Shown here: positions 1 to 64,000 of the stretch, piece by piece
Layout of the letters: the number at the start of each line of letters is the position of its first letter
Position numbering within the stretch: position 1 is the first letter of the stretch
Assembly (NCBI GenBank): GCA_002102825.1
Contig: DABJ01000027.1
Coordinates: 36,373-100,372 of the forward strand
Length of the DNA stretch: 64,000 nt
Direction of reading: 5' to 3'
From: Candidatus Gastranaerophilales bacterium HUM_12
GTDB taxonomy: Bacteria > Cyanobacteriota > Vampirovibrionia > Gastranaerophilales > Gastranaerophilaceae
The notes under the pieces: generated by a model
The model's database searches: none
Told to the model about the DNA's origin: nothing
The model's input: the letters and a program-made list of their open reading frames with translations, nothing else
Made by a program: the position numbers and the translations under genes

Positions 1-207
1 GCTGGAGCATCTCTTGAGCTTGGTGATTATTATATGTTAAGACGTGATGTTGAGGGTGCTTATAGGTATTTTATTTTAGCATATAATGTTGCAAAAAAAT
101 CATTTACCAAGGATAATTTAAATAAGATTCAATCAAGGATTGATGATATTAAGCATCGTTTAAATGAACAAGATTTTAAAAAATTGCAGGAAAAATATGG
201 AAAATAA
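1..207 (+). CDS. C-terminal fragment of a CDS cut by the window edge (helical-repeat, TPR/Sel1-like tail)
   Basis: Frame 1 is open from base 1 to TAA at 205-207 (...LELGDYYMLRRDVEGAYRYFILAYNVAKK...KLQEKYGK*). Absent from the ORF track because the start lies outside the window. Confidence 0.4.
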   Translation, partial: AGASLELGDYYMLRRDVEGAYRYFILAYNVAKKSFTKDNLNKIQSRIDDIKHRLNEQDFKKLQEKYGK

Positions 208-787
208 AGAATTTTATAACGATTATATGAAAATATTTTTGGAAGAAAATTCTAAAGTGAATTTGATTTCGAAAAATGATGAAAAATATTTGTGGGAAAA
301 ACATATTTTTGATTCTCTGGCTTTAGAGAAGTTTTTTGATAAATACGAAAAACCGAAAACGATGCTTGATATAGGTACAGGTGGAGGTTTCCCTGCCTTA
401 CCTGTTTCGTTGACATATCCTGAAATCAAGGTTACGGCAATTGATAGTATTGCAAAGAAAATTCGAGCTGTACAATCAATGAAAGACAAATTGGGCTTGA
501 AAAATCTAGTAGCAGTCTGTGATAGAGTTGAAAATACAGATGGTAAGTTTGATTTGGTTACTTCACGTGCGGTATCTTCATTAAAAAATATTTGTGAATA
601 TGCACTCCCAAAGCTCTACAAAGGGGGCTATTTTGTTGCATATAAATCTCGCAAAACTCCGGAAGAAATTGAGGAAGCGAAAAATATTTTAAAGAAGTAT
701 AATTCAAAGATTGTAGATATTATTGAATATGATTTGCCACTTGGTGAAAAAATTACACGTAACTTGATAGTTATTAAACACTTGTAA
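164..787 (+). CDS. rsmG: 16S rRNA (guanine527-N7)-methyltransferase RsmG/GidB
   Basis: SAM-binding DIGTGGGFPALP motif, HIFDSL block and ~200 aa size typical of RsmG. The true start may be the ATG at 197, which overlaps the upstream stop. Confidence 0.85.
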   Translation: MNKILKNCRKNMENKEFYNDYMKIFLEENSKVNLISKNDEKYLWEKHIFDSLALEKFFDKYEKPKTMLDIGTGGGFPALPVSLTYPEIKVTAIDSIAKKIRAVQSMKDKLGLKNLVAVCDRVENTDGKFDLVTSRAVSSLKNICEYALPKLYKGGYFVAYKSRKTPEEIEEAKNILKKYNSKIVDIIEYDLPLGEKITRNLIVIKHL

Positions 788-863
788 TATTCATTTATTT
801 TTCATTGAAAACGAAGTGTGTTCTTAGTACGATATACTCAACAAAGGGGTATATGTTTTAATT

Positions 864-1280
864 ATGACTATTTTGAATGATGTTTTCACTGTCCATACAA
901 AAGGACATACTGATATAATTGATATTACACCACAAATTAGAAATGTTGTGTATAATCATGTTTTGCAGAATGCAGTTGTATATGTTTATGCACAAGGTAG
1001 TACAGTTTCTATTACAAATATTGAATTTGAACCTGGTTTGTTGGTTGATTTGCCCGAAGCATTGGAGAGAATAGCACCTGTTGATGCGACTTATCATCAT
1101 GATGAAATGTGGCACGACGGTAATGGATATGCCCATGTTAGAGCCTCAATTGTTGGAAATTCTACTCATATACCTTTGATTGATGGAGTTTTACAACTTG
1201 GTCAGTGGCAACAAGTTGTGTTGATTGATTTTGATAACAAGGCTCGAGCAAGAAAAGTTAATGTACAAATTGTGTACTAA
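864..1280 (+). CDS. YjbQ/UPF0047 family protein (secondary thiamine-phosphate synthase-like)
   Basis: 138 aa; HHDEMWHDGNGYAHVRA and LGQWQQVVLIDFD blocks characteristic of the YjbQ family. Confidence 0.75.
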   Translation: MTILNDVFTVHTKGHTDIIDITPQIRNVVYNHVLQNAVVYVYAQGSTVSITNIEFEPGLLVDLPEALERIAPVDATYHHDEMWHDGNGYAHVRASIVGNSTHIPLIDGVLQLGQWQQVVLIDFDNKARARKVNVQIVY

Positions 1281-1358
1281 TTTATAACTTGTTTTATTAA
1301 AAAAGTAAATTAGCAAAAATTATTTTTACCTGTTTTTAAATTCGTAAAAGGAGTTTTT

Positions 1359-1784
1359 ATGGATTTAGTAAAAAATAATTTGAGTATAAATTTTGGGACA
1401 AAGTTATCGCCTGTTTTGCAGGAAAAACTTACTGAGTGTTTGAATAACAAGGAAACTCGCCGAGAGTTGAAGGTTGGGCTTATTAAAAAAATTGATGACA
1501 TTTTGCAATTTGGCAGTGATGAGTTTATGCTTTCTATTAATAAAGATGCAGAAACAGGTAAAGATTTACTGGTTCTAAAACATATAGATCCGAATGTCGG
1601 TGGTTCAAGGCTTGTTAAAAGAAATAAGAAAAATAATATTTTTTCTGTTTTTCTCTCATTGACTGAGCGAGATATTTTGATGACTGAAAAGATTTTCAAT
1701 AAAAAAGATAGACGAGATTTTAAAATAAAAGAATTGTTACCTCATGTTCAATGGCTAAAAGATCATAACTTTTTGAGCCCCTGA
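1359..1784 (+). CDS. hypothetical protein (N-terminus carries LSINFGT tag)
   Basis: 141-aa ORF with AAAGGAG ribosome-binding site 5 nt upstream; no family recognised. Confidence 0.5.
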   Translation: MDLVKNNLSINFGTKLSPVLQEKLTECLNNKETRRELKVGLIKKIDDILQFGSDEFMLSINKDAETGKDLLVLKHIDPNVGGSRLVKRNKKNNIFSVFLSLTERDILMTEKIFNKKDRRDFKIKELLPHVQWLKDHNFLSP

Positions 1785-1802
1785 AACAAAATTAACAAAA
1801 TT

Positions 1803-4196
1803 TTATATATCAAGTCCTGTGAACATTTCAAGTGAAGTTACGTTTTTGAGCATTGGAAAGTCATCAATATTATAGTTTTTAACAAAATCTATTGCTTCGT
1901 TTCTCGCTATTTCAAGAATTTTTGCATCTCTTACAATATCAGAAATTATCAAATCCGGTAAACCGGATTGTCTCGTTCCTAAAAATTCCCCTGGGCCTCG
2001 TAATTGCAAATCTTTTTCAGCTATGACAAAACCGTCATTTGTTTCGGTCATAATTCCTAATCGTTCTAGAGTTTCTTGAGAACGGGAAGAAGTGATTAAT
2101 ACGCAATATGATTGTAATGAACTTCTTCCAACACGTCCACGTAATTGGTGAAGTTGTGAAAGTCCAAATCGTTCGGCATTTTCAATGACCATTACTGTTG
2201 CATTTGGAACATCTACCCCAACTTCTACAACTGTTGTTGACACCAAAATATCATATTTCCCGTCTTTAAAGTCTTTCATTACTTCTTCTTTTTCGTCATT
2301 TTTAAGTTTCCCGTGTAATAATCCGATTTTGAATTGAGGAAAAATTTCTTGTTGCAGTTTTTCGGCTTCAATTGTGGCTGCTTTAGCCGAAAGTGTTTCA
2401 CTTTCATCAATCAACGGATAAACAATATAAGCTTGTCTGCCTGATTCAACTTCTTGTTTAATCAAATCCCAAACCTGTCTATGCGAGCCTGTAAGGATTG
2501 TTTTGATTGGTTTTCTACCTTTTGGCAGTTCATTTATTACCGTCAAATCTAAATCCCCATGAACGGTAAGTGCTAATGTTCTTGGAATTGGAGTTGCTGT
2601 CATAGTAAGCATTTGCGGATTTTGTGATTTTCTCTTTAAGATGTTTCTTTGTTTAACTCCGAATCTGTGTTGCTCGTCGACAACAATTGCGCCAAGATTG
2701 TTGAAATCTACATTCTCTTGAATAAGAGCATGAGTTCCGACAGCGATATTCATTTGACCGTTTTTCAAATCTGTTTCGAATTTTTGTCGAACTTTTTTCC
2801 CATGGCTTCCTAAAAATAGCCCGACACTTAAACCTAGTGGGGTTAACCATTGAACGAGGTTGTTGTAGTGTTGTTGAGCCAAAATTTCTGTTGGTGCCAT
2901 CAAAGCTCCTTGATATCCGTTTTCAACGGCCGCAAGTAACATAATCGTTGCAACGACGGTTTTTCCGCTACCAACGTCACCTTGCAAAAGTCTTTGCATT
3001 GGAGCATCAGAATTCATATCTTGCAAGATTTCATTAACTGCTTGTTTTTGTCCGGAAGTCAATTCAAACGGTAATCCTGCAATGAACTTTTGCACTAGTC
3101 CGTCTTTATGAACTTGTAAGTTGTATGCAGAAGTTGTTTTTGCGGTGTTCTCTCGAAGTCTGATAAGTTTTAATTGGATTAAAAACAGTTCTTCAAAGAT
3201 TAGTGAAAATCTGGCATGTTCCAGATCATTCATTGTTTCAGGAAAGTGAATTTGTTTAACGGCATCTTTTTTGTTCATAATGCCAAGTCTTTCCCTAATA
3301 AAATCCGGCACTATATTTTTAATATCATTTTTGTAAAGTTCAATTGCGTTGAAAATTGCTTTGCGTAATGTCTTGATGCTCAAATCTTCACAAATGGTAT
3401 AAATCGGAACAATTCTTGCGATATTTAAGTTTGAATTTGCATCTTCTTTGAATTCTCCTGTCATAATTGAGTATGTCGGTTTATCCATTGTAAGTTGACC
3501 TGAATAGTTGTTCATTTTTACAACTCCGGACACCATAATACCTGCATTTTGTGGAAATTGAGTTTTCATTCTTTGAAGTAAATAGCGGTTTCCTTTTGCA
3601 TTGAAAAAGCTGAGTTCGAATCTTCCGCTTTCATCTCCGATAACAACTCTTGTGACTGATAAATTATTCCTTGTGTTGAATGATGAAACTGATTTTATAA
3701 ATCCGAAAACTGTTGTTGTTTGTCCCTCTTTCAAATCTCTGATTAAAGTTCTGGAAGAATAATCAATGTGTTTTTTCGGAAAATACATCATCAAATCTTG
3801 AGCTGTAAATATTCCTAATTTATTTAATTTATATGCAACTTTTGGACCAACACCTTTGATATACATAACATCAACTTCTGACGGGTGTTTAGTGCGTTGG
3901 ATTTGTCTTTCTTTTTCTTCCTGTTGCTCTTGGTTTTGCGTTTGAATATCCGCTCTTATTACTCTGATTAAGTGTTCAATTGCCTTTCTTCTCTCTGTGA
4001 TAGAAGCATAAGGATAGTGTTCAAAAGATTCAATTACGACTTCCCAGCGTGGATTTTTTTTAGATAGTTTGTAATTTTTTTGAGCTTCTTTTTTAATGAA
4101 ACTTGAAAATTTTTGCGTTTTACCATGGATATCAATGTAACGATATTTTATTTCAATATCAATAGCAGCTTTAATTTTTTCAAGATTTTCAACCAT
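1803..4196 (-). CDS. recG: ATP-dependent DNA helicase RecG
   Basis: Walker A GDVGSGKTVVA, VVDEQHRFG box and QLRGRVGRS motif VI, with wedge/OB region upstream of the helicase core. About 100 aa N-terminal extension relative to typical RecG. Confidence 0.9.
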   Translation of the reverse strand: MVENLEKIKAAIDIEIKYRYIDIHGKTQKFSSFIKKEAQKNYKLSKKNPRWEVVIESFEHYPYASITERRKAIEHLIRVIRADIQTQNQEQQEEKERQIQRTKHPSEVDVMYIKGVGPKVAYKLNKLGIFTAQDLMMYFPKKHIDYSSRTLIRDLKEGQTTTVFGFIKSVSSFNTRNNLSVTRVVIGDESGRFELSFFNAKGNRYLLQRMKTQFPQNAGIMVSGVVKMNNYSGQLTMDKPTYSIMTGEFKEDANSNLNIARIVPIYTICEDLSIKTLRKAIFNAIELYKNDIKNIVPDFIRERLGIMNKKDAVKQIHFPETMNDLEHARFSLIFEELFLIQLKLIRLRENTAKTTSAYNLQVHKDGLVQKFIAGLPFELTSGQKQAVNEILQDMNSDAPMQRLLQGDVGSGKTVVATIMLLAAVENGYQGALMAPTEILAQQHYNNLVQWLTPLGLSVGLFLGSHGKKVRQKFETDLKNGQMNIAVGTHALIQENVDFNNLGAIVVDEQHRFGVKQRNILKRKSQNPQMLTMTATPIPRTLALTVHGDLDLTVINELPKGRKPIKTILTGSHRQVWDLIKQEVESGRQAYIVYPLIDESETLSAKAATIEAEKLQQEIFPQFKIGLLHGKLKNDEKEEVMKDFKDGKYDILVSTTVVEVGVDVPNATVMVIENAERFGLSQLHQLRGRVGRSSLQSYCVLITSSRSQETLERLGIMTETNDGFVIAEKDLQLRGPGEFLGTRQSGLPDLIISDIVRDAKILEIARNEAIDFVKNYNIDDFPMLKNVTSLEMFTGLDI

Positions 4197-4286
4197 AGTT
4201 TTGATTTTACATCAAGAATATGTTGAATACAATTTTAATATTAAGGAACAAGGTAATATTTTCTTTATTCTTATTAATTATGTGAT

Positions 4287-5219
4287 TTATAATTTTTTAT
4301 CAATTATGTGTTGAAGATTGTTTGTTAATTTTGCAACAGTAGTTTTAGGTAAAGTTGCAATTGTATTATAATAGCCGTAATCTGTCGGTTTTTCCATTTT
4401 CCCATTTGTACTAACTTTATAATCAAATGCAATGTCGTTTATATTAACTCCAGGGGTGTTGTAAGAAAATGATGTAACTTTTCCTTTGTCATTGACATTT
4501 ACATAAATTTCAGCTTGAATTGCTCCCTGACATTTATTTCCCTCACGTTTTGAGATGATTAATGCTGAGGGTTTTCCGTCGTAAGAATAATTCTTTTCAT
4601 AGAAGAACTTATTTTCAGCATTTTTACCTGCAGTTGTTTTTGTCCAGTAGTCGATTCCGGCTTTCCCATGTGCAAGATATAGTTTGGGTGGAATCTTTTT
4701 AATTTGATTTTGTTTATAAATCATTTTTTCTGTATAGTTAACTCTACTATTTGGGTGAGTCAGTATTTTATTTATTTCTTTTGATGTTTGCAGATAATTT
4801 ATTCCTGTTAATGGTGTGATGTGTTTCTTTGCTATTTGTGGTTTTGTTGTATTTTTAGACGCAGAAGTTTTTGAATTGATTGGGGTTTGTTTTGTTGTTT
4901 TTGCTGTATTTGTTTTGGGTTGAGCTTTAGCTATTTTACTATTATTGTTATTTGGTATATAAAGGACTTCATTGACTTTTAAATTGTTCATTGCTTTGAT
5001 TGTTGATTTTTTGTTTAATTTTGCAATTTCATACATGAAGTTTGATATTTCAGATTTTTTAGCATTATTTTTTTGAATATGAGTTTTTGCAATGTTCCAA
5101 AGGTTATCTCCTTTGACAACTCTGTATTTTTTTTTGCCCTTTTCGTTTGGTTTTGCCGCATTATATTGCGCTGTAGCATAACTACCAGTTTTACTATTTT
5201 TCGAAATAGGTGAAACCAT
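4287..5219 (-). CDS. LysM domain-containing protein, otherwise uncharacterised
   Basis: YRVVKGDNLWNIAKTH...VNEVLYIP matches a LysM repeat. This is followed by a low-complexity K/T/N linker and an unknown C-terminal domain. Confidence 0.6.
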   Translation of the reverse strand: MVSPISKNSKTGSYATAQYNAAKPNEKGKKKYRVVKGDNLWNIAKTHIQKNNAKKSEISNFMYEIAKLNKKSTIKAMNNLKVNEVLYIPNNNNSKIAKAQPKTNTAKTTKQTPINSKTSASKNTTKPQIAKKHITPLTGINYLQTSKEINKILTHPNSRVNYTEKMIYKQNQIKKIPPKLYLAHGKAGIDYWTKTTAGKNAENKFFYEKNYSYDGKPSALIISKREGNKCQGAIQAEIYVNVNDKGKVTSFSYNTPGVNINDIAFDYKVSTNGKMEKPTDYGYYNTIATLPKTTVAKLTNNLQHIIDKKL

Positions 5220-5327
5220 AAAAATCCTCCAAAATATATTCTAAATTTTCCCCGTACTGTATTAAAAATAGTTTTAATGGAAAAATTGATTAATTTAGAA
5301 AAAAAATGTTAAAATTTTTAATATTTT

Positions 5328-6401
5328 TTAAAATAAATTTTGTTGGACTGAGTTATTTCGTTTTGTCAGATAGCCTAAGTGCCTATAAGTAGCAGGAGAA
5401 ACTTTTCTCCCTCGAGGTGTTCTTTGGAGTAATCCTACTTGTAACAAAAATGGCTCGCAAACATCTTCAATTGTTCGAACATCTTCACCAATTGCGGCTG
5501 CAATTGTTTCAATTCCAACAGGTCCTCCATCGTATTTTTCGATGATAAGCTTTAAAAGATTTCTATCTGTTGTATCTAAACCGAACTCATCAATTTTTAG
5601 AATATCCAGAGATTGATTTGCTATATCTTCTGTAATTTTCCCATCATGTTTAACTAGTGCGTAATCACTTACTCTTTTAATAAGTCTATTTGCAATACGA
5701 GGAGTTCCACGAGAACGTCTTGCGATTGCAAGCGCACCTCTGTCATCAATTTCAATATCTAAAATTCCTGCCGTTCTTTTGATTACCTGTGCAAGTTCTT
5801 CGTTTGTATAGAATTCCAATCGGTGAATAATACCAAATCTATCTCTCAAAGGTCCGGAGAGTTCGCCGGCTTTTGTAGTTGCCCCGATTAGTGTAAATTT
5901 TGGCAATGGAACTCTCAAAGTCTTTACAGTTTGGCTTTTCCCTGTTGTCATATCAAGATAAAAATCTTCCATTGCAGGATATAAAATTTCTTCTGCAACT
6001 TTATTAAGTCTGTGGATTTCATCAATAAATAAAATTTCTCCACCTTGGAGGGACATTAAAATTCCGATTATATCTCTTGGTCTTTCTAGAGCCGGAGCTG
6101 ATGTAATTTTTATATCTACACCCATTTCTTGAGCAATTACTCCTGCAAGTGTTGTTTTACCAAGCCCCGGTGGTCCGTAAAATAGCAAATGGTCAAGTGG
6201 TTGTTCTCTTTTCTTTGCTGCTTGAATTGTAATTTTTAGGGTATCTTTTAGTGCTGATTGTCCAATATAAGTGTCAAAAGATTTTGGTCTTATGCAATTT
6301 TCAAAATTTTTATCGCAATCAATTGCTTCCGGTTTTACTACCGGATTTTTCTTTTGTTCTTTCTTGTATTCAAAATCGTTATCGTCTGCGATAATGCTCA
6401 T
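5328..6401 (-). CDS. ruvB: Holliday junction branch migration helicase RuvB
   Basis: [11 protein letters not shown]alker [10 protein letters not shown] Walker B, and C-terminal winged helix ending LLQRTPRGR. Confidence 0.95.
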
Positions 6402-6515
6402 TGCAAAAATTTCCTCTTTGTATAAATAATATCACAAATTTTACCTTTTGAAAAATGGTGAATATCATCTGTTTGAATTAGTTTAAAATGACCTTACTAT
6501 GTTATAATTTTTAAT

Positions 6516-9500
6516 ATGGAATGTCCTAAATGCGGTGCAGAAATTGATAAAAATGCGATGGTGTGTCCTAATTGCAAAAAGGTGCTAAAAATAGTTTGTC
6601 CTGTTTGCAGAACGGTTAACACCAAAAATGTTTGTCGAAAATGTGGTGAAATTCTTGTCACAAAATGTTCCAGATGTGGAAAAATCAATCAAACTAAAAA
6701 TAAAAAATGTGTCAAATGTGGTTTCTCTACAGAGATTAGTGCTGTTCAATCCGAGTCTAATTTAGATACTTTTGCTCTGGTTAGAATAGATTTTCCAAAT
6801 AGTGACCTTGTAAAATCCGCTTTAGGTTCAAATAAATTATTTACAAAATTCCGTTCAAATTTTGACAATATGATTTTGAACAGTTTAAAAGAATTCAAGG
6901 TTAGACGACAAATTATAAATAATGATATTTATATAATAAGATTTAATAAGGATTATACATTGTCCTCTTCTTCAGCATCTGCAATGAAAGCTGTTACTGA
7001 ATTGGTAAATCTTATTACCAGAATAAATGTTAGACTTTTAAAGAAAAAAAATGTTGGTTTAAAGTGTAATTTTACCATAATGAAACGTGATGCGGATAAA
7101 AATCCTTATGATATAGATTCAGGATTTCAAGCAAATATGGTTTCGCAGGGTTCGGCTTTAAAAGAGATGAAAGCCCTTGATTTGTTTCAGGTAATGACAG
7201 ATGAAGATTTGTATGATTTGTACAAAGATAATTACAAATTAGAGGCTCTTAATTCTGCATTAGTTGATGGTAAAATGAAAAGATTTTATGAAATTGATGC
7301 AAAACCGCTTGTAAAGATGTCCGAAATCCTTGAAGGAGAAGCTGCAAAAGATAGAGATGCCGAAGAAATTGAAGTTCCTAATTTTGTTCAATCAATGATG
7401 AATGAGCAAGAAGAAATTACTAAGAAAACTTTAGATGATGAAAATTTAATTTCTGATGATGAGTTGTATGATGGAGAGATGATTAATTTTCAAGAAATTA
7501 ATTGTGTCTTTTATAAAACTGAAAGTGCAGCAGTACTTGATAATATTGCAACTGTTCTGCAAGATGTACCTAAAGGAATTATTGCTATAAAAGCTTCTGA
7601 AATTTATCAGCCATACACATTGAAATTGTTGTCTGTTGTTGATGAAACCGGAATTTATCAAAATATTATTCCAATTACTTGCAGTGATGATATGAAATAT
7701 TCTCCTTATGCATTTTTTAGAGAATTGATATCTTCTGTTTTTCAGTACACTGTTTCTCAACAGTTGTTTAGCTCAAATAGTTTTTCAGCTTTTGCCGGAA
7801 TAAATTCTTCTGATATGGTAAAAGATTTGATTAGTCTTACCCAAAGACCAATGGAAAATCTTGAAGATACAAGAGATAAATACTTCCAGGTCTTTCTGGA
7901 TTTGTTACAATCTATTCCGGAAAGTTTAATCTATATTGAGAACTTTGAAAAAATTGATTCAAGTTCAATGTATATTTTGGAACAACTGTTTGATAATTTT
8001 GACGAGTTGAATATTAGTTATTTAATTTCGTATGGCAAAGAATATTCATTACACAAAAATTGTCATTTCTTATTATCAAGACCTTATTATACGGAAATAA
8101 CACTCAAACCAACCCCGTTTGAAGATATTATTGCTGCGGATATGGCGTTTTACAAAAATATCATGGACGATTTCTACTTTCAAAGAATTGCGAAATATGC
8201 TTGTGGAAGTACGTTGTTCCTTGATTTTGCTATTCAATATCTTGTTGAGTCAGGTGTTTATTCTTATACCGAATACTCAATTGTAATGGTTAATCCGAAA
8301 ACAATAATTATTCCGTCAAGTTTATCTCAATTGATTAAAAGAAGATTGAACTTGTTGAAAGATGATGAAAGAGCGATAAAATTCCTTGCAATGGCGGTTC
8401 TTTTAGGTACAAGAGTTGATGTTAAAACTCTTGAAGCTCTTGGTTTTGCAAATTGGCGTCCAATTGCCGATAAACTTGCCGGCATGGGATATTTGTATTT
8501 TTATAATGATTGTATGTATTTTTCAAATTACAATTTGTTGAGAAAAAATATTTTGGAAGTTCTGTCAGAAGAAAAAATTCAAATATTAGCCAAAGATTTA
8601 TTTAATTTGGTATTTGTTGAAGATATGCCAAGTCCTGTCAAAGCATTTTTATATGGGTATTTTGAAGATAAAGAAAAAGTTATTTTCGAATGGGAAAAAT
8701 TGGCAAATATAAATCTTTCAATGGGCGATTTTTCAGCATATTTGAATTGCTCAGGTGAAATTATTAATTCCTTAGACAAGTATTCAGACACTTGGTCTGC
8801 TGCGGACTTGGAACAATATAAGGCCTCTATTTATGACAATATTTCAAATAATATGTTTGAATATGACCCTGAAAAAACTCGTGATATCGCAGAAAAGACT
8901 TTAATAAGTCTTCAAAGAACAGGAAATGTTACCGGTTTTGTATCGTTGTGTACAAAAATGGTACAAGGTTCCTTGCTGCACGGAGATTATATGTATGCAC
9001 TAGGGCTTACACACAAGGTCTTATCTGCAATGGACGGAGTTTCTATTGATCCCGCTGCAGAAAATTTTGATTTGAACTATTTAGTTATGTCGATGATTCA
9101 TGTCAAAATTCTTTTCAATACAGGAGCGTATGATGATTGTTTAGATATTGGGTACAATGTTTTGAATGTTTTGGATTCTTCAAAAATTGATAATATTCGT
9201 TATGTTGGCATTTCAAAAGAGGAATTCAAGTTGATACTTGTTGAATGTATTGCAGATATTGCTCTTGTTGATGTTATTTCATTGAAAGAAGATGTAAATG
9301 AATTTTTGGATATTTCGAATAAATTATTCAATTTTATTCCAAAAGAATTTGCAATATTTTCACAATTACAAAATCTTATTAAAGGACAAAAAGTTTTACT
9401 TACTCCTAATTTAAAAGGCGATAATGTTTTCCCAAATATTATTTATCATTTGATAAATGCATTTGTTTCGCACAAAAATGATGCTGTTGCTTTTGCTCAA

Positions 9501-10094
9501 GAAGTTTATAAAGCAAAACTGTTAGCGAAAGCAATGTACCTGTTCAAGTTTGAATTGTTTGCTGATGTATTGATTGCTTATTCTTATATTCAGTTGAATT
9601 CATTTAGAAAAGCCAATACTATGTGCTACAAAATTATAAAAACTGCTGAAGAAAAAGGAATGGTTTCTATTGTTCATTTAACTTGGTATATTTTAAGTAT
9701 TTTGAATATTAAACAAGGTAAATACGATATTGCTTATGGTATTTTAAATAATTCAAACATTCAAATGGAAAAAATTGGTGGTATTAGCGAATATTTAACA
9801 ATGTTAAATAAATTTAATATGTACAAAGTTTTGATGTGTACTCAAGCTAAAGATAAAGCAGAGATTTGCTTGAATCAAGCAACCGATATTGTACAAAAAT
9901 ATGAACTTAATTTTAACTTAAATGTTGACATCAGAGAACTTATGTCCGAGAATTCAAATAGATACGTTCAGCCGGTGAATAATCCGTTACATAGTCCGGT
10001 TGAAGAGAATGAAAGTACAAGAGAGCCAGTAGAGAATGATTCTGATGTTGACGGTGAAGTCGTTAATCCTGAAGATTTCTTCTCTGATAATTAA
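6516..10094 (+). CDS. large multidomain protein: tandem zinc ribbons, cyclase-homology-like region, AAA_16/STAND-like region, helical/TPR-like C-terminus
   Basis: The N-terminus has at least four CxxC pairs (CPKCG, CPNC, CPVC, CRKCG, CSRCG, CVKCG). FALVRIDFPNSD...IYIIRFN resembles a class III cyclase core. IYIENFEKIDSSSMYILEQLF resembles the Walker B/sensor block of AAA_16 proteins, but no GKS/T Walker A was seen. Confidence 0.55.
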   Translation: MECPKCGAEIDKNAMVCPNCKKVLKIVCPVCRTVNTKNVCRKCGEILVTKCSRCGKINQTKNKKCVKCGFSTEISAVQSESNLDTFALVRIDFPNSDLVKSALGSNKLFTKFRSNFDNMILNSLKEFKVRRQIINNDIYIIRFNKDYTLSSSSASAMKAVTELVNLITRINVRLLKKKNVGLKCNFTIMKRDADKNPYDIDSGFQANMVSQGSALKEMKALDLFQVMTDEDLYDLYKDNYKLEALNSALVDGKMKRFYEIDAKPLVKMSEILEGEAAKDRDAEEIEVPNFVQSMMNEQEEITKKTLDDENLISDDELYDGEMINFQEINCVFYKTESAAVLDNIATVLQDVPKGIIAIKASEIYQPYTLKLLSVVDETGIYQNIIPITCSDDMKYSPYAFFRELISSVFQYTVSQQLFSSNSFSAFAGINSSDMVKDLISLTQRPMENLEDTRDKYFQVFLDLLQSIPESLIYIENFEKIDSSSMYILEQLFDNFDELNISYLISYGKEYSLHKNCHFLLSRPYYTEITLKPTPFEDIIAADMAFYKNIMDDFYFQRIAKYACGSTLFLDFAIQYLVESGVYSYTEYSIVMVNPKTIIIPSSLSQLIKRRLNLLKDDERAIKFLAMAVLLGTRVDVKTLEALGFANWRPIADKLAGMGYLYFYNDCMYFSNYNLLRKNILEVLSEEKIQILAKDLFNLVFVEDMPSPVKAFLYGYFEDKEKVIFEWEKLANINLSMGDFSAYLNCSGEIINSLDKYSDTWSAADLEQYKASIYDNISNNMFEYDPEKTRDIAEKTLISLQRTGNVTGFVSLCTKMVQGSLLHGDYMYALGLTHKVLSAMDGVSIDPAAENFDLNYLVMSMIHVKILFNTGAYDDCLDIGYNVLNVLDSSKIDNIRYVGISKEEFKLILVECIADIALVDVISLKEDVNEFLDISNKLFNFIPKEFAIFSQLQNLIKGQKVLLTPNLKGDNVFPNIIYHLINAFVSHKNDAVAFAQEVYKAKLLAKAMYLFKFELFADVLIAYSYIQLNSFRKANTMCYKIIKTAEEKGMVSIVHLTWYILSILNIKQGKYDIAYGILNNSNIQMEKIGGISEYLTMLNKFNMYKVLMCTQAKDKAEICLNQATDIVQKYELNFNLNVDIRELMSENSNRYVQPVNNPLHSPVEENESTREPVENDSDVDGEVVNPEDFFSDN

Positions 10095-10117
10095 TAGGGT
10101 TCAGAAAGAGAGGAATA

Positions 10118-11563
10118 ATGAAAATTTTATTTGCATCAGCTGAAGTAGCACCATTTTCAAAGGCTGGTGGGTTGGCCGATGTTGTTGGCAGTTTACCTAA
10201 AGAACTTGAAAAAGATGCAGAAATTGCAATTTTTACTCCTCTTCATGGGTGTATTGATAAAGAAAAATATGGGATTAAAGAAATTGAAAATTCTGAAATG
10301 TGGCTAACTTTCGGAAATCAACCTCATAAATTTAATCTTTATATGACCAAACTTCCGGATACAAAAATCAATGTGTTTTTTATCAAAAATGATTGGTATT
10401 TTTCTTGCTTTAAAGAAGTTTATCCAAAATATTTAGATCCTCGTTATGAACACGAAAGATATATTTCATTTTCTCTTGCTGTTATGGAATACGCAAAGGC
10501 ATTGAATTTTCGAGCTGACGTAATCCATGCAAACGATTGGCATACTGCAATGCTTCCTCTTTATCTTCATTCAAATTACAAGTTTGATGAATTCTGGGCG
10601 AATACAAAATGTGTGTTTGAAATCCATAACCTTGCATATCAAGGAATTTGGTTTGAAGACGTTCTGGATTTTGCAAATATGAGAAAAGATATTGTTTATA
10701 ACCAATGGGGTTGTGAACATTATAACCGTGTAAATTGGATGAAAGGGGCAATAAATTATTCTGATAGGGTTGTTGCTGTTTCTCCAACTTATGCAAAAGA
10801 AATTTTAACACCTGAATATGGCGAAAACATGGATTATACTCTTCGGGGTGTTCAATACAAATTAAAAGGAATTTTGAATGGTATTGACTATACCGTATTT
10901 AATCCTAAAAAAGATAAAGCTTTAGTAAAAAATTATGACGTAAAATCTTTGCATAAAAAAGAAGCAAATAAAAAAGCGGTCTGTGAATATTTTGGATTGA
11001 AATATAACCCCGATAGACCGTTGATTGTTTTGATTTCAAGATTGGTAGGTCAAAAAGGTATTGATTTAATCCGCGATATGCAATATGAATTACAAAATTT
11101 GAATGCTGATTTTGTATTTATGGGTAGTGGCGATAAAAATTATGAAAATTTATTTATCTGGCTTTCTAATAATACAAACAATATAAGAACTTATGTCGGA
11201 TATGATTCAAAACTTGCTAATTTAGTTTATGCTGGTTCGGATTTCTTCTTGATGCCATCAAAATTTGAACCTTGCGGATTAAGTCAACTTATCGCAATGA
11301 GATATGGAAGTTTACCAATTGTTAGAGCAACAGGCGGTTTAGAAGATACTGTTACCGGTTATCCATTAGATAATTCAAATGGCTTTAAGTTCTGGAGTTA
11401 CAACGGTTGGGATATGCTAAATGCTATCAAATGCGCATTGTATGTTTATGGTGATAAATATGTATTCAATGCAATGAGAAAATCTGCAATGGAAGCTGAT
11501 TTTTCTTGGAAACGTAGTTCTAAAGAATATATGAATATGTACCATGAAATAACTGGTAAGTAG
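10118..11563 (+). CDS. glgA: glycogen/starch synthase GlgA (GT5)
   Basis: N-terminal KILFASAEVAPFSKAGGLADVVGSLP (KxGGL motif) and C-terminal PSKFEPCGLSQL...TGGLEDTV blocks. Confidence 0.9.
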   Translation: MKILFASAEVAPFSKAGGLADVVGSLPKELEKDAEIAIFTPLHGCIDKEKYGIKEIENSEMWLTFGNQPHKFNLYMTKLPDTKINVFFIKNDWYFSCFKEVYPKYLDPRYEHERYISFSLAVMEYAKALNFRADVIHANDWHTAMLPLYLHSNYKFDEFWANTKCVFEIHNLAYQGIWFEDVLDFANMRKDIVYNQWGCEHYNRVNWMKGAINYSDRVVAVSPTYAKEILTPEYGENMDYTLRGVQYKLKGILNGIDYTVFNPKKDKALVKNYDVKSLHKKEANKKAVCEYFGLKYNPDRPLIVLISRLVGQKGIDLIRDMQYELQNLNADFVFMGSGDKNYENLFIWLSNNTNNIRTYVGYDSKLANLVYAGSDFFLMPSKFEPCGLSQLIAMRYGSLPIVRATGGLEDTVTGYPLDNSNGFKFWSYNGWDMLNAIKCALYVYGDKYVFNAMRKSAMEADFSWKRSSKEYMNMYHEITGK

Positions 11564-11647
11564 GTTCTTTTTAATTTCTTTTCCTACTTGCGAAAAAATC
11601 ATTTGTATTATATTATTAGAATATACTTAAAAAAGTGAGGTTTATTG

Positions 11648-11887
11648 ATGGAACAGATTATTAAAGTAGCATGGGATTTGAATGAAAATACCGATAACAG
11701 ATATAAATTAGTTTATGAGATTGCTGAACTTGCTAAAAAAATTGTAGATGAAAATCAAGCAAGAAAAGCTCGTGAAGATTTCGGTTTTGATGAATCTCAT
11801 GAAACTAGTTATTCTAAAGAAAACCCTGTTGAGCATGCTTTGATGGTTAAAGCATCTGAAGCTGATGACAACAGATTAGTTGGGTAA
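11648..11887 (+). CDS. possible RNA polymerase omega subunit (cyanobacterial-type RpoZ-like)
   Basis: About 79 aa. The NRYKLVYEIAELAKK...EDFGFDE...ENPVEHALMV layout resembles the omega NRY...AKRAK...EDF...P..RAL pattern. GTGAGG RBS lies upstream of the ATG at 11648. Recollection-based, so needs an HMM check. Confidence 0.45.
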   Translation: MEQIIKVAWDLNENTDNRYKLVYEIAELAKKIVDENQARKAREDFGFDESHETSYSKENPVEHALMVKASEADDNRLVG

Positions 11888-11961
11888 TAAAGTTTAAGGA
11901 ATGCACAAAGACTTTAAGGTTTTTGTGCATTTTTATGAGTAATAATTATTTGGGGTATATT

Positions 11962-12765
11962 ATGATAGAAGAGACTTTGGATTACATTAATGAGTACACA
12001 GACAATTTTGAGCCTGAAATAGGTATTGTTTTGGGTTCCGGACTTGGTGATTTAGCAGATAAGTATTGTGATATTGCTATTCCATATTCAAATATTCCTC
12101 ACTTTGCAAAATCTACTGTTCAAGGTCATAAAGGTCAGTTAGTATTTGCAGATATCAATGGCAGAAAAGTTGTTATGATGCAAGGCAGAAATCATTTTTA
12201 TGAAGGTCATTCAATGAGTGATGTTACTTATCCGATAAAAGTGATGAAAAAATTAGGGGTTAAAACTCTTATTCTTACAAATGCTGCCGGAGCTGTTAAT
12301 AAAAGTTTCAGACCTGCTGATTTGATGGTTATAACCGACCATATCAATTTTATGGGTACAAATCCATTGATTGGTCGAAATGATGAGAATTTTGGGGTAA
12401 GATTTCCTGATATGTCCGAAGTTTATAGTAAAAACTTGATTAAAATAGTTGATGCTGCCGGTAGATTATTAAAATTAGACTTAAAACATGGTGTTTATAT
12501 GGCAACAACAGGACCAAGTTATGAAACCCCTGCCGAAATCAAAATGGCAAGATTTATGGGTGCTGATGCTATCGGTATGTCTACTGTTCCGGAGGCAATT
12601 GTTGCTAATTATTGTGGTATTGAAGTAATCGGTATTAGTTGTATTTCAAATTATGCAACCGGTGTTTCTACAAAGAAATTGAGTCATGAAGAAGTAATTG
12701 AAACAACAGACAAAGTAAAAGCAAAATTTAAGGAATTAGTATTATTATTGTTAAAAAATATCTAG
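11962..12765 (+). CDS. punA: purine nucleoside phosphorylase (PunA-type, PNP family 2)
   Basis: GIVLGSGLG, TNAAGA, GPSYETPAE and MSTVPE motifs. The start was moved to the ATG at 11962 because the ORF-track start overlaps the upstream terminator hairpin. Confidence 0.85.
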   Translation: MIEETLDYINEYTDNFEPEIGIVLGSGLGDLADKYCDIAIPYSNIPHFAKSTVQGHKGQLVFADINGRKVVMMQGRNHFYEGHSMSDVTYPIKVMKKLGVKTLILTNAAGAVNKSFRPADLMVITDHINFMGTNPLIGRNDENFGVRFPDMSEVYSKNLIKIVDAAGRLLKLDLKHGVYMATTGPSYETPAEIKMARFMGADAIGMSTVPEAIVANYCGIEVIGISCISNYATGVSTKKLSHEEVIETTDKVKAKFKELVLLLLKNI

Positions 12766-12790
12766 TATTTTCGTTTAAATAAAGGAATAT

Positions 12791-13108
12791 ATGAACAAAA
12801 AACAACTCTTTGGGAAGCGATTCAAAGCGATTAGAAAAAAGTTTGGCTATACACAAGATAAGATGGCGGAAATTGCGGGAATAGAACCTCAATCAATAAG
12901 TAAAATTGAATCTGGTAAAAATTTTCCGTTACTATCAAATCTTGATAAAATTGCTATTAAATTGGGTATTGAATTGGAAGACTTTTTTTATTACGATCAT
13001 AAAGTTTGTGAAGATGATTTAAAGGCTGATTTGATAAGGGTTTTTGATTCTTTAGACCAAACAGATAAAGAAAAACTTTTAAGAATTGCAAAGATTTTTC
13101 GAGTTTAA
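12791..13108 (+). CDS. XRE-family helix-turn-helix transcriptional regulator
   Basis: YTQDKMAEIAGIEPQSISKIESGKNFP is a canonical Cro/C1-type HTH. Confidence 0.8.
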   Translation: MNKKQLFGKRFKAIRKKFGYTQDKMAEIAGIEPQSISKIESGKNFPLLSNLDKIAIKLGIELEDFFYYDHKVCEDDLKADLIRVFDSLDQTDKEKLLRIAKIFRV

Positions 13109-13142
13109 AGCAATCTAAATTTTCACGGATTTTATTTGTGGT

Positions 13143-14159
13143 ATGCAAGTCCAAGGATTTTCAACATATTCAAATTATAATTCTCAAATGCAAGCAAGGA
13201 CACCTGTGTTTAGAGGTTACACTTCTCGCTTTGGTAAAACTTTGCATAGTGCAATTGATAGAGGCTATCCGACCGAAGTTGAAAAGAAAAGTCTTTTGGG
13301 AGAAATTCAAAAGTTTATCAGAGAAAAATTATCTCCGGATAGATTGCTTGGAGAAGGTGCACATGGTTCGGTTTATAAAATAGATGACGATTTCTGTATG
13401 AAATTCGATATTGGAACAAAACCCAGAGCCAAAAAGATGGGCGAGCTTCCCGAAAATGGCTTTAAAGGGTTAAAAACATATTATGGTAGCAAGGTTGCAG
13501 ATTTTGATGATGTTGCTATTTTGAAAAATGTTTCACCAGATGGGGAGCATATTCCTGTTGGGGTTCCTCAAAAATTTGCTATAAATAATTCTTCAGATGA
13601 AAATTTTGTATATTATCAATGTATTGCCCTTCCAAGATTGAGTGATCTCCCTCAGAAAAGTTTCGATGCTGTGGCTGAAGATTGTCAACGTCTAAATGAA
13701 CTCGGGGCAAAAAATAAAACTCATTACACTTTTGATTATATAAATCCTAATAATTTTGTAATTGTTAATGACAAAATTAGGATTATTGATGATATAAATG
13801 TTTTAAAATCATCAGAAGATAATAGTGTTGCGAATTTGTTTAATGTTTTTCTGGAGAAGTCTTTCCTAAATACACCTGTTCAGTATTCACTGTATAGTGA
13901 AACAACAAGGAAAAAGTTGTTCAAAAAGATTGTCCTTGCAGGTATGAAAGCGGGTTTGCCAATGCGCAGTAAACATTCTACCGAGAATCTTTCCAGTTGG
14001 AAAAATGTTGTGAATGAACTTTGCGGAATGGATAATCCTTATGGTGAAGTATTGCATAATCTTGAAAAAATTTCTCAAAATCCAAATAAAGAACAACGAC
14101 TAAAACTTGCAAATGATTATCTTGATTCTTTATTTGAATATGATAAATTTCAGGATTAA
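13143..14159 (+). CDS. protein-kinase-like (PKL) fold protein with PVFRG N-terminal tag
   Basis: Gly-rich loop LGEGAHGSVYKI, beta3 Lys in FCMKF, catalytic-loop-like FDYINPNNFVI (D..N), and DFG-like IRIIDDI. Confidence 0.5.
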   Translation: MQVQGFSTYSNYNSQMQARTPVFRGYTSRFGKTLHSAIDRGYPTEVEKKSLLGEIQKFIREKLSPDRLLGEGAHGSVYKIDDDFCMKFDIGTKPRAKKMGELPENGFKGLKTYYGSKVADFDDVAILKNVSPDGEHIPVGVPQKFAINNSSDENFVYYQCIALPRLSDLPQKSFDAVAEDCQRLNELGAKNKTHYTFDYINPNNFVIVNDKIRIIDDINVLKSSEDNSVANLFNVFLEKSFLNTPVQYSLYSETTRKKLFKKIVLAGMKAGLPMRSKHSTENLSSWKNVVNELCGMDNPYGEVLHNLEKISQNPNKEQRLKLANDYLDSLFEYDKFQD

Positions 14160-14614
14160 TTCTTTTTGTTCAAATTATCAATTTCAGCATTCAAAGTTTT
14201 GATTTGAACTTCAAGTTTTGTTCTTTCATCAATTACCGTATTGAAAGCCTTTTCCAGTGTTTTAATTTTTGCTTCTAAAACTTCAACTTTTGAGGCATTG
14301 TTTGTACCGGAAATTGATGTCTTTTCTAATTCTCTTTCATAGGCTTTAACTTTGATTTTTGTAGCTTCCAAGAACATATAAACAGTTCCTGCGCCAACAA
14401 AAATTCCGGATATAAGGGTTAATACAAGAAATGTTGAAATTCTAACGGCTTTTGCAATATAAACCCCTTGGATAATCCAGCCGTTTTGAATTTGTACATC
14501 TGTCAAATTTCTGTTTAGAAAATTGATACTTGAATAGTTCTCAAAATTTATTATTGCTAAATATATAAAACAAAGTAAAATTATTACACTTAAAATTAAG
14601 AATACTTTTTTCAT
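14156..14614 (-). CDS. membrane protein with two TM segments and C-terminal coiled coil (LapA/DUF1049-like)
   Basis: Hydrophobic segments VFLILSVIILLCFIYLAII and TFLVLTLISGIFVGAGTVYMF, followed by a heptad-rich tail. Confidence 0.5.
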   Translation of the reverse strand: MKKVFLILSVIILLCFIYLAIINFENYSSINFLNRNLTDVQIQNGWIIQGVYIAKAVRISTFLVLTLISGIFVGAGTVYMFLEATKIKVKAYERELEKTSISGTNNASKVEVLEAKIKTLEKAFNTVIDERTKLEVQIKTLNAEIDNLNKKN

Positions 14615-14616
14615 TA

Positions 14617-15534
14617 TTAAACTCTCCTGTTTCTAAAATAATTTAGAACTTTTTCTAATTTTTCGTCCGGTTTCAGTTCAAGTTCAATTATCTGTGCTGA
14701 AAACGGTTTTGCAAATTTTAGATAGAATGATTGCAAAACTTGTTCTTGAGTTTTGACTTTTCCTTGTCCTGCACCATATAATGTGTCATTATACACAGGG
14801 TGACGTTTATTGCTTGTATGAACTCTGATTTGATGAGTTCTTCCGGTGACAAGAGTTAGTTCTACGTAAGTTGCTTCGTTGCCAAATCGTTCAATTACTT
14901 TTAACTTTGTAACACTCGGTCTCCCGTCCGGTCTTACTGCCATTTTTTTAGGATTAAGATTGTTTCTGCCTATTGGGTCTGTAATTACGTCATTATCTCG
15001 TGGATAATTCCCAACCAAAATGGCATGATATTTTTTTGTAAGATTATGTTCTTTAATGATATTTGCAAGATATTCGTGAGTTTTGTTGTTTTTTGCAATC
15101 ATCAAAAGTCCGGAAGTGTTTCTATCCAGTCGGTGAACAATTCCTCTTCTGAATTCTCCGTTAACATCAGACAAATTTTGACCGTATTTATATAACAATG
15201 CATTTACTAATGTTCCTGAAGTTTCAATAAATGTTGGGTGAGAGAGCATTCCTGACGGCTTGTTTATTACAGCCATATTCTCATCTTCCCAGATAACTTC
15301 TAATGGAATATTTTCCGGTTCAACTTTCAGAATACTTTCCTCTACAAGGTTTTCAAACTCAATTTTATCCCCATCTTTTAAGGTGTAAGATGGTTTTTTC
15401 TCTGTCCCGTTAACAAGAACTTTTCCTTTTTTAATTGCTGTTTGAATTTTTGAACGAGAAATGCCCTCATATAATTCTGATAAATATGAATCCAGTCTTA
15501 AATCTTCGGAGTTTTCATCAATTGTTAAAATCAT
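14617..15534 (-). CDS. rluD: 23S rRNA pseudouridine synthase, RluA/RluD family
   Basis: N-terminal S4-like domain, catalytic HRLDRNTSGLL motif and GRTHQIRVH block. Confidence 0.9.
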   Translation of the reverse strand: MILTIDENSEDLRLDSYLSELYEGISRSKIQTAIKKGKVLVNGTEKKPSYTLKDGDKIEFENLVEESILKVEPENIPLEVIWEDENMAVINKPSGMLSHPTFIETSGTLVNALLYKYGQNLSDVNGEFRRGIVHRLDRNTSGLLMIAKNNKTHEYLANIIKEHNLTKKYHAILVGNYPRDNDVITDPIGRNNLNPKKMAVRPDGRPSVTKLKVIERFGNEATYVELTLVTGRTHQIRVHTSNKRHPVYNDTLYGAGQGKVKTQEQVLQSFYLKFAKPFSAQIIELELKPDEKLEKVLNYFRNRRV

Positions 15535-15535
15535 A

Positions 15536-16000
15536 TTATCTTCCCTTGTAGCAAAGTAAAATTACGACAAGTGCAATAACTCCAATAGTTATGAAAATAT
15601 CTGCAACATTGAAAATAGGGAAGTTTACAAAATTCAATTGGATATAATCTCTTACATAACCTAAAATAATTCTTTCGTGGCAATTACTTGCAATTCCTGA
15701 GCATAACAAAGCAATGAATGATATTGAAATGAAATGAATGTTTTTAATATGATTATGAACATACATAAATAGCATTGTAATTGCAACGATTGACACGATT
15801 ATTAGGAATTCTCTTGCGTTTTGTAATAGGCTGAATGCTGCTCCAGCATTTTTTAAATAATGCAATTGGAAAACTGCATTAGAATAATGGTGACCTGATG
15901 TTAAGTTATCAACAATTAGCTTTGAAGAAAACAAAGCTAGGAATAACCAAAAAATAAAACAGCCTATAAAAAATATGTATTTCCCGATTGAATTTTTCAT
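15536..16000 (-). CDS. lspA: lipoprotein signal peptidase II
   Basis: 154 aa, four TM segments, NAGAAFS and FNVADIFITIG motifs. Confidence 0.85.
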   Translation of the reverse strand: MKNSIGKYIFFIGCFIFWLFLALFSSKLIVDNLTSGHHYSNAVFQLHYLKNAGAAFSLLQNAREFLIIVSIVAITMLFMYVHNHIKNIHFISISFIALLCSGIASNCHERIILGYVRDYIQLNFVNFPIFNVADIFITIGVIALVVILLCYKGR

Positions 16001-16001
16001 A

Positions 16002-16901
16002 TTAATCCTCTATTTTAATCAAGTTGTTTTTAGGTACAACGTTAACCCTTTTCATTACGCAAGCTAGTCCTGACATATAAACTTGAAAATGTCCATCATT
16101 CACATTTCTTGCTTTTGAGATTGCTAAAGATGCTATTGCATACTCATTTACATTATCAGTATTAGCTTTTATAAGTCTTTCAAGAACTTGTGTTTGTGGT
16201 AAAGCTCTTAATTCCGTTTTTGGAGTTGAAGCAGGATATGACACAGGGTCATGGTCAATTGAACCGACAATGAATGTATTATCATTATTTTCACCATCAA
16301 CTTTCACTGTCGTTGTATAAGTTTCTCCGGAGCTAACTTGAGCCGGTGCCTGAATTTCAATATTCATAAATCTTGCATCTCCGTAAAGGAGAGATGATTC
16401 GTCTGTTAATGATGTTTCTCCTGAAATTAGCCATCTGTCATTAACTTTTACCAAATGATAAATACCTGTTGATGTTGAATGAATTTCTCCGGATACGGGC
16501 ATTAAATCCATCGTGTCATGGATTGTTCCACTTGCGGTTTCAATTACTTGTACACTTGCGTTGTCTCCATTTACACTTATTGATTCTATTTTTGTAGAAT
16601 AAGTTAAGTCTTCGCAAGCTTTCCAGGTTTCTTCAATGCTTTTGAAATAGGCATCTTTATTAAACCCGTCATTGTTAATATAATTATCTGCATACAAGTT
16701 TTTTAATTGTGTTAAACCATGTTTGTTTGCAAAAGTGTTATGAACTTCAAACAAGCTTTTAATTTGTTTAATAGCTTGTTTATTTTCTTTATTCTGTTCA
16801 ATTCTGTAACTTCTATTTGAAATTAGAGATGCTTCTGCTTGAGAATTTACTGCAGGTATGATTAAAGCTGTTAATAATAATGTTAATACTATCTTTTTCA
16901 T
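16002..16901 (-). CDS. secreted hypothetical protein
   Basis: Sec signal peptide MKKIVLTLLLTALIIPAVNSQAEA; no family recognised. Tightly packed with lspA (1-nt gap). Confidence 0.6.
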   Translation of the reverse strand: MKKIVLTLLLTALIIPAVNSQAEASLISNRSYRIEQNKENKQAIKQIKSLFEVHNTFANKHGLTQLKNLYADNYINNDGFNKDAYFKSIEETWKACEDLTYSTKIESISVNGDNASVQVIETASGTIHDTMDLMPVSGEIHSTSTGIYHLVKVNDRWLISGETSLTDESSLLYGDARFMNIEIQAPAQVSSGETYTTTVKVDGENNDNTFIVGSIDHDPVSYPASTPKTELRALPQTQVLERLIKANTDNVNEYAIASLAISKARNVNDGHFQVYMSGLACVMKRVNVVPKNNLIKIED

Positions 16902-17051
16902 ACATTACAGTATAGTTGAAAAATCTGGAAAATTTAATAGTATAAATAATGGAGATTAAAAACACATTAACATTTCTTAAAATAGTGTAATTATTACTCT
17001 AGAAATGGGTATATAAAGAGTATTAAGATTAGCCGGAGGATATTTAAGATT

Positions 17052-17237
17052 ATGGATATAGCATTAAAACAAAATAGTATTTCATTAAATTTAATGGATA
17101 ATAAGATAAAATCAGTGATTGAGGCATTGAAATTTTCAAAGATTGAAAAAGTTTTATCTGATGCATTGGAAGATATGCCTAATACTAATCCTGTTAATTA
17201 TATTGGAGATTTGAACAGGGCTGATATTATGCACTGA
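17052..17237 (+). CDS. small hypothetical protein (61 aa)
   Basis: ORF only; GGAGGA lies upstream but at a long spacing. Confidence 0.3.
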   Translation: MDIALKQNSISLNLMDNKIKSVIEALKFSKIEKVLSDALEDMPNTNPVNYIGDLNRADIMH

Positions 17238-17323
17238 TTTTAGTGTTAAGTATTTTTATTTAAAGAGTTCTATTAATTGATTTTTCATGCTATCATTATA
17301 CTGTTATAGAAAAGGAAAAAGAC

Positions 17324-18328
17324 ATGAGTTTAACAGTATATTTAGGGATAGATGTTGGTTCTGTTACAACTAAATTAGCTTTAGTTGATGAGACAGGTAA
17401 GTATGTTGACAGTGTTATGTTGAAAACGGCAGGAAAGCCTGTCGTTGCTGTCCAAACAGGTTTAAACAGATTATATGAAAAACGATTAACGGAATATGAT
17501 GTTATGGGTGTTGGTACAACGGGTTCCGGACGTGCTTTAGCAGGTTCACTTGTTGGCGCCGATATTGTAAAAAACGAAATTACGGCTCACGCAGTTGCCG
17601 CAAGTACCAATGTTCCAGGGGTTCAGACTATTTTGGAAATCGGAGGGCAAGATAGTAAAATTATTATTTTGCGAGATGGTATTGTAACAGATTTTGCTAT
17701 GAATACCGTTTGTGCAGCCGGTACAGGTAGTTTCCTAGACCACCAAGCACAAAGATTGAATGTTCCGATTGAAGAATTTGGTGAAACAGCTCTTCGCTCA
17801 ACTAATCCTGCTAGAATTGCAGGTCGTTGTGGTGTATTCGCGGAAAGTGACTTGATTCACAAACAACAATTAGGTTATCCTGTTGAAGACTTGTTATATG
17901 GACTTTGCCAAGCTTTAGTTCGTAACTATTTGAGTAACCTTGCTTTGGGCAAAGAACTTTTACCAACTGTTTCATTCCAAGGTGGTGTTGCAACAAATAC
18001 AGGCATGGTTAAGGCTTTTGAAGAAGCTTTGAATACAAAAATTGTTGTCCCTGAAAATCACCAAACAATGGGGGCAATTGGTGCTGCGTTGCTTGCTATG
18101 GAAAATCACCAATACACGGAAACCCCAACTAAGTTCAAAGGTTGGAATGTCGCAGATATGCACTTTACATCAATTACTTGCGGTTGTACCGGTTGCTCAA
18201 ACAATTGTGAAGTTATTACAATCGTTGAGGGAGTAAATGAAGTTCAACACGTTGAGAAAATTAAAGATGTTAAAGGCAATATCATTGCAAGATGGGGCGG
18301 TACTTGTGGTCGTTGGGATATAAGCTAG
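17324..18328 (+). CDS. BadF/BadG/BcrA/BcrD-type ATPase (2-hydroxyacyl-CoA dehydratase activator-like) with C-terminal Cys cluster
   Basis: GIDVGSVTTK phosphate-1, EIGGQDSK, cluster-ligand-like VCAAGTGSFLD and RCGVFAESD, and C-terminal CGCTGCSNNCE...GGTCGRW. Confidence 0.8.
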   Translation: MSLTVYLGIDVGSVTTKLALVDETGKYVDSVMLKTAGKPVVAVQTGLNRLYEKRLTEYDVMGVGTTGSGRALAGSLVGADIVKNEITAHAVAASTNVPGVQTILEIGGQDSKIIILRDGIVTDFAMNTVCAAGTGSFLDHQAQRLNVPIEEFGETALRSTNPARIAGRCGVFAESDLIHKQQLGYPVEDLLYGLCQALVRNYLSNLALGKELLPTVSFQGGVATNTGMVKAFEEALNTKIVVPENHQTMGAIGAALLAMENHQYTETPTKFKGWNVADMHFTSITCGCTGCSNNCEVITIVEGVNEVQHVEKIKDVKGNIIARWGGTCGRWDIS

Positions 18329-18342
18329 GATAAAAAATATAT

Positions 18343-19020
18343 ATGCAGAATTTTGGGCAAAATCCTCAAAAAAATTTATCAAGGACATCAATTCTTACAG
18401 AATTGTCCAACGGTAACGTTGAACTTGGAGAGGCTTTTGCCCTTATTCTTAGTGATATGGTTGTACAAAGTGGTATTACAAATCCTGAGTCTGAGCCTTT
18501 TGATGTCGTTCCTGATTCTTGGAGGAAGCTTGCTGCTAAGCCAGAAAAAACTCCTGATGATATTAAAAAATTAGATTTGTCTTTTAAAGAAGAAATTCAA
18601 TCGCTTGCAGAATCTTATCTTTTATTTATGGCTCGAGAAACAAGAAATCTTACCGGAAAACTTGATTATGCACAGTATGAAATGTATATGCTCAAATATC
18701 GATTTGGAAGATATGATATAATGAATAAGCCAGAGTATTTATCAAAGGTTAAAGTTCAGATAAAAAATGCTTTTAAAAAAATTTCTGCTCATGGCGAACA
18801 GCAAGGGGATAATTTGATTGATAAGCACGATATGGCTGCTTTTATTTATGCTCTTTCTACAAAATCAAAGAGGGATTCAAATAAAAATTTTATTGGATTT
18901 GAAATTAATGGAATTATTACACCGGAAGAGTATGCTGTTAATGAGAATAACTTGTTTGAAGCGGAAGATAATTTATTTTCCGTGAAGTTACGAGTTGCAT
19001 ACAAAATGTTGAATAGCTAG
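18343..19020 (+). CDS. hypothetical protein (starts MQNFGQ)
   Basis: 225-aa ORF 14 nt after the activase stop; no family recognised. Confidence 0.5.
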   Translation: MQNFGQNPQKNLSRTSILTELSNGNVELGEAFALILSDMVVQSGITNPESEPFDVVPDSWRKLAAKPEKTPDDIKKLDLSFKEEIQSLAESYLLFMARETRNLTGKLDYAQYEMYMLKYRFGRYDIMNKPEYLSKVKVQIKNAFKKISAHGEQQGDNLIDKHDMAAFIYALSTKSKRDSNKNFIGFEINGIITPEEYAVNENNLFEAEDNLFSVKLRVAYKMLNS

Positions 19021-19038
19021 TTAGGGGATTAAATTTCT

Positions 19039-19719
19039 ATGAAAAATATTTTAGTTTCTTTGATGTTAATAGGTTTAATTGGCTTTAATGCGAAAGTTAA
19101 TGCGATAGAAAATATTTATAGTCTTGATGATGTTGCACCTGTTCAAAACGAAGAAGTTCAAGTAACAAATGTTAATGCGCCATTAGAGGCTACAGTTTCT
19201 TTTGACTGGTTAGATATTGATTTAGCACAAAGAGAAAATCAAATTCAACATTACAAAGATTTGTTATTTGCAAATAATTCCAGTCATATCTATTTTACAA
19301 AAGATGAATTCAAAAAAGAATTTGCAAAATATTATAAAGACAAAGATTTTAAACTTCACTATATGTTAACAAATAACGGAGTTACAGAAGATGAAGATGC
19401 AAAATATTGCGCATTTTTCTATAAGAAAAAAACACTAGTCTTGTATGCGATTCAATACAAAAATACTCCGAATAAAGCTTTTTATTACACCGCATTTGGT
19501 GGTTTGAGATATACAGATTTGATGTCTGATGAATATCCGAATTTCCCATACACATCAATGCAATATGATCAAAAAGGACAATTAAAGAGTGCAATTTATT
19601 TTGCATCAAAAGATTTGCAATACATGTTTGGGCCAGATAAAGAATTTCAGGGGATTTGGTACAAAGATAAAATGTATGACAAAAATGGCAAACAAGTTTT
19701 AACTCGTACCAATTGGTAG
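19039..19719 (+). CDS. secreted hypothetical protein
   Basis: Signal peptide MKNILVSLMLIGLIGFNAKVNA; aromatic-rich C-terminal region. Confidence 0.55.
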   Translation: MKNILVSLMLIGLIGFNAKVNAIENIYSLDDVAPVQNEEVQVTNVNAPLEATVSFDWLDIDLAQRENQIQHYKDLLFANNSSHIYFTKDEFKKEFAKYYKDKDFKLHYMLTNNGVTEDEDAKYCAFFYKKKTLVLYAIQYKNTPNKAFYYTAFGGLRYTDLMSDEYPNFPYTSMQYDQKGQLKSAIYFASKDLQYMFGPDKEFQGIWYKDKMYDKNGKQVLTRTNW

Positions 19720-19731
19720 TTCCTAATAAAA

Positions 19732-19753
19732 AGGTCGAAAATATTTTCGACCT
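19732..19753. terminator. bidirectional intrinsic terminator hairpin between convergent genes
   Basis: AGGTCGAAA-ATAT-TTTCGACCT perfect 9-bp stem flanked by A-run and T-run. Confidence 0.7.
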
Positions 19754-19761
19754 TTAGAAAA

Positions 19762-22350
19762 TCATTTTGTAACTATAGACAATATATAATTGTCGTTAAA
19801 GTATTTATTTGCAACTTCAATGATATCTGAATCTGTCACACTGTTAATAAGTTGTTCGTATTTGTCTTTGAATTCATAGCCTCTTGTAGATGCTTCGTAC
19901 CAACCAAGATTTGATGCTTTATCAAGGTTTGTTTCAAGACCGATTACGTAGTTGCCTAAGAGTTTATCTTTTGCATCTTTTAATTCTTTATCGCCCACAT
20001 ATTCTGTTTTTAGACGTTTGATTTCTTCAAACAATCCTTGTTTAGATTTTTCAAGTGTTTCCGGATTCGTTCCAATATATAACAAGAAGCTTCCTCTGAG
20101 AATATTTGGGGAGTAACTTGTACCTAGTTGGTAAGCTAATCCTTCTTGCTCTCTCAGGTCTTTGAATAGTCTTGAACTCATTCCTGTTCCTAGGATTGAA
20201 TCAATAACTTGCAATGTCGCATAATCTTTTTTGTTCAAAACACCATTTGTTTGCCAACCAAGCATAATCCATGCCGTTTGAGTTTGTGGCATATTTTGAA
20301 TTGTTTTACGTGGAGCTGAGACAGTTGGAATTTTTGAGGAATATGTTTGATAATCGAATTTTTTGCCATTCTCTTTTTTAGGGAAAATTTTATTTAATTC
20401 TTGAATTGTTTTATCTTTATCAACATTTCCGTTTATAGAAATTACCATATTTTCAGGATTAAACACATTATTATAGTATTCAACCATTTCTTCTTTTGAT
20501 ATGTTTGGAATATTTTTTTCTAAAACTTTAGACGAAATTGAATATGGTGTGTTTTGATAAATTAAATCTCTATATTCTTCAATTGCTCTTTGGATTGGAA
20601 TATCTTTATTCCTTTTTATTGAACTCATTTTGTCGGATTTAACTTTTTCTATTTCAAAGTTATCGAAAGTTGCATTATTTACAACTTCATTCAAAAGTTC
20701 TAATGTCTTGACATATTCATCTTTTGTTGTTAGGACTGAAATTGCAAAGGCATCAGCGCTTGCAACAGGTGCAATTTTTATTCCATTATCTTCTAAAATT
20801 TGAGAAAGTTCTAGTGATGAATAATTTTTAGTTCCTTTCATCATTAATGATGCGACAAGGTTTGCTGTTCCATGAGTTTTTTCTAATAGCTGTCCCCCTT
20901 TTGCATATATACTGATTGCGATAATATCATTTGATGAATTTGGGGTATAAAGTAACGTTGCACCGTCAGATAATTTGTATTTTTGAGATTGTGAATTTTC
21001 ACTCACTAATTCTGCACTTCCTGTATCTCTTTTTATATTTGCAACAGGAACATTTTTAGCACTTTCCGGAAGAACTATTGAAATTGCACTTTTGTTTTCG
21101 CCTAAATATTTATCTGCCGCTTTTTTTACATCATCTTTTGTAACTGCTTTGATATTTGTAAGATAGTTATCATAAAATTTGATATCATTTGTCAAAGCCA
21201 TTGTGTAGCCGATTTCTGTTGCAATGTTTGTAATTGATTCTCTAGAATAGAATGTACTTCTTTCGATTATATTTTTGGCAAGACTGAGTTGTTCATCTGT
21301 GATACCGTTTGTTTGAATTTTTTTGATTTCATCAAAGATTGTATCTTGAACTACTTTGCATTTTTCTGGTTCAAAGTTCGCTGAAATGTAAAAAATTCCA
21401 TCATCACGGTATGTGGAATTCCCTGCATCAACTGAGAATGCAATTCTTTTCTTTTCTTTCATTACTTGATTTAATACTGATGATCTCCCATCACCTAAAA
21501 TTGTAGCAAGAACATCCAAAGCATAAGAGTCTTTATCTTCTATAGGTGTGCCTCTAAACCCTACAAGCATGTAACCTGATTCGGTGTTTGGTAGATATTC
21601 AACTTTTTTTACTTGTTTTGTTAATTGTTCTTCTTTGGGGTACACATTTTTTATTTGTTTTTTATATCCAGCATTAAAATCTTCTTTAATTTTTGAAATT
21701 GCATGTTCTGGGGCAACATCACCAATTACGATTGTAATCATATTTGATGGAGAGTAGTGAGCATTATAAAAACTAAGAATTTGGTCACGTGTAATTGTTT
21801 CAATTACATCACTTCTTCCGATAACTCTTCTTTTGTACGGGTGATTTGTGTACATCATATCATTAAGGTTATCTTGGAGAATTTTTGATGGTGCATTCAA
21901 GTCTTTGCTAATTTCTTCTAATACAACTTTTCTTTCTTTTTCCATTTCATTTCGAGGAATAAGCGGGTGCATCATCATATCAGCATGTAAATCCATTGCT
22001 AAGTCAAAATCCTTAGATGGAATTGTTACATAATAATGTGTAAAATCTTTACTTGTTGCGGCATTTGTTATTGCTCCTTTTGTTTCAAGAATTTTGTCAA
22101 ATTCCCCTGGGGCATGATTTGATGTTCCTTTGAAGAATAAATGTTCTAAAAAGTGTGCTACACCATTGTTAGAATCATCTTCATCAATTGAGCCTGTTTT
22201 AATCCAAGTGTCAATTGTTACAATTGGATTACTTTTAACTTGTTGGATAACTACGGTTTGTCCGTTATCAAGTTTGTATGTTTGAGCACTTGCACCCCAA
22301 ACAATGTTTCCACAAATCATTATTGCTGCAACCAGTATAAATTTTTTCAT
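19762..22350 (-). CDS. M16 (pitrilysin/insulinase) family zinc peptidase, two fused M16 units, secreted
   Basis: HFLEHLFFKGT (HxxEH inverted zincin) in the N-terminal unit and a second non-catalytic M16 unit. N-terminal signal peptide. Confidence 0.85.
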   Translation of the reverse strand: MKKFILVAAIMICGNIVWGASAQTYKLDNGQTVVIQQVKSNPIVTIDTWIKTGSIDEDDSNNGVAHFLEHLFFKGTSNHAPGEFDKILETKGAITNAATSKDFTHYYVTIPSKDFDLAMDLHADMMMHPLIPRNEMEKERKVVLEEISKDLNAPSKILQDNLNDMMYTNHPYKRRVIGRSDVIETITRDQILSFYNAHYSPSNMITIVIGDVAPEHAISKIKEDFNAGYKKQIKNVYPKEEQLTKQVKKVEYLPNTESGYMLVGFRGTPIEDKDSYALDVLATILGDGRSSVLNQVMKEKKRIAFSVDAGNSTYRDDGIFYISANFEPEKCKVVQDTIFDEIKKIQTNGITDEQLSLAKNIIERSTFYSRESITNIATEIGYTMALTNDIKFYDNYLTNIKAVTKDDVKKAADKYLGENKSAISIVLPESAKNVPVANIKRDTGSAELVSENSQSQKYKLSDGATLLYTPNSSNDIIAISIYAKGGQLLEKTHGTANLVASLMMKGTKNYSSLELSQILEDNGIKIAPVASADAFAISVLTTKDEYVKTLELLNEVVNNATFDNFEIEKVKSDKMSSIKRNKDIPIQRAIEEYRDLIYQNTPYSISSKVLEKNIPNISKEEMVEYYNNVFNPENMVISINGNVDKDKTIQELNKIFPKKENGKKFDYQTYSSKIPTVSAPRKTIQNMPQTQTAWIMLGWQTNGVLNKKDYATLQVIDSILGTGMSSRLFKDLREQEGLAYQLGTSYSPNILRGSFLLYIGTNPETLEKSKQGLFEEIKRLKTEYVGDKELKDAKDKLLGNYVIGLETNLDKASNLGWYEASTRGYEFKDKYEQLINSVTDSDIIEVANKYFNDNYILSIVTK

Positions 22351-22421
22351 TATAAAACCTCTCTTTTGAAATAATTATATAATAAAACCGTTAAAAAGAT
22401 ATCCCTTATGAGATTAGCTTT

Positions 22422-23195
22422 TTAGGTAATAGGCATTTCTTGTAAGATGTCGGTTGATTTGAATTTTTTAGGTGATTTTAGAGAAATGTATTCTTTCAAA
22501 GCTTCAAAAGTTACAGCACAAACTTTTTCATTTGCTTTTGTTTCAAATTCTCCTTTTTCATCAAAATCATTAATTGCCATTTGTTTAAAGAAATCTCTCA
22601 ATTTATAAGGCATTTGTTTTTTTAAATAGTGAACTTCTTCTGCGCAATCTTTACAAATAATTCCTCCTAAATTTGGTACAAAGTACATTGTTTCTTCCCC
22701 AATTTTGTCGTGGCAACATAGACAAGAGTCAAGTTCAATAGAAAAACCTGATTCAATCATCATTTTTAGTTGAAATTTAATAACTGCAATCATTATTTCA
22801 ACTTTTGAGTTTGAAGTTGAAATTGCATTTAGAGTTTTATATAAAAGGTTATAAATAAGCTCAGAGCTGGGGTCTTCTTCAAGTCCAAAATTATTAACAA
22901 CTTCTGTTACATACATAGAGTAAAATATTTTATCAATATCTTGTCTTGTTTTGTTAAAAGTATTTAGAACTTCTGCTTGGCAAATTGTATCAAGGTTTTT
23001 CCCTTTGTGTAACATCAATGTGTTTGCGACAAGCAAATCCATGCGAGCACCTAACTTACTCTTGGGCTTTTTTACTCCCTTAGCTACTCCCCTGATTAGT
23101 CCTTTGTCTTTTGAATACATAACAATAATTTTGTCTGATTCACTCAAATTGTAGGACTTTAGATTAATTGCGTCTGTTACAAAATTATTTTGCAT
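22422..23195 (-). CDS. recO: DNA repair protein RecO
   Basis: N-terminal OB-fold block IIVMYSKDKGLIRGVAKGVKKPKSKLG and a central CLCCH...CKDC zinc finger. Confidence 0.8.
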   Translation of the reverse strand: MQNNFVTDAINLKSYNLSESDKIIVMYSKDKGLIRGVAKGVKKPKSKLGARMDLLVANTLMLHKGKNLDTICQAEVLNTFNKTRQDIDKIFYSMYVTEVVNNFGLEEDPSSELIYNLLYKTLNAISTSNSKVEIMIAVIKFQLKMMIESGFSIELDSCLCCHDKIGEETMYFVPNLGGIICKDCAEEVHYLKKQMPYKLRDFFKQMAINDFDEKGEFETKANEKVCAVTFEALKEYISLKSPKKFKSTDILQEMPIT

Positions 23196-23234
23196 TGTCC
23201 CTTTATATTAAAATACTATATAATTGCAAAAATT

Positions 23235-24344
23235 CTATGCAATTGTTTTGTTCATGCCGGTTCCTCGGTAAATACCTCTCATAAGTTGTTCAAGTTCAGA
23301 TCTGTTATCAGAATATTCAAGGGCAACTTCTTTGGTAATTTTGTTTTCATTATACAACTTATATAATGACATGTTCATTGTTGTCATATTGTTAAATGAA
23401 CCATTCTTAACAAGTTCATAGATTTGTTCAAGCTCATCTTTTTGAATAAAGTCTTTAACCGTTGGAGTTACAACAAGAATTTCTGTCGCAGGAAGTCTTG
23501 AACCTCCCTCTGCTGCAGGTACAAGTTTTTGAGAGATTGTACCCCTTAAAGTGTTTGCGATTTGGCTTCTAACGAAAGGTCTTTCATTAGGGTCAAATAA
23601 GTTGATAATTCTGGCAACTGTTTGAACAGAGTCGTTTGTGTGGATTGTTGATACAACAAGGTGACCTGTTTCAGCTGCTTTAAGAGCTGATTCAACTGTT
23701 TCTCTGTCACGAATTTCACCGATGAAGATAACATCTGGGTCTTGTCTCAAAGCGTATTTAACACCATCTGAGAATGATGGAGTATCAATAAGCAATTGTC
23801 TTTGAGAAACGATTGATTTTTTGTTTGAGAAAATAAATTCGACAGGGTCTTCAATTGTAACAATGTGTTTTGATGATGATGCGTTGATGTAATCAATCAA
23901 AGATGCAATTGTTGTTGATTTACCTGATCCTGTAGGACCGGTTACAAGAACCAATCCGTTGTTAAATTTGGCGAATTCTTCTAATGTTTTAGGTAGATAT
24001 AATTCCTCAAAAGTCTTGATATAATAAGGAATTGCACGAATAACCATCGCAGTTTTACCAAGTTGCCTACTCATATTGATACGGAAACGAGAACACCCTG
24101 GAATTTCATAAGAAAAGTCGATATCAAAGAATCTTGTAATTCTGTCTTTCAAGTGTTGAGGAGCAACTGTTCTGATAACAAATTCCATGTCTTCACTTGT
24201 TAAAGGAGGAAGATTAATCCTCATGATTTGTCCAGAAACCCTAATAGCAGGTCTTTCTCCCTCGCAGATGTGAGCATCTGAAGCTCCAACTGATACTGCT
24301 TGTCTTAAAAAATCTTCTATATAAAAATCGTTATTTGCGCTCAT
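23235..24344 (-). CDS. pilT: type IV pilus retraction ATPase PilT
   Basis: Walker A GPTGSGKSTT, Asp box/Walker B DPDVIFIGEIRD and His box TGHLVVSTIHT. Confidence 0.9.
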   Translation of the reverse strand: MSANNDFYIEDFLRQAVSVGASDAHICEGERPAIRVSGQIMRINLPPLTSEDMEFVIRTVAPQHLKDRITRFFDIDFSYEIPGCSRFRINMSRQLGKTAMVIRAIPYYIKTFEELYLPKTLEEFAKFNNGLVLVTGPTGSGKSTTIASLIDYINASSSKHIVTIEDPVEFIFSNKKSIVSQRQLLIDTPSFSDGVKYALRQDPDVIFIGEIRDRETVESALKAAETGHLVVSTIHTNDSVQTVARIINLFDPNERPFVRSQIANTLRGTISQKLVPAAEGGSRLPATEILVVTPTVKDFIQKDELEQIYELVKNGSFNNMTTMNMSLYKLYNENKITKEVALEYSDNRSELEQLMRGIYRGTGMNKTIA

Positions 24345-24435
24345 ACAGTCCTCTTAATTTAACATAATACAGTATATCATTTTTTTTAGTTTTGCACAAG
24401 TTTATTGTGCATGGTATCATTCAGATGTTGGAATT

Positions 24436-26832
24436 ATGATAAATATTGAAAATATTAGGGATACACTGCAAAATAAAAATTTTGTGATGTTTTTGACGTC
24501 GTTAATTTTTATTGCAGGGGTTAGTTCATATTTTTATGGACCGGCAATTCTTTTTGCTGCTATAGTTACAGTTGGATTGCTTACTTGTTTGTATTTGAAT
24601 TTGTTTAGCTTTAAGAGAGTATTATTTTTAATATTTGTTTTTTATTTTGGATTTTTTATAAGTTTTGTTAAAATAAAAAATTATGATGATTTGTTACCGC
24701 TTGCACCATTAAATACAACTTTTACCGGACGAATTGTCAGTATTCCGAATTCTCCGGAAAAAGATAAAGTAAGATTTTTTATGCAAGTTGATAATGTCGC
24801 AGGAAAAAATGTTGCAGGAAAAACTTTTGTTACAATCTCTACGAATCCAGAAGTTATTGAGCTGTTAAACATTGGAGAAAAAATTTCAATAAATGGAAAT
24901 TTAAGAAGACCATTTTCAGCTTCAAATCCCTCACAATTTGATTATAGTGTGTATCTTAGAAATTTTAATGCTTTTACTGTTTTATATTCTAATGGTGAGG
25001 GGTTGAAGTTTTTAGAAGATAAACCGTCTGTAAAATGGAAATTTTTGCAGAGATTAAATGATACTAGAAATAAAATTCTAAAAACTCATTCAAAATTTTT
25101 GAAAAGTCCAAATCTTGAAATCCTTGGTGGAATTGTCTTTGGTGATGATGCTGTTGCACCTCCAGATTATATAAAAACATCTTTTATCAATTCCGGCTTG
25201 TTACACATTTTAGCGGCTTCTGGCATGAATGTGGCATTTATTTTTTCGTTTTGGTTTGTAATATTAAGATTTTTAAGGATTCCTTATAAGCCAAGAATTT
25301 TGTCAGGCATGCTCTTAATCGTTCTCTATACATTAATGACAGGGCTTGGACCGTCTGTAGTTCGTGCTGCATTGATGTTGCTGTTTGTTTTGACCGGAAA
25401 ATTATTAGATAGGGATACTCATAGTGTTTCGCTTCTATCTTTAGTTGCAGTGTTGATGCTGATTTATAACCCTGCATATTTGAATAATGTAAGTTTTCAA
25501 CTATCATTCCTTGTGACTTTTGGTTTAATTACAACTGCAACGATTTTTTCTCAAAAATTGGATAAAGTTCCAGATTGGTTGAAAGCACCTATTCTTATAC
25601 CATTAGTCGCTCAAATATGGATTGCTCCAATTCAAATGTTTTATTTTAATACGTTTAGTTTATATTCAATATTTGCGAATATTTCAACTGTGTGTTTATT
25701 AAGTGTGATAAGTTTTTGTGGTTTTGTAAGTTCGGTTATTTCAGTAATTACTCCTCTTGCAGATATTACATGCAGGATTTTTGATTTTGGTTTAAATTAT
25801 CTTTTGAATATCTTAGTTTGGATTTCAGATTTCTTTGCAAATCTTCCGCATTGTGTATTACAAACAACTCATCCTAATTTGTTACAATTACTATTTTATT
25901 ATTCTGTTTTGTTAACGGTAACATTTCTTGTCAAATATGAAAAATATAAAGAGTCCATACTTGTTACGATAATTGGGGTGGTAATAATTCTCGGAACAAC
26001 TATTCGTCCGGTTTCGCATAAATTAGAAATTATTGCATTTGATGTGCAAAATGCGGACTCATTTCTTATTAAGACACCACAAAATAAGTATTTTTTTATT
26101 GATACCGGTAAAGCTCCTTATAAAAGTGGAAATTCGCAAGCAAAAATTATAATGCTTAAATACTTGAAAGACCGAGGAATTAAGGATTTAGAAGGGGTAA
26201 TTGTTACCCATTTTGATAATGACCATTCCGGTGGAACTGTTGATTTTATTGAAAATACGAATATAAAAACTTTGTATCTTAATTCAACAGAAAAAGAAAC
26301 TCAAACTGCAAAGGATATTTTTAATGCGGTTAAAAAATTAAAACAAAATGTTAGAATTGTGAAAAATGAAGACATCATTTATTTTGAACCTAATTTAACC
26401 TTAAAAACATATAAAGCAAACATTGGTGGAAAAAATCGAAGCAATGAATGTTCAACTGTCATTTTATTGAGTTATGGGAAATTTGATATGCTATTTATGG
26501 GTGATGCCGGTGTTACGTCTTTCAGTCAGTTACAAAAAGATATTCCTCATAATGTAGAAGTTCTAAAAGTTGGTCATCATGGTGGTCCGAGAGTTGTTGA
26601 TTCTCAAATGTTAGAACATCTCGGGAATAGAGTATCACTGATTTCTACCGGTATAAATTATTTTGGGCACCCCAATAAAGGAACTATAGATATTTTGCGC
26701 AATACGGATATTTTAAGAACGGATTTGCTTAATTCTATAAAAATTATGACTGAAGGCAATGAATACAAAATTTATTCTTATGATACCCATGATAAAAGAT
26801 ATCAATTCCGAGAAAATTTTTATTCAAAATGA
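24436..26832 (+). CDS. comEC: DNA internalisation competence protein ComEC/Rec2
   Basis: Polytopic competence domain followed by a C-terminal metallo-beta-lactamase domain (THFDNDHSGG, GDAG, VGHHG). Confidence 0.9.
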   Translation: MINIENIRDTLQNKNFVMFLTSLIFIAGVSSYFYGPAILFAAIVTVGLLTCLYLNLFSFKRVLFLIFVFYFGFFISFVKIKNYDDLLPLAPLNTTFTGRIVSIPNSPEKDKVRFFMQVDNVAGKNVAGKTFVTISTNPEVIELLNIGEKISINGNLRRPFSASNPSQFDYSVYLRNFNAFTVLYSNGEGLKFLEDKPSVKWKFLQRLNDTRNKILKTHSKFLKSPNLEILGGIVFGDDAVAPPDYIKTSFINSGLLHILAASGMNVAFIFSFWFVILRFLRIPYKPRILSGMLLIVLYTLMTGLGPSVVRAALMLLFVLTGKLLDRDTHSVSLLSLVAVLMLIYNPAYLNNVSFQLSFLVTFGLITTATIFSQKLDKVPDWLKAPILIPLVAQIWIAPIQMFYFNTFSLYSIFANISTVCLLSVISFCGFVSSVISVITPLADITCRIFDFGLNYLLNILVWISDFFANLPHCVLQTTHPNLLQLLFYYSVLLTVTFLVKYEKYKESILVTIIGVVIILGTTIRPVSHKLEIIAFDVQNADSFLIKTPQNKYFFIDTGKAPYKSGNSQAKIIMLKYLKDRGIKDLEGVIVTHFDNDHSGGTVDFIENTNIKTLYLNSTEKETQTAKDIFNAVKKLKQNVRIVKNEDIIYFEPNLTLKTYKANIGGKNRSNECSTVILLSYGKFDMLFMGDAGVTSFSQLQKDIPHNVEVLKVGHHGGPRVVDSQMLEHLGNRVSLISTGINYFGHPNKGTIDILRNTDILRTDLLNSIKIMTEGNEYKIYSYDTHDKRYQFRENFYSK

Positions 26833-27081
26833 TATTAGAAAAACATTAAAACTTGACATAATTATCGTAAATTTTACACTAATTGTTAAGCAACTCAAAT
26901 CCCCTCATATCAAGTGTTTTGTAGGTTGTAAAAATCTCAAAAAGTAACCTAGGGGTTGAAATTTTAAATTTTTGTAATATAATGGGTGTATAAAACATTC
27001 GAAAAAACGAAAGTCTTATAAAAACGTAAGAGCAAAAAGTAGTTTTTGAGAATTTTCAATTTACAACTAGAGGATTACATT

Positions 27082-27765
27082 TTGAAAAAATTATTACTAT
27101 TCACTATTGCATTAGTGTTCATGTGTTGTACACAAGTGCAGGCGGCCAATGTAAATACAGTAAAGGCAGCGATAGTAAAACATTCTATCGAAATGGGTGT
27201 AGATCCAGCAATTACACTTAGTATTGCGAAAACAGAATCAGGTTTTAGACACGAAGCAAGAAGTTCTCACGGTGCTGTAGGTGTCTTTCAACTTATGCCT
27301 TCCACTGCAAGAAGAATGGGATTAAACCCATATTCTCTTGATGATAACATCAAAGGTGGAATCATGTATTACAAGTCAATGTACAAAATGTTTGGATCAA
27401 TGGAATTAGCTTTAGCAGCTTATAATGCAGGTCCTGCAAATGTTAAAAAATATCGTGCAGTTCCTCCTTATAAGGAAACAAAAAGATTTGTAGCCGGTAT
27501 TATGTCTGATTACAATCATTTTAAAGCTCATCCAGATCCTGCAATGATTGCAGTTAAAAAACCAACACCGGTTGCTAACCGTACTGTAGTTGCAGTTCAA
27601 ACTCCAAAGGTTCCGGCAGGTGCAGCTAAGATGGTTGCTAAAGCTCCAGTGAAGTCAGCTCCATTACCGGTTTCTAGATTTGAAGAAGCTAGAAAGGTTA
27701 ACGCTCAAATGATTAAAGCAATGCCTATGGAAGGTGAACTTAAATCTCAATCAGTTGCAATTTAA
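27082..27765 (+). CDS. soluble lytic transglycosylase (SLT/GH23 domain) with signal peptide
   Basis: AKTESGFRH (catalytic Glu-Ser), GVFQLMPSTA and AAYNAGPANV. Likely TTG start at 27082 after AGGA; the ORF-track start at 27046 adds a non-signal leader. Confidence 0.85.
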   Translation: MKKLLLFTIALVFMCCTQVQAANVNTVKAAIVKHSIEMGVDPAITLSIAKTESGFRHEARSSHGAVGVFQLMPSTARRMGLNPYSLDDNIKGGIMYYKSMYKMFGSMELALAAYNAGPANVKKYRAVPPYKETKRFVAGIMSDYNHFKAHPDPAMIAVKKPTPVANRTVVAVQTPKVPAGAAKMVAKAPVKSAPLPVSRFEEARKVNAQMIKAMPMEGELKSQSVAI

Positions 27766-27786
27766 TTTTTGGTTATGAATGTTAAA

Positions 27787-27819
27787 AATAGATGAGCCTT
27801 ATGACTCATCTATTTTTTT
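27787..27819 (+). terminator. intrinsic terminator
   Basis: AATAGATGAG-8 nt-CTCATCTATT followed by a T-run. Confidence 0.75.
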
Positions 27820-28071
27820 ATCAAATGTTTATGTTTTATTATAATTTTGTACCTTAAAAATACGGCAAAGCCTTGTTTAATAATATATTGTAAAAAATAT
27901 TTTAGTAAATTAATCTCAAAAATTTCTTATTTTTATTCTGTTAATATTTGTAAAATTATTCACTAGGACTAGTTAAATAGTATTATATTTTTTACCCATT
28001 TGTGGTATATATAAATTGTACATAAATGAATTATATTATATTTATTATAGTTCAGTAGATTGGAGGAAAAA

Positions 28072-29796
28072 ATGGCAGTAGGTCAATTCGTTTTTATGTT
28101 ACACAGTCACCTACCTTACTATAGAAAAGCAGGCATGTGGCCGTTCGGTGAAGAAAACCTTTATGAATGTATGGCAGAAACATACGTTCCGCTTCTTAAT
28201 GCAATTTCAGAATTATATGATGAAGGCATAAAAGCGAAATTAACTGTAGGTATTACACCTATTTTGGCTGAACAGTTGAATGATGAACACTTGAAACAAG
28301 GGTTTGTTGAATACTTAGATTCCAGAATTAAAAGTGTATCTAAAGATTTGGACAGATATCCTGATCCAAAAGTTCCTCATTCTCAACATTTGAAATATTT
28401 AGCAAAATATTACTTTGATTGGTTTAACAATATTAAAGATTCTTTTGTTAACAAATATCATATGGATTTGATTTCAGCATTCAAGAAGTTCCAAGATTTG
28501 GGATGTATAGAAATCACAACTTCCGGTGCTACACACGGTTTTTCTCCATTACTTGCAACAGATAACAATTTAAATGCTCAATTCAAAATTGGTTCTGATA
28601 CAACAAAAAGATTATTTGGCAAAAAGGCAAAAGGTTGTTGGTTGCCAGAATGTGCATATCGTCAAGGTTATGAATATATTGGTAAAGATGGTCAAAAACA
28701 TTGGAGACCGGCGATTGAGGTTACTCTTCAAAACAATGACATTGAATACTTCTTTACAGAATCTCATGTTATTGAGGGTGGAAATTCAATCGGTTGTCGC
28801 CGTGTAGTTGGTGTTTACGGAAATATTGAATATATTCCATTACCTGATAGGGAACCAACCGGGTATGATACATATTCTGCTTACTGGTTACCTGATGCAC
28901 AGGTTGCTGTTATGGGTAGGAATGACAGAGCTGGTTACCAAGTTTGGTCTGCTGCTGATGGTTACCCAGGAGATGGTTGTTTCAGGGAATTCCACAAAAA
29001 AGATGACAAATCCGGTATGAATTATTGGAGAATTACTTCACCTAAAACTGATTTAGGGGATAAAATGCTTTATGACCCGGTTTTGGCATTGAATAAAATT
29101 AATGAAAATTCGGATCATTATACTACAATGCTTTACCACTTGTTGAATGACTACAAAAATTCTCACAACGGTAAAGAAGGCTTGATTATGGTATCATTTG
29201 ACACCGAGTTATTCGGGCACTGGTGGTTTGAGGGTATTGAATTTATTAAACAAGTTATTAAAAAGTTTAATCAATATCTTCCACAAGTTGAAAGAATGAC
29301 TGCAGGTGAATATTTGCATGCTCACCCTCCTACAGAAGCAATTCAAATTCCGGAATCTTCTTGGGGACAAGGTGGACACTTCTATGTATGGAATAACCAC
29401 TTAACTGAATGGATGTGGCCGATTATCCACTCTTGTGAAAAACGTATTACATCTATTGCAGATAAATATCCAAATATTCCAGATGATAAATTATTGCATA
29501 GAGCATTGAATCAATTAGCTAGAGAAAATCTACTATTGCAAAGTTCAGATTGGCCATTCTTGATTACCACATGGCAGGCTAAAGACTATGCAACAGACAG
29601 ATTTAGAGAACATGTTGATAGATTTGAAGAGATTGCTGACATGATTGAAAGCGGCAATATTGATAATGCTGAATTGGAAAAAATTGAAAGCATTGATAAC
29701 TGCTTCCCTGTGATTGATTATCGTGTATATCAATCAATTGAAGAAGGTGTAATTCCGCAACAATCTAAAAAGTTAGCACCTTTATATAAAGATTAG
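28072..29796 (+). CDS. GH57 family 1,4-alpha-glucan branching enzyme
   Basis: N-terminal FMLHSHLPYY, WLPECAY and ELFGHWWFEG blocks typical of GH57. GGAGG RBS before the ATG at 28072. Confidence 0.85.
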   Translation: MAVGQFVFMLHSHLPYYRKAGMWPFGEENLYECMAETYVPLLNAISELYDEGIKAKLTVGITPILAEQLNDEHLKQGFVEYLDSRIKSVSKDLDRYPDPKVPHSQHLKYLAKYYFDWFNNIKDSFVNKYHMDLISAFKKFQDLGCIEITTSGATHGFSPLLATDNNLNAQFKIGSDTTKRLFGKKAKGCWLPECAYRQGYEYIGKDGQKHWRPAIEVTLQNNDIEYFFTESHVIEGGNSIGCRRVVGVYGNIEYIPLPDREPTGYDTYSAYWLPDAQVAVMGRNDRAGYQVWSAADGYPGDGCFREFHKKDDKSGMNYWRITSPKTDLGDKMLYDPVLALNKINENSDHYTTMLYHLLNDYKNSHNGKEGLIMVSFDTELFGHWWFEGIEFIKQVIKKFNQYLPQVERMTAGEYLHAHPPTEAIQIPESSWGQGGHFYVWNNHLTEWMWPIIHSCEKRITSIADKYPNIPDDKLLHRALNQLARENLLLQSSDWPFLITTWQAKDYATDRFREHVDRFEEIADMIESGNIDNAELEKIESIDNCFPVIDYRVYQSIEEGVIPQQSKKLAPLYKD

Positions 29797-29826
29797 ACAT
29801 AAATAATATTTTACAATTCATTTTAC

Positions 29827-29853
29827 AAGCCTTAGCTCAAAAAGCCAAGGCTT
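29827..29853. terminator. hairpin between convergent genes
   Basis: AAGCCTT...AAGGCTT 7-bp stem followed by TTTTATTTT. Confidence 0.5.
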
Positions 29854-29854
29854 T

Positions 29855-30706
29855 TTATTTTAAATCAAGAAATTTTCGGTTTTTGTTTGGGTAAATAAGT
29901 TGCGGATATTTATTTATTATCTTTTCTAAGTCTTCATTACTAATAGGAATTTCTTTTGCAGGTTCGTAAATAGTTTTTTTGATCCCTTTTACTCTAAAGA
30001 ATTTACCTCTTGTGTTTCTGTAATCTCGAAGCATGTTTTCGGCAAAATCACATTTTCCACTCCACGCATCAACAATGATTGATTTTGGGTGAAAATATCC
30101 TTTTTCAATTGGAACATTAGGTGGATTTATAAGACAAACTGAATGGTCTATTTTCTTTTCTTTTCCATTTACGAGATTGTACATGTGAATTCTAGACACA
30201 TTTTTAACCCCATTCAATTTAAGAACAATTTCGGAAAGCATTGCATCTTCCAGACAATTACCTATTTTTTCTTTCTCTAAGTAACTAAGCATTTCCATTG
30301 TTGGAGAATCTTTTTTAAGGTTTTCTTTTTTAAAACAGTTTTTTCTGAGTCCTATCAATTGATAAATTTTGTCATAAATATGTTTTTTTATTTTGAATTT
30401 CTTTTTATTTTCTTTAGAGAGGAATAAGTAATGGACGAAATCTTCAACTTTTTCTAACATCGTTTTGGAAGAACGACGTTTGTTAATTGTGGGTGTTTGT
30501 TCAAGTAAATCCATTACTTGTCCAAGATTGTTAGGACGGGTAGAACATAAATTATTGCTTTTCAAATAAGAAATGATACCCTCTTGATGTTTAGTTGTCG
30601 AGAAGTGTGGGAATGTTGAATTGACAATGTGAGAAACCCATTGAGCATCTTTGATTTGAGAACAACGGGAGGTAAAACTTTGACTTGTTGTGTTTCTAAG
30701 TTCCAT
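29855..30706 (-). CDS. orphan protein with transglutaminase-like/BTLCP-like Cys-His-Asp arrangement; N-terminal SQSFTS tag
   Basis: IGNCLEDAML (compare the GDCEDYA nucleophile block), IDHSVCLI and IIVDAWSG in the order and spacing of a papain/transglutaminase-like triad. Confidence 0.45.
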   Translation of the reverse strand: MELRNTTSQSFTSRCSQIKDAQWVSHIVNSTFPHFSTTKHQEGIISYLKSNNLCSTRPNNLGQVMDLLEQTPTINKRRSSKTMLEKVEDFVHYLFLSKENKKKFKIKKHIYDKIYQLIGLRKNCFKKENLKKDSPTMEMLSYLEKEKIGNCLEDAMLSEIVLKLNGVKNVSRIHMYNLVNGKEKKIDHSVCLINPPNVPIEKGYFHPKSIIVDAWSGKCDFAENMLRDYRNTRGKFFRVKGIKKTIYEPAKEIPISNEDLEKIINKYPQLIYPNKNRKFLDLK

Positions 30707-30792
30707 AGATTGATAAAGAAAGCTAAAAATAATAATTGATTGAATTTGCGACTATATTTACAAATATTAATGAAAATTTTTCAAAAAAGTTC

Positions 30793-30820
30793 TTGCAATT
30801 TTTTTTTTAGCACATATAAT
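30793..30820 (+). promoter_or_regulatory. sigma70-like promoter of tRNA-Asp
   Basis: TTGCAA at 30793-30798, 16-nt spacer, TATAAT at 30815-30820, about 20 nt before the tRNA 5' end. Confidence 0.5.
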
Positions 30821-30841
30821 AAAGAAGTAGCCAAAACATCT

Positions 30842-37688: not shown

Positions 37689-37911
37689 TTTTATATCCTC
37701 TCTTTTTATTTGAAACTTTTAAAACTTTTTTCTTTTTCTTTATTTATCTCTTACATATATATAAAAACTTCCTTTAAAAATTTATTGACTTTTTATATTC
37801 AAAATATATAAATTTTGTTACATAACTTAATAAACATTTCAAAAAGTTAAAGAATCCACAAAACTATGCCGATTAACAGAGTATAAAAGTTATGAAAGGA
37901 ATGTTGATACA

Positions 37912-39282
37912 ATGGGATTGTCATCATCACAAGGTCGATTATTATCAATAACTGCGAGATTAACATCAAATGAGTATGAATCTCAACAGATTTCCAATGC
38001 AAAAATGAGATTGGCTACTCAATCTCAGGCAGCTAGTGATGATTATATTAATGCCCTAAATTCTCAACAAGTTCTTTATACAACTTATGATGAAAAAGGT
38101 AATTCTACAGCAGAAAGATTAACGGCAAATGCAATGTATCAGTATGCAGATATGAAAAATCAATATCTCCTTACAAATACATCTGGTCAAGTTTTGTTGC
38201 AACAAGAAGATGCTCATAAGTTCCAAGAAGCAAGTAATTTAGATGAATTTCTAGAATCTTACGGATTAAAGAAACAATGGAAATCAACTACATTAGAATC
38301 AAATTATAACAAATTGGAAAGTGCTGAATTTGAAAATTATAGAAAAGCATGGGACGAAAAAGTTCAAGCGGCTATTGATAAAAAAGATTATTCTGTTTCT
38401 TACCACAAAGATGGAGTTCTTGTAACTGAGAGTAATTTATCATCTGATAAAGCTTGGGAAAAAGAACAAGGTGAAGCTTTCAGCAACTATAATGAAGTAC
38501 TTGCAACATATAATAACGAAGTTGCAAAGGCAAGTGCAGGTATTAATAATCAAGTTGAATTGAGCAATGCTATTAAAGCTTTGTCAGAAGCAAAAACGAA
38601 ATATAGCAGTTGTCTCACTTATGATGATTGGGTTAAAACTAAGGCTGCATATTTGGACTCAAGTAATAATGTTACGAATAGATTGAATAGCGAATATTTG
38701 AATATGCAAGATAAGTACAATCCTGTCCTTGCTGAATACAATGCAGAAGCAGAGGATTATGGTTCAACAATTACAGATTTATATACTTATGATGATGCTA
38801 CAAAAGCTCAATGGTACACAAATTTGTGGTACAGATTGAACGGCGAATCTTCTGAAAAATCAGAAAAGAGCAAATCAAATTATACCGTATTGAATACAAA
38901 ATTAGCAGATAGTACAACATGGATTCAAGATGCAATTACACAAGGTGCGATTACTATTGAAGTTGCCTCAAAGGCTGAGGATTCTAAAAATACGATTCCG
39001 GATTTAAATAATCCGACCGTTTATAATTTGAAAGGAATAAGCTGGAAAGCAACATTATTCTCCTCTTGTTCAGATTTAACTCAAAAAGATGATGATCAAG
39101 CAATTGCGAGAGCAGAAGCTGAATATGAAAGAAAAACTCAAGAAATCAATGCAAAAGATGAAAAATATCAAGCAAAAATAAAAAATCTTGATACAGAACA
39201 TACTGCTTTACAAACAGAATACGATTCAATTAAGAGTGCATTGAGTAAAAACATTGATAGATCATTCAAAACATTCTCGTAG
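37912..39282 (+). CDS. coiled-coil-rich hypothetical protein
   Basis: 456 aa with heptad-like N- and C-terminal segments (MGLSSSQGRLLSITARLTSNEYESQQISNAKMRLA...; ...AKIKNLDTEHTALQTEYDSIKSAL). Confidence 0.55.
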   Translation: MGLSSSQGRLLSITARLTSNEYESQQISNAKMRLATQSQAASDDYINALNSQQVLYTTYDEKGNSTAERLTANAMYQYADMKNQYLLTNTSGQVLLQQEDAHKFQEASNLDEFLESYGLKKQWKSTTLESNYNKLESAEFENYRKAWDEKVQAAIDKKDYSVSYHKDGVLVTESNLSSDKAWEKEQGEAFSNYNEVLATYNNEVAKASAGINNQVELSNAIKALSEAKTKYSSCLTYDDWVKTKAAYLDSSNNVTNRLNSEYLNMQDKYNPVLAEYNAEAEDYGSTITDLYTYDDATKAQWYTNLWYRLNGESSEKSEKSKSNYTVLNTKLADSTTWIQDAITQGAITIEVASKAEDSKNTIPDLNNPTVYNLKGISWKATLFSSCSDLTQKDDDQAIARAEAEYERKTQEINAKDEKYQAKIKNLDTEHTALQTEYDSIKSALSKNIDRSFKTFS

Positions 39283-39376
39283 AAAATCTCATTAAGACTT
39301 ATAAATATATTTTTCCCCTACAAATTTTTCCCTCCACTTTATAGTATAATTTAACTATCAAATGGAGGTTTTTATT

Positions 39377-40369
39377 ATGCATAGTGTAACTTTGATTAAT
39401 GGTGATGGTATCGGACCGGAAATTTCTGAAAGTGTGATGAAAATAATTGATGCTGCAGGTTTGAAGATAGATTGGGATATTCAAACTGCCGGTGCAGATG
39501 TTATTCAAACTGAGGGAACTCCATTACCACAAAGAGTTTTAGACTCTGTAAGACAAAATAAAGTTGCTCTTAAAGCTCCTGTTACAACACCGATTGGAAA
39601 AGGTTTCAGGTCTGTGAATGTCCAACTTAGAAAAAACTTGGACTTGTTTGCAAATATAAGACCTTGTAAAAACCTAACCGGTGTAAAAACTCGATTTGAT
39701 AATGTGAACTTAGTTGTCGTTAGAGAAAATACTGAAGATTTGTATGCAGGTGTAGAAGAAAAAATTGATGATAATACTGCACATAGTATTAAAATCATTA
39801 CTCGAAAAGCTTCAGAAAGGATTTGTAAGTTTGCCTTTGATTATGCTGTAAAAAACGACAGGCATGAGGTTTGTGTTGTTACCAAAGCAAATATTATGAA
39901 GTTATCTGATGGATTATTTTTAGAATGTTATAGAAATGTTGCTCAGAATTATCCACAAATAAAAACAAGAGAAATTTTGGTTGATAATCTTTGCATGCAA
40001 CTTGTTCAAGATCCGACAAAATTTGATGTTTTAGTTCTTCCTAATTTGTATGGAGATATTGTTTCTGATTTAACAGCAGGACTAATCGGGGGATTGGGTG
40101 TTGCACAAGGTGCAAATATCGGAAATGATTGTGCAGTATTTGAACCGGTTCATGGTTCTGCCCCTGATATAAAAGGACAAAACAAGGCTAATCCTACGGC
40201 ATTGATTCTATCTGCTGTTGAAATGCTCCGATATATTAATGAAAATTCTTATGCGGAGAAGATTGAGCATGCTTTATTTAAAACATTAGCAAATGGTGAT
40301 AAAACTCAGGATTTAGGCGGAAATTTGTCAACCACAGATTTTACTTCAAAAATTATAGAAAATTTATAA
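39377..40369 (+). CDS. isocitrate/isopropylmalate dehydrogenase family enzyme, most like NAD-dependent isocitrate dehydrogenase
   Basis: VTLINGDGIGPEI, NIRP, VVRENTEDLYAG and LPNLYGDIVSD (NLYGDI rather than LeuB-type NLFGDI). About 330 aa. Confidence 0.75.
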   Translation: MHSVTLINGDGIGPEISESVMKIIDAAGLKIDWDIQTAGADVIQTEGTPLPQRVLDSVRQNKVALKAPVTTPIGKGFRSVNVQLRKNLDLFANIRPCKNLTGVKTRFDNVNLVVVRENTEDLYAGVEEKIDDNTAHSIKIITRKASERICKFAFDYAVKNDRHEVCVVTKANIMKLSDGLFLECYRNVAQNYPQIKTREILVDNLCMQLVQDPTKFDVLVLPNLYGDIVSDLTAGLIGGLGVAQGANIGNDCAVFEPVHGSAPDIKGQNKANPTALILSAVEMLRYINENSYAEKIEHALFKTLANGDKTQDLGGNLSTTDFTSKIIENL

Positions 40370-40375
40370 AAGAAA

Positions 40376-40398
40376 AGTGCTTGATATTACCAAGCACT
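40376..40398. terminator. hairpin between convergent genes
   Basis: AGTGCTTG-ATATTAC-CAAGCACT; the T-run is on the minus-strand side. Confidence 0.6.
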
Positions 40399-40435
40399 AA
40401 ATTACCTCTTTAATATAATGTGAATAAATATATCC

Positions 40436-42103
40436 TTAGATTTCGAATAAACTGTGAAGTCGTTCTTGAATGTCTTCTTCGTCAAGTTCTTCTGTTAATC
40501 GGTTTAAGTCGATTGCCATCTGGTAATAGTTGGCGGCATCGTTTGTGAAGCCCATTTCTTGACTTGCTCGCCCTGCGTTAAAATATGCAAGAGTGTAGTT
40601 CGGATTTAGTGCAATTGCTTCTTCAAAGTATTCTAATGCTTCTTCTGCATCTGCAAGTCCGTCAAGGTATAGAATTCCTAAATTGTTCTGAGCATATTCG
40701 TTTTCCGGATTCAATTCTACGGCTTTATGGTAAGCAACAAGAGCTTCTTCAAGGTAATCCTTTTCCCAAAGAGCTATACCGACTTTTGAATATGCTCTAA
40801 AATCTTCAGGATTTAGTGTGATTGCATCACAGTATGAACGAATAGCTTTATCTAAATCATAATCTGCCATATATATATCACCTAGTGCGATATACAAGTC
40901 ATAGTTTTTAGGGTCAAGAATAATTCCTGCTTGATATGTGGAGATTGCTGCTTCTGCGTTTCCTTTGTTCTCTGCAAAAATAGAGCCTAAAGCTTGGCAC
41001 ACAATAGATGTCCACTCAGGATCCGGATTTATTGAAATCGCTTTTTGGTAATGTTCAATTGCATCGTCATAAAGTTCTGCTTTTGCATAAGCATATCCTA
41101 ATGAATTGTTAAAGAACGGATTATCTGGTTCTTTTTCAACTGCAAGCTTGAATGCACTTACTGAATTCAATTTATCATTTTTAGACATGTATAAGTGTCC
41201 AAGTTCATAATAAATTTGAGCGGTATCAACATCAAATTCTAATAACTTTTCGTAGCAATCAATTGCTTCATTTGTATTTTCAGGGAAATAGGTTTGAAGA
41301 ATTGTTGCAAGTTTCACTAATACTGCGCGATTTAGTGGATTTGCCTCCAAAACTTTTCTGTAGCAATCAACAGTTGTATCAATGTTTTTATTTTGAAGAG
41401 CAATATCACCAATTTTGTTGTAATAGTATTCAGTATTAGTCGTTTTTTCTATTGCGTCTTTGTAAACTTCTTCTGCTTTGTCAAACATCTTGAATTTTTC
41501 AAAAAATTTTCCAACAGTGTTGTAAGAAAAGATTGAAACATCATTCGACATGTTCTTGTAGAACATTTTCATTGTTGGTCTGTCCCATGCAAGCATGATA
41601 CTTCCAGTTAAGAAATAGTACAAAAATCCTGCATAATCTTTTAAAGTTCCATTTTGAGAATTGATTTTTTGCAAAATAGATTGAGACAGAATCATTCTCG
41701 GACGGCCGGAATTCAACTTGTTCATGTCGATTGCAGATTTGAATTCTTTTTCTGCAGACTGAAAATCTTGAGCTAATTGCATGAAATAGCCTGTATAAAG
41801 GTGTGCATCTTTATTTCTTGGGGAAAGAGATATCGCAGTTTTGCATTGCTCAATTGCTGTATTTATGCTGATTTGTCCTTGTTCCCACATTAAAGTCGCC
41901 AAACGATAGTAAGTTTCAGGTATAGTCGGGTCATATTTAACCGCATCGACATAATGTTCGATTGCTTCTTGCAGGTCATAATTTCTTTGCCCGATTAGAT
42001 ATTTTTCGTGAGCAATTCTTGCTTTTTCTAATGAGTTCTGCGCTCTTTCTTTATTTTCTAAACTGTCTGTGCCTATCATTGGCATTAAAACTTGTTCTGA
42101 CAT
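40436..42103 (-). CDS. tetratricopeptide (TPR) repeat protein
   Basis: More than 10 recognisable 34-aa repeats with A..Y.KA(I/L)ELNP-type consensus. Confidence 0.85.
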   Translation of the reverse strand: MSEQVLMPMIGTDSLENKERAQNSLEKARIAHEKYLIGQRNYDLQEAIEHYVDAVKYDPTIPETYYRLATLMWEQGQISINTAIEQCKTAISLSPRNKDAHLYTGYFMQLAQDFQSAEKEFKSAIDMNKLNSGRPRMILSQSILQKINSQNGTLKDYAGFLYYFLTGSIMLAWDRPTMKMFYKNMSNDVSIFSYNTVGKFFEKFKMFDKAEEVYKDAIEKTTNTEYYYNKIGDIALQNKNIDTTVDCYRKVLEANPLNRAVLVKLATILQTYFPENTNEAIDCYEKLLEFDVDTAQIYYELGHLYMSKNDKLNSVSAFKLAVEKEPDNPFFNNSLGYAYAKAELYDDAIEHYQKAISINPDPEWTSIVCQALGSIFAENKGNAEAAISTYQAGIILDPKNYDLYIALGDIYMADYDLDKAIRSYCDAITLNPEDFRAYSKVGIALWEKDYLEEALVAYHKAVELNPENEYAQNNLGILYLDGLADAEEALEYFEEAIALNPNYTLAYFNAGRASQEMGFTNDAANYYQMAIDLNRLTEELDEEDIQERLHSLFEI

Positions 42104-42285
42104 TTTGAAGCTCCAATATACTATATAGATTTACATGACATGTCGTGGGTAAATTTTATATCTTTAATACATGGAAGAATTTCTCATACATTTGTACTAG
42201 ATGGTTGGAGTATTTTCTATATTAAAAAATCCGACAAACATAATGCCTGTCGAATTTTGAGTTTCTTTAATAAATTTTTTTTAGA

Positions 42286-43032
42286 TTAATTATTTCTGCT
42301 TTGTATTTTTGCAAGTAGGTTAAGAATTTCAATATACAACCAAACGATTGTAACCATTAAAGCAAATCCGCCGTACCATTCAAAATATTTATCAACGTTG
42401 CCTGCAAATTTTTCAATGAAGTCGAAATCAACAATTAGATTGAAAGATGCAATTGCTACAACAACCACACTGAAACCAATTCCTAGTAATGAATTAGAGA
42501 ATAATCCTGGGATTGAGATATGGAAGAATGACAAAATGAGTTGAAGCATGTAAATTCCAAAAACTGCTAGGGTAGAGTTAAATATAACCATTCTGAACTT
42601 ATCAGTGCATTTAATTACTTTAGTTTTGTACAACAAGAACATGCCAAATAATGCAAAAACTGTCCCCATAGCTGCTTGAGAAGCGATTCCCGGGAAATAT
42701 TGGTTAAGCAAAGCAGAATAACTCCCTAAGAATAATCCCTCACACATTGCATATAGTGGAGTTGTTATTGCAAGCATTTTATTTTTTGGTGCAAAACAGA
42801 TTATTAAGCATAAAATTAAACCTCCGAAAGTTCCGACATTTCGAAGAATTGCAACTTTATCGGCAAAACCGGCAAGTTGTAAATACCAAGTGTACGCAAA
42901 AGTCAATGCTAAAAATAAACCAAGCATGCAGGTTTTTATAATTGTTCCATTGATTGTCATGACATGCTCAAGTTCAAGTCCGTTATCGAAAGTTGATTTA
43001 AAACTTCTTTCTCCTAAAACAGGATTAGCCAT
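42286..43032 (-). CDS. Bax inhibitor-1/YccA family membrane protein
   Basis: N-terminal ANPVL, about 7 TM segments, 248 aa; layout as in COG4760/YccA-like proteins. Confidence 0.65.
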   Translation of the reverse strand: MANPVLGERSFKSTFDNGLELEHVMTINGTIIKTCMLGLFLALTFAYTWYLQLAGFADKVAILRNVGTFGGLILCLIICFAPKNKMLAITTPLYAMCEGLFLGSYSALLNQYFPGIASQAAMGTVFALFGMFLLYKTKVIKCTDKFRMVIFNSTLAVFGIYMLQLILSFFHISIPGLFSNSLLGIGFSVVVVAIASFNLIVDFDFIEKFAGNVDKYFEWYGGFALMVTIVWLYIEILNLLAKIQSRNN

Positions 43033-43129
43033 ATTAAGCTCCTTTCTTATAAATATCCTCTAAATCACTCACATATTAGCATATAAAATAAAAATCTCAA
43101 TTGTTCTAAAAATTTTTTTGAAAAAGGAC

Positions 43130-43158
43130 TTTACAATAATTTTTTTTTGTTATACACT
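43130..43158 (+). promoter_or_regulatory. candidate promoter of tRNA-Asn
   Basis: TTTACA at 43130-43135 and TACACT at 43153-43158 (17-nt spacer), about 10 nt upstream of the tRNA. Confidence 0.35.
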
Positions 43159-43168
43159 AATTACATAA

Positions 43169-43240
43169 TCCTCAGTAGCTCAATGGCGGAGCATTCGACT
43201 GTTAATCGAAGGGTTGCTGGTTCGAGTCCAGCCTGGGGAG
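43169..43240 (+). tRNA. tRNA-Asn (GUU), CCA not encoded
   Basis: Manual cloverleaf: acceptor TCCTCAG/CTGGGGA, anticodon stem TTCGA/TCGAA with loop CTGTTAA, and T arm GCTGG-TTCGAGT-CCAGC. Confidence 0.9.
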
Positions 43241-43255
43241 TTTTTTCTATATTTA

Positions 43256-43284
43256 GGGGTTGAATCAGGTTCAAGCCCTTTTTT
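43256..43284 (+). terminator. intrinsic terminator after tRNA-Asn
   Basis: GGGGTTGAA-TCAGG-TTCAAGCCC (one mismatch) followed by TTTTTT. Confidence 0.7.
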
Positions 43285-43427
43285 AATGCCTGTTTCTCTA
43301 ACTGAAAAGATTAAATCTTCAAACAAACTCAATTTTTCAATGTGCTTGTACGGAGAACCCGGTGTATTTTTTGAGTCATTTCAATTCTGGCGGGTAGTTA
43401 TATTATTGGGGAAAGTTGCCTTTGTGT

Positions 43428-43609
43428 GCGAGTTTGAGGCTAAAATGCAGATTATTAAAAGAAAAAAGGATAATTCCAAGGATAAGAAAAGGATAAATTG
43501 GATATTTTTTATATTACATTTCTTTAGACATGGGAAGAGGCAACAAACTCCAATAATACTAACAATTTCCCTAATTCCTTATGATTACATATTTATAAAA
43601 CTATCCTTC
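43428..43609 (+). repeat. ~182-nt direct repeat, copy A
   Basis: Aligns by hand with 45829-46009 with roughly 19 differences including a 1-nt indel. Begins with CGAGTTTGAGGCT. Confidence 0.85.
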
Positions 43610-43648
43610 TACTTATAATCAGTATAATTAATTTTACTAATCAAAACC

Positions 43649-45667
43649 CTACATTTCATTCAAATTTATTATAGAGGATTTTGGTTTTTCGACTTTTGGT
43701 TTTTCTATAGGATTAAATATTTCATATAAACACGAAGTAAAAGTTGTGTTTCCGTCAAATTTACATTCTTGAGTGATTGTATCAATATAAATTTTATCTT
43801 CGCCAGAAGAACCTATAATTTTCATTTCTTTATTTTCATTTGGATAGTTTTTAAGATTAAGCTTATTCATGTTTTGACCAACATATATAGGCATATCAGG
43901 ATTACCAAGCTCTTTTGTAAAATTCTTAGCATACGCAAATATCAAATCTTTAATTTTATTATTAATACTTTCTTTTATATAATCTTTTTTGAGTTCAATA
44001 TTATCTAACACCAATGCTGGTTTATTCTCAATTTCTGCAATATAACACATAGTATTACCAACAGGTTTATCATTAACTAAAACTTCCATTCCAGAAATCA
44101 TTTTATTTTTTATATAATTAGGTGCTATAGCTTGTCTCGTGCCTGTTCCTATTGCTGTGCAACAGGAAGCATCAATACCTAAAAATAATGAATGAGAAAC
44201 ATTATTCATATCAACTTGTTGTACAGTTAATTGTATATTGTTAGTATTCGGATTTTTCTGTAATAAAAGCATTTTTTGTTTAAGTTTTAAAATCCAGCTT
44301 TCAAAAGTTTTTCTTGCCATAGTTGCGTCAGGATTTTTATCAGGACTTTTCCAAAAAGAATTCTTTTTCATAAATTCACTAATAATATCAATCAATTCAG
44401 GCAATTCTTTAGCTGATATCCGTTGGTTATCTTTACAAAGTTTTAAAGCTTGATTATTAATATCTGAATAAAGACTATATAATGAATTTTGAGTATTTAA
44501 TTTATAACCTTTTATGCTTATTTCTTCAAATAATTTTGCTTTCTTATCTATTGAAAGAATTCCCAATATAGGAGATGTCAAAATTTCTTCTAAATTATTT
44601 ATTATATCATTTTGTTTATCTTCATCTGTTATATTTTTTTGTAATTTCGATTTTGGGTCAAATTTAGTCCATCTATTAAAATTTATCCCCGATTTTTCAA
44701 ATTGAACTTTTGTCGCTTTATTTTGAGGAAGTTCTAGTAAAACCTCTCTCACAGTCTTATTTGGACTTTGGTTAAGAATTGTGAGCAACTGATTATAAGG
44801 AGATTTAAAATCTTCCTTTGAAGTAAACATTTTTGATAAGTACTTATTATTTCTAAAATCCACTTGTTTGCAAACATTACCGTTTGAGTCAGTCCTTACA
44901 ATATCATTCAATATATTTTGTAATTCATTAATATTGTTTTTTTTATTATATTTATTTAATACTGACTCTAAAATATCATAAGAATTCTGCATAATATAAA
45001 AAAACTTAGCTAATTCAATTTTATAAGGATAATCTGTAATTGATTCTTTTACTAAATTTTTATTTTTATCTGTTAAATTATTTATATCTTTAATTAAATT
45101 GTCTTTATTATCAATTATATGAAACTGTTTTTTTAAGTTAGTGATTTGAGTTTGCCTGTTTTTATATTGCAAACTTTCTGTTGGATTTGTTAATTCCAAT
45201 AACTTTTGATACAAAGGGTGATTTGTACTTATATCGCCAATTGTATCTATATAACTTTCGACATTTTCAAACTTTTTGTCAAACGATGCGATAAAAGATT
45301 TTTTCCCAAGAATTTTTACTGTATTTAATACTTTTTTAGGCTTTTTAAAAATTAACTGTTCTATTTCGTCATTAGTAACTTTATGCGAGAATGATGACAA
45401 AAAATCACGCCTATTAAACCCTGCAAGCCTGATATCCATAAGAGTTTTAGCCTGTTCGACTCTATTTAATTTATCTCTTATAAAATTAATTGTATATTTT
45501 TTAGGATATCCCAATTCCAAAATCTTAAGAAATCTGTCTGTAGTTAAATTTGTACTTCCTAAATTACTGCCAAAATATATATTTGATTTATTTTGACGAT
45601 AAATGTTAGATTTATTTCGAATATTATTATGGGGAGTATATCCATAATAAAGGGGTGAAATATTCAT
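43649..45667 (-). CDS. large orphan protein (672 aa) with SNIYFGS N-terminal tag
   Basis: Long uninterrupted ORF, helical N-terminal two thirds. C-terminal region has LGIDASCCTAIGTGTRQ; no family recognised and no obvious RBS. Confidence 0.55.
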   Translation of the reverse strand: MNISPLYYGYTPHNNIRNKSNIYRQNKSNIYFGSNLGSTNLTTDRFLKILELGYPKKYTINFIRDKLNRVEQAKTLMDIRLAGFNRRDFLSSFSHKVTNDEIEQLIFKKPKKVLNTVKILGKKSFIASFDKKFENVESYIDTIGDISTNHPLYQKLLELTNPTESLQYKNRQTQITNLKKQFHIIDNKDNLIKDINNLTDKNKNLVKESITDYPYKIELAKFFYIMQNSYDILESVLNKYNKKNNINELQNILNDIVRTDSNGNVCKQVDFRNNKYLSKMFTSKEDFKSPYNQLLTILNQSPNKTVREVLLELPQNKATKVQFEKSGINFNRWTKFDPKSKLQKNITDEDKQNDIINNLEEILTSPILGILSIDKKAKLFEEISIKGYKLNTQNSLYSLYSDINNQALKLCKDNQRISAKELPELIDIISEFMKKNSFWKSPDKNPDATMARKTFESWILKLKQKMLLLQKNPNTNNIQLTVQQVDMNNVSHSLFLGIDASCCTAIGTGTRQAIAPNYIKNKMISGMEVLVNDKPVGNTMCYIAEIENKPALVLDNIELKKDYIKESINNKIKDLIFAYAKNFTKELGNPDMPIYVGQNMNKLNLKNYPNENKEMKIIGSSGEDKIYIDTITQECKFDGNTTFTSCLYEIFNPIEKPKVEKPKSSIINLNEM

Positions 45668-45828
45668 ATTAAAATTAAAACCGAAAAAAATAATTTTTGC
45701 TATTTTTTATTAAATGCGATTTATTTCTCCCTTTAAGAATTTTACAATTGTTGTGTGCCAAAAAATTTTTATTCAAAAATGTAATGGTTATTATCCATTT
45801 TTAACCTCTATAAACTTCAAAAAACAAT

Positions 45829-46009
45829 CGAGTTTGAGGCTGAAATGCAGAATATTAAAAGAAAAAAGGATAATTCCAAGGATAAGAAAAGGATAAATCG
45901 GATATTTTCTATATTACATTTTTTCAGACATGGAAGTGGCAACAATCCCCAATAATACTAACCTTTTCCCCAATAGCTTAACTTTACATATTTATAAATC
46001 TATCCTTCT
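45829..46009 (+). repeat. ~181-nt direct repeat, copy B
   Basis: See copy A. Confidence 0.85.
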
Positions 46010-46380
46010 CTTTATATGTACTGATTTTCTATTATTGTTTGGAATATCGGCTTTAGTTTTATATCAAAGTTTTTATCTTTATATGTGATTAGTACGTTTT
46101 AACATTTCTAACCAAAATAATTTTCCGGTAGTTTTCTTTAAAAAATGAACTTATTTGTCCTTGTTTAGGCCTAAAAACAAACTATTTCAAAAGAGAGCTA
46201 CGACAATTACTATTTGTTTTTAAAACAAAAATTTATGCCGAAGGGAAAACCAAGCTAACGAAGTTTAAAACGAACATTATGGCAAAATACAGGCATTAAT
46301 GTGGGAAATTACAATAAGCTTGAAATCTTAATCTAATTGAAATCTTTATCCTGTTACTATAACAAAATATTCGCTAAGAG

Positions 46381-46424
46381 GCCGCTGACGCGAGTTTGCA
46401 GGTATGTTCAAGTGTATTAGCATA
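46381..46424 (+). repeat. imperfect direct repeat, left copy (GCCGCTGACGCGAGTTTGCAGGTATGTTCA...)
   Basis: About 25 of the first 30 nt are identical to 53688-53717. Contains the GCGAGTTTGCAGG core variant. Confidence 0.7.
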
Positions 46425-46528
46425 ACTTTTTTTACAATTAGAACTCTAATTCTCTTAAAACTCGCGTGAACAGTGACAAAAAAGATTTTTATAATAAATA
46501 CTACACTAGAATCGGATATTTACATTGG

Positions 46529-47203
46529 CTACTTCATAAAATATACCATGCAAGGGCGGCCGCCGGTATCGTAATTTATTTGTTCTATAACTTCACCGTT
46601 TTTTGTTAAATAGTGCATGTATTTTCGAACCGTAACTTTTGAAATATCCAAAAATGCTGCAATTTGTTCTGATGTATGTCCGCTATTTGTATCTTCTCTT
46701 AAGTATTTACGGATTTTGTCTAATGTCTTTTCTTGAATACCTTTTGGAAGTTCAAAATTATTATTCCCCAAATGTTCGCTATTCATAATTTCATCAATTT
46801 TTTTCTGATCCAGAACGCAAACATTATTTTTTTGAACTCTACACTCAACGAATTTGTCCAGTGCTTGTTGAAATCGTTCTTGTACAAAAGGTTTGACAAG
46901 GTAATCAATGACCCCAAAGTTTAAAACCGTATCAAGGGTCTTTTTATCATTTGATGCCGTAACCATAATTATATCAGTATTAATTTCTTCCGTTCTGATT
47001 TTTTTTAGCAAAGATAAACCATCTAACACTGGCATATAAACATCAAGGATAGCCAAATCCACTTGATTTTCTGACAAATATTTGAACGCATCATTCCCGT
47101 TCCTGAAAGATTGAACAACATAAAAACGGGAATCTTGCTCAACATAATGAGTATTTATCATTGCAACCATAGGGTCATCTTCTACGATTAAAACCTTGTA
47201 CAT
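46529..47203 (-). CDS. response regulator, CitB/DcuR family
   Basis: Receiver domain (LIVEDDP, DLAILDVYMP, KPF) plus C-terminal HTH (ISKVTVRKYMHYL); colinear with DcuR. Confidence 0.9.
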   Translation of the reverse strand: MYKVLIVEDDPMVAMINTHYVEQDSRFYVVQSFRNGNDAFKYLSENQVDLAILDVYMPVLDGLSLLKKIRTEEINTDIIMVTASNDKKTLDTVLNFGVIDYLVKPFVQERFQQALDKFVECRVQKNNVCVLDQKKIDEIMNSEHLGNNNFELPKGIQEKTLDKIRKYLREDTNSGHTSEQIAAFLDISKVTVRKYMHYLTKNGEVIEQINYDTGGRPCMVYFMK

Positions 47204-47213
47204 TTATTACCTC

Positions 47214-48017
47214 TTATTCATAATATTTAGGTGCTAATTTCATTGTTTGGAAAAATTTCCAATCGTGAGCAGGAAAGACTTTTGCATCATATTTTTTAGC
47301 CAAACGTCTTACTTTTTCGATTGATTTTAAGAAACTTACACTATCATACATAAAACCGCTCATTTTTGCAGGTGGTCCAAAAATTTCTGATGTATAAACA
47401 CAATCTTGAGGAAGAATTATAGTTTGTCCTTCAAGATGAACAACAAGCCCTAAGAGATTTGGAGTATGACCGGCAAGACAAACTACTTCAACCCCTTTTG
47501 CAAGTTCAAAATCTTCATCAACCAAATGATATTGTTTTACGGGTGCTTCCAAATCTCCTTTTATATAACCGCCATGAGTTTCTCTATCAGGGTTCATGTG
47601 AACTTTTGCAAGTCCATATTTGTAATCTTCCCCAGGAACATAAACATCAGCGTGAGGGAATAAATTGATATTTCCTGCGTGGTCTAAGTGCATATGAGAA
47701 AGTACAACGGTTTTAATATCTTCCGGTTTAACACCGCAAAGTTTAAGTTGATTTTCCAATCTTTCTTCTTCTTTTTGATAAAGCGGATAAACTTCTTGCA
47801 TAGTTTTGGGCCAATAACCGTTCATGGCTTCAGGGTTTGAACCTGTGTCATATAAAATATAACCATCATCTGTTTCAATTAAATAAGCCATTACAGGCAG
47901 TTTAATCCATTCATTTTGAACATGCGGATTAGTGCGTGTTCCAAGTGTTGCACATGCAACAACGGTATTTTTATCGGTTTCTAAATACCCTGTATTTAGT
48001 GCATAAAGTTTCATCAT
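47214..48017 (-). CDS. metallo-beta-lactamase fold hydrolase, AiiA-like lactonase family
   Basis: SHMHLDHAGN (HxHxDH), later GHTPN, DxxY and terminal HD. Colinear from the N-terminal KLY..N.G to the C-terminus with AHL lactonase AiiA as I recall it. Confidence 0.7.
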   Translation of the reverse strand: MMKLYALNTGYLETDKNTVVACATLGTRTNPHVQNEWIKLPVMAYLIETDDGYILYDTGSNPEAMNGYWPKTMQEVYPLYQKEEERLENQLKLCGVKPEDIKTVVLSHMHLDHAGNINLFPHADVYVPGEDYKYGLAKVHMNPDRETHGGYIKGDLEAPVKQYHLVDEDFELAKGVEVVCLAGHTPNLLGLVVHLEGQTIILPQDCVYTSEIFGPPAKMSGFMYDSVSFLKSIEKVRRLAKKYDAKVFPAHDWKFFQTMKLAPKYYE

Positions 48018-49000
48018 TTCCCTTCTTTCTTAAATTTAACGGTGAATTTTGTTTCTATTTCCATTTCTGACGTAACTGAAATTTTACCGTTATAAGTCTC
48101 AATCAATGATTTAACAACAAAAAGTCCCGTTCCTCTAGAATTACTTTTTGTTGAAAATCCGTCTTTAAAAATTTTCTTCAAATTAGATTTTTTTATTCCG
48201 TTGCCATTATCGCTTACGACAATTTTTATTTCTTTTGGTGTTGATAAAATAGATACATATATTTTTTTGTTGGAAACATCTGTTGAATTTAGTGAATCCA
48301 TCGCATTTTCGATTAAATTTCCAAGCACTGTTATAAAAACATCTGACGGAATTCTTGTATCGTTTTCTTCCAGTGAACTTGATGAATCCAATGCAAAATG
48401 GATGCCGAGTTCTGATGCTCTAGCAAATTTTCCAATCAAAAGAGCAGCAATAGATGGAATTTTAATTTGTTTAATAATGGTACTTATTATCTCTTTTTGT
48501 ACCATACTGACATTCATAATGTATTCAACTGCTTCATCGTATTTTTTCATTTGGATTAAGCCCAAAATTACATGCAATTTATTCACAAAATCATGGTTAT
48601 TAGCTCTCATTGATTCGACAAGATGTTTAACCCCGGTCAAATTTTCTGCAAGTTGTACGACCTCAGTTCTGTTTCTAAAAATAGCAAATGCTCCAACGAT
48701 TTCACCATTATCATAAATTGGCATTCTATCAGAAATTACGTAATCATTTTTTAATGATTTCATCTGCACATTGAATTCTTTTTTGCCTGTCGTTAAGAGT
48801 TCACCTAATCTTGATGCAGGATAAATCTCATTCAAATCTTTTCCGATAGGTTCACTTTCTGTTATATGCAGCATTGGAATTGCTGATTTGTTTATAAATA
48901 TAACTTTTTTGTTTTTATCAATCGCTAAGATGCCTTCCTCTAGTGCCATAAGGATATCTTCACGCAATTTAAACATTTCAAGTAATTTATTTTCATCCAT
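48014..49000 (-). CDS. soluble CitA/DcuS-family sensor histidine kinase (PAS + kinase core, no TM or periplasmic domain)
   Basis: PAS directly at the N-terminus, H box NNHDFVNKLHVILGLIQ, N box GNLIENAMDS, G1 DNGNGI, G2 GTGLFVV. No hydrophobic 20-mer anywhere. Confidence 0.85.
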   Translation of the reverse strand: MDENKLLEMFKLREDILMALEEGILAIDKNKKVIFINKSAIPMLHITESEPIGKDLNEIYPASRLGELLTTGKKEFNVQMKSLKNDYVISDRMPIYDNGEIVGAFAIFRNRTEVVQLAENLTGVKHLVESMRANNHDFVNKLHVILGLIQMKKYDEAVEYIMNVSMVQKEIISTIIKQIKIPSIAALLIGKFARASELGIHFALDSSSSLEENDTRIPSDVFITVLGNLIENAMDSLNSTDVSNKKIYVSILSTPKEIKIVVSDNGNGIKKSNLKKIFKDGFSTKSNSRGTGLFVVKSLIETYNGKISVTSEMEIETKFTVKFKKEGK

Positions 49001-49034
49001 AATTTTATTTTACCTTGAAATTACAACTTTGCTA

Positions 49035-50549
49035 TTAAATATTAGGAAATTTATACGCATCTTCAATATCAACAGGCATTTCCTTGTACTCACAAGTGTT
49101 TATAGCCTTATCAAGATAATCGTACAATTCCTGTTTAAATTTCGGATGTGCACAATTTTCGATAATTGTTTTGGCTCTTTCTATCGGGTCTAAACCTCTC
49201 AAATCTGCAACCCCTTGTTCTGTAATAAGTGCGTGGATTTCATGGATTGTATGGTCAACGTGACTAACAAGTGGGACAATACAAGAGATTTCTCCATTTT
49301 TTGCAGTAGATTTTGTGATAAAAATTGATAGTCCAGCATTTTCGCAATAATCGCCAGAACCGCCGACACCATTCATCAAACGACAACCGTTAATGTATGA
49401 AGAATTAGTGTTACCATAAATATCTGCCTCAATAACTGTGTTAATCGCAATTATACCAAGTCTTCTGATAACTTCGGGGTGGTTACTGATTTCTTGCGGT
49501 CTTAGTACAATTTTATCTTTATATTTTTCAAAGTTTTTAAAGAACTCATCAATCTTATCCCAAGAGATTGTCAAGGACGTACCCGATGCACATTTAACTT
49601 TTCCTGCCTCAATAAGGTCGAAAATTGAATTTTGCAAAACTTCTGAATATACTGTTAAATCTTCAAAATCAGAATCTTTCAAACATTCTAAAACTGCATT
49701 TGAAACACTGCCGACACCTGCCTGAATGGGAGGAAGCGGATTACACAATCTTTTATGTTCAACTTCATTTTTCAAAAAGTTAACCAAATTTTTAGCCATA
49801 GCATCAAATTCCGCATCAGATGGTACAACTTTCCTTCCATTATCAGGAATTGTGCTGTGAACAACAGCAACAACTTTATCAAAATCACATTTTATATAAG
49901 GTGTTCCAATTCTATCGTCAACTTTTGTAATTGGAATAGGTTTTGTATATGGAGGATTTTCAGGAGAATAAACATCATGAACCCCTTCTAAAGACGCTGG
50001 AACATAAGTGTTTACTTCAATTATAATTTTGTCCGCACATTCTGCATATATGTTAGAAGTACCAACAGAAGTTGTCGGAATAATATTTCCGTTTTCATCA
50101 ATCGCAGTTGCTTCAATTATTGCAACATCAACATGGTTTAAGAAATTTCTTTTTACCCAGACAGGCATCAAACCAAGCGGAACATCATGATAGCCGACTT
50201 TCCCGTCATTAATCGCATTTCTCAAATCTTTATTGGTTTGGTAAGGAATACGTTTTTTTAAAGCTCCTTTTCTTGCAAGTTCACCATCAAACTCATCTCC
50301 GAGAGAAGCTCCTGAATAAACTGTTAAATCAAGCTTTTCACCGTTATCTGCACGTTTGGCAAGCTCTCCTGCAATAACTTTAGGATAACCTGCAATCGTA
50401 AAACCACTAACACCAAGTGTCATATTAGGGTTTATAAACTTTGCAGCCTCAGCCGGTTCCATAACTTTAGTTAAATATCTTTTATCTCTAATCCTTTTTT
50501 CAAATTCTTTGTCCACAGTCTTTACCTCACTTACTCTTTCATTTACCAA
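49035..50549 (-). CDS. cat1: acetyl-CoA hydrolase/transferase family enzyme, Cat1-type succinyl-CoA:acetate CoA-transferase
   Basis: GVSGFTIAGYPK, RPQEISNHPEVIRRLG, MNGVGGSGDY and VSHVDHT.HE...TEQGVADLRGL are colinear with Clostridium kluyveri Cat1 as I recall it. Confidence 0.8.
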   Translation of the reverse strand: MVNERVSEVKTVDKEFEKRIRDKRYLTKVMEPAEAAKFINPNMTLGVSGFTIAGYPKVIAGELAKRADNGEKLDLTVYSGASLGDEFDGELARKGALKKRIPYQTNKDLRNAINDGKVGYHDVPLGLMPVWVKRNFLNHVDVAIIEATAIDENGNIIPTTSVGTSNIYAECADKIIIEVNTYVPASLEGVHDVYSPENPPYTKPIPITKVDDRIGTPYIKCDFDKVVAVVHSTIPDNGRKVVPSDAEFDAMAKNLVNFLKNEVEHKRLCNPLPPIQAGVGSVSNAVLECLKDSDFEDLTVYSEVLQNSIFDLIEAGKVKCASGTSLTISWDKIDEFFKNFEKYKDKIVLRPQEISNHPEVIRRLGIIAINTVIEADIYGNTNSSYINGCRLMNGVGGSGDYCENAGLSIFITKSTAKNGEISCIVPLVSHVDHTIHEIHALITEQGVADLRGLDPIERAKTIIENCAHPKFKQELYDYLDKAINTCEYKEMPVDIEDAYKFPNI

Positions 50550-50727
50550 TAATTTATCATATTGATAAAATTTGTATGTACTAACGAAATTAAAAAAAGA
50601 GTTTGGAAAGTAAAGAAAGTTTTAAATAACGCAAAAAAATTTTTATACTTACAAAAGAATGTACAAAATTGAATTACAAAACTAACATATTGCTATAGGT
50701 TGAAATTGTAAGAAAGGAAATATAAAA

Positions 50728-52113
50728 ATGGAAAACGAAATTAGTGCAGAAGAATTGATTAATTCGTTAGTTGAAAAAGCTCATAAAGCTCAACAAGAAT
50801 TTGAATCATTTTCTCAAGAACAAACAGATGCTATTGTTAAAGAAATTGGTAAAGTCGTTTATGATAGAGCTGAAGAATTAGCCAGAATGACAGTTGATGA
50901 AACTAAAATGGGTGTTTATGAAGACAAGGTTGCAAAATGCCACGGTAAATCAAAATGTATTTGGAACAGTTTGAAAGGCAAAAAATCAGTAGGGATTATT
51001 GAAGAAAATAAAGAAACAGGAATTATTAAAGTTGCAAAAGCAAAAGGTGTAGTTGGTGCAGTAACCCCTGTAACAAATCCTGTTGTAACTCCAATGTGTA
51101 ATATTATGTTTGCTATTAAAGGTCAAAACGCAATTATTATTGCTCCGCACCCAAGAGCAGAACATGTAAACAAATACGTTGTAGATCTGTTTAGAGAAAT
51201 TTTGAAAAAACACAACGCTCCTGTTGATTTAATTCAAACAATCGAAAAATCATCAATTGATGCTACAAATGAATTAATGAAAAAAGTTGATGTAGTTGTA
51301 GCAACAGGCGGTGGCGGTATGGTTAAAGCTGCTTATTCATCAGGTCACCCTGCATTAGGTGTTGGTCCTGGTAACGTTCAAGTTATTATGGATAGAGGAA
51401 TTGACTACGAAGATGCCGTTAAGAAAATTATCATCGGCAGAACTTTTGATAATGGTATCATTTGTTCAGGTGAACAAGCCGTATTCATTCCAAAAGAAGA
51501 TTTTAATAAAGTTCTTGACTTGTTTAGAAAAAACGGCGTATTTGTTGTTGAAGATGAAGCATCAATTAAGAAATTTGCTGATACAATCTTCCCTGAAAAC
51601 GGTCCAATCAATAGAAAAATTGTTGGTCAATCTGTTCAAACAATTGCAAAACTTGCTGATGTTGAAGTTCCGGAAGGTACAAGAATGATTTTGATTAAGG
51701 CAAGGGCAATCGGTAAAGGCAACGGCGAACCTTTATGTCGTGAAAAAATGTGTCCTGTAATGATTACTGCTCCTTACGATACATTTGAAGATGCTATTAA
51801 ACTTGCTCAATCAGATTTGGAATACGAAGGAAAAGGTCATACAGCATCAATTCATTCAAATGATATGGAACATGTTCGTTATGCAGGTGAAAATTTGACG
51901 GTAAGTCGTTTAATTGTTAACCAATCCTCATCAACAGGTGCAGGCGGCAGTTTGTATAATGGCTTTGCTCCAACTACAACATTAGGTTGTGGATCTTGGG
52001 GTAACAACAGTATTTCAGAAAACTTGAATTACACTCACTTAATTAACGTTTCTCAAATCGGACTTTATAATAAGGATAAAAAAGTTCCGACAGATGAAGA
52101 AATTTGGGCTTAA
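50728..52113 (+). CDS. sucD: CoA-acylating succinate-semialdehyde dehydrogenase (SucD-type)
   Basis: MGVYEDKVAKCH, TNPVVTPMCN, FDNGIICSGEQ (catalytic Cys) and TTTLGCGSWGNNSISENL are colinear with C. kluyveri SucD. Confidence 0.8.
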   Translation: MENEISAEELINSLVEKAHKAQQEFESFSQEQTDAIVKEIGKVVYDRAEELARMTVDETKMGVYEDKVAKCHGKSKCIWNSLKGKKSVGIIEENKETGIIKVAKAKGVVGAVTPVTNPVVTPMCNIMFAIKGQNAIIIAPHPRAEHVNKYVVDLFREILKKHNAPVDLIQTIEKSSIDATNELMKKVDVVVATGGGGMVKAAYSSGHPALGVGPGNVQVIMDRGIDYEDAVKKIIIGRTFDNGIICSGEQAVFIPKEDFNKVLDLFRKNGVFVVEDEASIKKFADTIFPENGPINRKIVGQSVQTIAKLADVEVPEGTRMILIKARAIGKGNGEPLCREKMCPVMITAPYDTFEDAIKLAQSDLEYEGKGHTASIHSNDMEHVRYAGENLTVSRLIVNQSSSTGAGGSLYNGFAPTTTLGCGSWGNNSISENLNYTHLINVSQIGLYNKDKKVPTDEEIWA

Positions 52114-52185
52114 ATTTGTTGTTATAATAAATTCCGGATTGCATAATGTAGTCCGGAATTCTCCTAAAAGAAAGGATTTTTAATC

Positions 52186-53301
52186 ATGAAACAGTTAATA
52201 TTAAAACCGGAATTGCATAAATTCCAAACTTGCAAAGAATTTGCAAAAGAATTTGAATTGGGGGAAGATGATTTAATTCTTACAAATGAATATATTTTTA
52301 ATCCATATTTCAAAGAATTAAATTTGCCTGTAAAAACAATTTTCCAAGAAAAATTCGGTGCAGGTGAACCAACAGATATTATGGTTGATGCAATTATTAA
52401 TGAAGCTGCAAAACATACTTTCAAAAGAATAATTGCAATCGGCGGTGGTACAATCATTGATATAGCAAAAGTTTTGGCAGTAACAAACGGAGAATCTGTC
52501 GATAAATTATACGACAAAAAAAATGAATTAAAGAAACATTATGAACTAATTATTATCCCTACAACTTGTGGTACAGGCAGTGAAGTTACAAATATTTCAA
52601 TCATCAACAGAACAAGATTGGGTGTAAAAATGGGATTGACTTCGCCTGAAATGTTTGCAGAAATGGCAGTTCTAATTCCTGAACTTTTGAGATCATTACC
52701 GTTTAAAGTTTTTGCAACAAGTTCAATTGACGCTTTGGTACATTCTGTTGAATCAAGTTTATCTCCAAAAGCAACCGATTATTCCAAATTATTTGGTTAT
52801 AAAGCTATTGAAATGATTATCACAAGCTATCAAAGACTTGTTAAAGAAGGTAAAGAAATTTTGCCTGATTTGATGGATACATTCTTGACGGCAAGCAACT
52901 TTGCTGGTATTGCGTTTGAAACAGCAGGTTGTGCAGCGGTTCACGCATTGAGTTATCCATTGGGTGCAAAATATCACGTTCCACATGGAGAAAGCAATTA
53001 TGCCGTATTTACTGGTGTTTTGAAAAATTATATGGAAATTAAACAAGATGGCGAAATCGCAACAATGAATGAATTTTTAGCAAACCTTCTTCATTGCGAT
53101 GTAAAAGTAGTTTATGAAGAACTAGAAAACTTGTTGAATTCTGTATTGCAAAAGAAACCTTTGCACGAATACGGTGTAACTGAAAAGGATGCAGAAGATT
53201 TCGCTGAAAGCGTAATTAAAACTCAAGGGCGTTTGATGGCAAATAATTTTGTTGTATTAGATTATGATAGAGTATTAAAAATTTATAAGGAGTTGCTATG
53301 A
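52186..53301 (+). CDS. 4hbD: 4-hydroxybutyrate dehydrogenase (iron-containing alcohol dehydrogenase family)
   Basis: 371 aa; IAIGGGTIIDIAKV, HSVES and HALSYPLGAKYHVPHGESN metal-site blocks. N-terminus colinear with C. kluyveri 4HbD; lies directly downstream of sucD. Confidence 0.75.
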   Translation: MKQLILKPELHKFQTCKEFAKEFELGEDDLILTNEYIFNPYFKELNLPVKTIFQEKFGAGEPTDIMVDAIINEAAKHTFKRIIAIGGGTIIDIAKVLAVTNGESVDKLYDKKNELKKHYELIIIPTTCGTGSEVTNISIINRTRLGVKMGLTSPEMFAEMAVLIPELLRSLPFKVFATSSIDALVHSVESSLSPKATDYSKLFGYKAIEMIITSYQRLVKEGKEILPDLMDTFLTASNFAGIAFETAGCAAVHALSYPLGAKYHVPHGESNYAVFTGVLKNYMEIKQDGEIATMNEFLANLLHCDVKVVYEELENLLNSVLQKKPLHEYGVTEKDAEDFAESVIKTQGRLMANNFVVLDYDRVLKIYKELL

Positions 53302-53606
53302 GCTTATTAGAAGCCGGTATGATGGCAAGCTTTGGATTAAGTTGGCCGATTGCAGCATACAAAACTTATAAATGTAAATGCGTACATGGAAAAAGCCTTA
53401 CTTTTTCATATTTAATTCTATTTGGATATATTTGCGGAATTTTAAATAAACTTTTGCATAATAATGACTATGTAATTTGGATATATTACGCAAATGCAGC
53501 GTTTCTGTTGCTAGATATGTTTTTGTATTACAGATATAAAAATAATCCGGCTCCCAAAACTGCCGAACTTCCGATAGAAATAAACGAAGAAGTGGAAATT
53601 GATTAA
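53298..53606 (+). CDS. small 3-TM membrane protein, PQ-loop/SemiSWEET-like
   Basis: 102 aa with three hydrophobic helices and SWPIAAYKTYKCK at the position of the PQ motif. ATGA overlap with the 4hbD stop. Confidence 0.4.
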   Translation: MSLLEAGMMASFGLSWPIAAYKTYKCKCVHGKSLTFSYLILFGYICGILNKLLHNNDYVIWIYYANAAFLLLDMFLYYRYKNNPAPKTAELPIEINEEVEID

Positions 53607-53611
53607 CAAAA

Positions 53612-53640
53612 AACAGCATACTTAAAGTATGCTGTTTTTA
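53612..53640 (+). terminator. intrinsic terminator of the sucD-4hbD operon
   Basis: AACAGCATAC-TTAAA-GTATGCTGTT followed by TTTT. Confidence 0.85.
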
Positions 53641-53687
53641 TTGTATTAAATTTTTATTTTGTTGATATAGCAAAATATTCACAGGAA

Positions 53688-53728
53688 GCCACTGACACGA
53701 ATTTGCAGGTGTGCTTCAGTATCACATA
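53688..53728 (+). repeat. imperfect direct repeat, right copy (GCCACTGACACGAATTTGCAGGTGTGCTTCA...)
   Basis: Pairs with 46381-46424. Confidence 0.7.
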
Positions 53729-53911
53729 TTTAGTATTTTATAAATTTCAGTGAAATATAAAAACCTAGTTATTACTTGTTTATCAATGTTTATTAGGATA
53801 TTTTTCTTAAATATTCTATTTGTTTAAAAACTGACATATTAACCACATTCGTTATTTCTTTGTAAATTTTACTTACAAAAATTTCCAGCGTCTTCTGGCG
53901 GGTGGAGCCAT

Positions 53912-53938
53912 AAAGGAGATGTCTTTGACATCTCCTTT
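53912..53938 (+). terminator. orphan strong hairpin/terminator in an ORF-free spacer
   Basis: AAAGGAGATGTC-TTT-GACATCTCCTTT followed by a T-rich tract; no annotated plus-strand gene upstream. Confidence 0.5.
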
Positions 53939-53998
53939 ATTTTATTAATTTAGTCAAATGCTACATTAAAATTTTAGCTAAAAGACTTTTTTGTGGGG

Positions 53999-54211
53999 CT
54001 AAAATTTTAATAAGTCAGATATCGTTAAGTCAAAAGCTTTTGCAATTTGGTTTACTTTTGTCAGGGTAACATCGTTTTGTGCTGTTTCAATATTCCCAAG
54101 GGTTGAACGCTCAATATTTGCTCGGAATGCAAGTTCATCTTGAGTAAAACCGTTCTTTTTTCTTAGTTCTTTAATTCGTTTTGCTAATTTTTCTAACAAG
54201 CTCTTGTCCAT
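53999..54211 (-). CDS. XRE-family helix-turn-helix transcriptional regulator
   Basis: FTQDELAFRANIERSTLGNIETAQNDVTL HTH; start placed at the ATG at 54211 (MDKSLLEKLA...). Confidence 0.8.
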   Translation of the reverse strand: MDKSLLEKLAKRIKELRKKNGFTQDELAFRANIERSTLGNIETAQNDVTLTKVNQIAKAFDLTISDLLKF

Positions 54212-54276
54212 AACTAAATTGTCCGCTATAATGACAAAGGAAACAAACCGTAGTACGGACAAAGAAAGATAAAGTT

Positions 54277-54615
54277 ATGTTTGTAAAAAAGATACTAATT
54301 GATTTAGATGGGGTATTAAATGAATATGGTAAGGGCAATTTTGATGAAAACTTTATTCCGGATATAAAAGATGGCGCTTATGAATTTATTGAAAAACTTT
54401 CTCAATTTGCTGATCTATATCTGTTTACTACAAGAAATCTGATGCTTTCTACCAAGTGGTTAATGAAAAATAATTTAGATAAATTTTTTAAAGATGTTAC
54501 GAATATAAAAATCCCATCATATTTGTATATTGATGATAGGACTATTTGTTTTAAGGGGGATTATAAAAATACATTAGATGAAATTAGAAATTTTAAAGTT
54601 TACTGGAATAATTAA
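54277..54615 (+). CDS. small HAD-superfamily-like protein
   Basis: ILIDLDGVLNEY (DxDG motif I) and LFTTRN (motif II Thr); only 112 aa. Confidence 0.4.
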   Translation: MFVKKILIDLDGVLNEYGKGNFDENFIPDIKDGAYEFIEKLSQFADLYLFTTRNLMLSTKWLMKNNLDKFFKDVTNIKIPSYLYIDDRTICFKGDYKNTLDEIRNFKVYWNN

Positions 54616-54719
54616 TAATATATTCTTTTGTCCATTTTAAAATTCTTTTCATAAATGATAGCAAAATTTATTATTTAGCATTATTATAGTAATATTTTAT
54701 TTAGTCAAAGGAGAATAAT

Positions 54720-55349
54720 ATGAAAGTAAATAATGTACAAAATACTAGTGCTAATATAAATTTTAAAATGGCATTAAAAATAAATCCTAAATTACGTCCC
54801 GAAGTTGAAAAACTTGGTCCTAAATGGGTTGAATATTTTGAAAAATTGGGAAAAAGGGTTGAAAATGTAAAACATTATGATGTTTGTTTTGAAGATAGTG
54901 TTTATACCCCAGCGGTGAGATCAGTTGAGAATCCTCAAAAAAATTACTATTCAGCACTGCAACGTGAAGAAGACCAATTAGGTCGTTTTGTTTATTTAAC
55001 TTGTGGAGATGAAACTTATGGATTTTATAATCCCAATGAACCAGAGATATTTCGTTCAATCTATGGCAAGGAAGCTCCGAAGAAGTATGCCTCTTTTAGA
55101 GGAATATATGATTCTGGGGTTCAAGCTGCGGAATTATCTAAATTATTAGAAAAACAAAAACTTCAAAGAATTGCAGATATGAAAACTAAAGAGGCTGCCA
55201 AATTGCTAAAAGAGGCTCAAATACTAAGCGAAAAAGAGAAATTGAATAAATCAATAGATAATTTATTTGACAAATACGCAGGGGAGATTCCTGAAGAACC
55301 AACGAAAAAGAAATCTTTTTGGAGTAGACTTTTTAGTTTTTGTAAATAA
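54720..55349 (+). CDS. orphan protein with SANINFKM N-terminal tag
   Basis: 209-aa ORF after an AAAGGAG RBS; no family recognised. Confidence 0.55.
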   Translation: MKVNNVQNTSANINFKMALKINPKLRPEVEKLGPKWVEYFEKLGKRVENVKHYDVCFEDSVYTPAVRSVENPQKNYYSALQREEDQLGRFVYLTCGDETYGFYNPNEPEIFRSIYGKEAPKKYASFRGIYDSGVQAAELSKLLEKQKLQRIADMKTKEAAKLLKEAQILSEKEKLNKSIDNLFDKYAGEIPEEPTKKKSFWSRLFSFCK

Positions 55350-55446
55350 ATGTAACAAGATGTAATAAAAGATTAAAGTTTTTAGTGTTTTATTCCGTAT
55401 ATAGAAATATCAGTTAAAAATACTGACTTTTTAGTTCATTTGAATG

Positions 55447-55468
55447 GAAAGGGGCGAAGAGCCCCTTT
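55447..55468 (+). terminator. intrinsic terminator
   Basis: AAAGGGGC-GAAGA-GCCCCTTT followed by TCTT. Confidence 0.7.
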
Positions 55469-55752
55469 TCTTATTGTTATTTTTTGGGGCTCAGTTGTTC
55501 ATAGGATTGAGAAATAGAGCAACAAAGAGAGTTATTAGATACTTCGGTCACGTTATTCCCTCAGTATGACGGAATTATTAATTATCCCCGAGGTATGGAT
55601 TACGACACTAGCTACTTTTTTTTTAATTCCAATAACAAATGATTTTACACACATTCGTAATGACATGATAAATAAACCCAACCCTCTCCATTATTTTAAG
55701 GGAAATGGTGGAAAATGCAATAGACTATTTCATTTTTCCCAAAAAACAAAAA

Positions 55753-64000: not shown

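Follow-up and report, generated by a model that had tools for sequence, protein, structure and literature searches.

The conversion of succinate to 4-hydroxybutyrate (4HB), and onward to crotonyl-CoA, through cat1-sucD-4hbD is familiar from Clostridium kluyveri and Porphyromonas gingivalis. 4HB, also termed GHB, and its lactone, gamma-butyrolactone (GBL), are neuroactive, and GHB is both an endogenous metabolite and a drug; to our knowledge, the pathways by which gut microbes form or degrade these compounds are poorly mapped. A precedent for the route from GBL through GHB to succinate semialdehyde (SSA) is blcABC (attKLM) of Agrobacterium tumefaciens, in which BlcC, a metallo-beta-lactamase (MBL)-fold lactonase, converts GBL to GHB, a dehydrogenase forms SSA, and a second dehydrogenase oxidizes it further (PMC5924552). 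In clostridia, the regulon of XanR (sigma-54) consists of abfD-nifU-hyp-ach-golB (PMC6615313). The locus analyzed in the present study is from a gut Melainabacteria (Gastranaerophilales) MAG of 1.86 Mb (97.6% complete), which represents a relative of cyanobacteria. Two repeats flank two divergent operons that together comprise exactly seven genes (Table 1). All positions refer to the window, namely, the whole 64,000-nt stretch of DNA analyzed. A first-pass annotation described a succinate-to-4HB module enclosed by direct repeats; the gene count, the divergent order, and the presence and position of both repeats were reproduced.

Table 1. Positions of the features of the locus in the window
Feature	Position	Strand	Evidence or remark
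tRNA-Asn	43169..43240	+	ARAGORN, Rfam; anchors the module-bearing variable region
Junction element E, full copy (left repeat of the first-pass annotation)	46340..46480	+	
Response regulator, DcuR/CitB (DpiA-like HTH) type	46529..47203	-	Pfam Response_reg and HTH_64
Lactonase, metallo-beta-lactamase fold, predicted gamma-butyrolactonase	47214..48017	-	Pfam Lactamase_B
Histidine kinase, DcuS/CitA family	48014..49000	-	Cytoplasmic PAS and kinase core only
cat1, Cat1-type succinyl-CoA:acetate CoA-transferase	49035..50549	-	NCBIfam and PDB matches
Conserved block of the divergent promoter	50632..50668	no strand	Candidate regulator binding site
sucD, CoA-acylating succinate-semialdehyde dehydrogenase	50728..52113	+	PDB 8cei match
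4hbD, iron-dependent 4-hydroxybutyrate dehydrogenase	52186..53301	+	PDB 30sm match
102-aa SemiSWEET-like membrane protein, three helices	53298..53606	+	Weak PQ-loop match, AF2, Foldseek
Terminator hairpin of the sucD-4hbD operon	53609..53639	+	
Junction element E, truncated copy (right repeat of the first-pass annotation)	53648..53722	+	

Profile and PDB matches indicated that Cat1, SucD, and 4HbD had been correctly named and are true orthologues of characterized enzymes. Cat1 scored 638 bits against the NCBIfam ScpC model (cut-off 500) and 655 bits against the YgfH subfamily model, and matched PDB entries 2g39, 2nvv, and 4eu3 (AarC, 412 bits). SucD matched an acetylating succinate-semialdehyde dehydrogenase (8cei) with 592 bits versus 324 bits for AdhE; it scored 25–47 bits against SSADH models and is a protein of the CoA-acylating type. 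4HbD matched Cvir-Hbd2 (30sm, 453 bits), a C4-specific enzyme (PMC13495136).

The first-pass annotation correctly reported that abfD and abfT are missing from the window, and our search of the whole 97.6%-complete genome did not detect abfD (HpaB_N) or abfT either; cat1 is its sole gene of the AcetylCoA_hydro family. Succinyl-CoA synthetase, methylmalonyl-CoA mutase, and fumarate reductase were not found in the genome, the lone match to the flavoprotein domain of the latter being NadB, which exceeded the TIGR00551 cut-off. The genome holds no other succinyl-CoA or 4HB-CoA enzyme. Because of these absences, the module forms a closed link between succinate and 4HB.

The lactonase, to which the first-pass annotation gave no explanation, shares the module with the GHB dehydrogenase 4HbD. 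It is a member of a highly conserved subfamily, its metal site is intact (HxHxDH, H184, D205, Y208, and H251 are invariant), and it matched BlcC/AttM, a gamma-butyrolactonase (2r2d), over its full length (residues 3–266, 143 bits). Outside Melainabacteria, the lactonase gene adjoins 4HB genes in the same orientation at 36 of 69 loci. Its neighbors are abfD and an abfT-like gene at 20–22 loci and 4hbD, sometimes with GABA transaminase, at 14, while a sucD and 4hbD set represents a third type. This linkage was observed across many phyla. Based on sequence similarity and gene neighborhood, GBL is the predicted substrate.

The histidine kinase contains the Pfam domains PAS, SPOB_a, and HATPase_c and the H-box HDFVNKL, and aligned to positions 207–524 of the 529-position DcuS/MalK model; the half length of the protein accounts for its score (292 bits) being below the 520-bit cut-off. 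An N-terminal hydrophobic segment, periplasmic sensor, or membrane helices were not found in this protein. Among 1.84 billion representatives, it forms a single, separate 50%-identity cluster; the closest of the others share no more than 47% identity with it and mostly have lengths of 530–545 aa. The response regulator scored 150 bits against NCBIfam DcuR, below the cut-off, and has no close paralogue elsewhere in the genome. The conserved block between the operons carries TACAAAA twice, 12 nt apart, and is maintained even in L122, in which module proteins are only 64–92% identical; it is a candidate binding site for the regulator. The lactonase ORF overlaps the stop codon of the kinase by 4 nt, and the stop codon of 4hbD lies within the ORF of the small membrane protein. 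The latter protein belongs to a highly conserved family and matched the Pfam PQ-loop weakly (19.7 bits, cut-off 22), with SWP at the motif position instead of PQ. Its AF2 model (pLDDT 75) has helices at residues 3–25, 34–54, and 60–80, and the top eight PDB matches by Foldseek were all SemiSWEETs (TM 0.5–0.8, E 0.08 or worse). As a candidate carrier, it may transport the lactone or 4HB.

Since the lactonase subfamily is found beside 4HB genes, we read the module as a route from GBL/4HB through succinyl-CoA to succinate, and this direction of flux is inferred. On balance, we favor an accessory catabolic island for GBL/4HB that was horizontally acquired by a subset of gut Gastranaerophilales and is still exchanged. 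GBL or free 4HB would be taken up, possibly via the SemiSWEET-like protein, and the lactonase would hydrolyze GBL to 4HB, a reaction that is effectively one-way at neutral pH. 4HbD would then oxidize 4HB to succinate semialdehyde and SucD would oxidize the latter to succinyl-CoA. Cat1 would transfer CoA from succinyl-CoA to acetate, generating succinate, which would be excreted, and acetyl-CoA, which may yield ATP. The soluble DcuS-type kinase, with its cytoplasmic PAS only, and the DcuR-type regulator may activate both operons in response to an intracellular intermediate, the presumed ligand of the kinase.

The direction originally assigned to the module, from succinate to 4HB as in C. kluyveri, would make it a reductive electron sink: Cat1 would activate imported succinate at the expense of acetyl-CoA, SucD and 4HbD would use two NAD(P)H, the small membrane protein would export the product, and the lactonase would merely reopen spontaneously formed lactone. 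Several points favor this reading or count against GBL/4HB catabolism. The steps of Cat1, SucD, and 4HbD are all reversible, and the confirmed trio runs toward 4HB in C. kluyveri. DcuS-family kinases are classically sensors of C4-dicarboxylates, which would suit an input of succinate; exogenous gut succinate would be the substrate because fumarate reductase is absent from the genome. A lactonase is lacking in the closest operons found outside Melainabacteria (a LysR regulator with cat1-sucD-4hbD). The oxidation of 4HB yields two NAD(P)H, both of which a fermenter must dispose of, and neither a succinate exporter nor a lactone importer was confidently identified. Moreover, the lactonase in abfT/abfD operons may simply salvage lactone arising from 4HB-CoA; therefore, linkage to 4HB genes is no proof of lactone as a growth substrate. 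However, a salvage lactonase has nothing to salvage here because the genome has no 4HB-CoA-forming enzyme, and the lactonase is translationally coupled within the regulatory operon and retained in every copy of the module. Furthermore, the periplasmic domain with which DcuS binds dicarboxylates is absent from the kinase, the module contains no dicarboxylate transporter, and the sink would cost one acetyl-CoA, which is equal to ethanol formation, while also requiring an external substrate. The lactonase points to an input of lactone or 4HB, and we consider the reductive direction to be rather unlikely. We also considered whether the lactonase and two-component system form a quorum-quenching or AHL signal-sensing unit unrelated to the adjoining 4HB enzymes. 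Public records label the family 'N-acyl homoserine lactonase', and the top NCBIfam and PDB matches are AHL lactonases (AhlS, 206 bits; AaL/GcL, 171–180 bits). However, every score was far under the family cut-offs, including those for AhlS and AttM (124 bits, cut-off 390), members of the subfamily neighbor 4HB genes across many phyla, and the lactonase is co-transcribed with cat1 in an arrangement conserved across all module variants. We regard a signaling unit as highly improbable.

The distribution of the module is patchy and mobile. Of the 76 genomes of the genus that were searched, 9 encode the lactonase, which marks module carriers. SucD orthologues were detected in 3 of 24 genomes sampled within the genus; 16 genomes representing other genera of the same order yielded none. 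The module DNA is 98% identical to that of G044, G041, G015, and L018, whereas the flanks are 70–86% identical. It occupies at least four contexts beside three different tRNA genes, namely, tRNA-Asn, tRNA-Asp, or tRNA-Met depending on the genome; in G044, L017, and L018, tRNA-Asn is located 36–92 nt from the block starting at window position 46017. The full seven-gene unit also occurs in three more distant Melainabacteria-like contexts, one of which is adjacent to an integrase and TniA/TniB-like genes. The clade that contains the lactonase is nested within Bacillota, and cat1-sucD-4hbD are 67–79% identical to genes on contigs of 45–57% GC. The horizontal acquisition proposed in the first-pass annotation is, thus, well supported by the patchy distribution, the shifting contexts, the much higher identity of the module than of its flanks, and the position of the lactonase clade; neither vertical descent with a universal locus nor adjacent abfD/abfT was found. 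On the other hand, the compositional comparison that it proposed revealed no foreign signal: the tetranucleotide distance of the module was at the 35th percentile of genome windows and its GC content was 33.2% versus a mean of 32.2%. Therefore, entry into the lineage was not recent, or the donor had a similar composition. Vertical inheritance with many independent losses would fit this fully native composition and the presence of the unit in several Melainabacteria-like lineages; however, the identity values, the three host tRNA loci, and the scarcity of carriers make this reading very improbable.

The repeats extend beyond the limits originally given, to 46340–46413 and 53648–53720 (~75 nt, ~80% identity), and include an upstream promoter-like stretch. 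A degenerate 26-mer of the repeat had two exact matches in the window (none expected from 100 shuffles) and two in the whole 1.86-Mb genome. The left copy represents the complete element (element E, ~140 nt), in which ~100 nt containing a 10-bp inverted repeat (ACGCGAGTTT ... AAACTCGCGT) follow the promoter-like stretch. The similarity of the right copy ends after ~53722, and it retains the promoter-like part and the first ~35 nt beyond; the right-hand copy is full-length in L018, L065, G044, and G041. A search of 76 genomes of the genus detected 17 distinct full copies, which were distributed over 9 of these genomes. Element E gave no Rfam hit above noise, its folding z-scores were between -2.2 and 0, and its covariation was not above that of shuffles (reached by 58–108 of 500, with 87% of cells paired). 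An alternative is that the repeats are the termini, as att sites or as a target duplication, of a discrete mobile element with exactly seven genes: they bracket these genes as direct repeats, two full copies 7.3 kb apart bracket the module in G044 and L018, and the core GCGAGTTTGCAGG resembles both CGAGTTTGAGG, the motif opening the 190-nt repeats around a neighboring 672-aa gene, and the T arm of tRNA-Asp. However, the latter resemblance covers only 12 nt, and the repeats are not tRNA 3' ends. The repeats also fail as bounds of a transferred unit, the role given to them in the first-pass annotation: G022 has the module without the element, G041 has a single copy, and the module-less relative G043 carries the element with other cargo. 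The element is linked to hipBA in G003 and G041, the left limit of the 98%-identical block varies (46017, 46280, or 46495), and the block common with G022 stops at 53642. No integrase (Phage_integrase) or transposase was found on the 117-kb contig. A discrete element with terminal repeats is accordingly improbable. We conclude that the repeats are copies of a ~140-nt junction element in a tRNA-proximal variable region with cargo swapping, and are most likely breakpoints of homologous recombination rather than transposon ends. This junction element may mark a hotspot of integrase-independent cassette exchange adjacent to tRNA genes.

The island clearly exemplifies the recent exchange of gene islands between Melainabacteria species and provides a concrete, testable gene set from a still uncultured gut lineage. 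It also suggests a function for a highly conserved subfamily of lactonases, at present probably misannotated as quorum-quenching, and the membrane-less kinase provides a simple means of examining which signals the cytoplasmic PAS of the DcuS family can sense alone. We tentatively propose, at somewhat less than even confidence, the combination of GBL/GHB scavenging by Melainabacteria, a lactonase subfamily dedicated to GBL, and a repurposed DcuS-type kinase. If so, gut Melainabacteria would use a self-contained island that yields ATP to scavenge neuroactive GBL and GHB, a widespread subfamily annotated as 'AHL lactonase' would be the dedicated gamma-butyrolactonase of anaerobic 4HB metabolism, and a DcuS-type kinase without a membrane sensor would sense an intracellular product, potentially in concert with the SemiSWEET-like carrier.

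The module consists of known enzymes in a new arrangement and is not a new kind of system. Similar to tRNA-linked genomic islands, it adjoins a tRNA gene, is patchy among relatives, and varies in context; however, it lacks its own integrase, att repeats derived from tRNA 3' ends, and a deviant composition. Its membrane protein shares a length of ~100 aa, three helices, and a predicted fold with SemiSWEETs. The kinase core, H-box, cytoplasmic PAS, and DpiA-like HTH regulator correspond to DcuS-DcuR and CitA-CitB, whereas the two membrane helices and ligand-binding periplasmic PAS are missing from the kinase. The XanR regulon places the same lactonase subfamily beside 4HB-CoA enzymes, but its route proceeds via a CoA-transferase and dehydratase to crotonyl-CoA, it has no SucD or Cat1, and its regulator is a sigma-54 activator. 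C. kluyveri and P. gingivalis have orthologous Cat1, SucD, and Fe-type 4HbD. In contrast, the present genome lacks cat2/abfT and abfD, the module adds a lactonase and two-component system, its operons are divergent rather than collinear, and its flux is probably opposite. In comparison with blcABC, the module has the same logic of a lactonase followed by two oxidations, and its lactonase is related to BlcC with an intact metal site. However, the aldehyde step is CoA-acylating (SucD) and not that of the NAD-dependent, non-acylating BlcA, and a CoA-transferase follows; therefore, the route ends at succinyl-CoA/succinate and conserves the thioester energy, which suits an anaerobe. A two-component system replaces the IclR-type repressor BlcR, a SemiSWEET-like protein is included, and the host is an uncultured gut Melainabacterium. 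We read the module as an anaerobic, CoA-dependent analogue of Agrobacterium blcABC.

The module is a real, bounded accessory island in which enzymes of known families are arranged in a new way. The first-pass annotation described exactly seven genes in divergent order between the repeats, and the same seven ORFs in two divergent sets were recovered between the copies. The genome has 56 contigs (1.86 Mb, 32% GC, 97.6% complete), and the window corresponds to C28:36373-100372. In public records, the nearest copies of these genes were in gut MAGs labelled Candidatus Melainabacteria or Gastranaerophilales. Our literature searches turned up no paper that describes the module or connects Melainabacteria with 4-hydroxybutyrate (4HB).

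Features of the module and related loci (window positions unless a contig or locus is named)
Feature	Position	Strand	Remark
Module, seven genes	46529-53606	both	
Response regulator		minus	
Metallo-beta-lactamase-fold lactonase		minus	
Histidine kinase		minus	
Cat1-type CoA-transferase		minus	
CoA-acylating aldehyde dehydrogenase (SucD)		plus	
Iron alcohol dehydrogenase (4HbD)		plus	
Membrane protein		plus	102 aa
Element E, left copy	46340-46480		complete
Element E, right copy	53648-53722		cut after ~53722
Flanking direct repeats	46340-46413; 53648-53720		~75 nt, ~80% identity
Second direct-repeat pair	43429-43618; 45829-46018		~190 nt, ~90% identity; begins CGAGTTTGAGGC
Orphan gene	43649-45667		672 aa
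Segment absent from G044 and L018	43297-46016		wholly absent
tRNA-Asp and duplicated 3' end	30842-31130		cgtcgttcccgccatt, ~170 nt after the tRNA
Repeated 20-mer	31220; 43419		CTTTGTGTGCGAGTTTGAGG
Conserved promoter-region block	50632-50668		37 nt; TACAAAA twice
Palindrome	50553-50575		TTTATCATATTGATAAA
SemiSWEET-like paralogue	C14:11617-11928		67% identical
Module with Mor, TniA/TniB neighbours	L127 10636-15524		
hipA/hipB pair	L016 12216-13768; L020 2556-4108		

The quoted repeat sequences were present at 46381 and 53688. A degenerate 26-mer covering both matched exactly twice in the window (0 expected from 100 shuffles) and exactly twice in the whole 1.86-Mb genome. Since the similarity runs upstream into a promoter-like stretch, the repeat extends to the length shown in the table. 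It lies within element E, a ~140-nt sequence made up of this stretch and, after it, a further ~100 nt that include a conserved inverted repeat of 10 bp. Seventeen distinct full copies were found in 9 of the 76 genomes searched within the genus; the copy at the right-hand position is complete in L018, L065, G044, and G041. Element E had no Rfam match at gathering or permissive thresholds, pairing in a hand-built structure did not covary beyond shuffles, and a small RNA is unsupported.

The repeats had been taken as the bounds of a transferred unit, which was not borne out. We rejected element E as a mobile-element end because G022 carries the module without it, G041 has a single copy, G043 has element E without the module, and no recombinase was found; contig C28 holds no integrase, transposase, or recombinase, Pfam scans of the flanking ORFs included. 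G043 retains the right flank of the window but is not an empty site, because an AAA_14/DUF4143 gene lies between the same flanks in the module's place. The block of 98% identity ends on the right inside element E, and its left limit varies (46017, 46280, or 46495). A hipBA pair adjoins element E in G003 and G041; it lies on opposite sides of the module in these two genomes. We concluded that element E represents a junction sequence in a variable region near tRNA genes, where cargo is exchanged, probably by homologous recombination.

Other repeats and tRNA-linked remnants occur in the window. The second repeat pair, the start of which resembles the core of element E, brackets a single orphan gene just downstream of tRNA-Asn. 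The duplicated 3' end of tRNA-Asp is accompanied by a second terminator-like hairpin and looks like the remnant of an insertion at the tRNA.

Horizontal spread of the module is well supported. Of 24 species genomes sampled from the genus, 3 encode SucD orthologues (98-100% identical), and the 16 genomes from the order's other genera encode none, having only AdhE at ~40% identity; the lactonase was present in 9 of 76 genomes searched within the genus. Module DNA is 98% identical to that of G044, G041, G015, and L018, whereas identity falls to 70-86% in the adjoining flanks. G022 and G003 carry a second variant, with ~90% identical DNA. The context is tRNA-Asn in the window, G044, L017, and L018, tRNA-Asp in G041, a tRNA-Asp 3' fragment in G003, and tRNA-Met in G022. 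The complete seven-gene unit (64-92% protein identity) was also found on three contigs from two Melainabacteria-like lineages that are less closely related. Its context differs from contig to contig and in one case includes TniA/TniB-like genes and a tyrosine recombinase. Beyond these lineages, the closest cat1-sucD-4hbD sets (67-79% identity) are on contigs of 45% and 57% GC, with a LysR regulator and without the lactonase or kinase. In a maximum-likelihood tree, the lactonases of Melainabacteria group tightly in a single clade that lies within Bacillota sequences. Therefore, of the earlier proposal of horizontal acquisition as a bounded unit, the acquisition stands on the patchy distribution, varied contexts, and identity exceeding that of the flanks, while the repeats are not mobile-element ends.

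The compositional comparison suggested by the first-pass annotation gave no foreign signal: GC profile, tetranucleotide distance (35th percentile), and GC3 were native, with a module GC of 33.2%. Thus, either the module entered the lineage long ago or its donor was similar in composition; within the genus, exchange is recent. At L127, from a more distant Melainabacteria-like genome, the module adjoins Mor, Mu-transposase_C (TniA-like), TniB, and a 547-aa tyrosine recombinase; contig C1 of the window's genome encodes TniA/TniB homologues at 45-47% identity. Two public MAG contigs labelled as a Methanomethylophilaceae archaeon (L022, CAVAPR010000007.1) and a Bacteroidaceae bacterium (L024, CAVHEM010000095.1) encode the Melainabacteria module with proteins that are 95-98% identical. 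Mistakes in binning or labelling probably account for this, rather than transfer across domains; in the genome collection, L022 falls within the window's genus.

Of the 529 positions in the DcuS/MalK model, the histidine kinase covers only 207-524; the H-box HDFVNKL is present and an N-terminal hydrophobic segment is absent. Among 1.84 billion library representatives, it formed its own 50% cluster, and its next relatives, most of them 530-545 aa in length, shared no more than 47% identity with it. The kinase is thus a truncated, soluble member of this family. No close paralogue of the kinase or regulator was found in the genome. The start of the lactonase gene overlaps the stop codon of the kinase gene, and the regulator gene follows 10 nt after the lactonase, so that the lactonase lies inside the regulatory operon. 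The block in the divergent promoter region, which is retained even in the most distantly related copy of the module, is a candidate binding site for the regulator. The palindrome lies just upstream of cat1 and shows conservation across the genus, which does not extend to L122.

The 102-aa protein has three helices in its predicted fold (pLDDT 75), and its family is strongly conserved. SemiSWEETs made up all of its best structural matches, and the mitochondrial pyruvate carrier came next; E-values were weak, as its short length would lead one to expect. Its paralogue on contig C14 stands alone outside any metabolic operon, and a 101-aa relative lies between cat1 and sucD in L125.

The identities assigned to cat1, sucD, and 4hbD held. 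The CoA-transferase scored above the curated cut-off for ScpC (succinyl-CoA:acetate CoA-transferase) and also resembles AarC. The aldehyde dehydrogenase matched the acetylating succinate-semialdehyde dehydrogenase 8cei at 592 bits, against 324 bits for AdhE-type proteins, and the alcohol dehydrogenase matched Cvir-Hbd2 (30sm) at 453 bits, an enzyme biochemically restricted to C4 substrates (PMC13495136). SauS/SarD models were among the top NCBIfam matches; however, a sulfoacetaldehyde pathway was rejected because their scores were far under the cut-off and the PDB matches to SucD/4HbD were much stronger. The nearest matches of the lactonase are the broad-range lactonases AaL/GcL, together with BlcC/AttM (2r2d, 143 bits), and it retains HxHxDH, H184, D205, Y208, and H251.

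The abfD/abfT pair, previously noted as missing from the window, is also missing genome-wide: the genome encodes no AbfD (HpaB_N protein) and no AbfT/Cat2 (second AcetylCoA_hydro family gene). Methylmalonyl-CoA mutase, succinyl-CoA synthetase, and fumarate reductase were not found in it either; the single match to the flavoprotein domain of the last of these is L-aspartate oxidase, above the TIGR00551 cut-off. Therefore, succinyl-CoA, succinate semialdehyde, and 4HB are otherwise unconnected in the cell, and propionate formation from succinyl-CoA was rejected for want of the mutase. As judged from gene content, the module would connect external succinate with external 4HB or its lactone.

The lactonase family is 65-80% identical across Bacillota, Fusobacteriota, Synergistota, Spirochaetota, Bacteroidota, and others. 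At 69 loci outside Melainabacteria, every ORF located up to 6 kb from the lactonase was assigned to clusters, and we annotated those clusters that recurred. An AbfT-like CoA-transferase was found at 22 loci, an AbfD-like HpaB-family protein at 20, a sigma-54 PAS regulator at 19, a 4HbD-like dehydrogenase at 14, a GABA transaminase at 6, and SucD-like genes at 4 (Prolixibacteraceae, two Methylococcaceae, and Crenothrix); at least one 4HB-type gene was in operon-like order with the lactonase at 36 of the 69. The clostridial version of this operon was previously predicted as the XanR regulon, with the hydrolase uncommented (PMC6615313). LuxC-like and LuxE-like genes and an AMP-ligase recur beside Bacillota lactonase-abfD-abfT operons (L026, L027, L044, L048, L062, L088, and L128); this set appears to be an uncharacterised acid-reducing cassette linked to 4HB metabolism.

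The enzymes may run in either direction. In the reverse one, succinate would serve as an electron sink with 4HB as the end product, which we consider unlikely though worth weighing. At neutral pH, opening of the lactone by hydrolysis is essentially irreversible. Because of this, because no 4HB-CoA-forming enzyme is present to yield the lactone as a by-product, and because the lactonase is retained in every module variant, lactone or 4HB is favoured as the input. Catabolism of gamma-butyrolactone and 4HB is therefore a plausible role: the lactone or 4HB would be converted to succinate semialdehyde, then to succinyl-CoA, and finally to succinate, with acetyl-CoA as the gain. The logic of this putative pathway is like that of Agrobacterium blcABC (PMC5924552); however, unlike in that system, the aldehyde step of the module is predicted to be CoA-acylating and energy-conserving.

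Follow-up and report, generated by a model that had tools for sequence, protein, structure and literature searches.

A candidate seven-gene module linking gamma-butyrolactone and 4-hydroxybutyrate with succinate in gut Gastranaerophilales places a lactonase gene inside a kinase–regulator pair

Genes and junctions of the locus

The locus comprises two divergent gene groups. On the minus strand, cat1, a histidine kinase gene, an MBL-fold lactonase gene, and a DcuR-type response regulator gene form, in this order, a tight four-gene operon. On the plus strand, sucD and 4hbD are followed by a small PQ-loop-like gene, which overlaps the 4hbD stop by 4 nt. Coordinates refer to the window, i.e., the whole 64-kb stretch of DNA analysed (Table 1).

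Table 1 Features of the locus and the basis of their assignment
Feature	Coordinates	Strand	Remarks
DcuR/DpiA-type response regulator	46529..47203	-	REC + HTH_64
MBL-fold lactonase, AiiB/AaL/GcL clade, 267 aa	47214..48017	-	sequence + fold matches
soluble DcuS/CitA-family histidine kinase, 328 aa	48014..49000	-	PASc + DHp (SPOB_a) + CA only
cat1, succinyl-CoA:acetate CoA-transferase	49035..50549	-	first gene of four-gene operon; NCBIfam + PDB matches
divergent promoter region	50550..50727	.	two conserved blocks; function inferred
sucD, CoA-acylating succinate-semialdehyde dehydrogenase	50728..52113	+	PDB 8cei match
4hbD, Fe-dependent 4-hydroxybutyrate dehydrogenase	52186..53301	+	PDB 30sm match
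small hydrophobic PQ-loop-like protein, SemiSWEET-sized	53298..53606	+	Pfam PQ-loop below cutoff
terminator-like hairpin closing sucD-4hbD-PQ operon	53609..53639	+	14-bp stem

The kinase TGA (48016–48014) overlaps the first lactonase ATG (48017–48015) in an ATGA motif. A second in-frame ATG, which directly follows the first and still shares 1 nt with the kinase stop, may be the true start of the lactonase, since homologues are 266 aa long. Between the lactonase TAA and the regulator ATG at 47203 lies a 10-nt spacer, GAGGTAATAA, with a GAGG Shine–Dalgarno sequence. The preliminary description of this DNA had proposed the gene order kinase–lactonase–regulator with the ATGA overlap and the 10-nt gap; all three are confirmed, the ORFs of the window lie exactly where it had placed them, and its gene identities and translational coupling are borne out by profile searches and reading of the junctions. 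The upstream neighbour, cat1, is intact, with 34 nt between its end and the kinase start, so the kinase gene has not arisen by splitting or decay of a full-length one.

Cat1 scores 638 bits against the NCBIfam model ScpC (cutoff 500) and 655 bits against TIGR03458 (cutoff 658.7), and matches PDB entries 4eu3 (AarC; 412 bits) and 2g39 (506 bits). Given orthologues of 494–495 aa, its listed TTG start may lie about 10 codons too far upstream. SucD matches PDB 8cei, annotated as succinate-semialdehyde dehydrogenase (acetylating), over its full length (592 bits, E 8e-177), and 4HbD matches PDB 30sm, Cvir-Hbd2 (453 bits, E 6e-135), an enzyme reported to be restricted to C4 substrates (PMC13495136). 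By this match, 4HbD is a 4-hydroxybutyrate (4HB) dehydrogenase of the C4-selective type. Two other substrate assignments were considered. A sulfoacetaldehyde/isethionate reading, raised by SauS and SarD among the top NCBIfam matches of the two dehydrogenases, is rejected, as neither score comes near its cutoff and the two proteins match SucD and 4HB dehydrogenase of the PDB far more strongly; a 5-hydroxyvalerate/delta-valerolactone reading is not favoured, given that the matched Cvir-Hbd2 is C4-restricted. The PQ-loop-like protein scores 19.7 bits against Pfam PQ-loop (cutoff 22) and its gene is kept with the cluster in Gastranaerophilales; as a guess, it could possibly transport a substrate or product of the pathway. 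AbfD and a Cat2-like protein, used as tblastn queries against the window, returned only Cat1.

Two blocks of the cat1–sucD intergenic region are conserved in an alignment of diverged orthologous clusters: an A-rich block at 50590–50620, GAAAGTAAAGAAAGT, and a second block at 50640–50668, TTTTTATAnTT..AAAGAATGTACAAAA. The two blocks are candidates for a -10 element and for sites bound by the regulator. Each of 13 loci has a single copy of the 15-mer AAAGARTGTACAAAA, which the 77 other loci lack; it has one exact copy in the window and maps to the cat1/sucD intergenic region wherever coordinates were checked. Scans of the region yield no excess of promoters (39, against a shuffled expectation of 40.9) or of terminators (5, against 4.9); the latter include the hairpin in Table 1 and none downstream of the regulator. 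The only Rfam matches in the whole window are two tRNAs; around the cluster, neither a riboswitch nor a leader is detected. The GC content of the cluster (0.33, window about 0.31) gives no compositional signal of recent transfer.

The kinase, the regulator, and the lactonase

The kinase contains the Pfam domains PAS, SPOB_a (54 bits), and HATPase_c (68 bits). It aligns to positions 207–524 of the 529-position DcuS/MalK NCBIfam profile, and its residues 9–111 match the solved cytoplasmic PAS (PASc) of CitA (8bjp/5fq1; E 1e-12 for 8bjp) and of DcuS (2w0n; E 2e-6). The kinase motifs are in place: H135 in an NNHDF box, the N-box LIENAMD, and the G1 and G2 boxes DNGNG and GTGLF. A scan of the protein sequence finds no N-terminal hydrophobic segment, and the profile coverage together with the intact upstream cat1 indicates that the periplasmic PAS/Cache domain flanked by two TM helices is absent. 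These data substantiate the earlier proposal of a TM-less kinase consisting of a cytoplasmic PAS and the kinase core. Such kinases are uncommon but not unique, as about 5 of 149 cluster representatives are complete-looking short TM-less DcuS-type kinases. Among orthologues, conservation is 76–79% in the PAS and 63–77% in the catalytic domain, so that the PAS is as constrained as the core. According to PMC3892338, the PASc of full-length DcuS/CitA is a transmission and partner-binding module and not a ligand sensor; ligand binding by the PAS of the present kinase is therefore an assumption. A proposed identity of this PAS with the sensor PAS of the sigma-54 activators linked to the lactonase in Firmicutes was rejected (22% identity, generic PAS similarity).

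The regulator is closest to DcuR and DpiA and is composed of a REC domain (Response_reg, 97 bits) and a DpiA-like HTH (HTH_64, 30 bits), with D54 and K104 present. Its score against the DcuR model (150 bits) is below the cutoff of 262.

The lactonase carries the dinuclear motif HxHxDH...H...D...H (H108-x-H110-x-D112-H113, H184, D205, and H251). Three residues after the metal-binding Asp (D205-C-V-Y208) lies the catalytic Tyr, Y208, equivalent to Y194 of AiiA and Y223 of AaL. The seven metal ligands and the Tyr are invariant across 21 homologues; judged by these residues, the enzyme is predicted to be catalytically intact. Its profile is AhlS/AttM/AiiA-like, and its best PDB sequence matches are AaL, GcL, and AiiB (33–36% identity over the full length; E 8e-52 for AaL, 6cgy). 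The NCBIfam scores stay below the equivalog level of AhlS (206 bits, cutoff 475), AttM (124, cutoff 390), and AiiA (116, cutoff 375). The protein represents a separate, very tight clade within the MBL lactonase superfamily, with 50–80% identity across phyla. An AF2 model (pLDDT 86.4) superimposes on GcL and AaL with a TM score of 0.85. The preliminary description had named a glyoxalase II or RNase-type MBL as the outcome that would overturn its assignment; instead, lactonases account for the best 26 PDB fold matches and for every strong sequence match.

AaL is reported to hydrolyse gamma- and delta-lactones, including gamma-butyrolactone (GBL) (PMC6062542). Its KM is poorest for GBL (PMC6062542), which counts against a GBL substrate, and so do the low scores to AttM, the known GBL lactonase, and to AhlS.

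We survey 68 non-melainabacterial loci with a lactonase homologue of 50–80% identity, in Bacillota, Fusobacteriota, Bacteroidota, Methylococcales, and Planctomycetota; the counts are raw and derive from crude gene calling and clustering. Half of these loci (34/68) have a 4HB-pathway gene (AbfD, Cat2-like CoA-transferase, 4hbD, GabT, or SucD) no more than four genes away from the lactonase, and 29/68 have one directly beside it; the other 34 loci have none nearby. The 4HB-linked loci include 19 with AbfD and the Cat2-like CoA-transferase and 13 with 4hbD and/or GabT or SucD (12 with 4hbD). The nearest non-melainabacterial homologues (L009, L010, and L045; 77–80% identity) lie in AbfD–NifU–CoAT–MBL operons. 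By gene content, 4HB is the only metabolite common to these 4HB-linked contexts. The occurrence of the clade in 4HB-pathway operons of several phyla supports the conversion of GBL into 4HB as the physiological reaction. In the literature searched, we find no paper that links Melainabacteria or abfD operons with a lactonase.

Proposed pathway and the position of the lactonase gene

We consider it reasonably probable that these seven genes of gut Gastranaerophilales form a module linking GBL/4HB with succinate, with substrate, flux direction, ligand, and regulatory logic as inferred here. The lactonase would hydrolyse GBL to 4HB, 4HbD would oxidise 4HB to succinate semialdehyde, SucD would convert the semialdehyde into succinyl-CoA, and Cat1 would move the CoA onto acetate, yielding succinate and acetyl-CoA. 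The same set of enzymes could also work in the opposite direction and make 4HB from succinate; the lactonase would then recover spontaneously formed GBL. The soluble kinase and the DcuR-type regulator would control both divergent operons through the conserved intergenic sites. Lying between the kinase and regulator genes and translationally coupled to the former, the lactonase gene would be expressed whenever the sensor is made. Its product would turn membrane-permeant GBL into a charged intermediate, 4HB or the derived succinate semialdehyde, which is the most plausible cytoplasmic input of the sensor. Most likely, the lactonase opens GBL rather than quenching bacterial signals. The GBL/4HB hypothesis, already favoured in the preliminary description, gains strong independent support from the 4HB operons of several phyla and from the presence of SucD, 4HB dehydrogenase, and Cat1 in the window.

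The preliminary description had taken the place of the lactonase gene as a hint that the enzyme generates or removes the ligand of the kinase; the gene order may, however, have no regulatory meaning. A pathway lactonase could have landed by horizontal transfer in the short spacer of a kinase–regulator pair that existed before, so that its position reflects co-transcription only; we regard this as a serious possibility, though one we would not bet on. All close kinase relatives outside Gastranaerophilales, full-length or short, have their own regulator gene directly after them, and the nearest relatives of the lactonase are Bacillota genes of abfD operons, consistent with insertion. In the lactonase loci surveyed outside Gastranaerophilales, no lactonase lies beside a two-component system; in other lineages a sigma-54/PAS activator accompanies, and would regulate, the same lactonase. 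The preliminary description had called for a genome search for the triad, and the answer is divided: the order kinase–lactonase–regulator is conserved within Gastranaerophilales, down to 71% kinase identity, and is found in no other lineage. Within Gastranaerophilales, 10 species-level genomes share the whole cluster including the triad, as do diverged metagenomic relatives (kinase 71–79%, regulator 65% identity). The kinase gene directly neighbours the lactonase gene in each orthologous cluster, and three of four lineages, including the diverged clusters L081 and L089, retain the ATGA overlap. This persistence argues only weakly against a neutral order, because operon stability is expected anyway. 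In the remaining cluster, L090, the overlap is replaced by a 24-nt spacer with GGAGG, indicating that tight coupling is not obligatory. One locus that seemed to be an independent triad lacking cat1 (L008) is a rearranged cluster, as its DNA contains a truncated 3' remnant of cat1 upstream of the kinase.

A second, rather unlikely alternative is that flux through the cluster goes from succinate to 4HB, serving as an electron sink or feeding butyrate formation, and that the lactonase is a metabolite repair enzyme that only recycles GBL formed spontaneously from 4HB or 4HB-CoA. The set cat1–sucD–4hbD is the classical reductive clostridial set (C. kluyveri, P. gingivalis). Elsewhere the lactonase lies beside the enzymes that make or use 4HB-CoA, AbfD and the Cat2-like transferase, in the 19 loci mentioned above. 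In addition, GBL accumulates spontaneously as a side product in a reconstituted succinate-to-4HB-CoA pathway (bioRxiv 10.1101/017814). However, cat2 and abfD are not in the 64-kb window, so the main GBL source, 4HB-CoA, may be absent, and there is no obvious need for a repair enzyme inside a sensor operon. In L089, a gene for an ADP-forming acetyl-CoA synthetase adjoins the regulator gene, which fits the ATP-yielding oxidative direction.

It is improbable that the lactonase acts as a trigger enzyme or co-sensor that reports substrate availability, with the kinase, which has no periplasmic sensor, switched by contact of its PASc with substrate-bound or free lactonase, much as DcuS has DctA and DcuB for co-sensors. 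In E. coli, PASc is needed for the interaction with DctA, and DcuS without DctA is permanently ON (PMC3892338, PMC8307970). PASc is the sole non-catalytic domain of the present kinase and is constrained as much as the core, and the two genes are coupled and always adjacent. Yet the lactonase has all its catalytic residues and closely resembles homologues without a kinase nearby (77–80% identity), the overlap is lost in L090, and other short PASc-kinases have no intervening gene.

Signal quenching, offered as the alternative in the preliminary description, finds no contextual support and is very improbable. In this reading the lactonase would degrade AHLs or Streptomyces-type butyrolactone signals of other gut bacteria, with the two-component system responding to the signal. 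Its best matches in NCBIfam and PDB do carry the annotation of quorum-quenching AHL lactonases, and AaL/GcL/AiiB-clade enzymes hydrolyse AHLs in vitro (PMC6062542), but none of its scores comes near an equivalog cutoff, and 80 neighbourhoods contain no LuxI/LuxR-type or acyl-chain catabolic genes while 4HB genes recur. As weak evidence from manual mapping onto the alignment, M22 and W26 of the hydrophobic acyl-binding patch of AaL are Thr or Asn here. Moreover, the hosts are strict anaerobes of phyla not known for AHL signalling.

Relation to known systems and implications

The proposed GBL-to-succinate module most closely recalls blcABC (attKLM)/BlcR of Agrobacterium tumefaciens, in which GBL is converted into GHB and succinate semialdehyde and the genes are induced by these intermediates through a dedicated regulator (PMC5924552). 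Both systems link an MBL lactonase with a 4HB dehydrogenase and a succinate semialdehyde dehydrogenase, here within 7 kb, and both would lead from GBL to the level of succinate. They differ in several respects. The semialdehyde step is CoA-acylating here (SucD, not the BlcA type) and followed by Cat1, an anaerobic, energy-conserving route. A two-component system takes the place of the IclR-type repressor BlcR, for which the present locus has no counterpart. The lactonase is nearer to AiiB/AaL/AhlS than to AttM/BlcC (206 versus 124 bits) and its gene lies inside the regulator pair. The cluster is thus most likely an anaerobic, differently regulated cousin of the blc system.

With the clostridial succinate/4-aminobutyrate genes (cat1–sucD–4hbD–cat2–abfD; C. 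kluyveri, C. aminobutyricum, and C. viride), the cluster shares orthologue-level matches of Cat1, SucD, and 4HbD, and many anaerobes have a member of the lactonase clade within their abfD/cat2, gabT, and 4hbD operons. In contrast to these genes, the window has no cat2 and abfD, and in the literature searched a lactonase is not described as part of the pathway. The DHp (SPOB_a) and CA core, PASc, and DcuR/DpiA-type regulator are common to DcuS–DcuR/CitA–CitB, whereas the periplasmic Cache/PAS and TM helices are missing here, an enzyme gene separates kinase and regulator, and the target genes are different. The lactonase itself has the fold, dinuclear metal site, and catalytic Tyr of AaL/GcL/AiiB, but it belongs to a distinct, tight clade with a metabolic gene context, is about 8 residues shorter in loops, and has a partly polar acyl-binding patch.

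The compact system of a soluble PASc-only kinase with an inserted enzyme gene could serve as a model for the control of CitA/DcuS kinases without an extracellular sensor. If the co-sensor mechanism were true, it would be a soluble analogue of the DctA–DcuS unit, with a trigger enzyme acting directly on a histidine kinase. For the lactonase family, the clade may be a regular but so far overlooked part of anaerobic 4HB/GABA fermentation operons and a route of gut-microbial GBL/GHB turnover. If so, a tight, widely transferred clade of 'quorum-quenching lactonases' would be metabolic GBL hydrolases. A common annotation would then be corrected, and a textbook fermentation route would gain an entry or salvage step that it has lacked. 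Because both GBL and GHB are neuroactive and are drugs, a defined gut-bacterial gene cluster that converts them into succinate would, if true, be of pharmacological interest.

Gene layout and the two-component pair

The lactonase gene lies between the genes of a histidine kinase and its response regulator, in the order kinase, lactonase, regulator on the minus strand, confirming the arrangement put forward in the preliminary description. Both junctions proposed there are read in the sequence. The kinase TGA overlaps the first lactonase ATG in an ATGA tetranucleotide, and GAGGTAATAA, a 10-nt gap with a Shine-Dalgarno sequence, separates the lactonase TAA from the regulator ATG. A second in-frame lactonase ATG immediately follows the first and may be the true start, because the homologues are 266 aa long. 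The gap between cat1 and the kinase gene is only 34 nt, so the four minus-strand genes look like one operon.

Features of the cluster in the window
Feature	Position	Strand	Remark
cat1, CoA-transferase	49035-50549	minus	ORF
Histidine kinase, 328 aa	48014-49000	minus	ORF
MBL-fold protein (lactonase), 267 aa	47214-48017	minus	ORF
Response regulator, 224 aa	46529-47203	minus	ORF
sucD, aldehyde dehydrogenase	50728-52113	plus	ORF; divergent from the four minus-strand genes
4hbD, Fe-alcohol dehydrogenase	52186-53301	plus	ORF; divergent
Hydrophobic PQ-loop-like ORF (PQ), 102 aa	53298-53606	plus	divergent; 4-nt overlap with 4hbD stop
Terminator-like hairpin	53609-53639		3' of the hydrophobic ORF

The 102-aa ORF is SemiSWEET-sized and matches the PQ-loop model at 19.7 bits, below the cutoff of 22. 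Within Gastranaerophilales it is conserved together with the cluster; in a Coprobacillaceae genome, a 42% homologue (L028 7222-7464) is located ~2.5 kb from the lactonase. A role as transporter of substrate or product is possible.

Elsewhere in the window, a 189-nt direct repeat of 89% identity, with two copies only (43429-43617, just 3' of the tRNA gene 43169-43240, and 45829-46016), flanks an orphan 672-aa gene (43649-45667) without a match in Pfam or NCBIfam. The sizeable ORFs 37912-39282, 54720-55349, 55753-56847, and 57438-59051 match no Pfam family at E 1e-3; the 456-aa protein among them has a coiled-coil-like, Gln/Ser-rich N-terminus.

The kinase is composed of PAS, SPOB_a, and HATPase_c domains (Pfam), SPOB_a being the DHp type of the CitA/DcuS family. 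It covers profile positions 207-524 of 529 in the DcuS/MalK model, and no N-terminal hydrophobic segment is found in it, bearing out the proposal that it has a cytoplasmic PAS (PASc) and the kinase core only. Residues 9-111 match the solved PASc of CitA (8bjp/5fq1, E 1e-12) and DcuS (2w0n). The kinase retains the phospho-accepting His along with intact N, G1, and G2 boxes. With an intact gene directly upstream, it is a complete yet soluble "PASc-kinase" and not a fragment. In an exhaustive search, its 50%-identity cluster is isolated, the closest other representative having 47% identity. Most of the 149 other kinase representatives are 500-560 aa long, with the alignment beginning at about residue 210; ~5 are complete-looking short forms and ~9 carry an N-terminal extension of a mere 50-90 aa, so DcuS-type kinases free of transmembrane segments are uncommon but recurrent. 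The PAS is conserved among orthologues to the same degree as the catalytic domain and is therefore functional. The regulator is DcuR/DpiA-like, with REC and HTH_64 domains and both D54 and K104.

The lactonase and its genomic neighbours

The MBL-fold protein matches the AhlS, AttM, and AiiA lactonase models, each under the equivalog cutoff, and, over its full length, AaL (6cgy, E 8e-52), GcL, and AiiB in the PDB. Its seven metal ligands (H108, H110, D112, H113, H184, D205, and H251) and the catalytic Y208 are invariant across 21 aligned homologues. The best 26 PDB matches of its AlphaFold model (pLDDT 86) are all lactonases, with a TM score of 0.85 to GcL and AaL. Therefore, the protein is of the lactonase type and not a glyoxalase II or RNase-type MBL protein. 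The loop A217-D225, the sole model segment with pLDDT below 50, aligns with the active-site "237-loop" of AaL and GcL; Lys218 is nearly invariant and Ser220 invariant within the clade, and the loop could shape substrate specificity. The clade spans domains at unusually high identity, with 50%-identical homologues in Bathyarchaeota and Thermoproteota MAGs (L074, L076, and L079), two of them (L074 and L079) amid ABC-transporter genes.

The neighbouring CoA-transferase scores above the cutoff for ScpC, a succinyl-CoA:acetate CoA-transferase, and also matches AarC. SucD scores 592 bits against a solved acylating succinate-semialdehyde dehydrogenase (8cei), and the Fe-alcohol dehydrogenase scores 453 bits against Cvir-Hbd2 (PDB), which reportedly accepts C4 substrates only and whose crystal shows tunnel density read as gamma-butyrolactone (GBL) (PMC13495136). 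Judged from these matches, all three neighbours are well defined.

For the best 80 genomic lactonase loci, ORFs are called within 6 kb and clustered, and recurrent clusters are annotated. Among the 68 non-melainabacterial loci, by our own crude gene calls and as plain counts, 34 have at least one 4-hydroxybutyrate (4HB) pathway gene no more than four genes away, immediately adjacent in 29. Nineteen of the 34 encode a 4-hydroxybutyryl-CoA dehydratase-type protein (HpaB_N/HpaB, 484 aa) and a 436-aa acetyl-CoA hydrolase/transferase of the 4HB-CoA-transferase type, usually with a small NifU-like protein, in the orders S54PAS-MBL-AbfD-NifU-CoAT or AbfD-NifU-CoAT-MBL. Thirteen of the 34 have a 4hbD homologue (12 of 13) and/or genes for GABA transaminase or SucD. 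At 17 loci there is a PrdR-like, PAS-containing sigma-54 activator. The hosts include Clostridium, Faecalispora, Eubacterium, Sporomusaceae, Pelosinus, Desulfosporosinus, Lucifera, Ilyobacter, other Fusobacteriaceae, Prolixibacteraceae, Methylococcales, and a planctomycete. 4HB is the sole metabolite shared across these contexts, and chance would hardly account for five different enzymes of one rare pathway recurring across phyla. The GBL/4HB chemistry favoured in the preliminary description is thus substantially strengthened. Our literature searches find no description of a lactonase as a component of the clostridial 4HB pathway.

Outside Melainabacteria, the closest homologues (77-80% identical; L009, L010, and L045) lie in AbfD-NifU-CoAT-MBL operons, which suggests an operon of this type as the source of the melainabacterial gene.

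Firmicute operons of this kind also carry, within 6 kb, varying subsets of a LuxC-type acyl-CoA reductase, a LuxE-type acyl-protein synthetase, an AMP-ligase, and a possible carrier protein encoded by an 81-aa ORF (L009, L010, L016, L017, L019, L022, L027, L031, L032, L034, L045, L049, and L078). This set falls outside the textbook 4HB pathway.

The remaining 34 loci have mixed neighbours (cytidylyltransferase/kinase pairs, methyltransferases, aldo-keto reductases, and ABC transporters), and no LuxI/LuxR-type gene is found within 6 kb of the lactonase in them, making quorum quenching, the alternative raised earlier, unlikely.

Spread and mobility of the cluster

Ten species-representative genomes, most labelled Candidatus Gastranaerophilales or Melainabacteria and largely human-gut assemblies, hold near-identical clusters (lactonase 94-99%; L001-L008, L044, and L048). 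The order PQ, 4hbD, sucD, divergent cat1, kinase, lactonase, regulator is kept wherever the contig is long enough (tblastn). Diverged metagenomic relatives retain cat1-kinase-lactonase-regulator (kinase 71-79%, lactonase 80-85%, and regulator 65% identical); the ATGA overlap is present in L081 and L089, and a 24-nt spacer replaces it in L090. Outside the melainabacterial lineage, this kinase adjoins the lactonase in none of the 68 loci, and a weak regulator-like match lies ~5 kb away in just one. Among the inspected kinase relatives, full-length ones (~50-55% identical, from Oscillospiraceae and other groups) and short ones alike always have the regulator directly after them. Conservation of the triad therefore holds across Gastranaerophilales and their diverged metagenomic relatives and fails in the other lactonase loci, and the enzyme gene within the kinase-regulator pair is the lineage-specific feature. 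No description of the cluster in Melainabacteria is found in our literature searches.

Otherwise identical seven-gene clusters have unlike flanks in the metagenomic contigs L081, L082, and L083, and Mu-transposase_C and TniB-like genes lie on either side of the cluster in L082 (1-2000 and 13691-16993), suggesting a moving cassette that lies on or close to a mobile element.

Two loci need separate mention. L008 is not a free-standing triad: only about the last 90 cat1 codons are left 5' of the kinase (4000-4310), abutting an unrelated opposite-strand 823-aa gene, and the locus is either a rearranged or decayed copy or an assembly chimera. L007, a 5-kb contig binned as "Bacteroidaceae bacterium", has the Gastranaerophilales cluster at 95-99% protein identity and is probably mis-binned.

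Proposed pathway and signal input

The lactonase would hydrolyse GBL to 4HB, which 4HbD, SucD, and Cat1 would convert to succinate and acetyl-CoA. In one diverged relative (L089), an ADP-forming acetyl-CoA synthetase gene adjoins the regulator, and its product would suit ATP gain from the Cat1-derived acetyl-CoA. The cluster shares cat1-sucD-4hbD with the clostridial 4HB pathway but has no local cat2 or abfD, neither being found within the 64-kb window.

The reductive direction, from succinate to 4HB, is the less likely alternative; in it, the lactonase would be a salvage enzyme for spontaneous GBL. 4-Hydroxybutyryl-CoA lactonises readily. GBL arises spontaneously in a reconstituted succinate-to-4HB-CoA pathway (bioRxiv 10.1101/017814).

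For GBL breakdown, the functionally closest system is Agrobacterium blcABC/BlcR, which converts GBL through 4HB (GHB) to succinate semialdehyde and is induced by those intermediates (PMC5924552). In contrast, the window cluster employs the CoA-dependent anaerobic SucD and Cat1, its lactonase is on the AiiB/AaL side of the family and not the AttM side, and it is under a two-component system, with an enzyme gene within the kinase-regulator pair.

Two blocks within the intergenic region 50550-50727 are conserved between clusters whose proteins have diverged to 65-80%, and these blocks are candidate regulator binding sites. A single exact copy of the 15-mer AAAGARTGTACAAAA is present in each of 13 loci, and the other 77 have none; it maps to the cat1/sucD intergenic region in the loci with coordinates checked.

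In full-length DcuS, PASc has two roles, signal relay and binding of the co-sensor DctA; DcuS lacking DctA is permanently ON (PMC3892338, PMC8307970). These properties point to three options for the kinase input. The most economical would be a ligand in the cytoplasm, either 4HB or succinate semialdehyde, as the induction of BlcR suggests by analogy; constitutive activity and control by a protein partner are the others. That the lactonase itself is the co-sensor of the PASc-only kinase seems improbable. As first envisaged, the co-expressed lactonase would turn neutral GBL into the anion sensed by the kinase, and such a regulatory meaning of the gene order is plausible, with lineage-restricted conservation as its one support.
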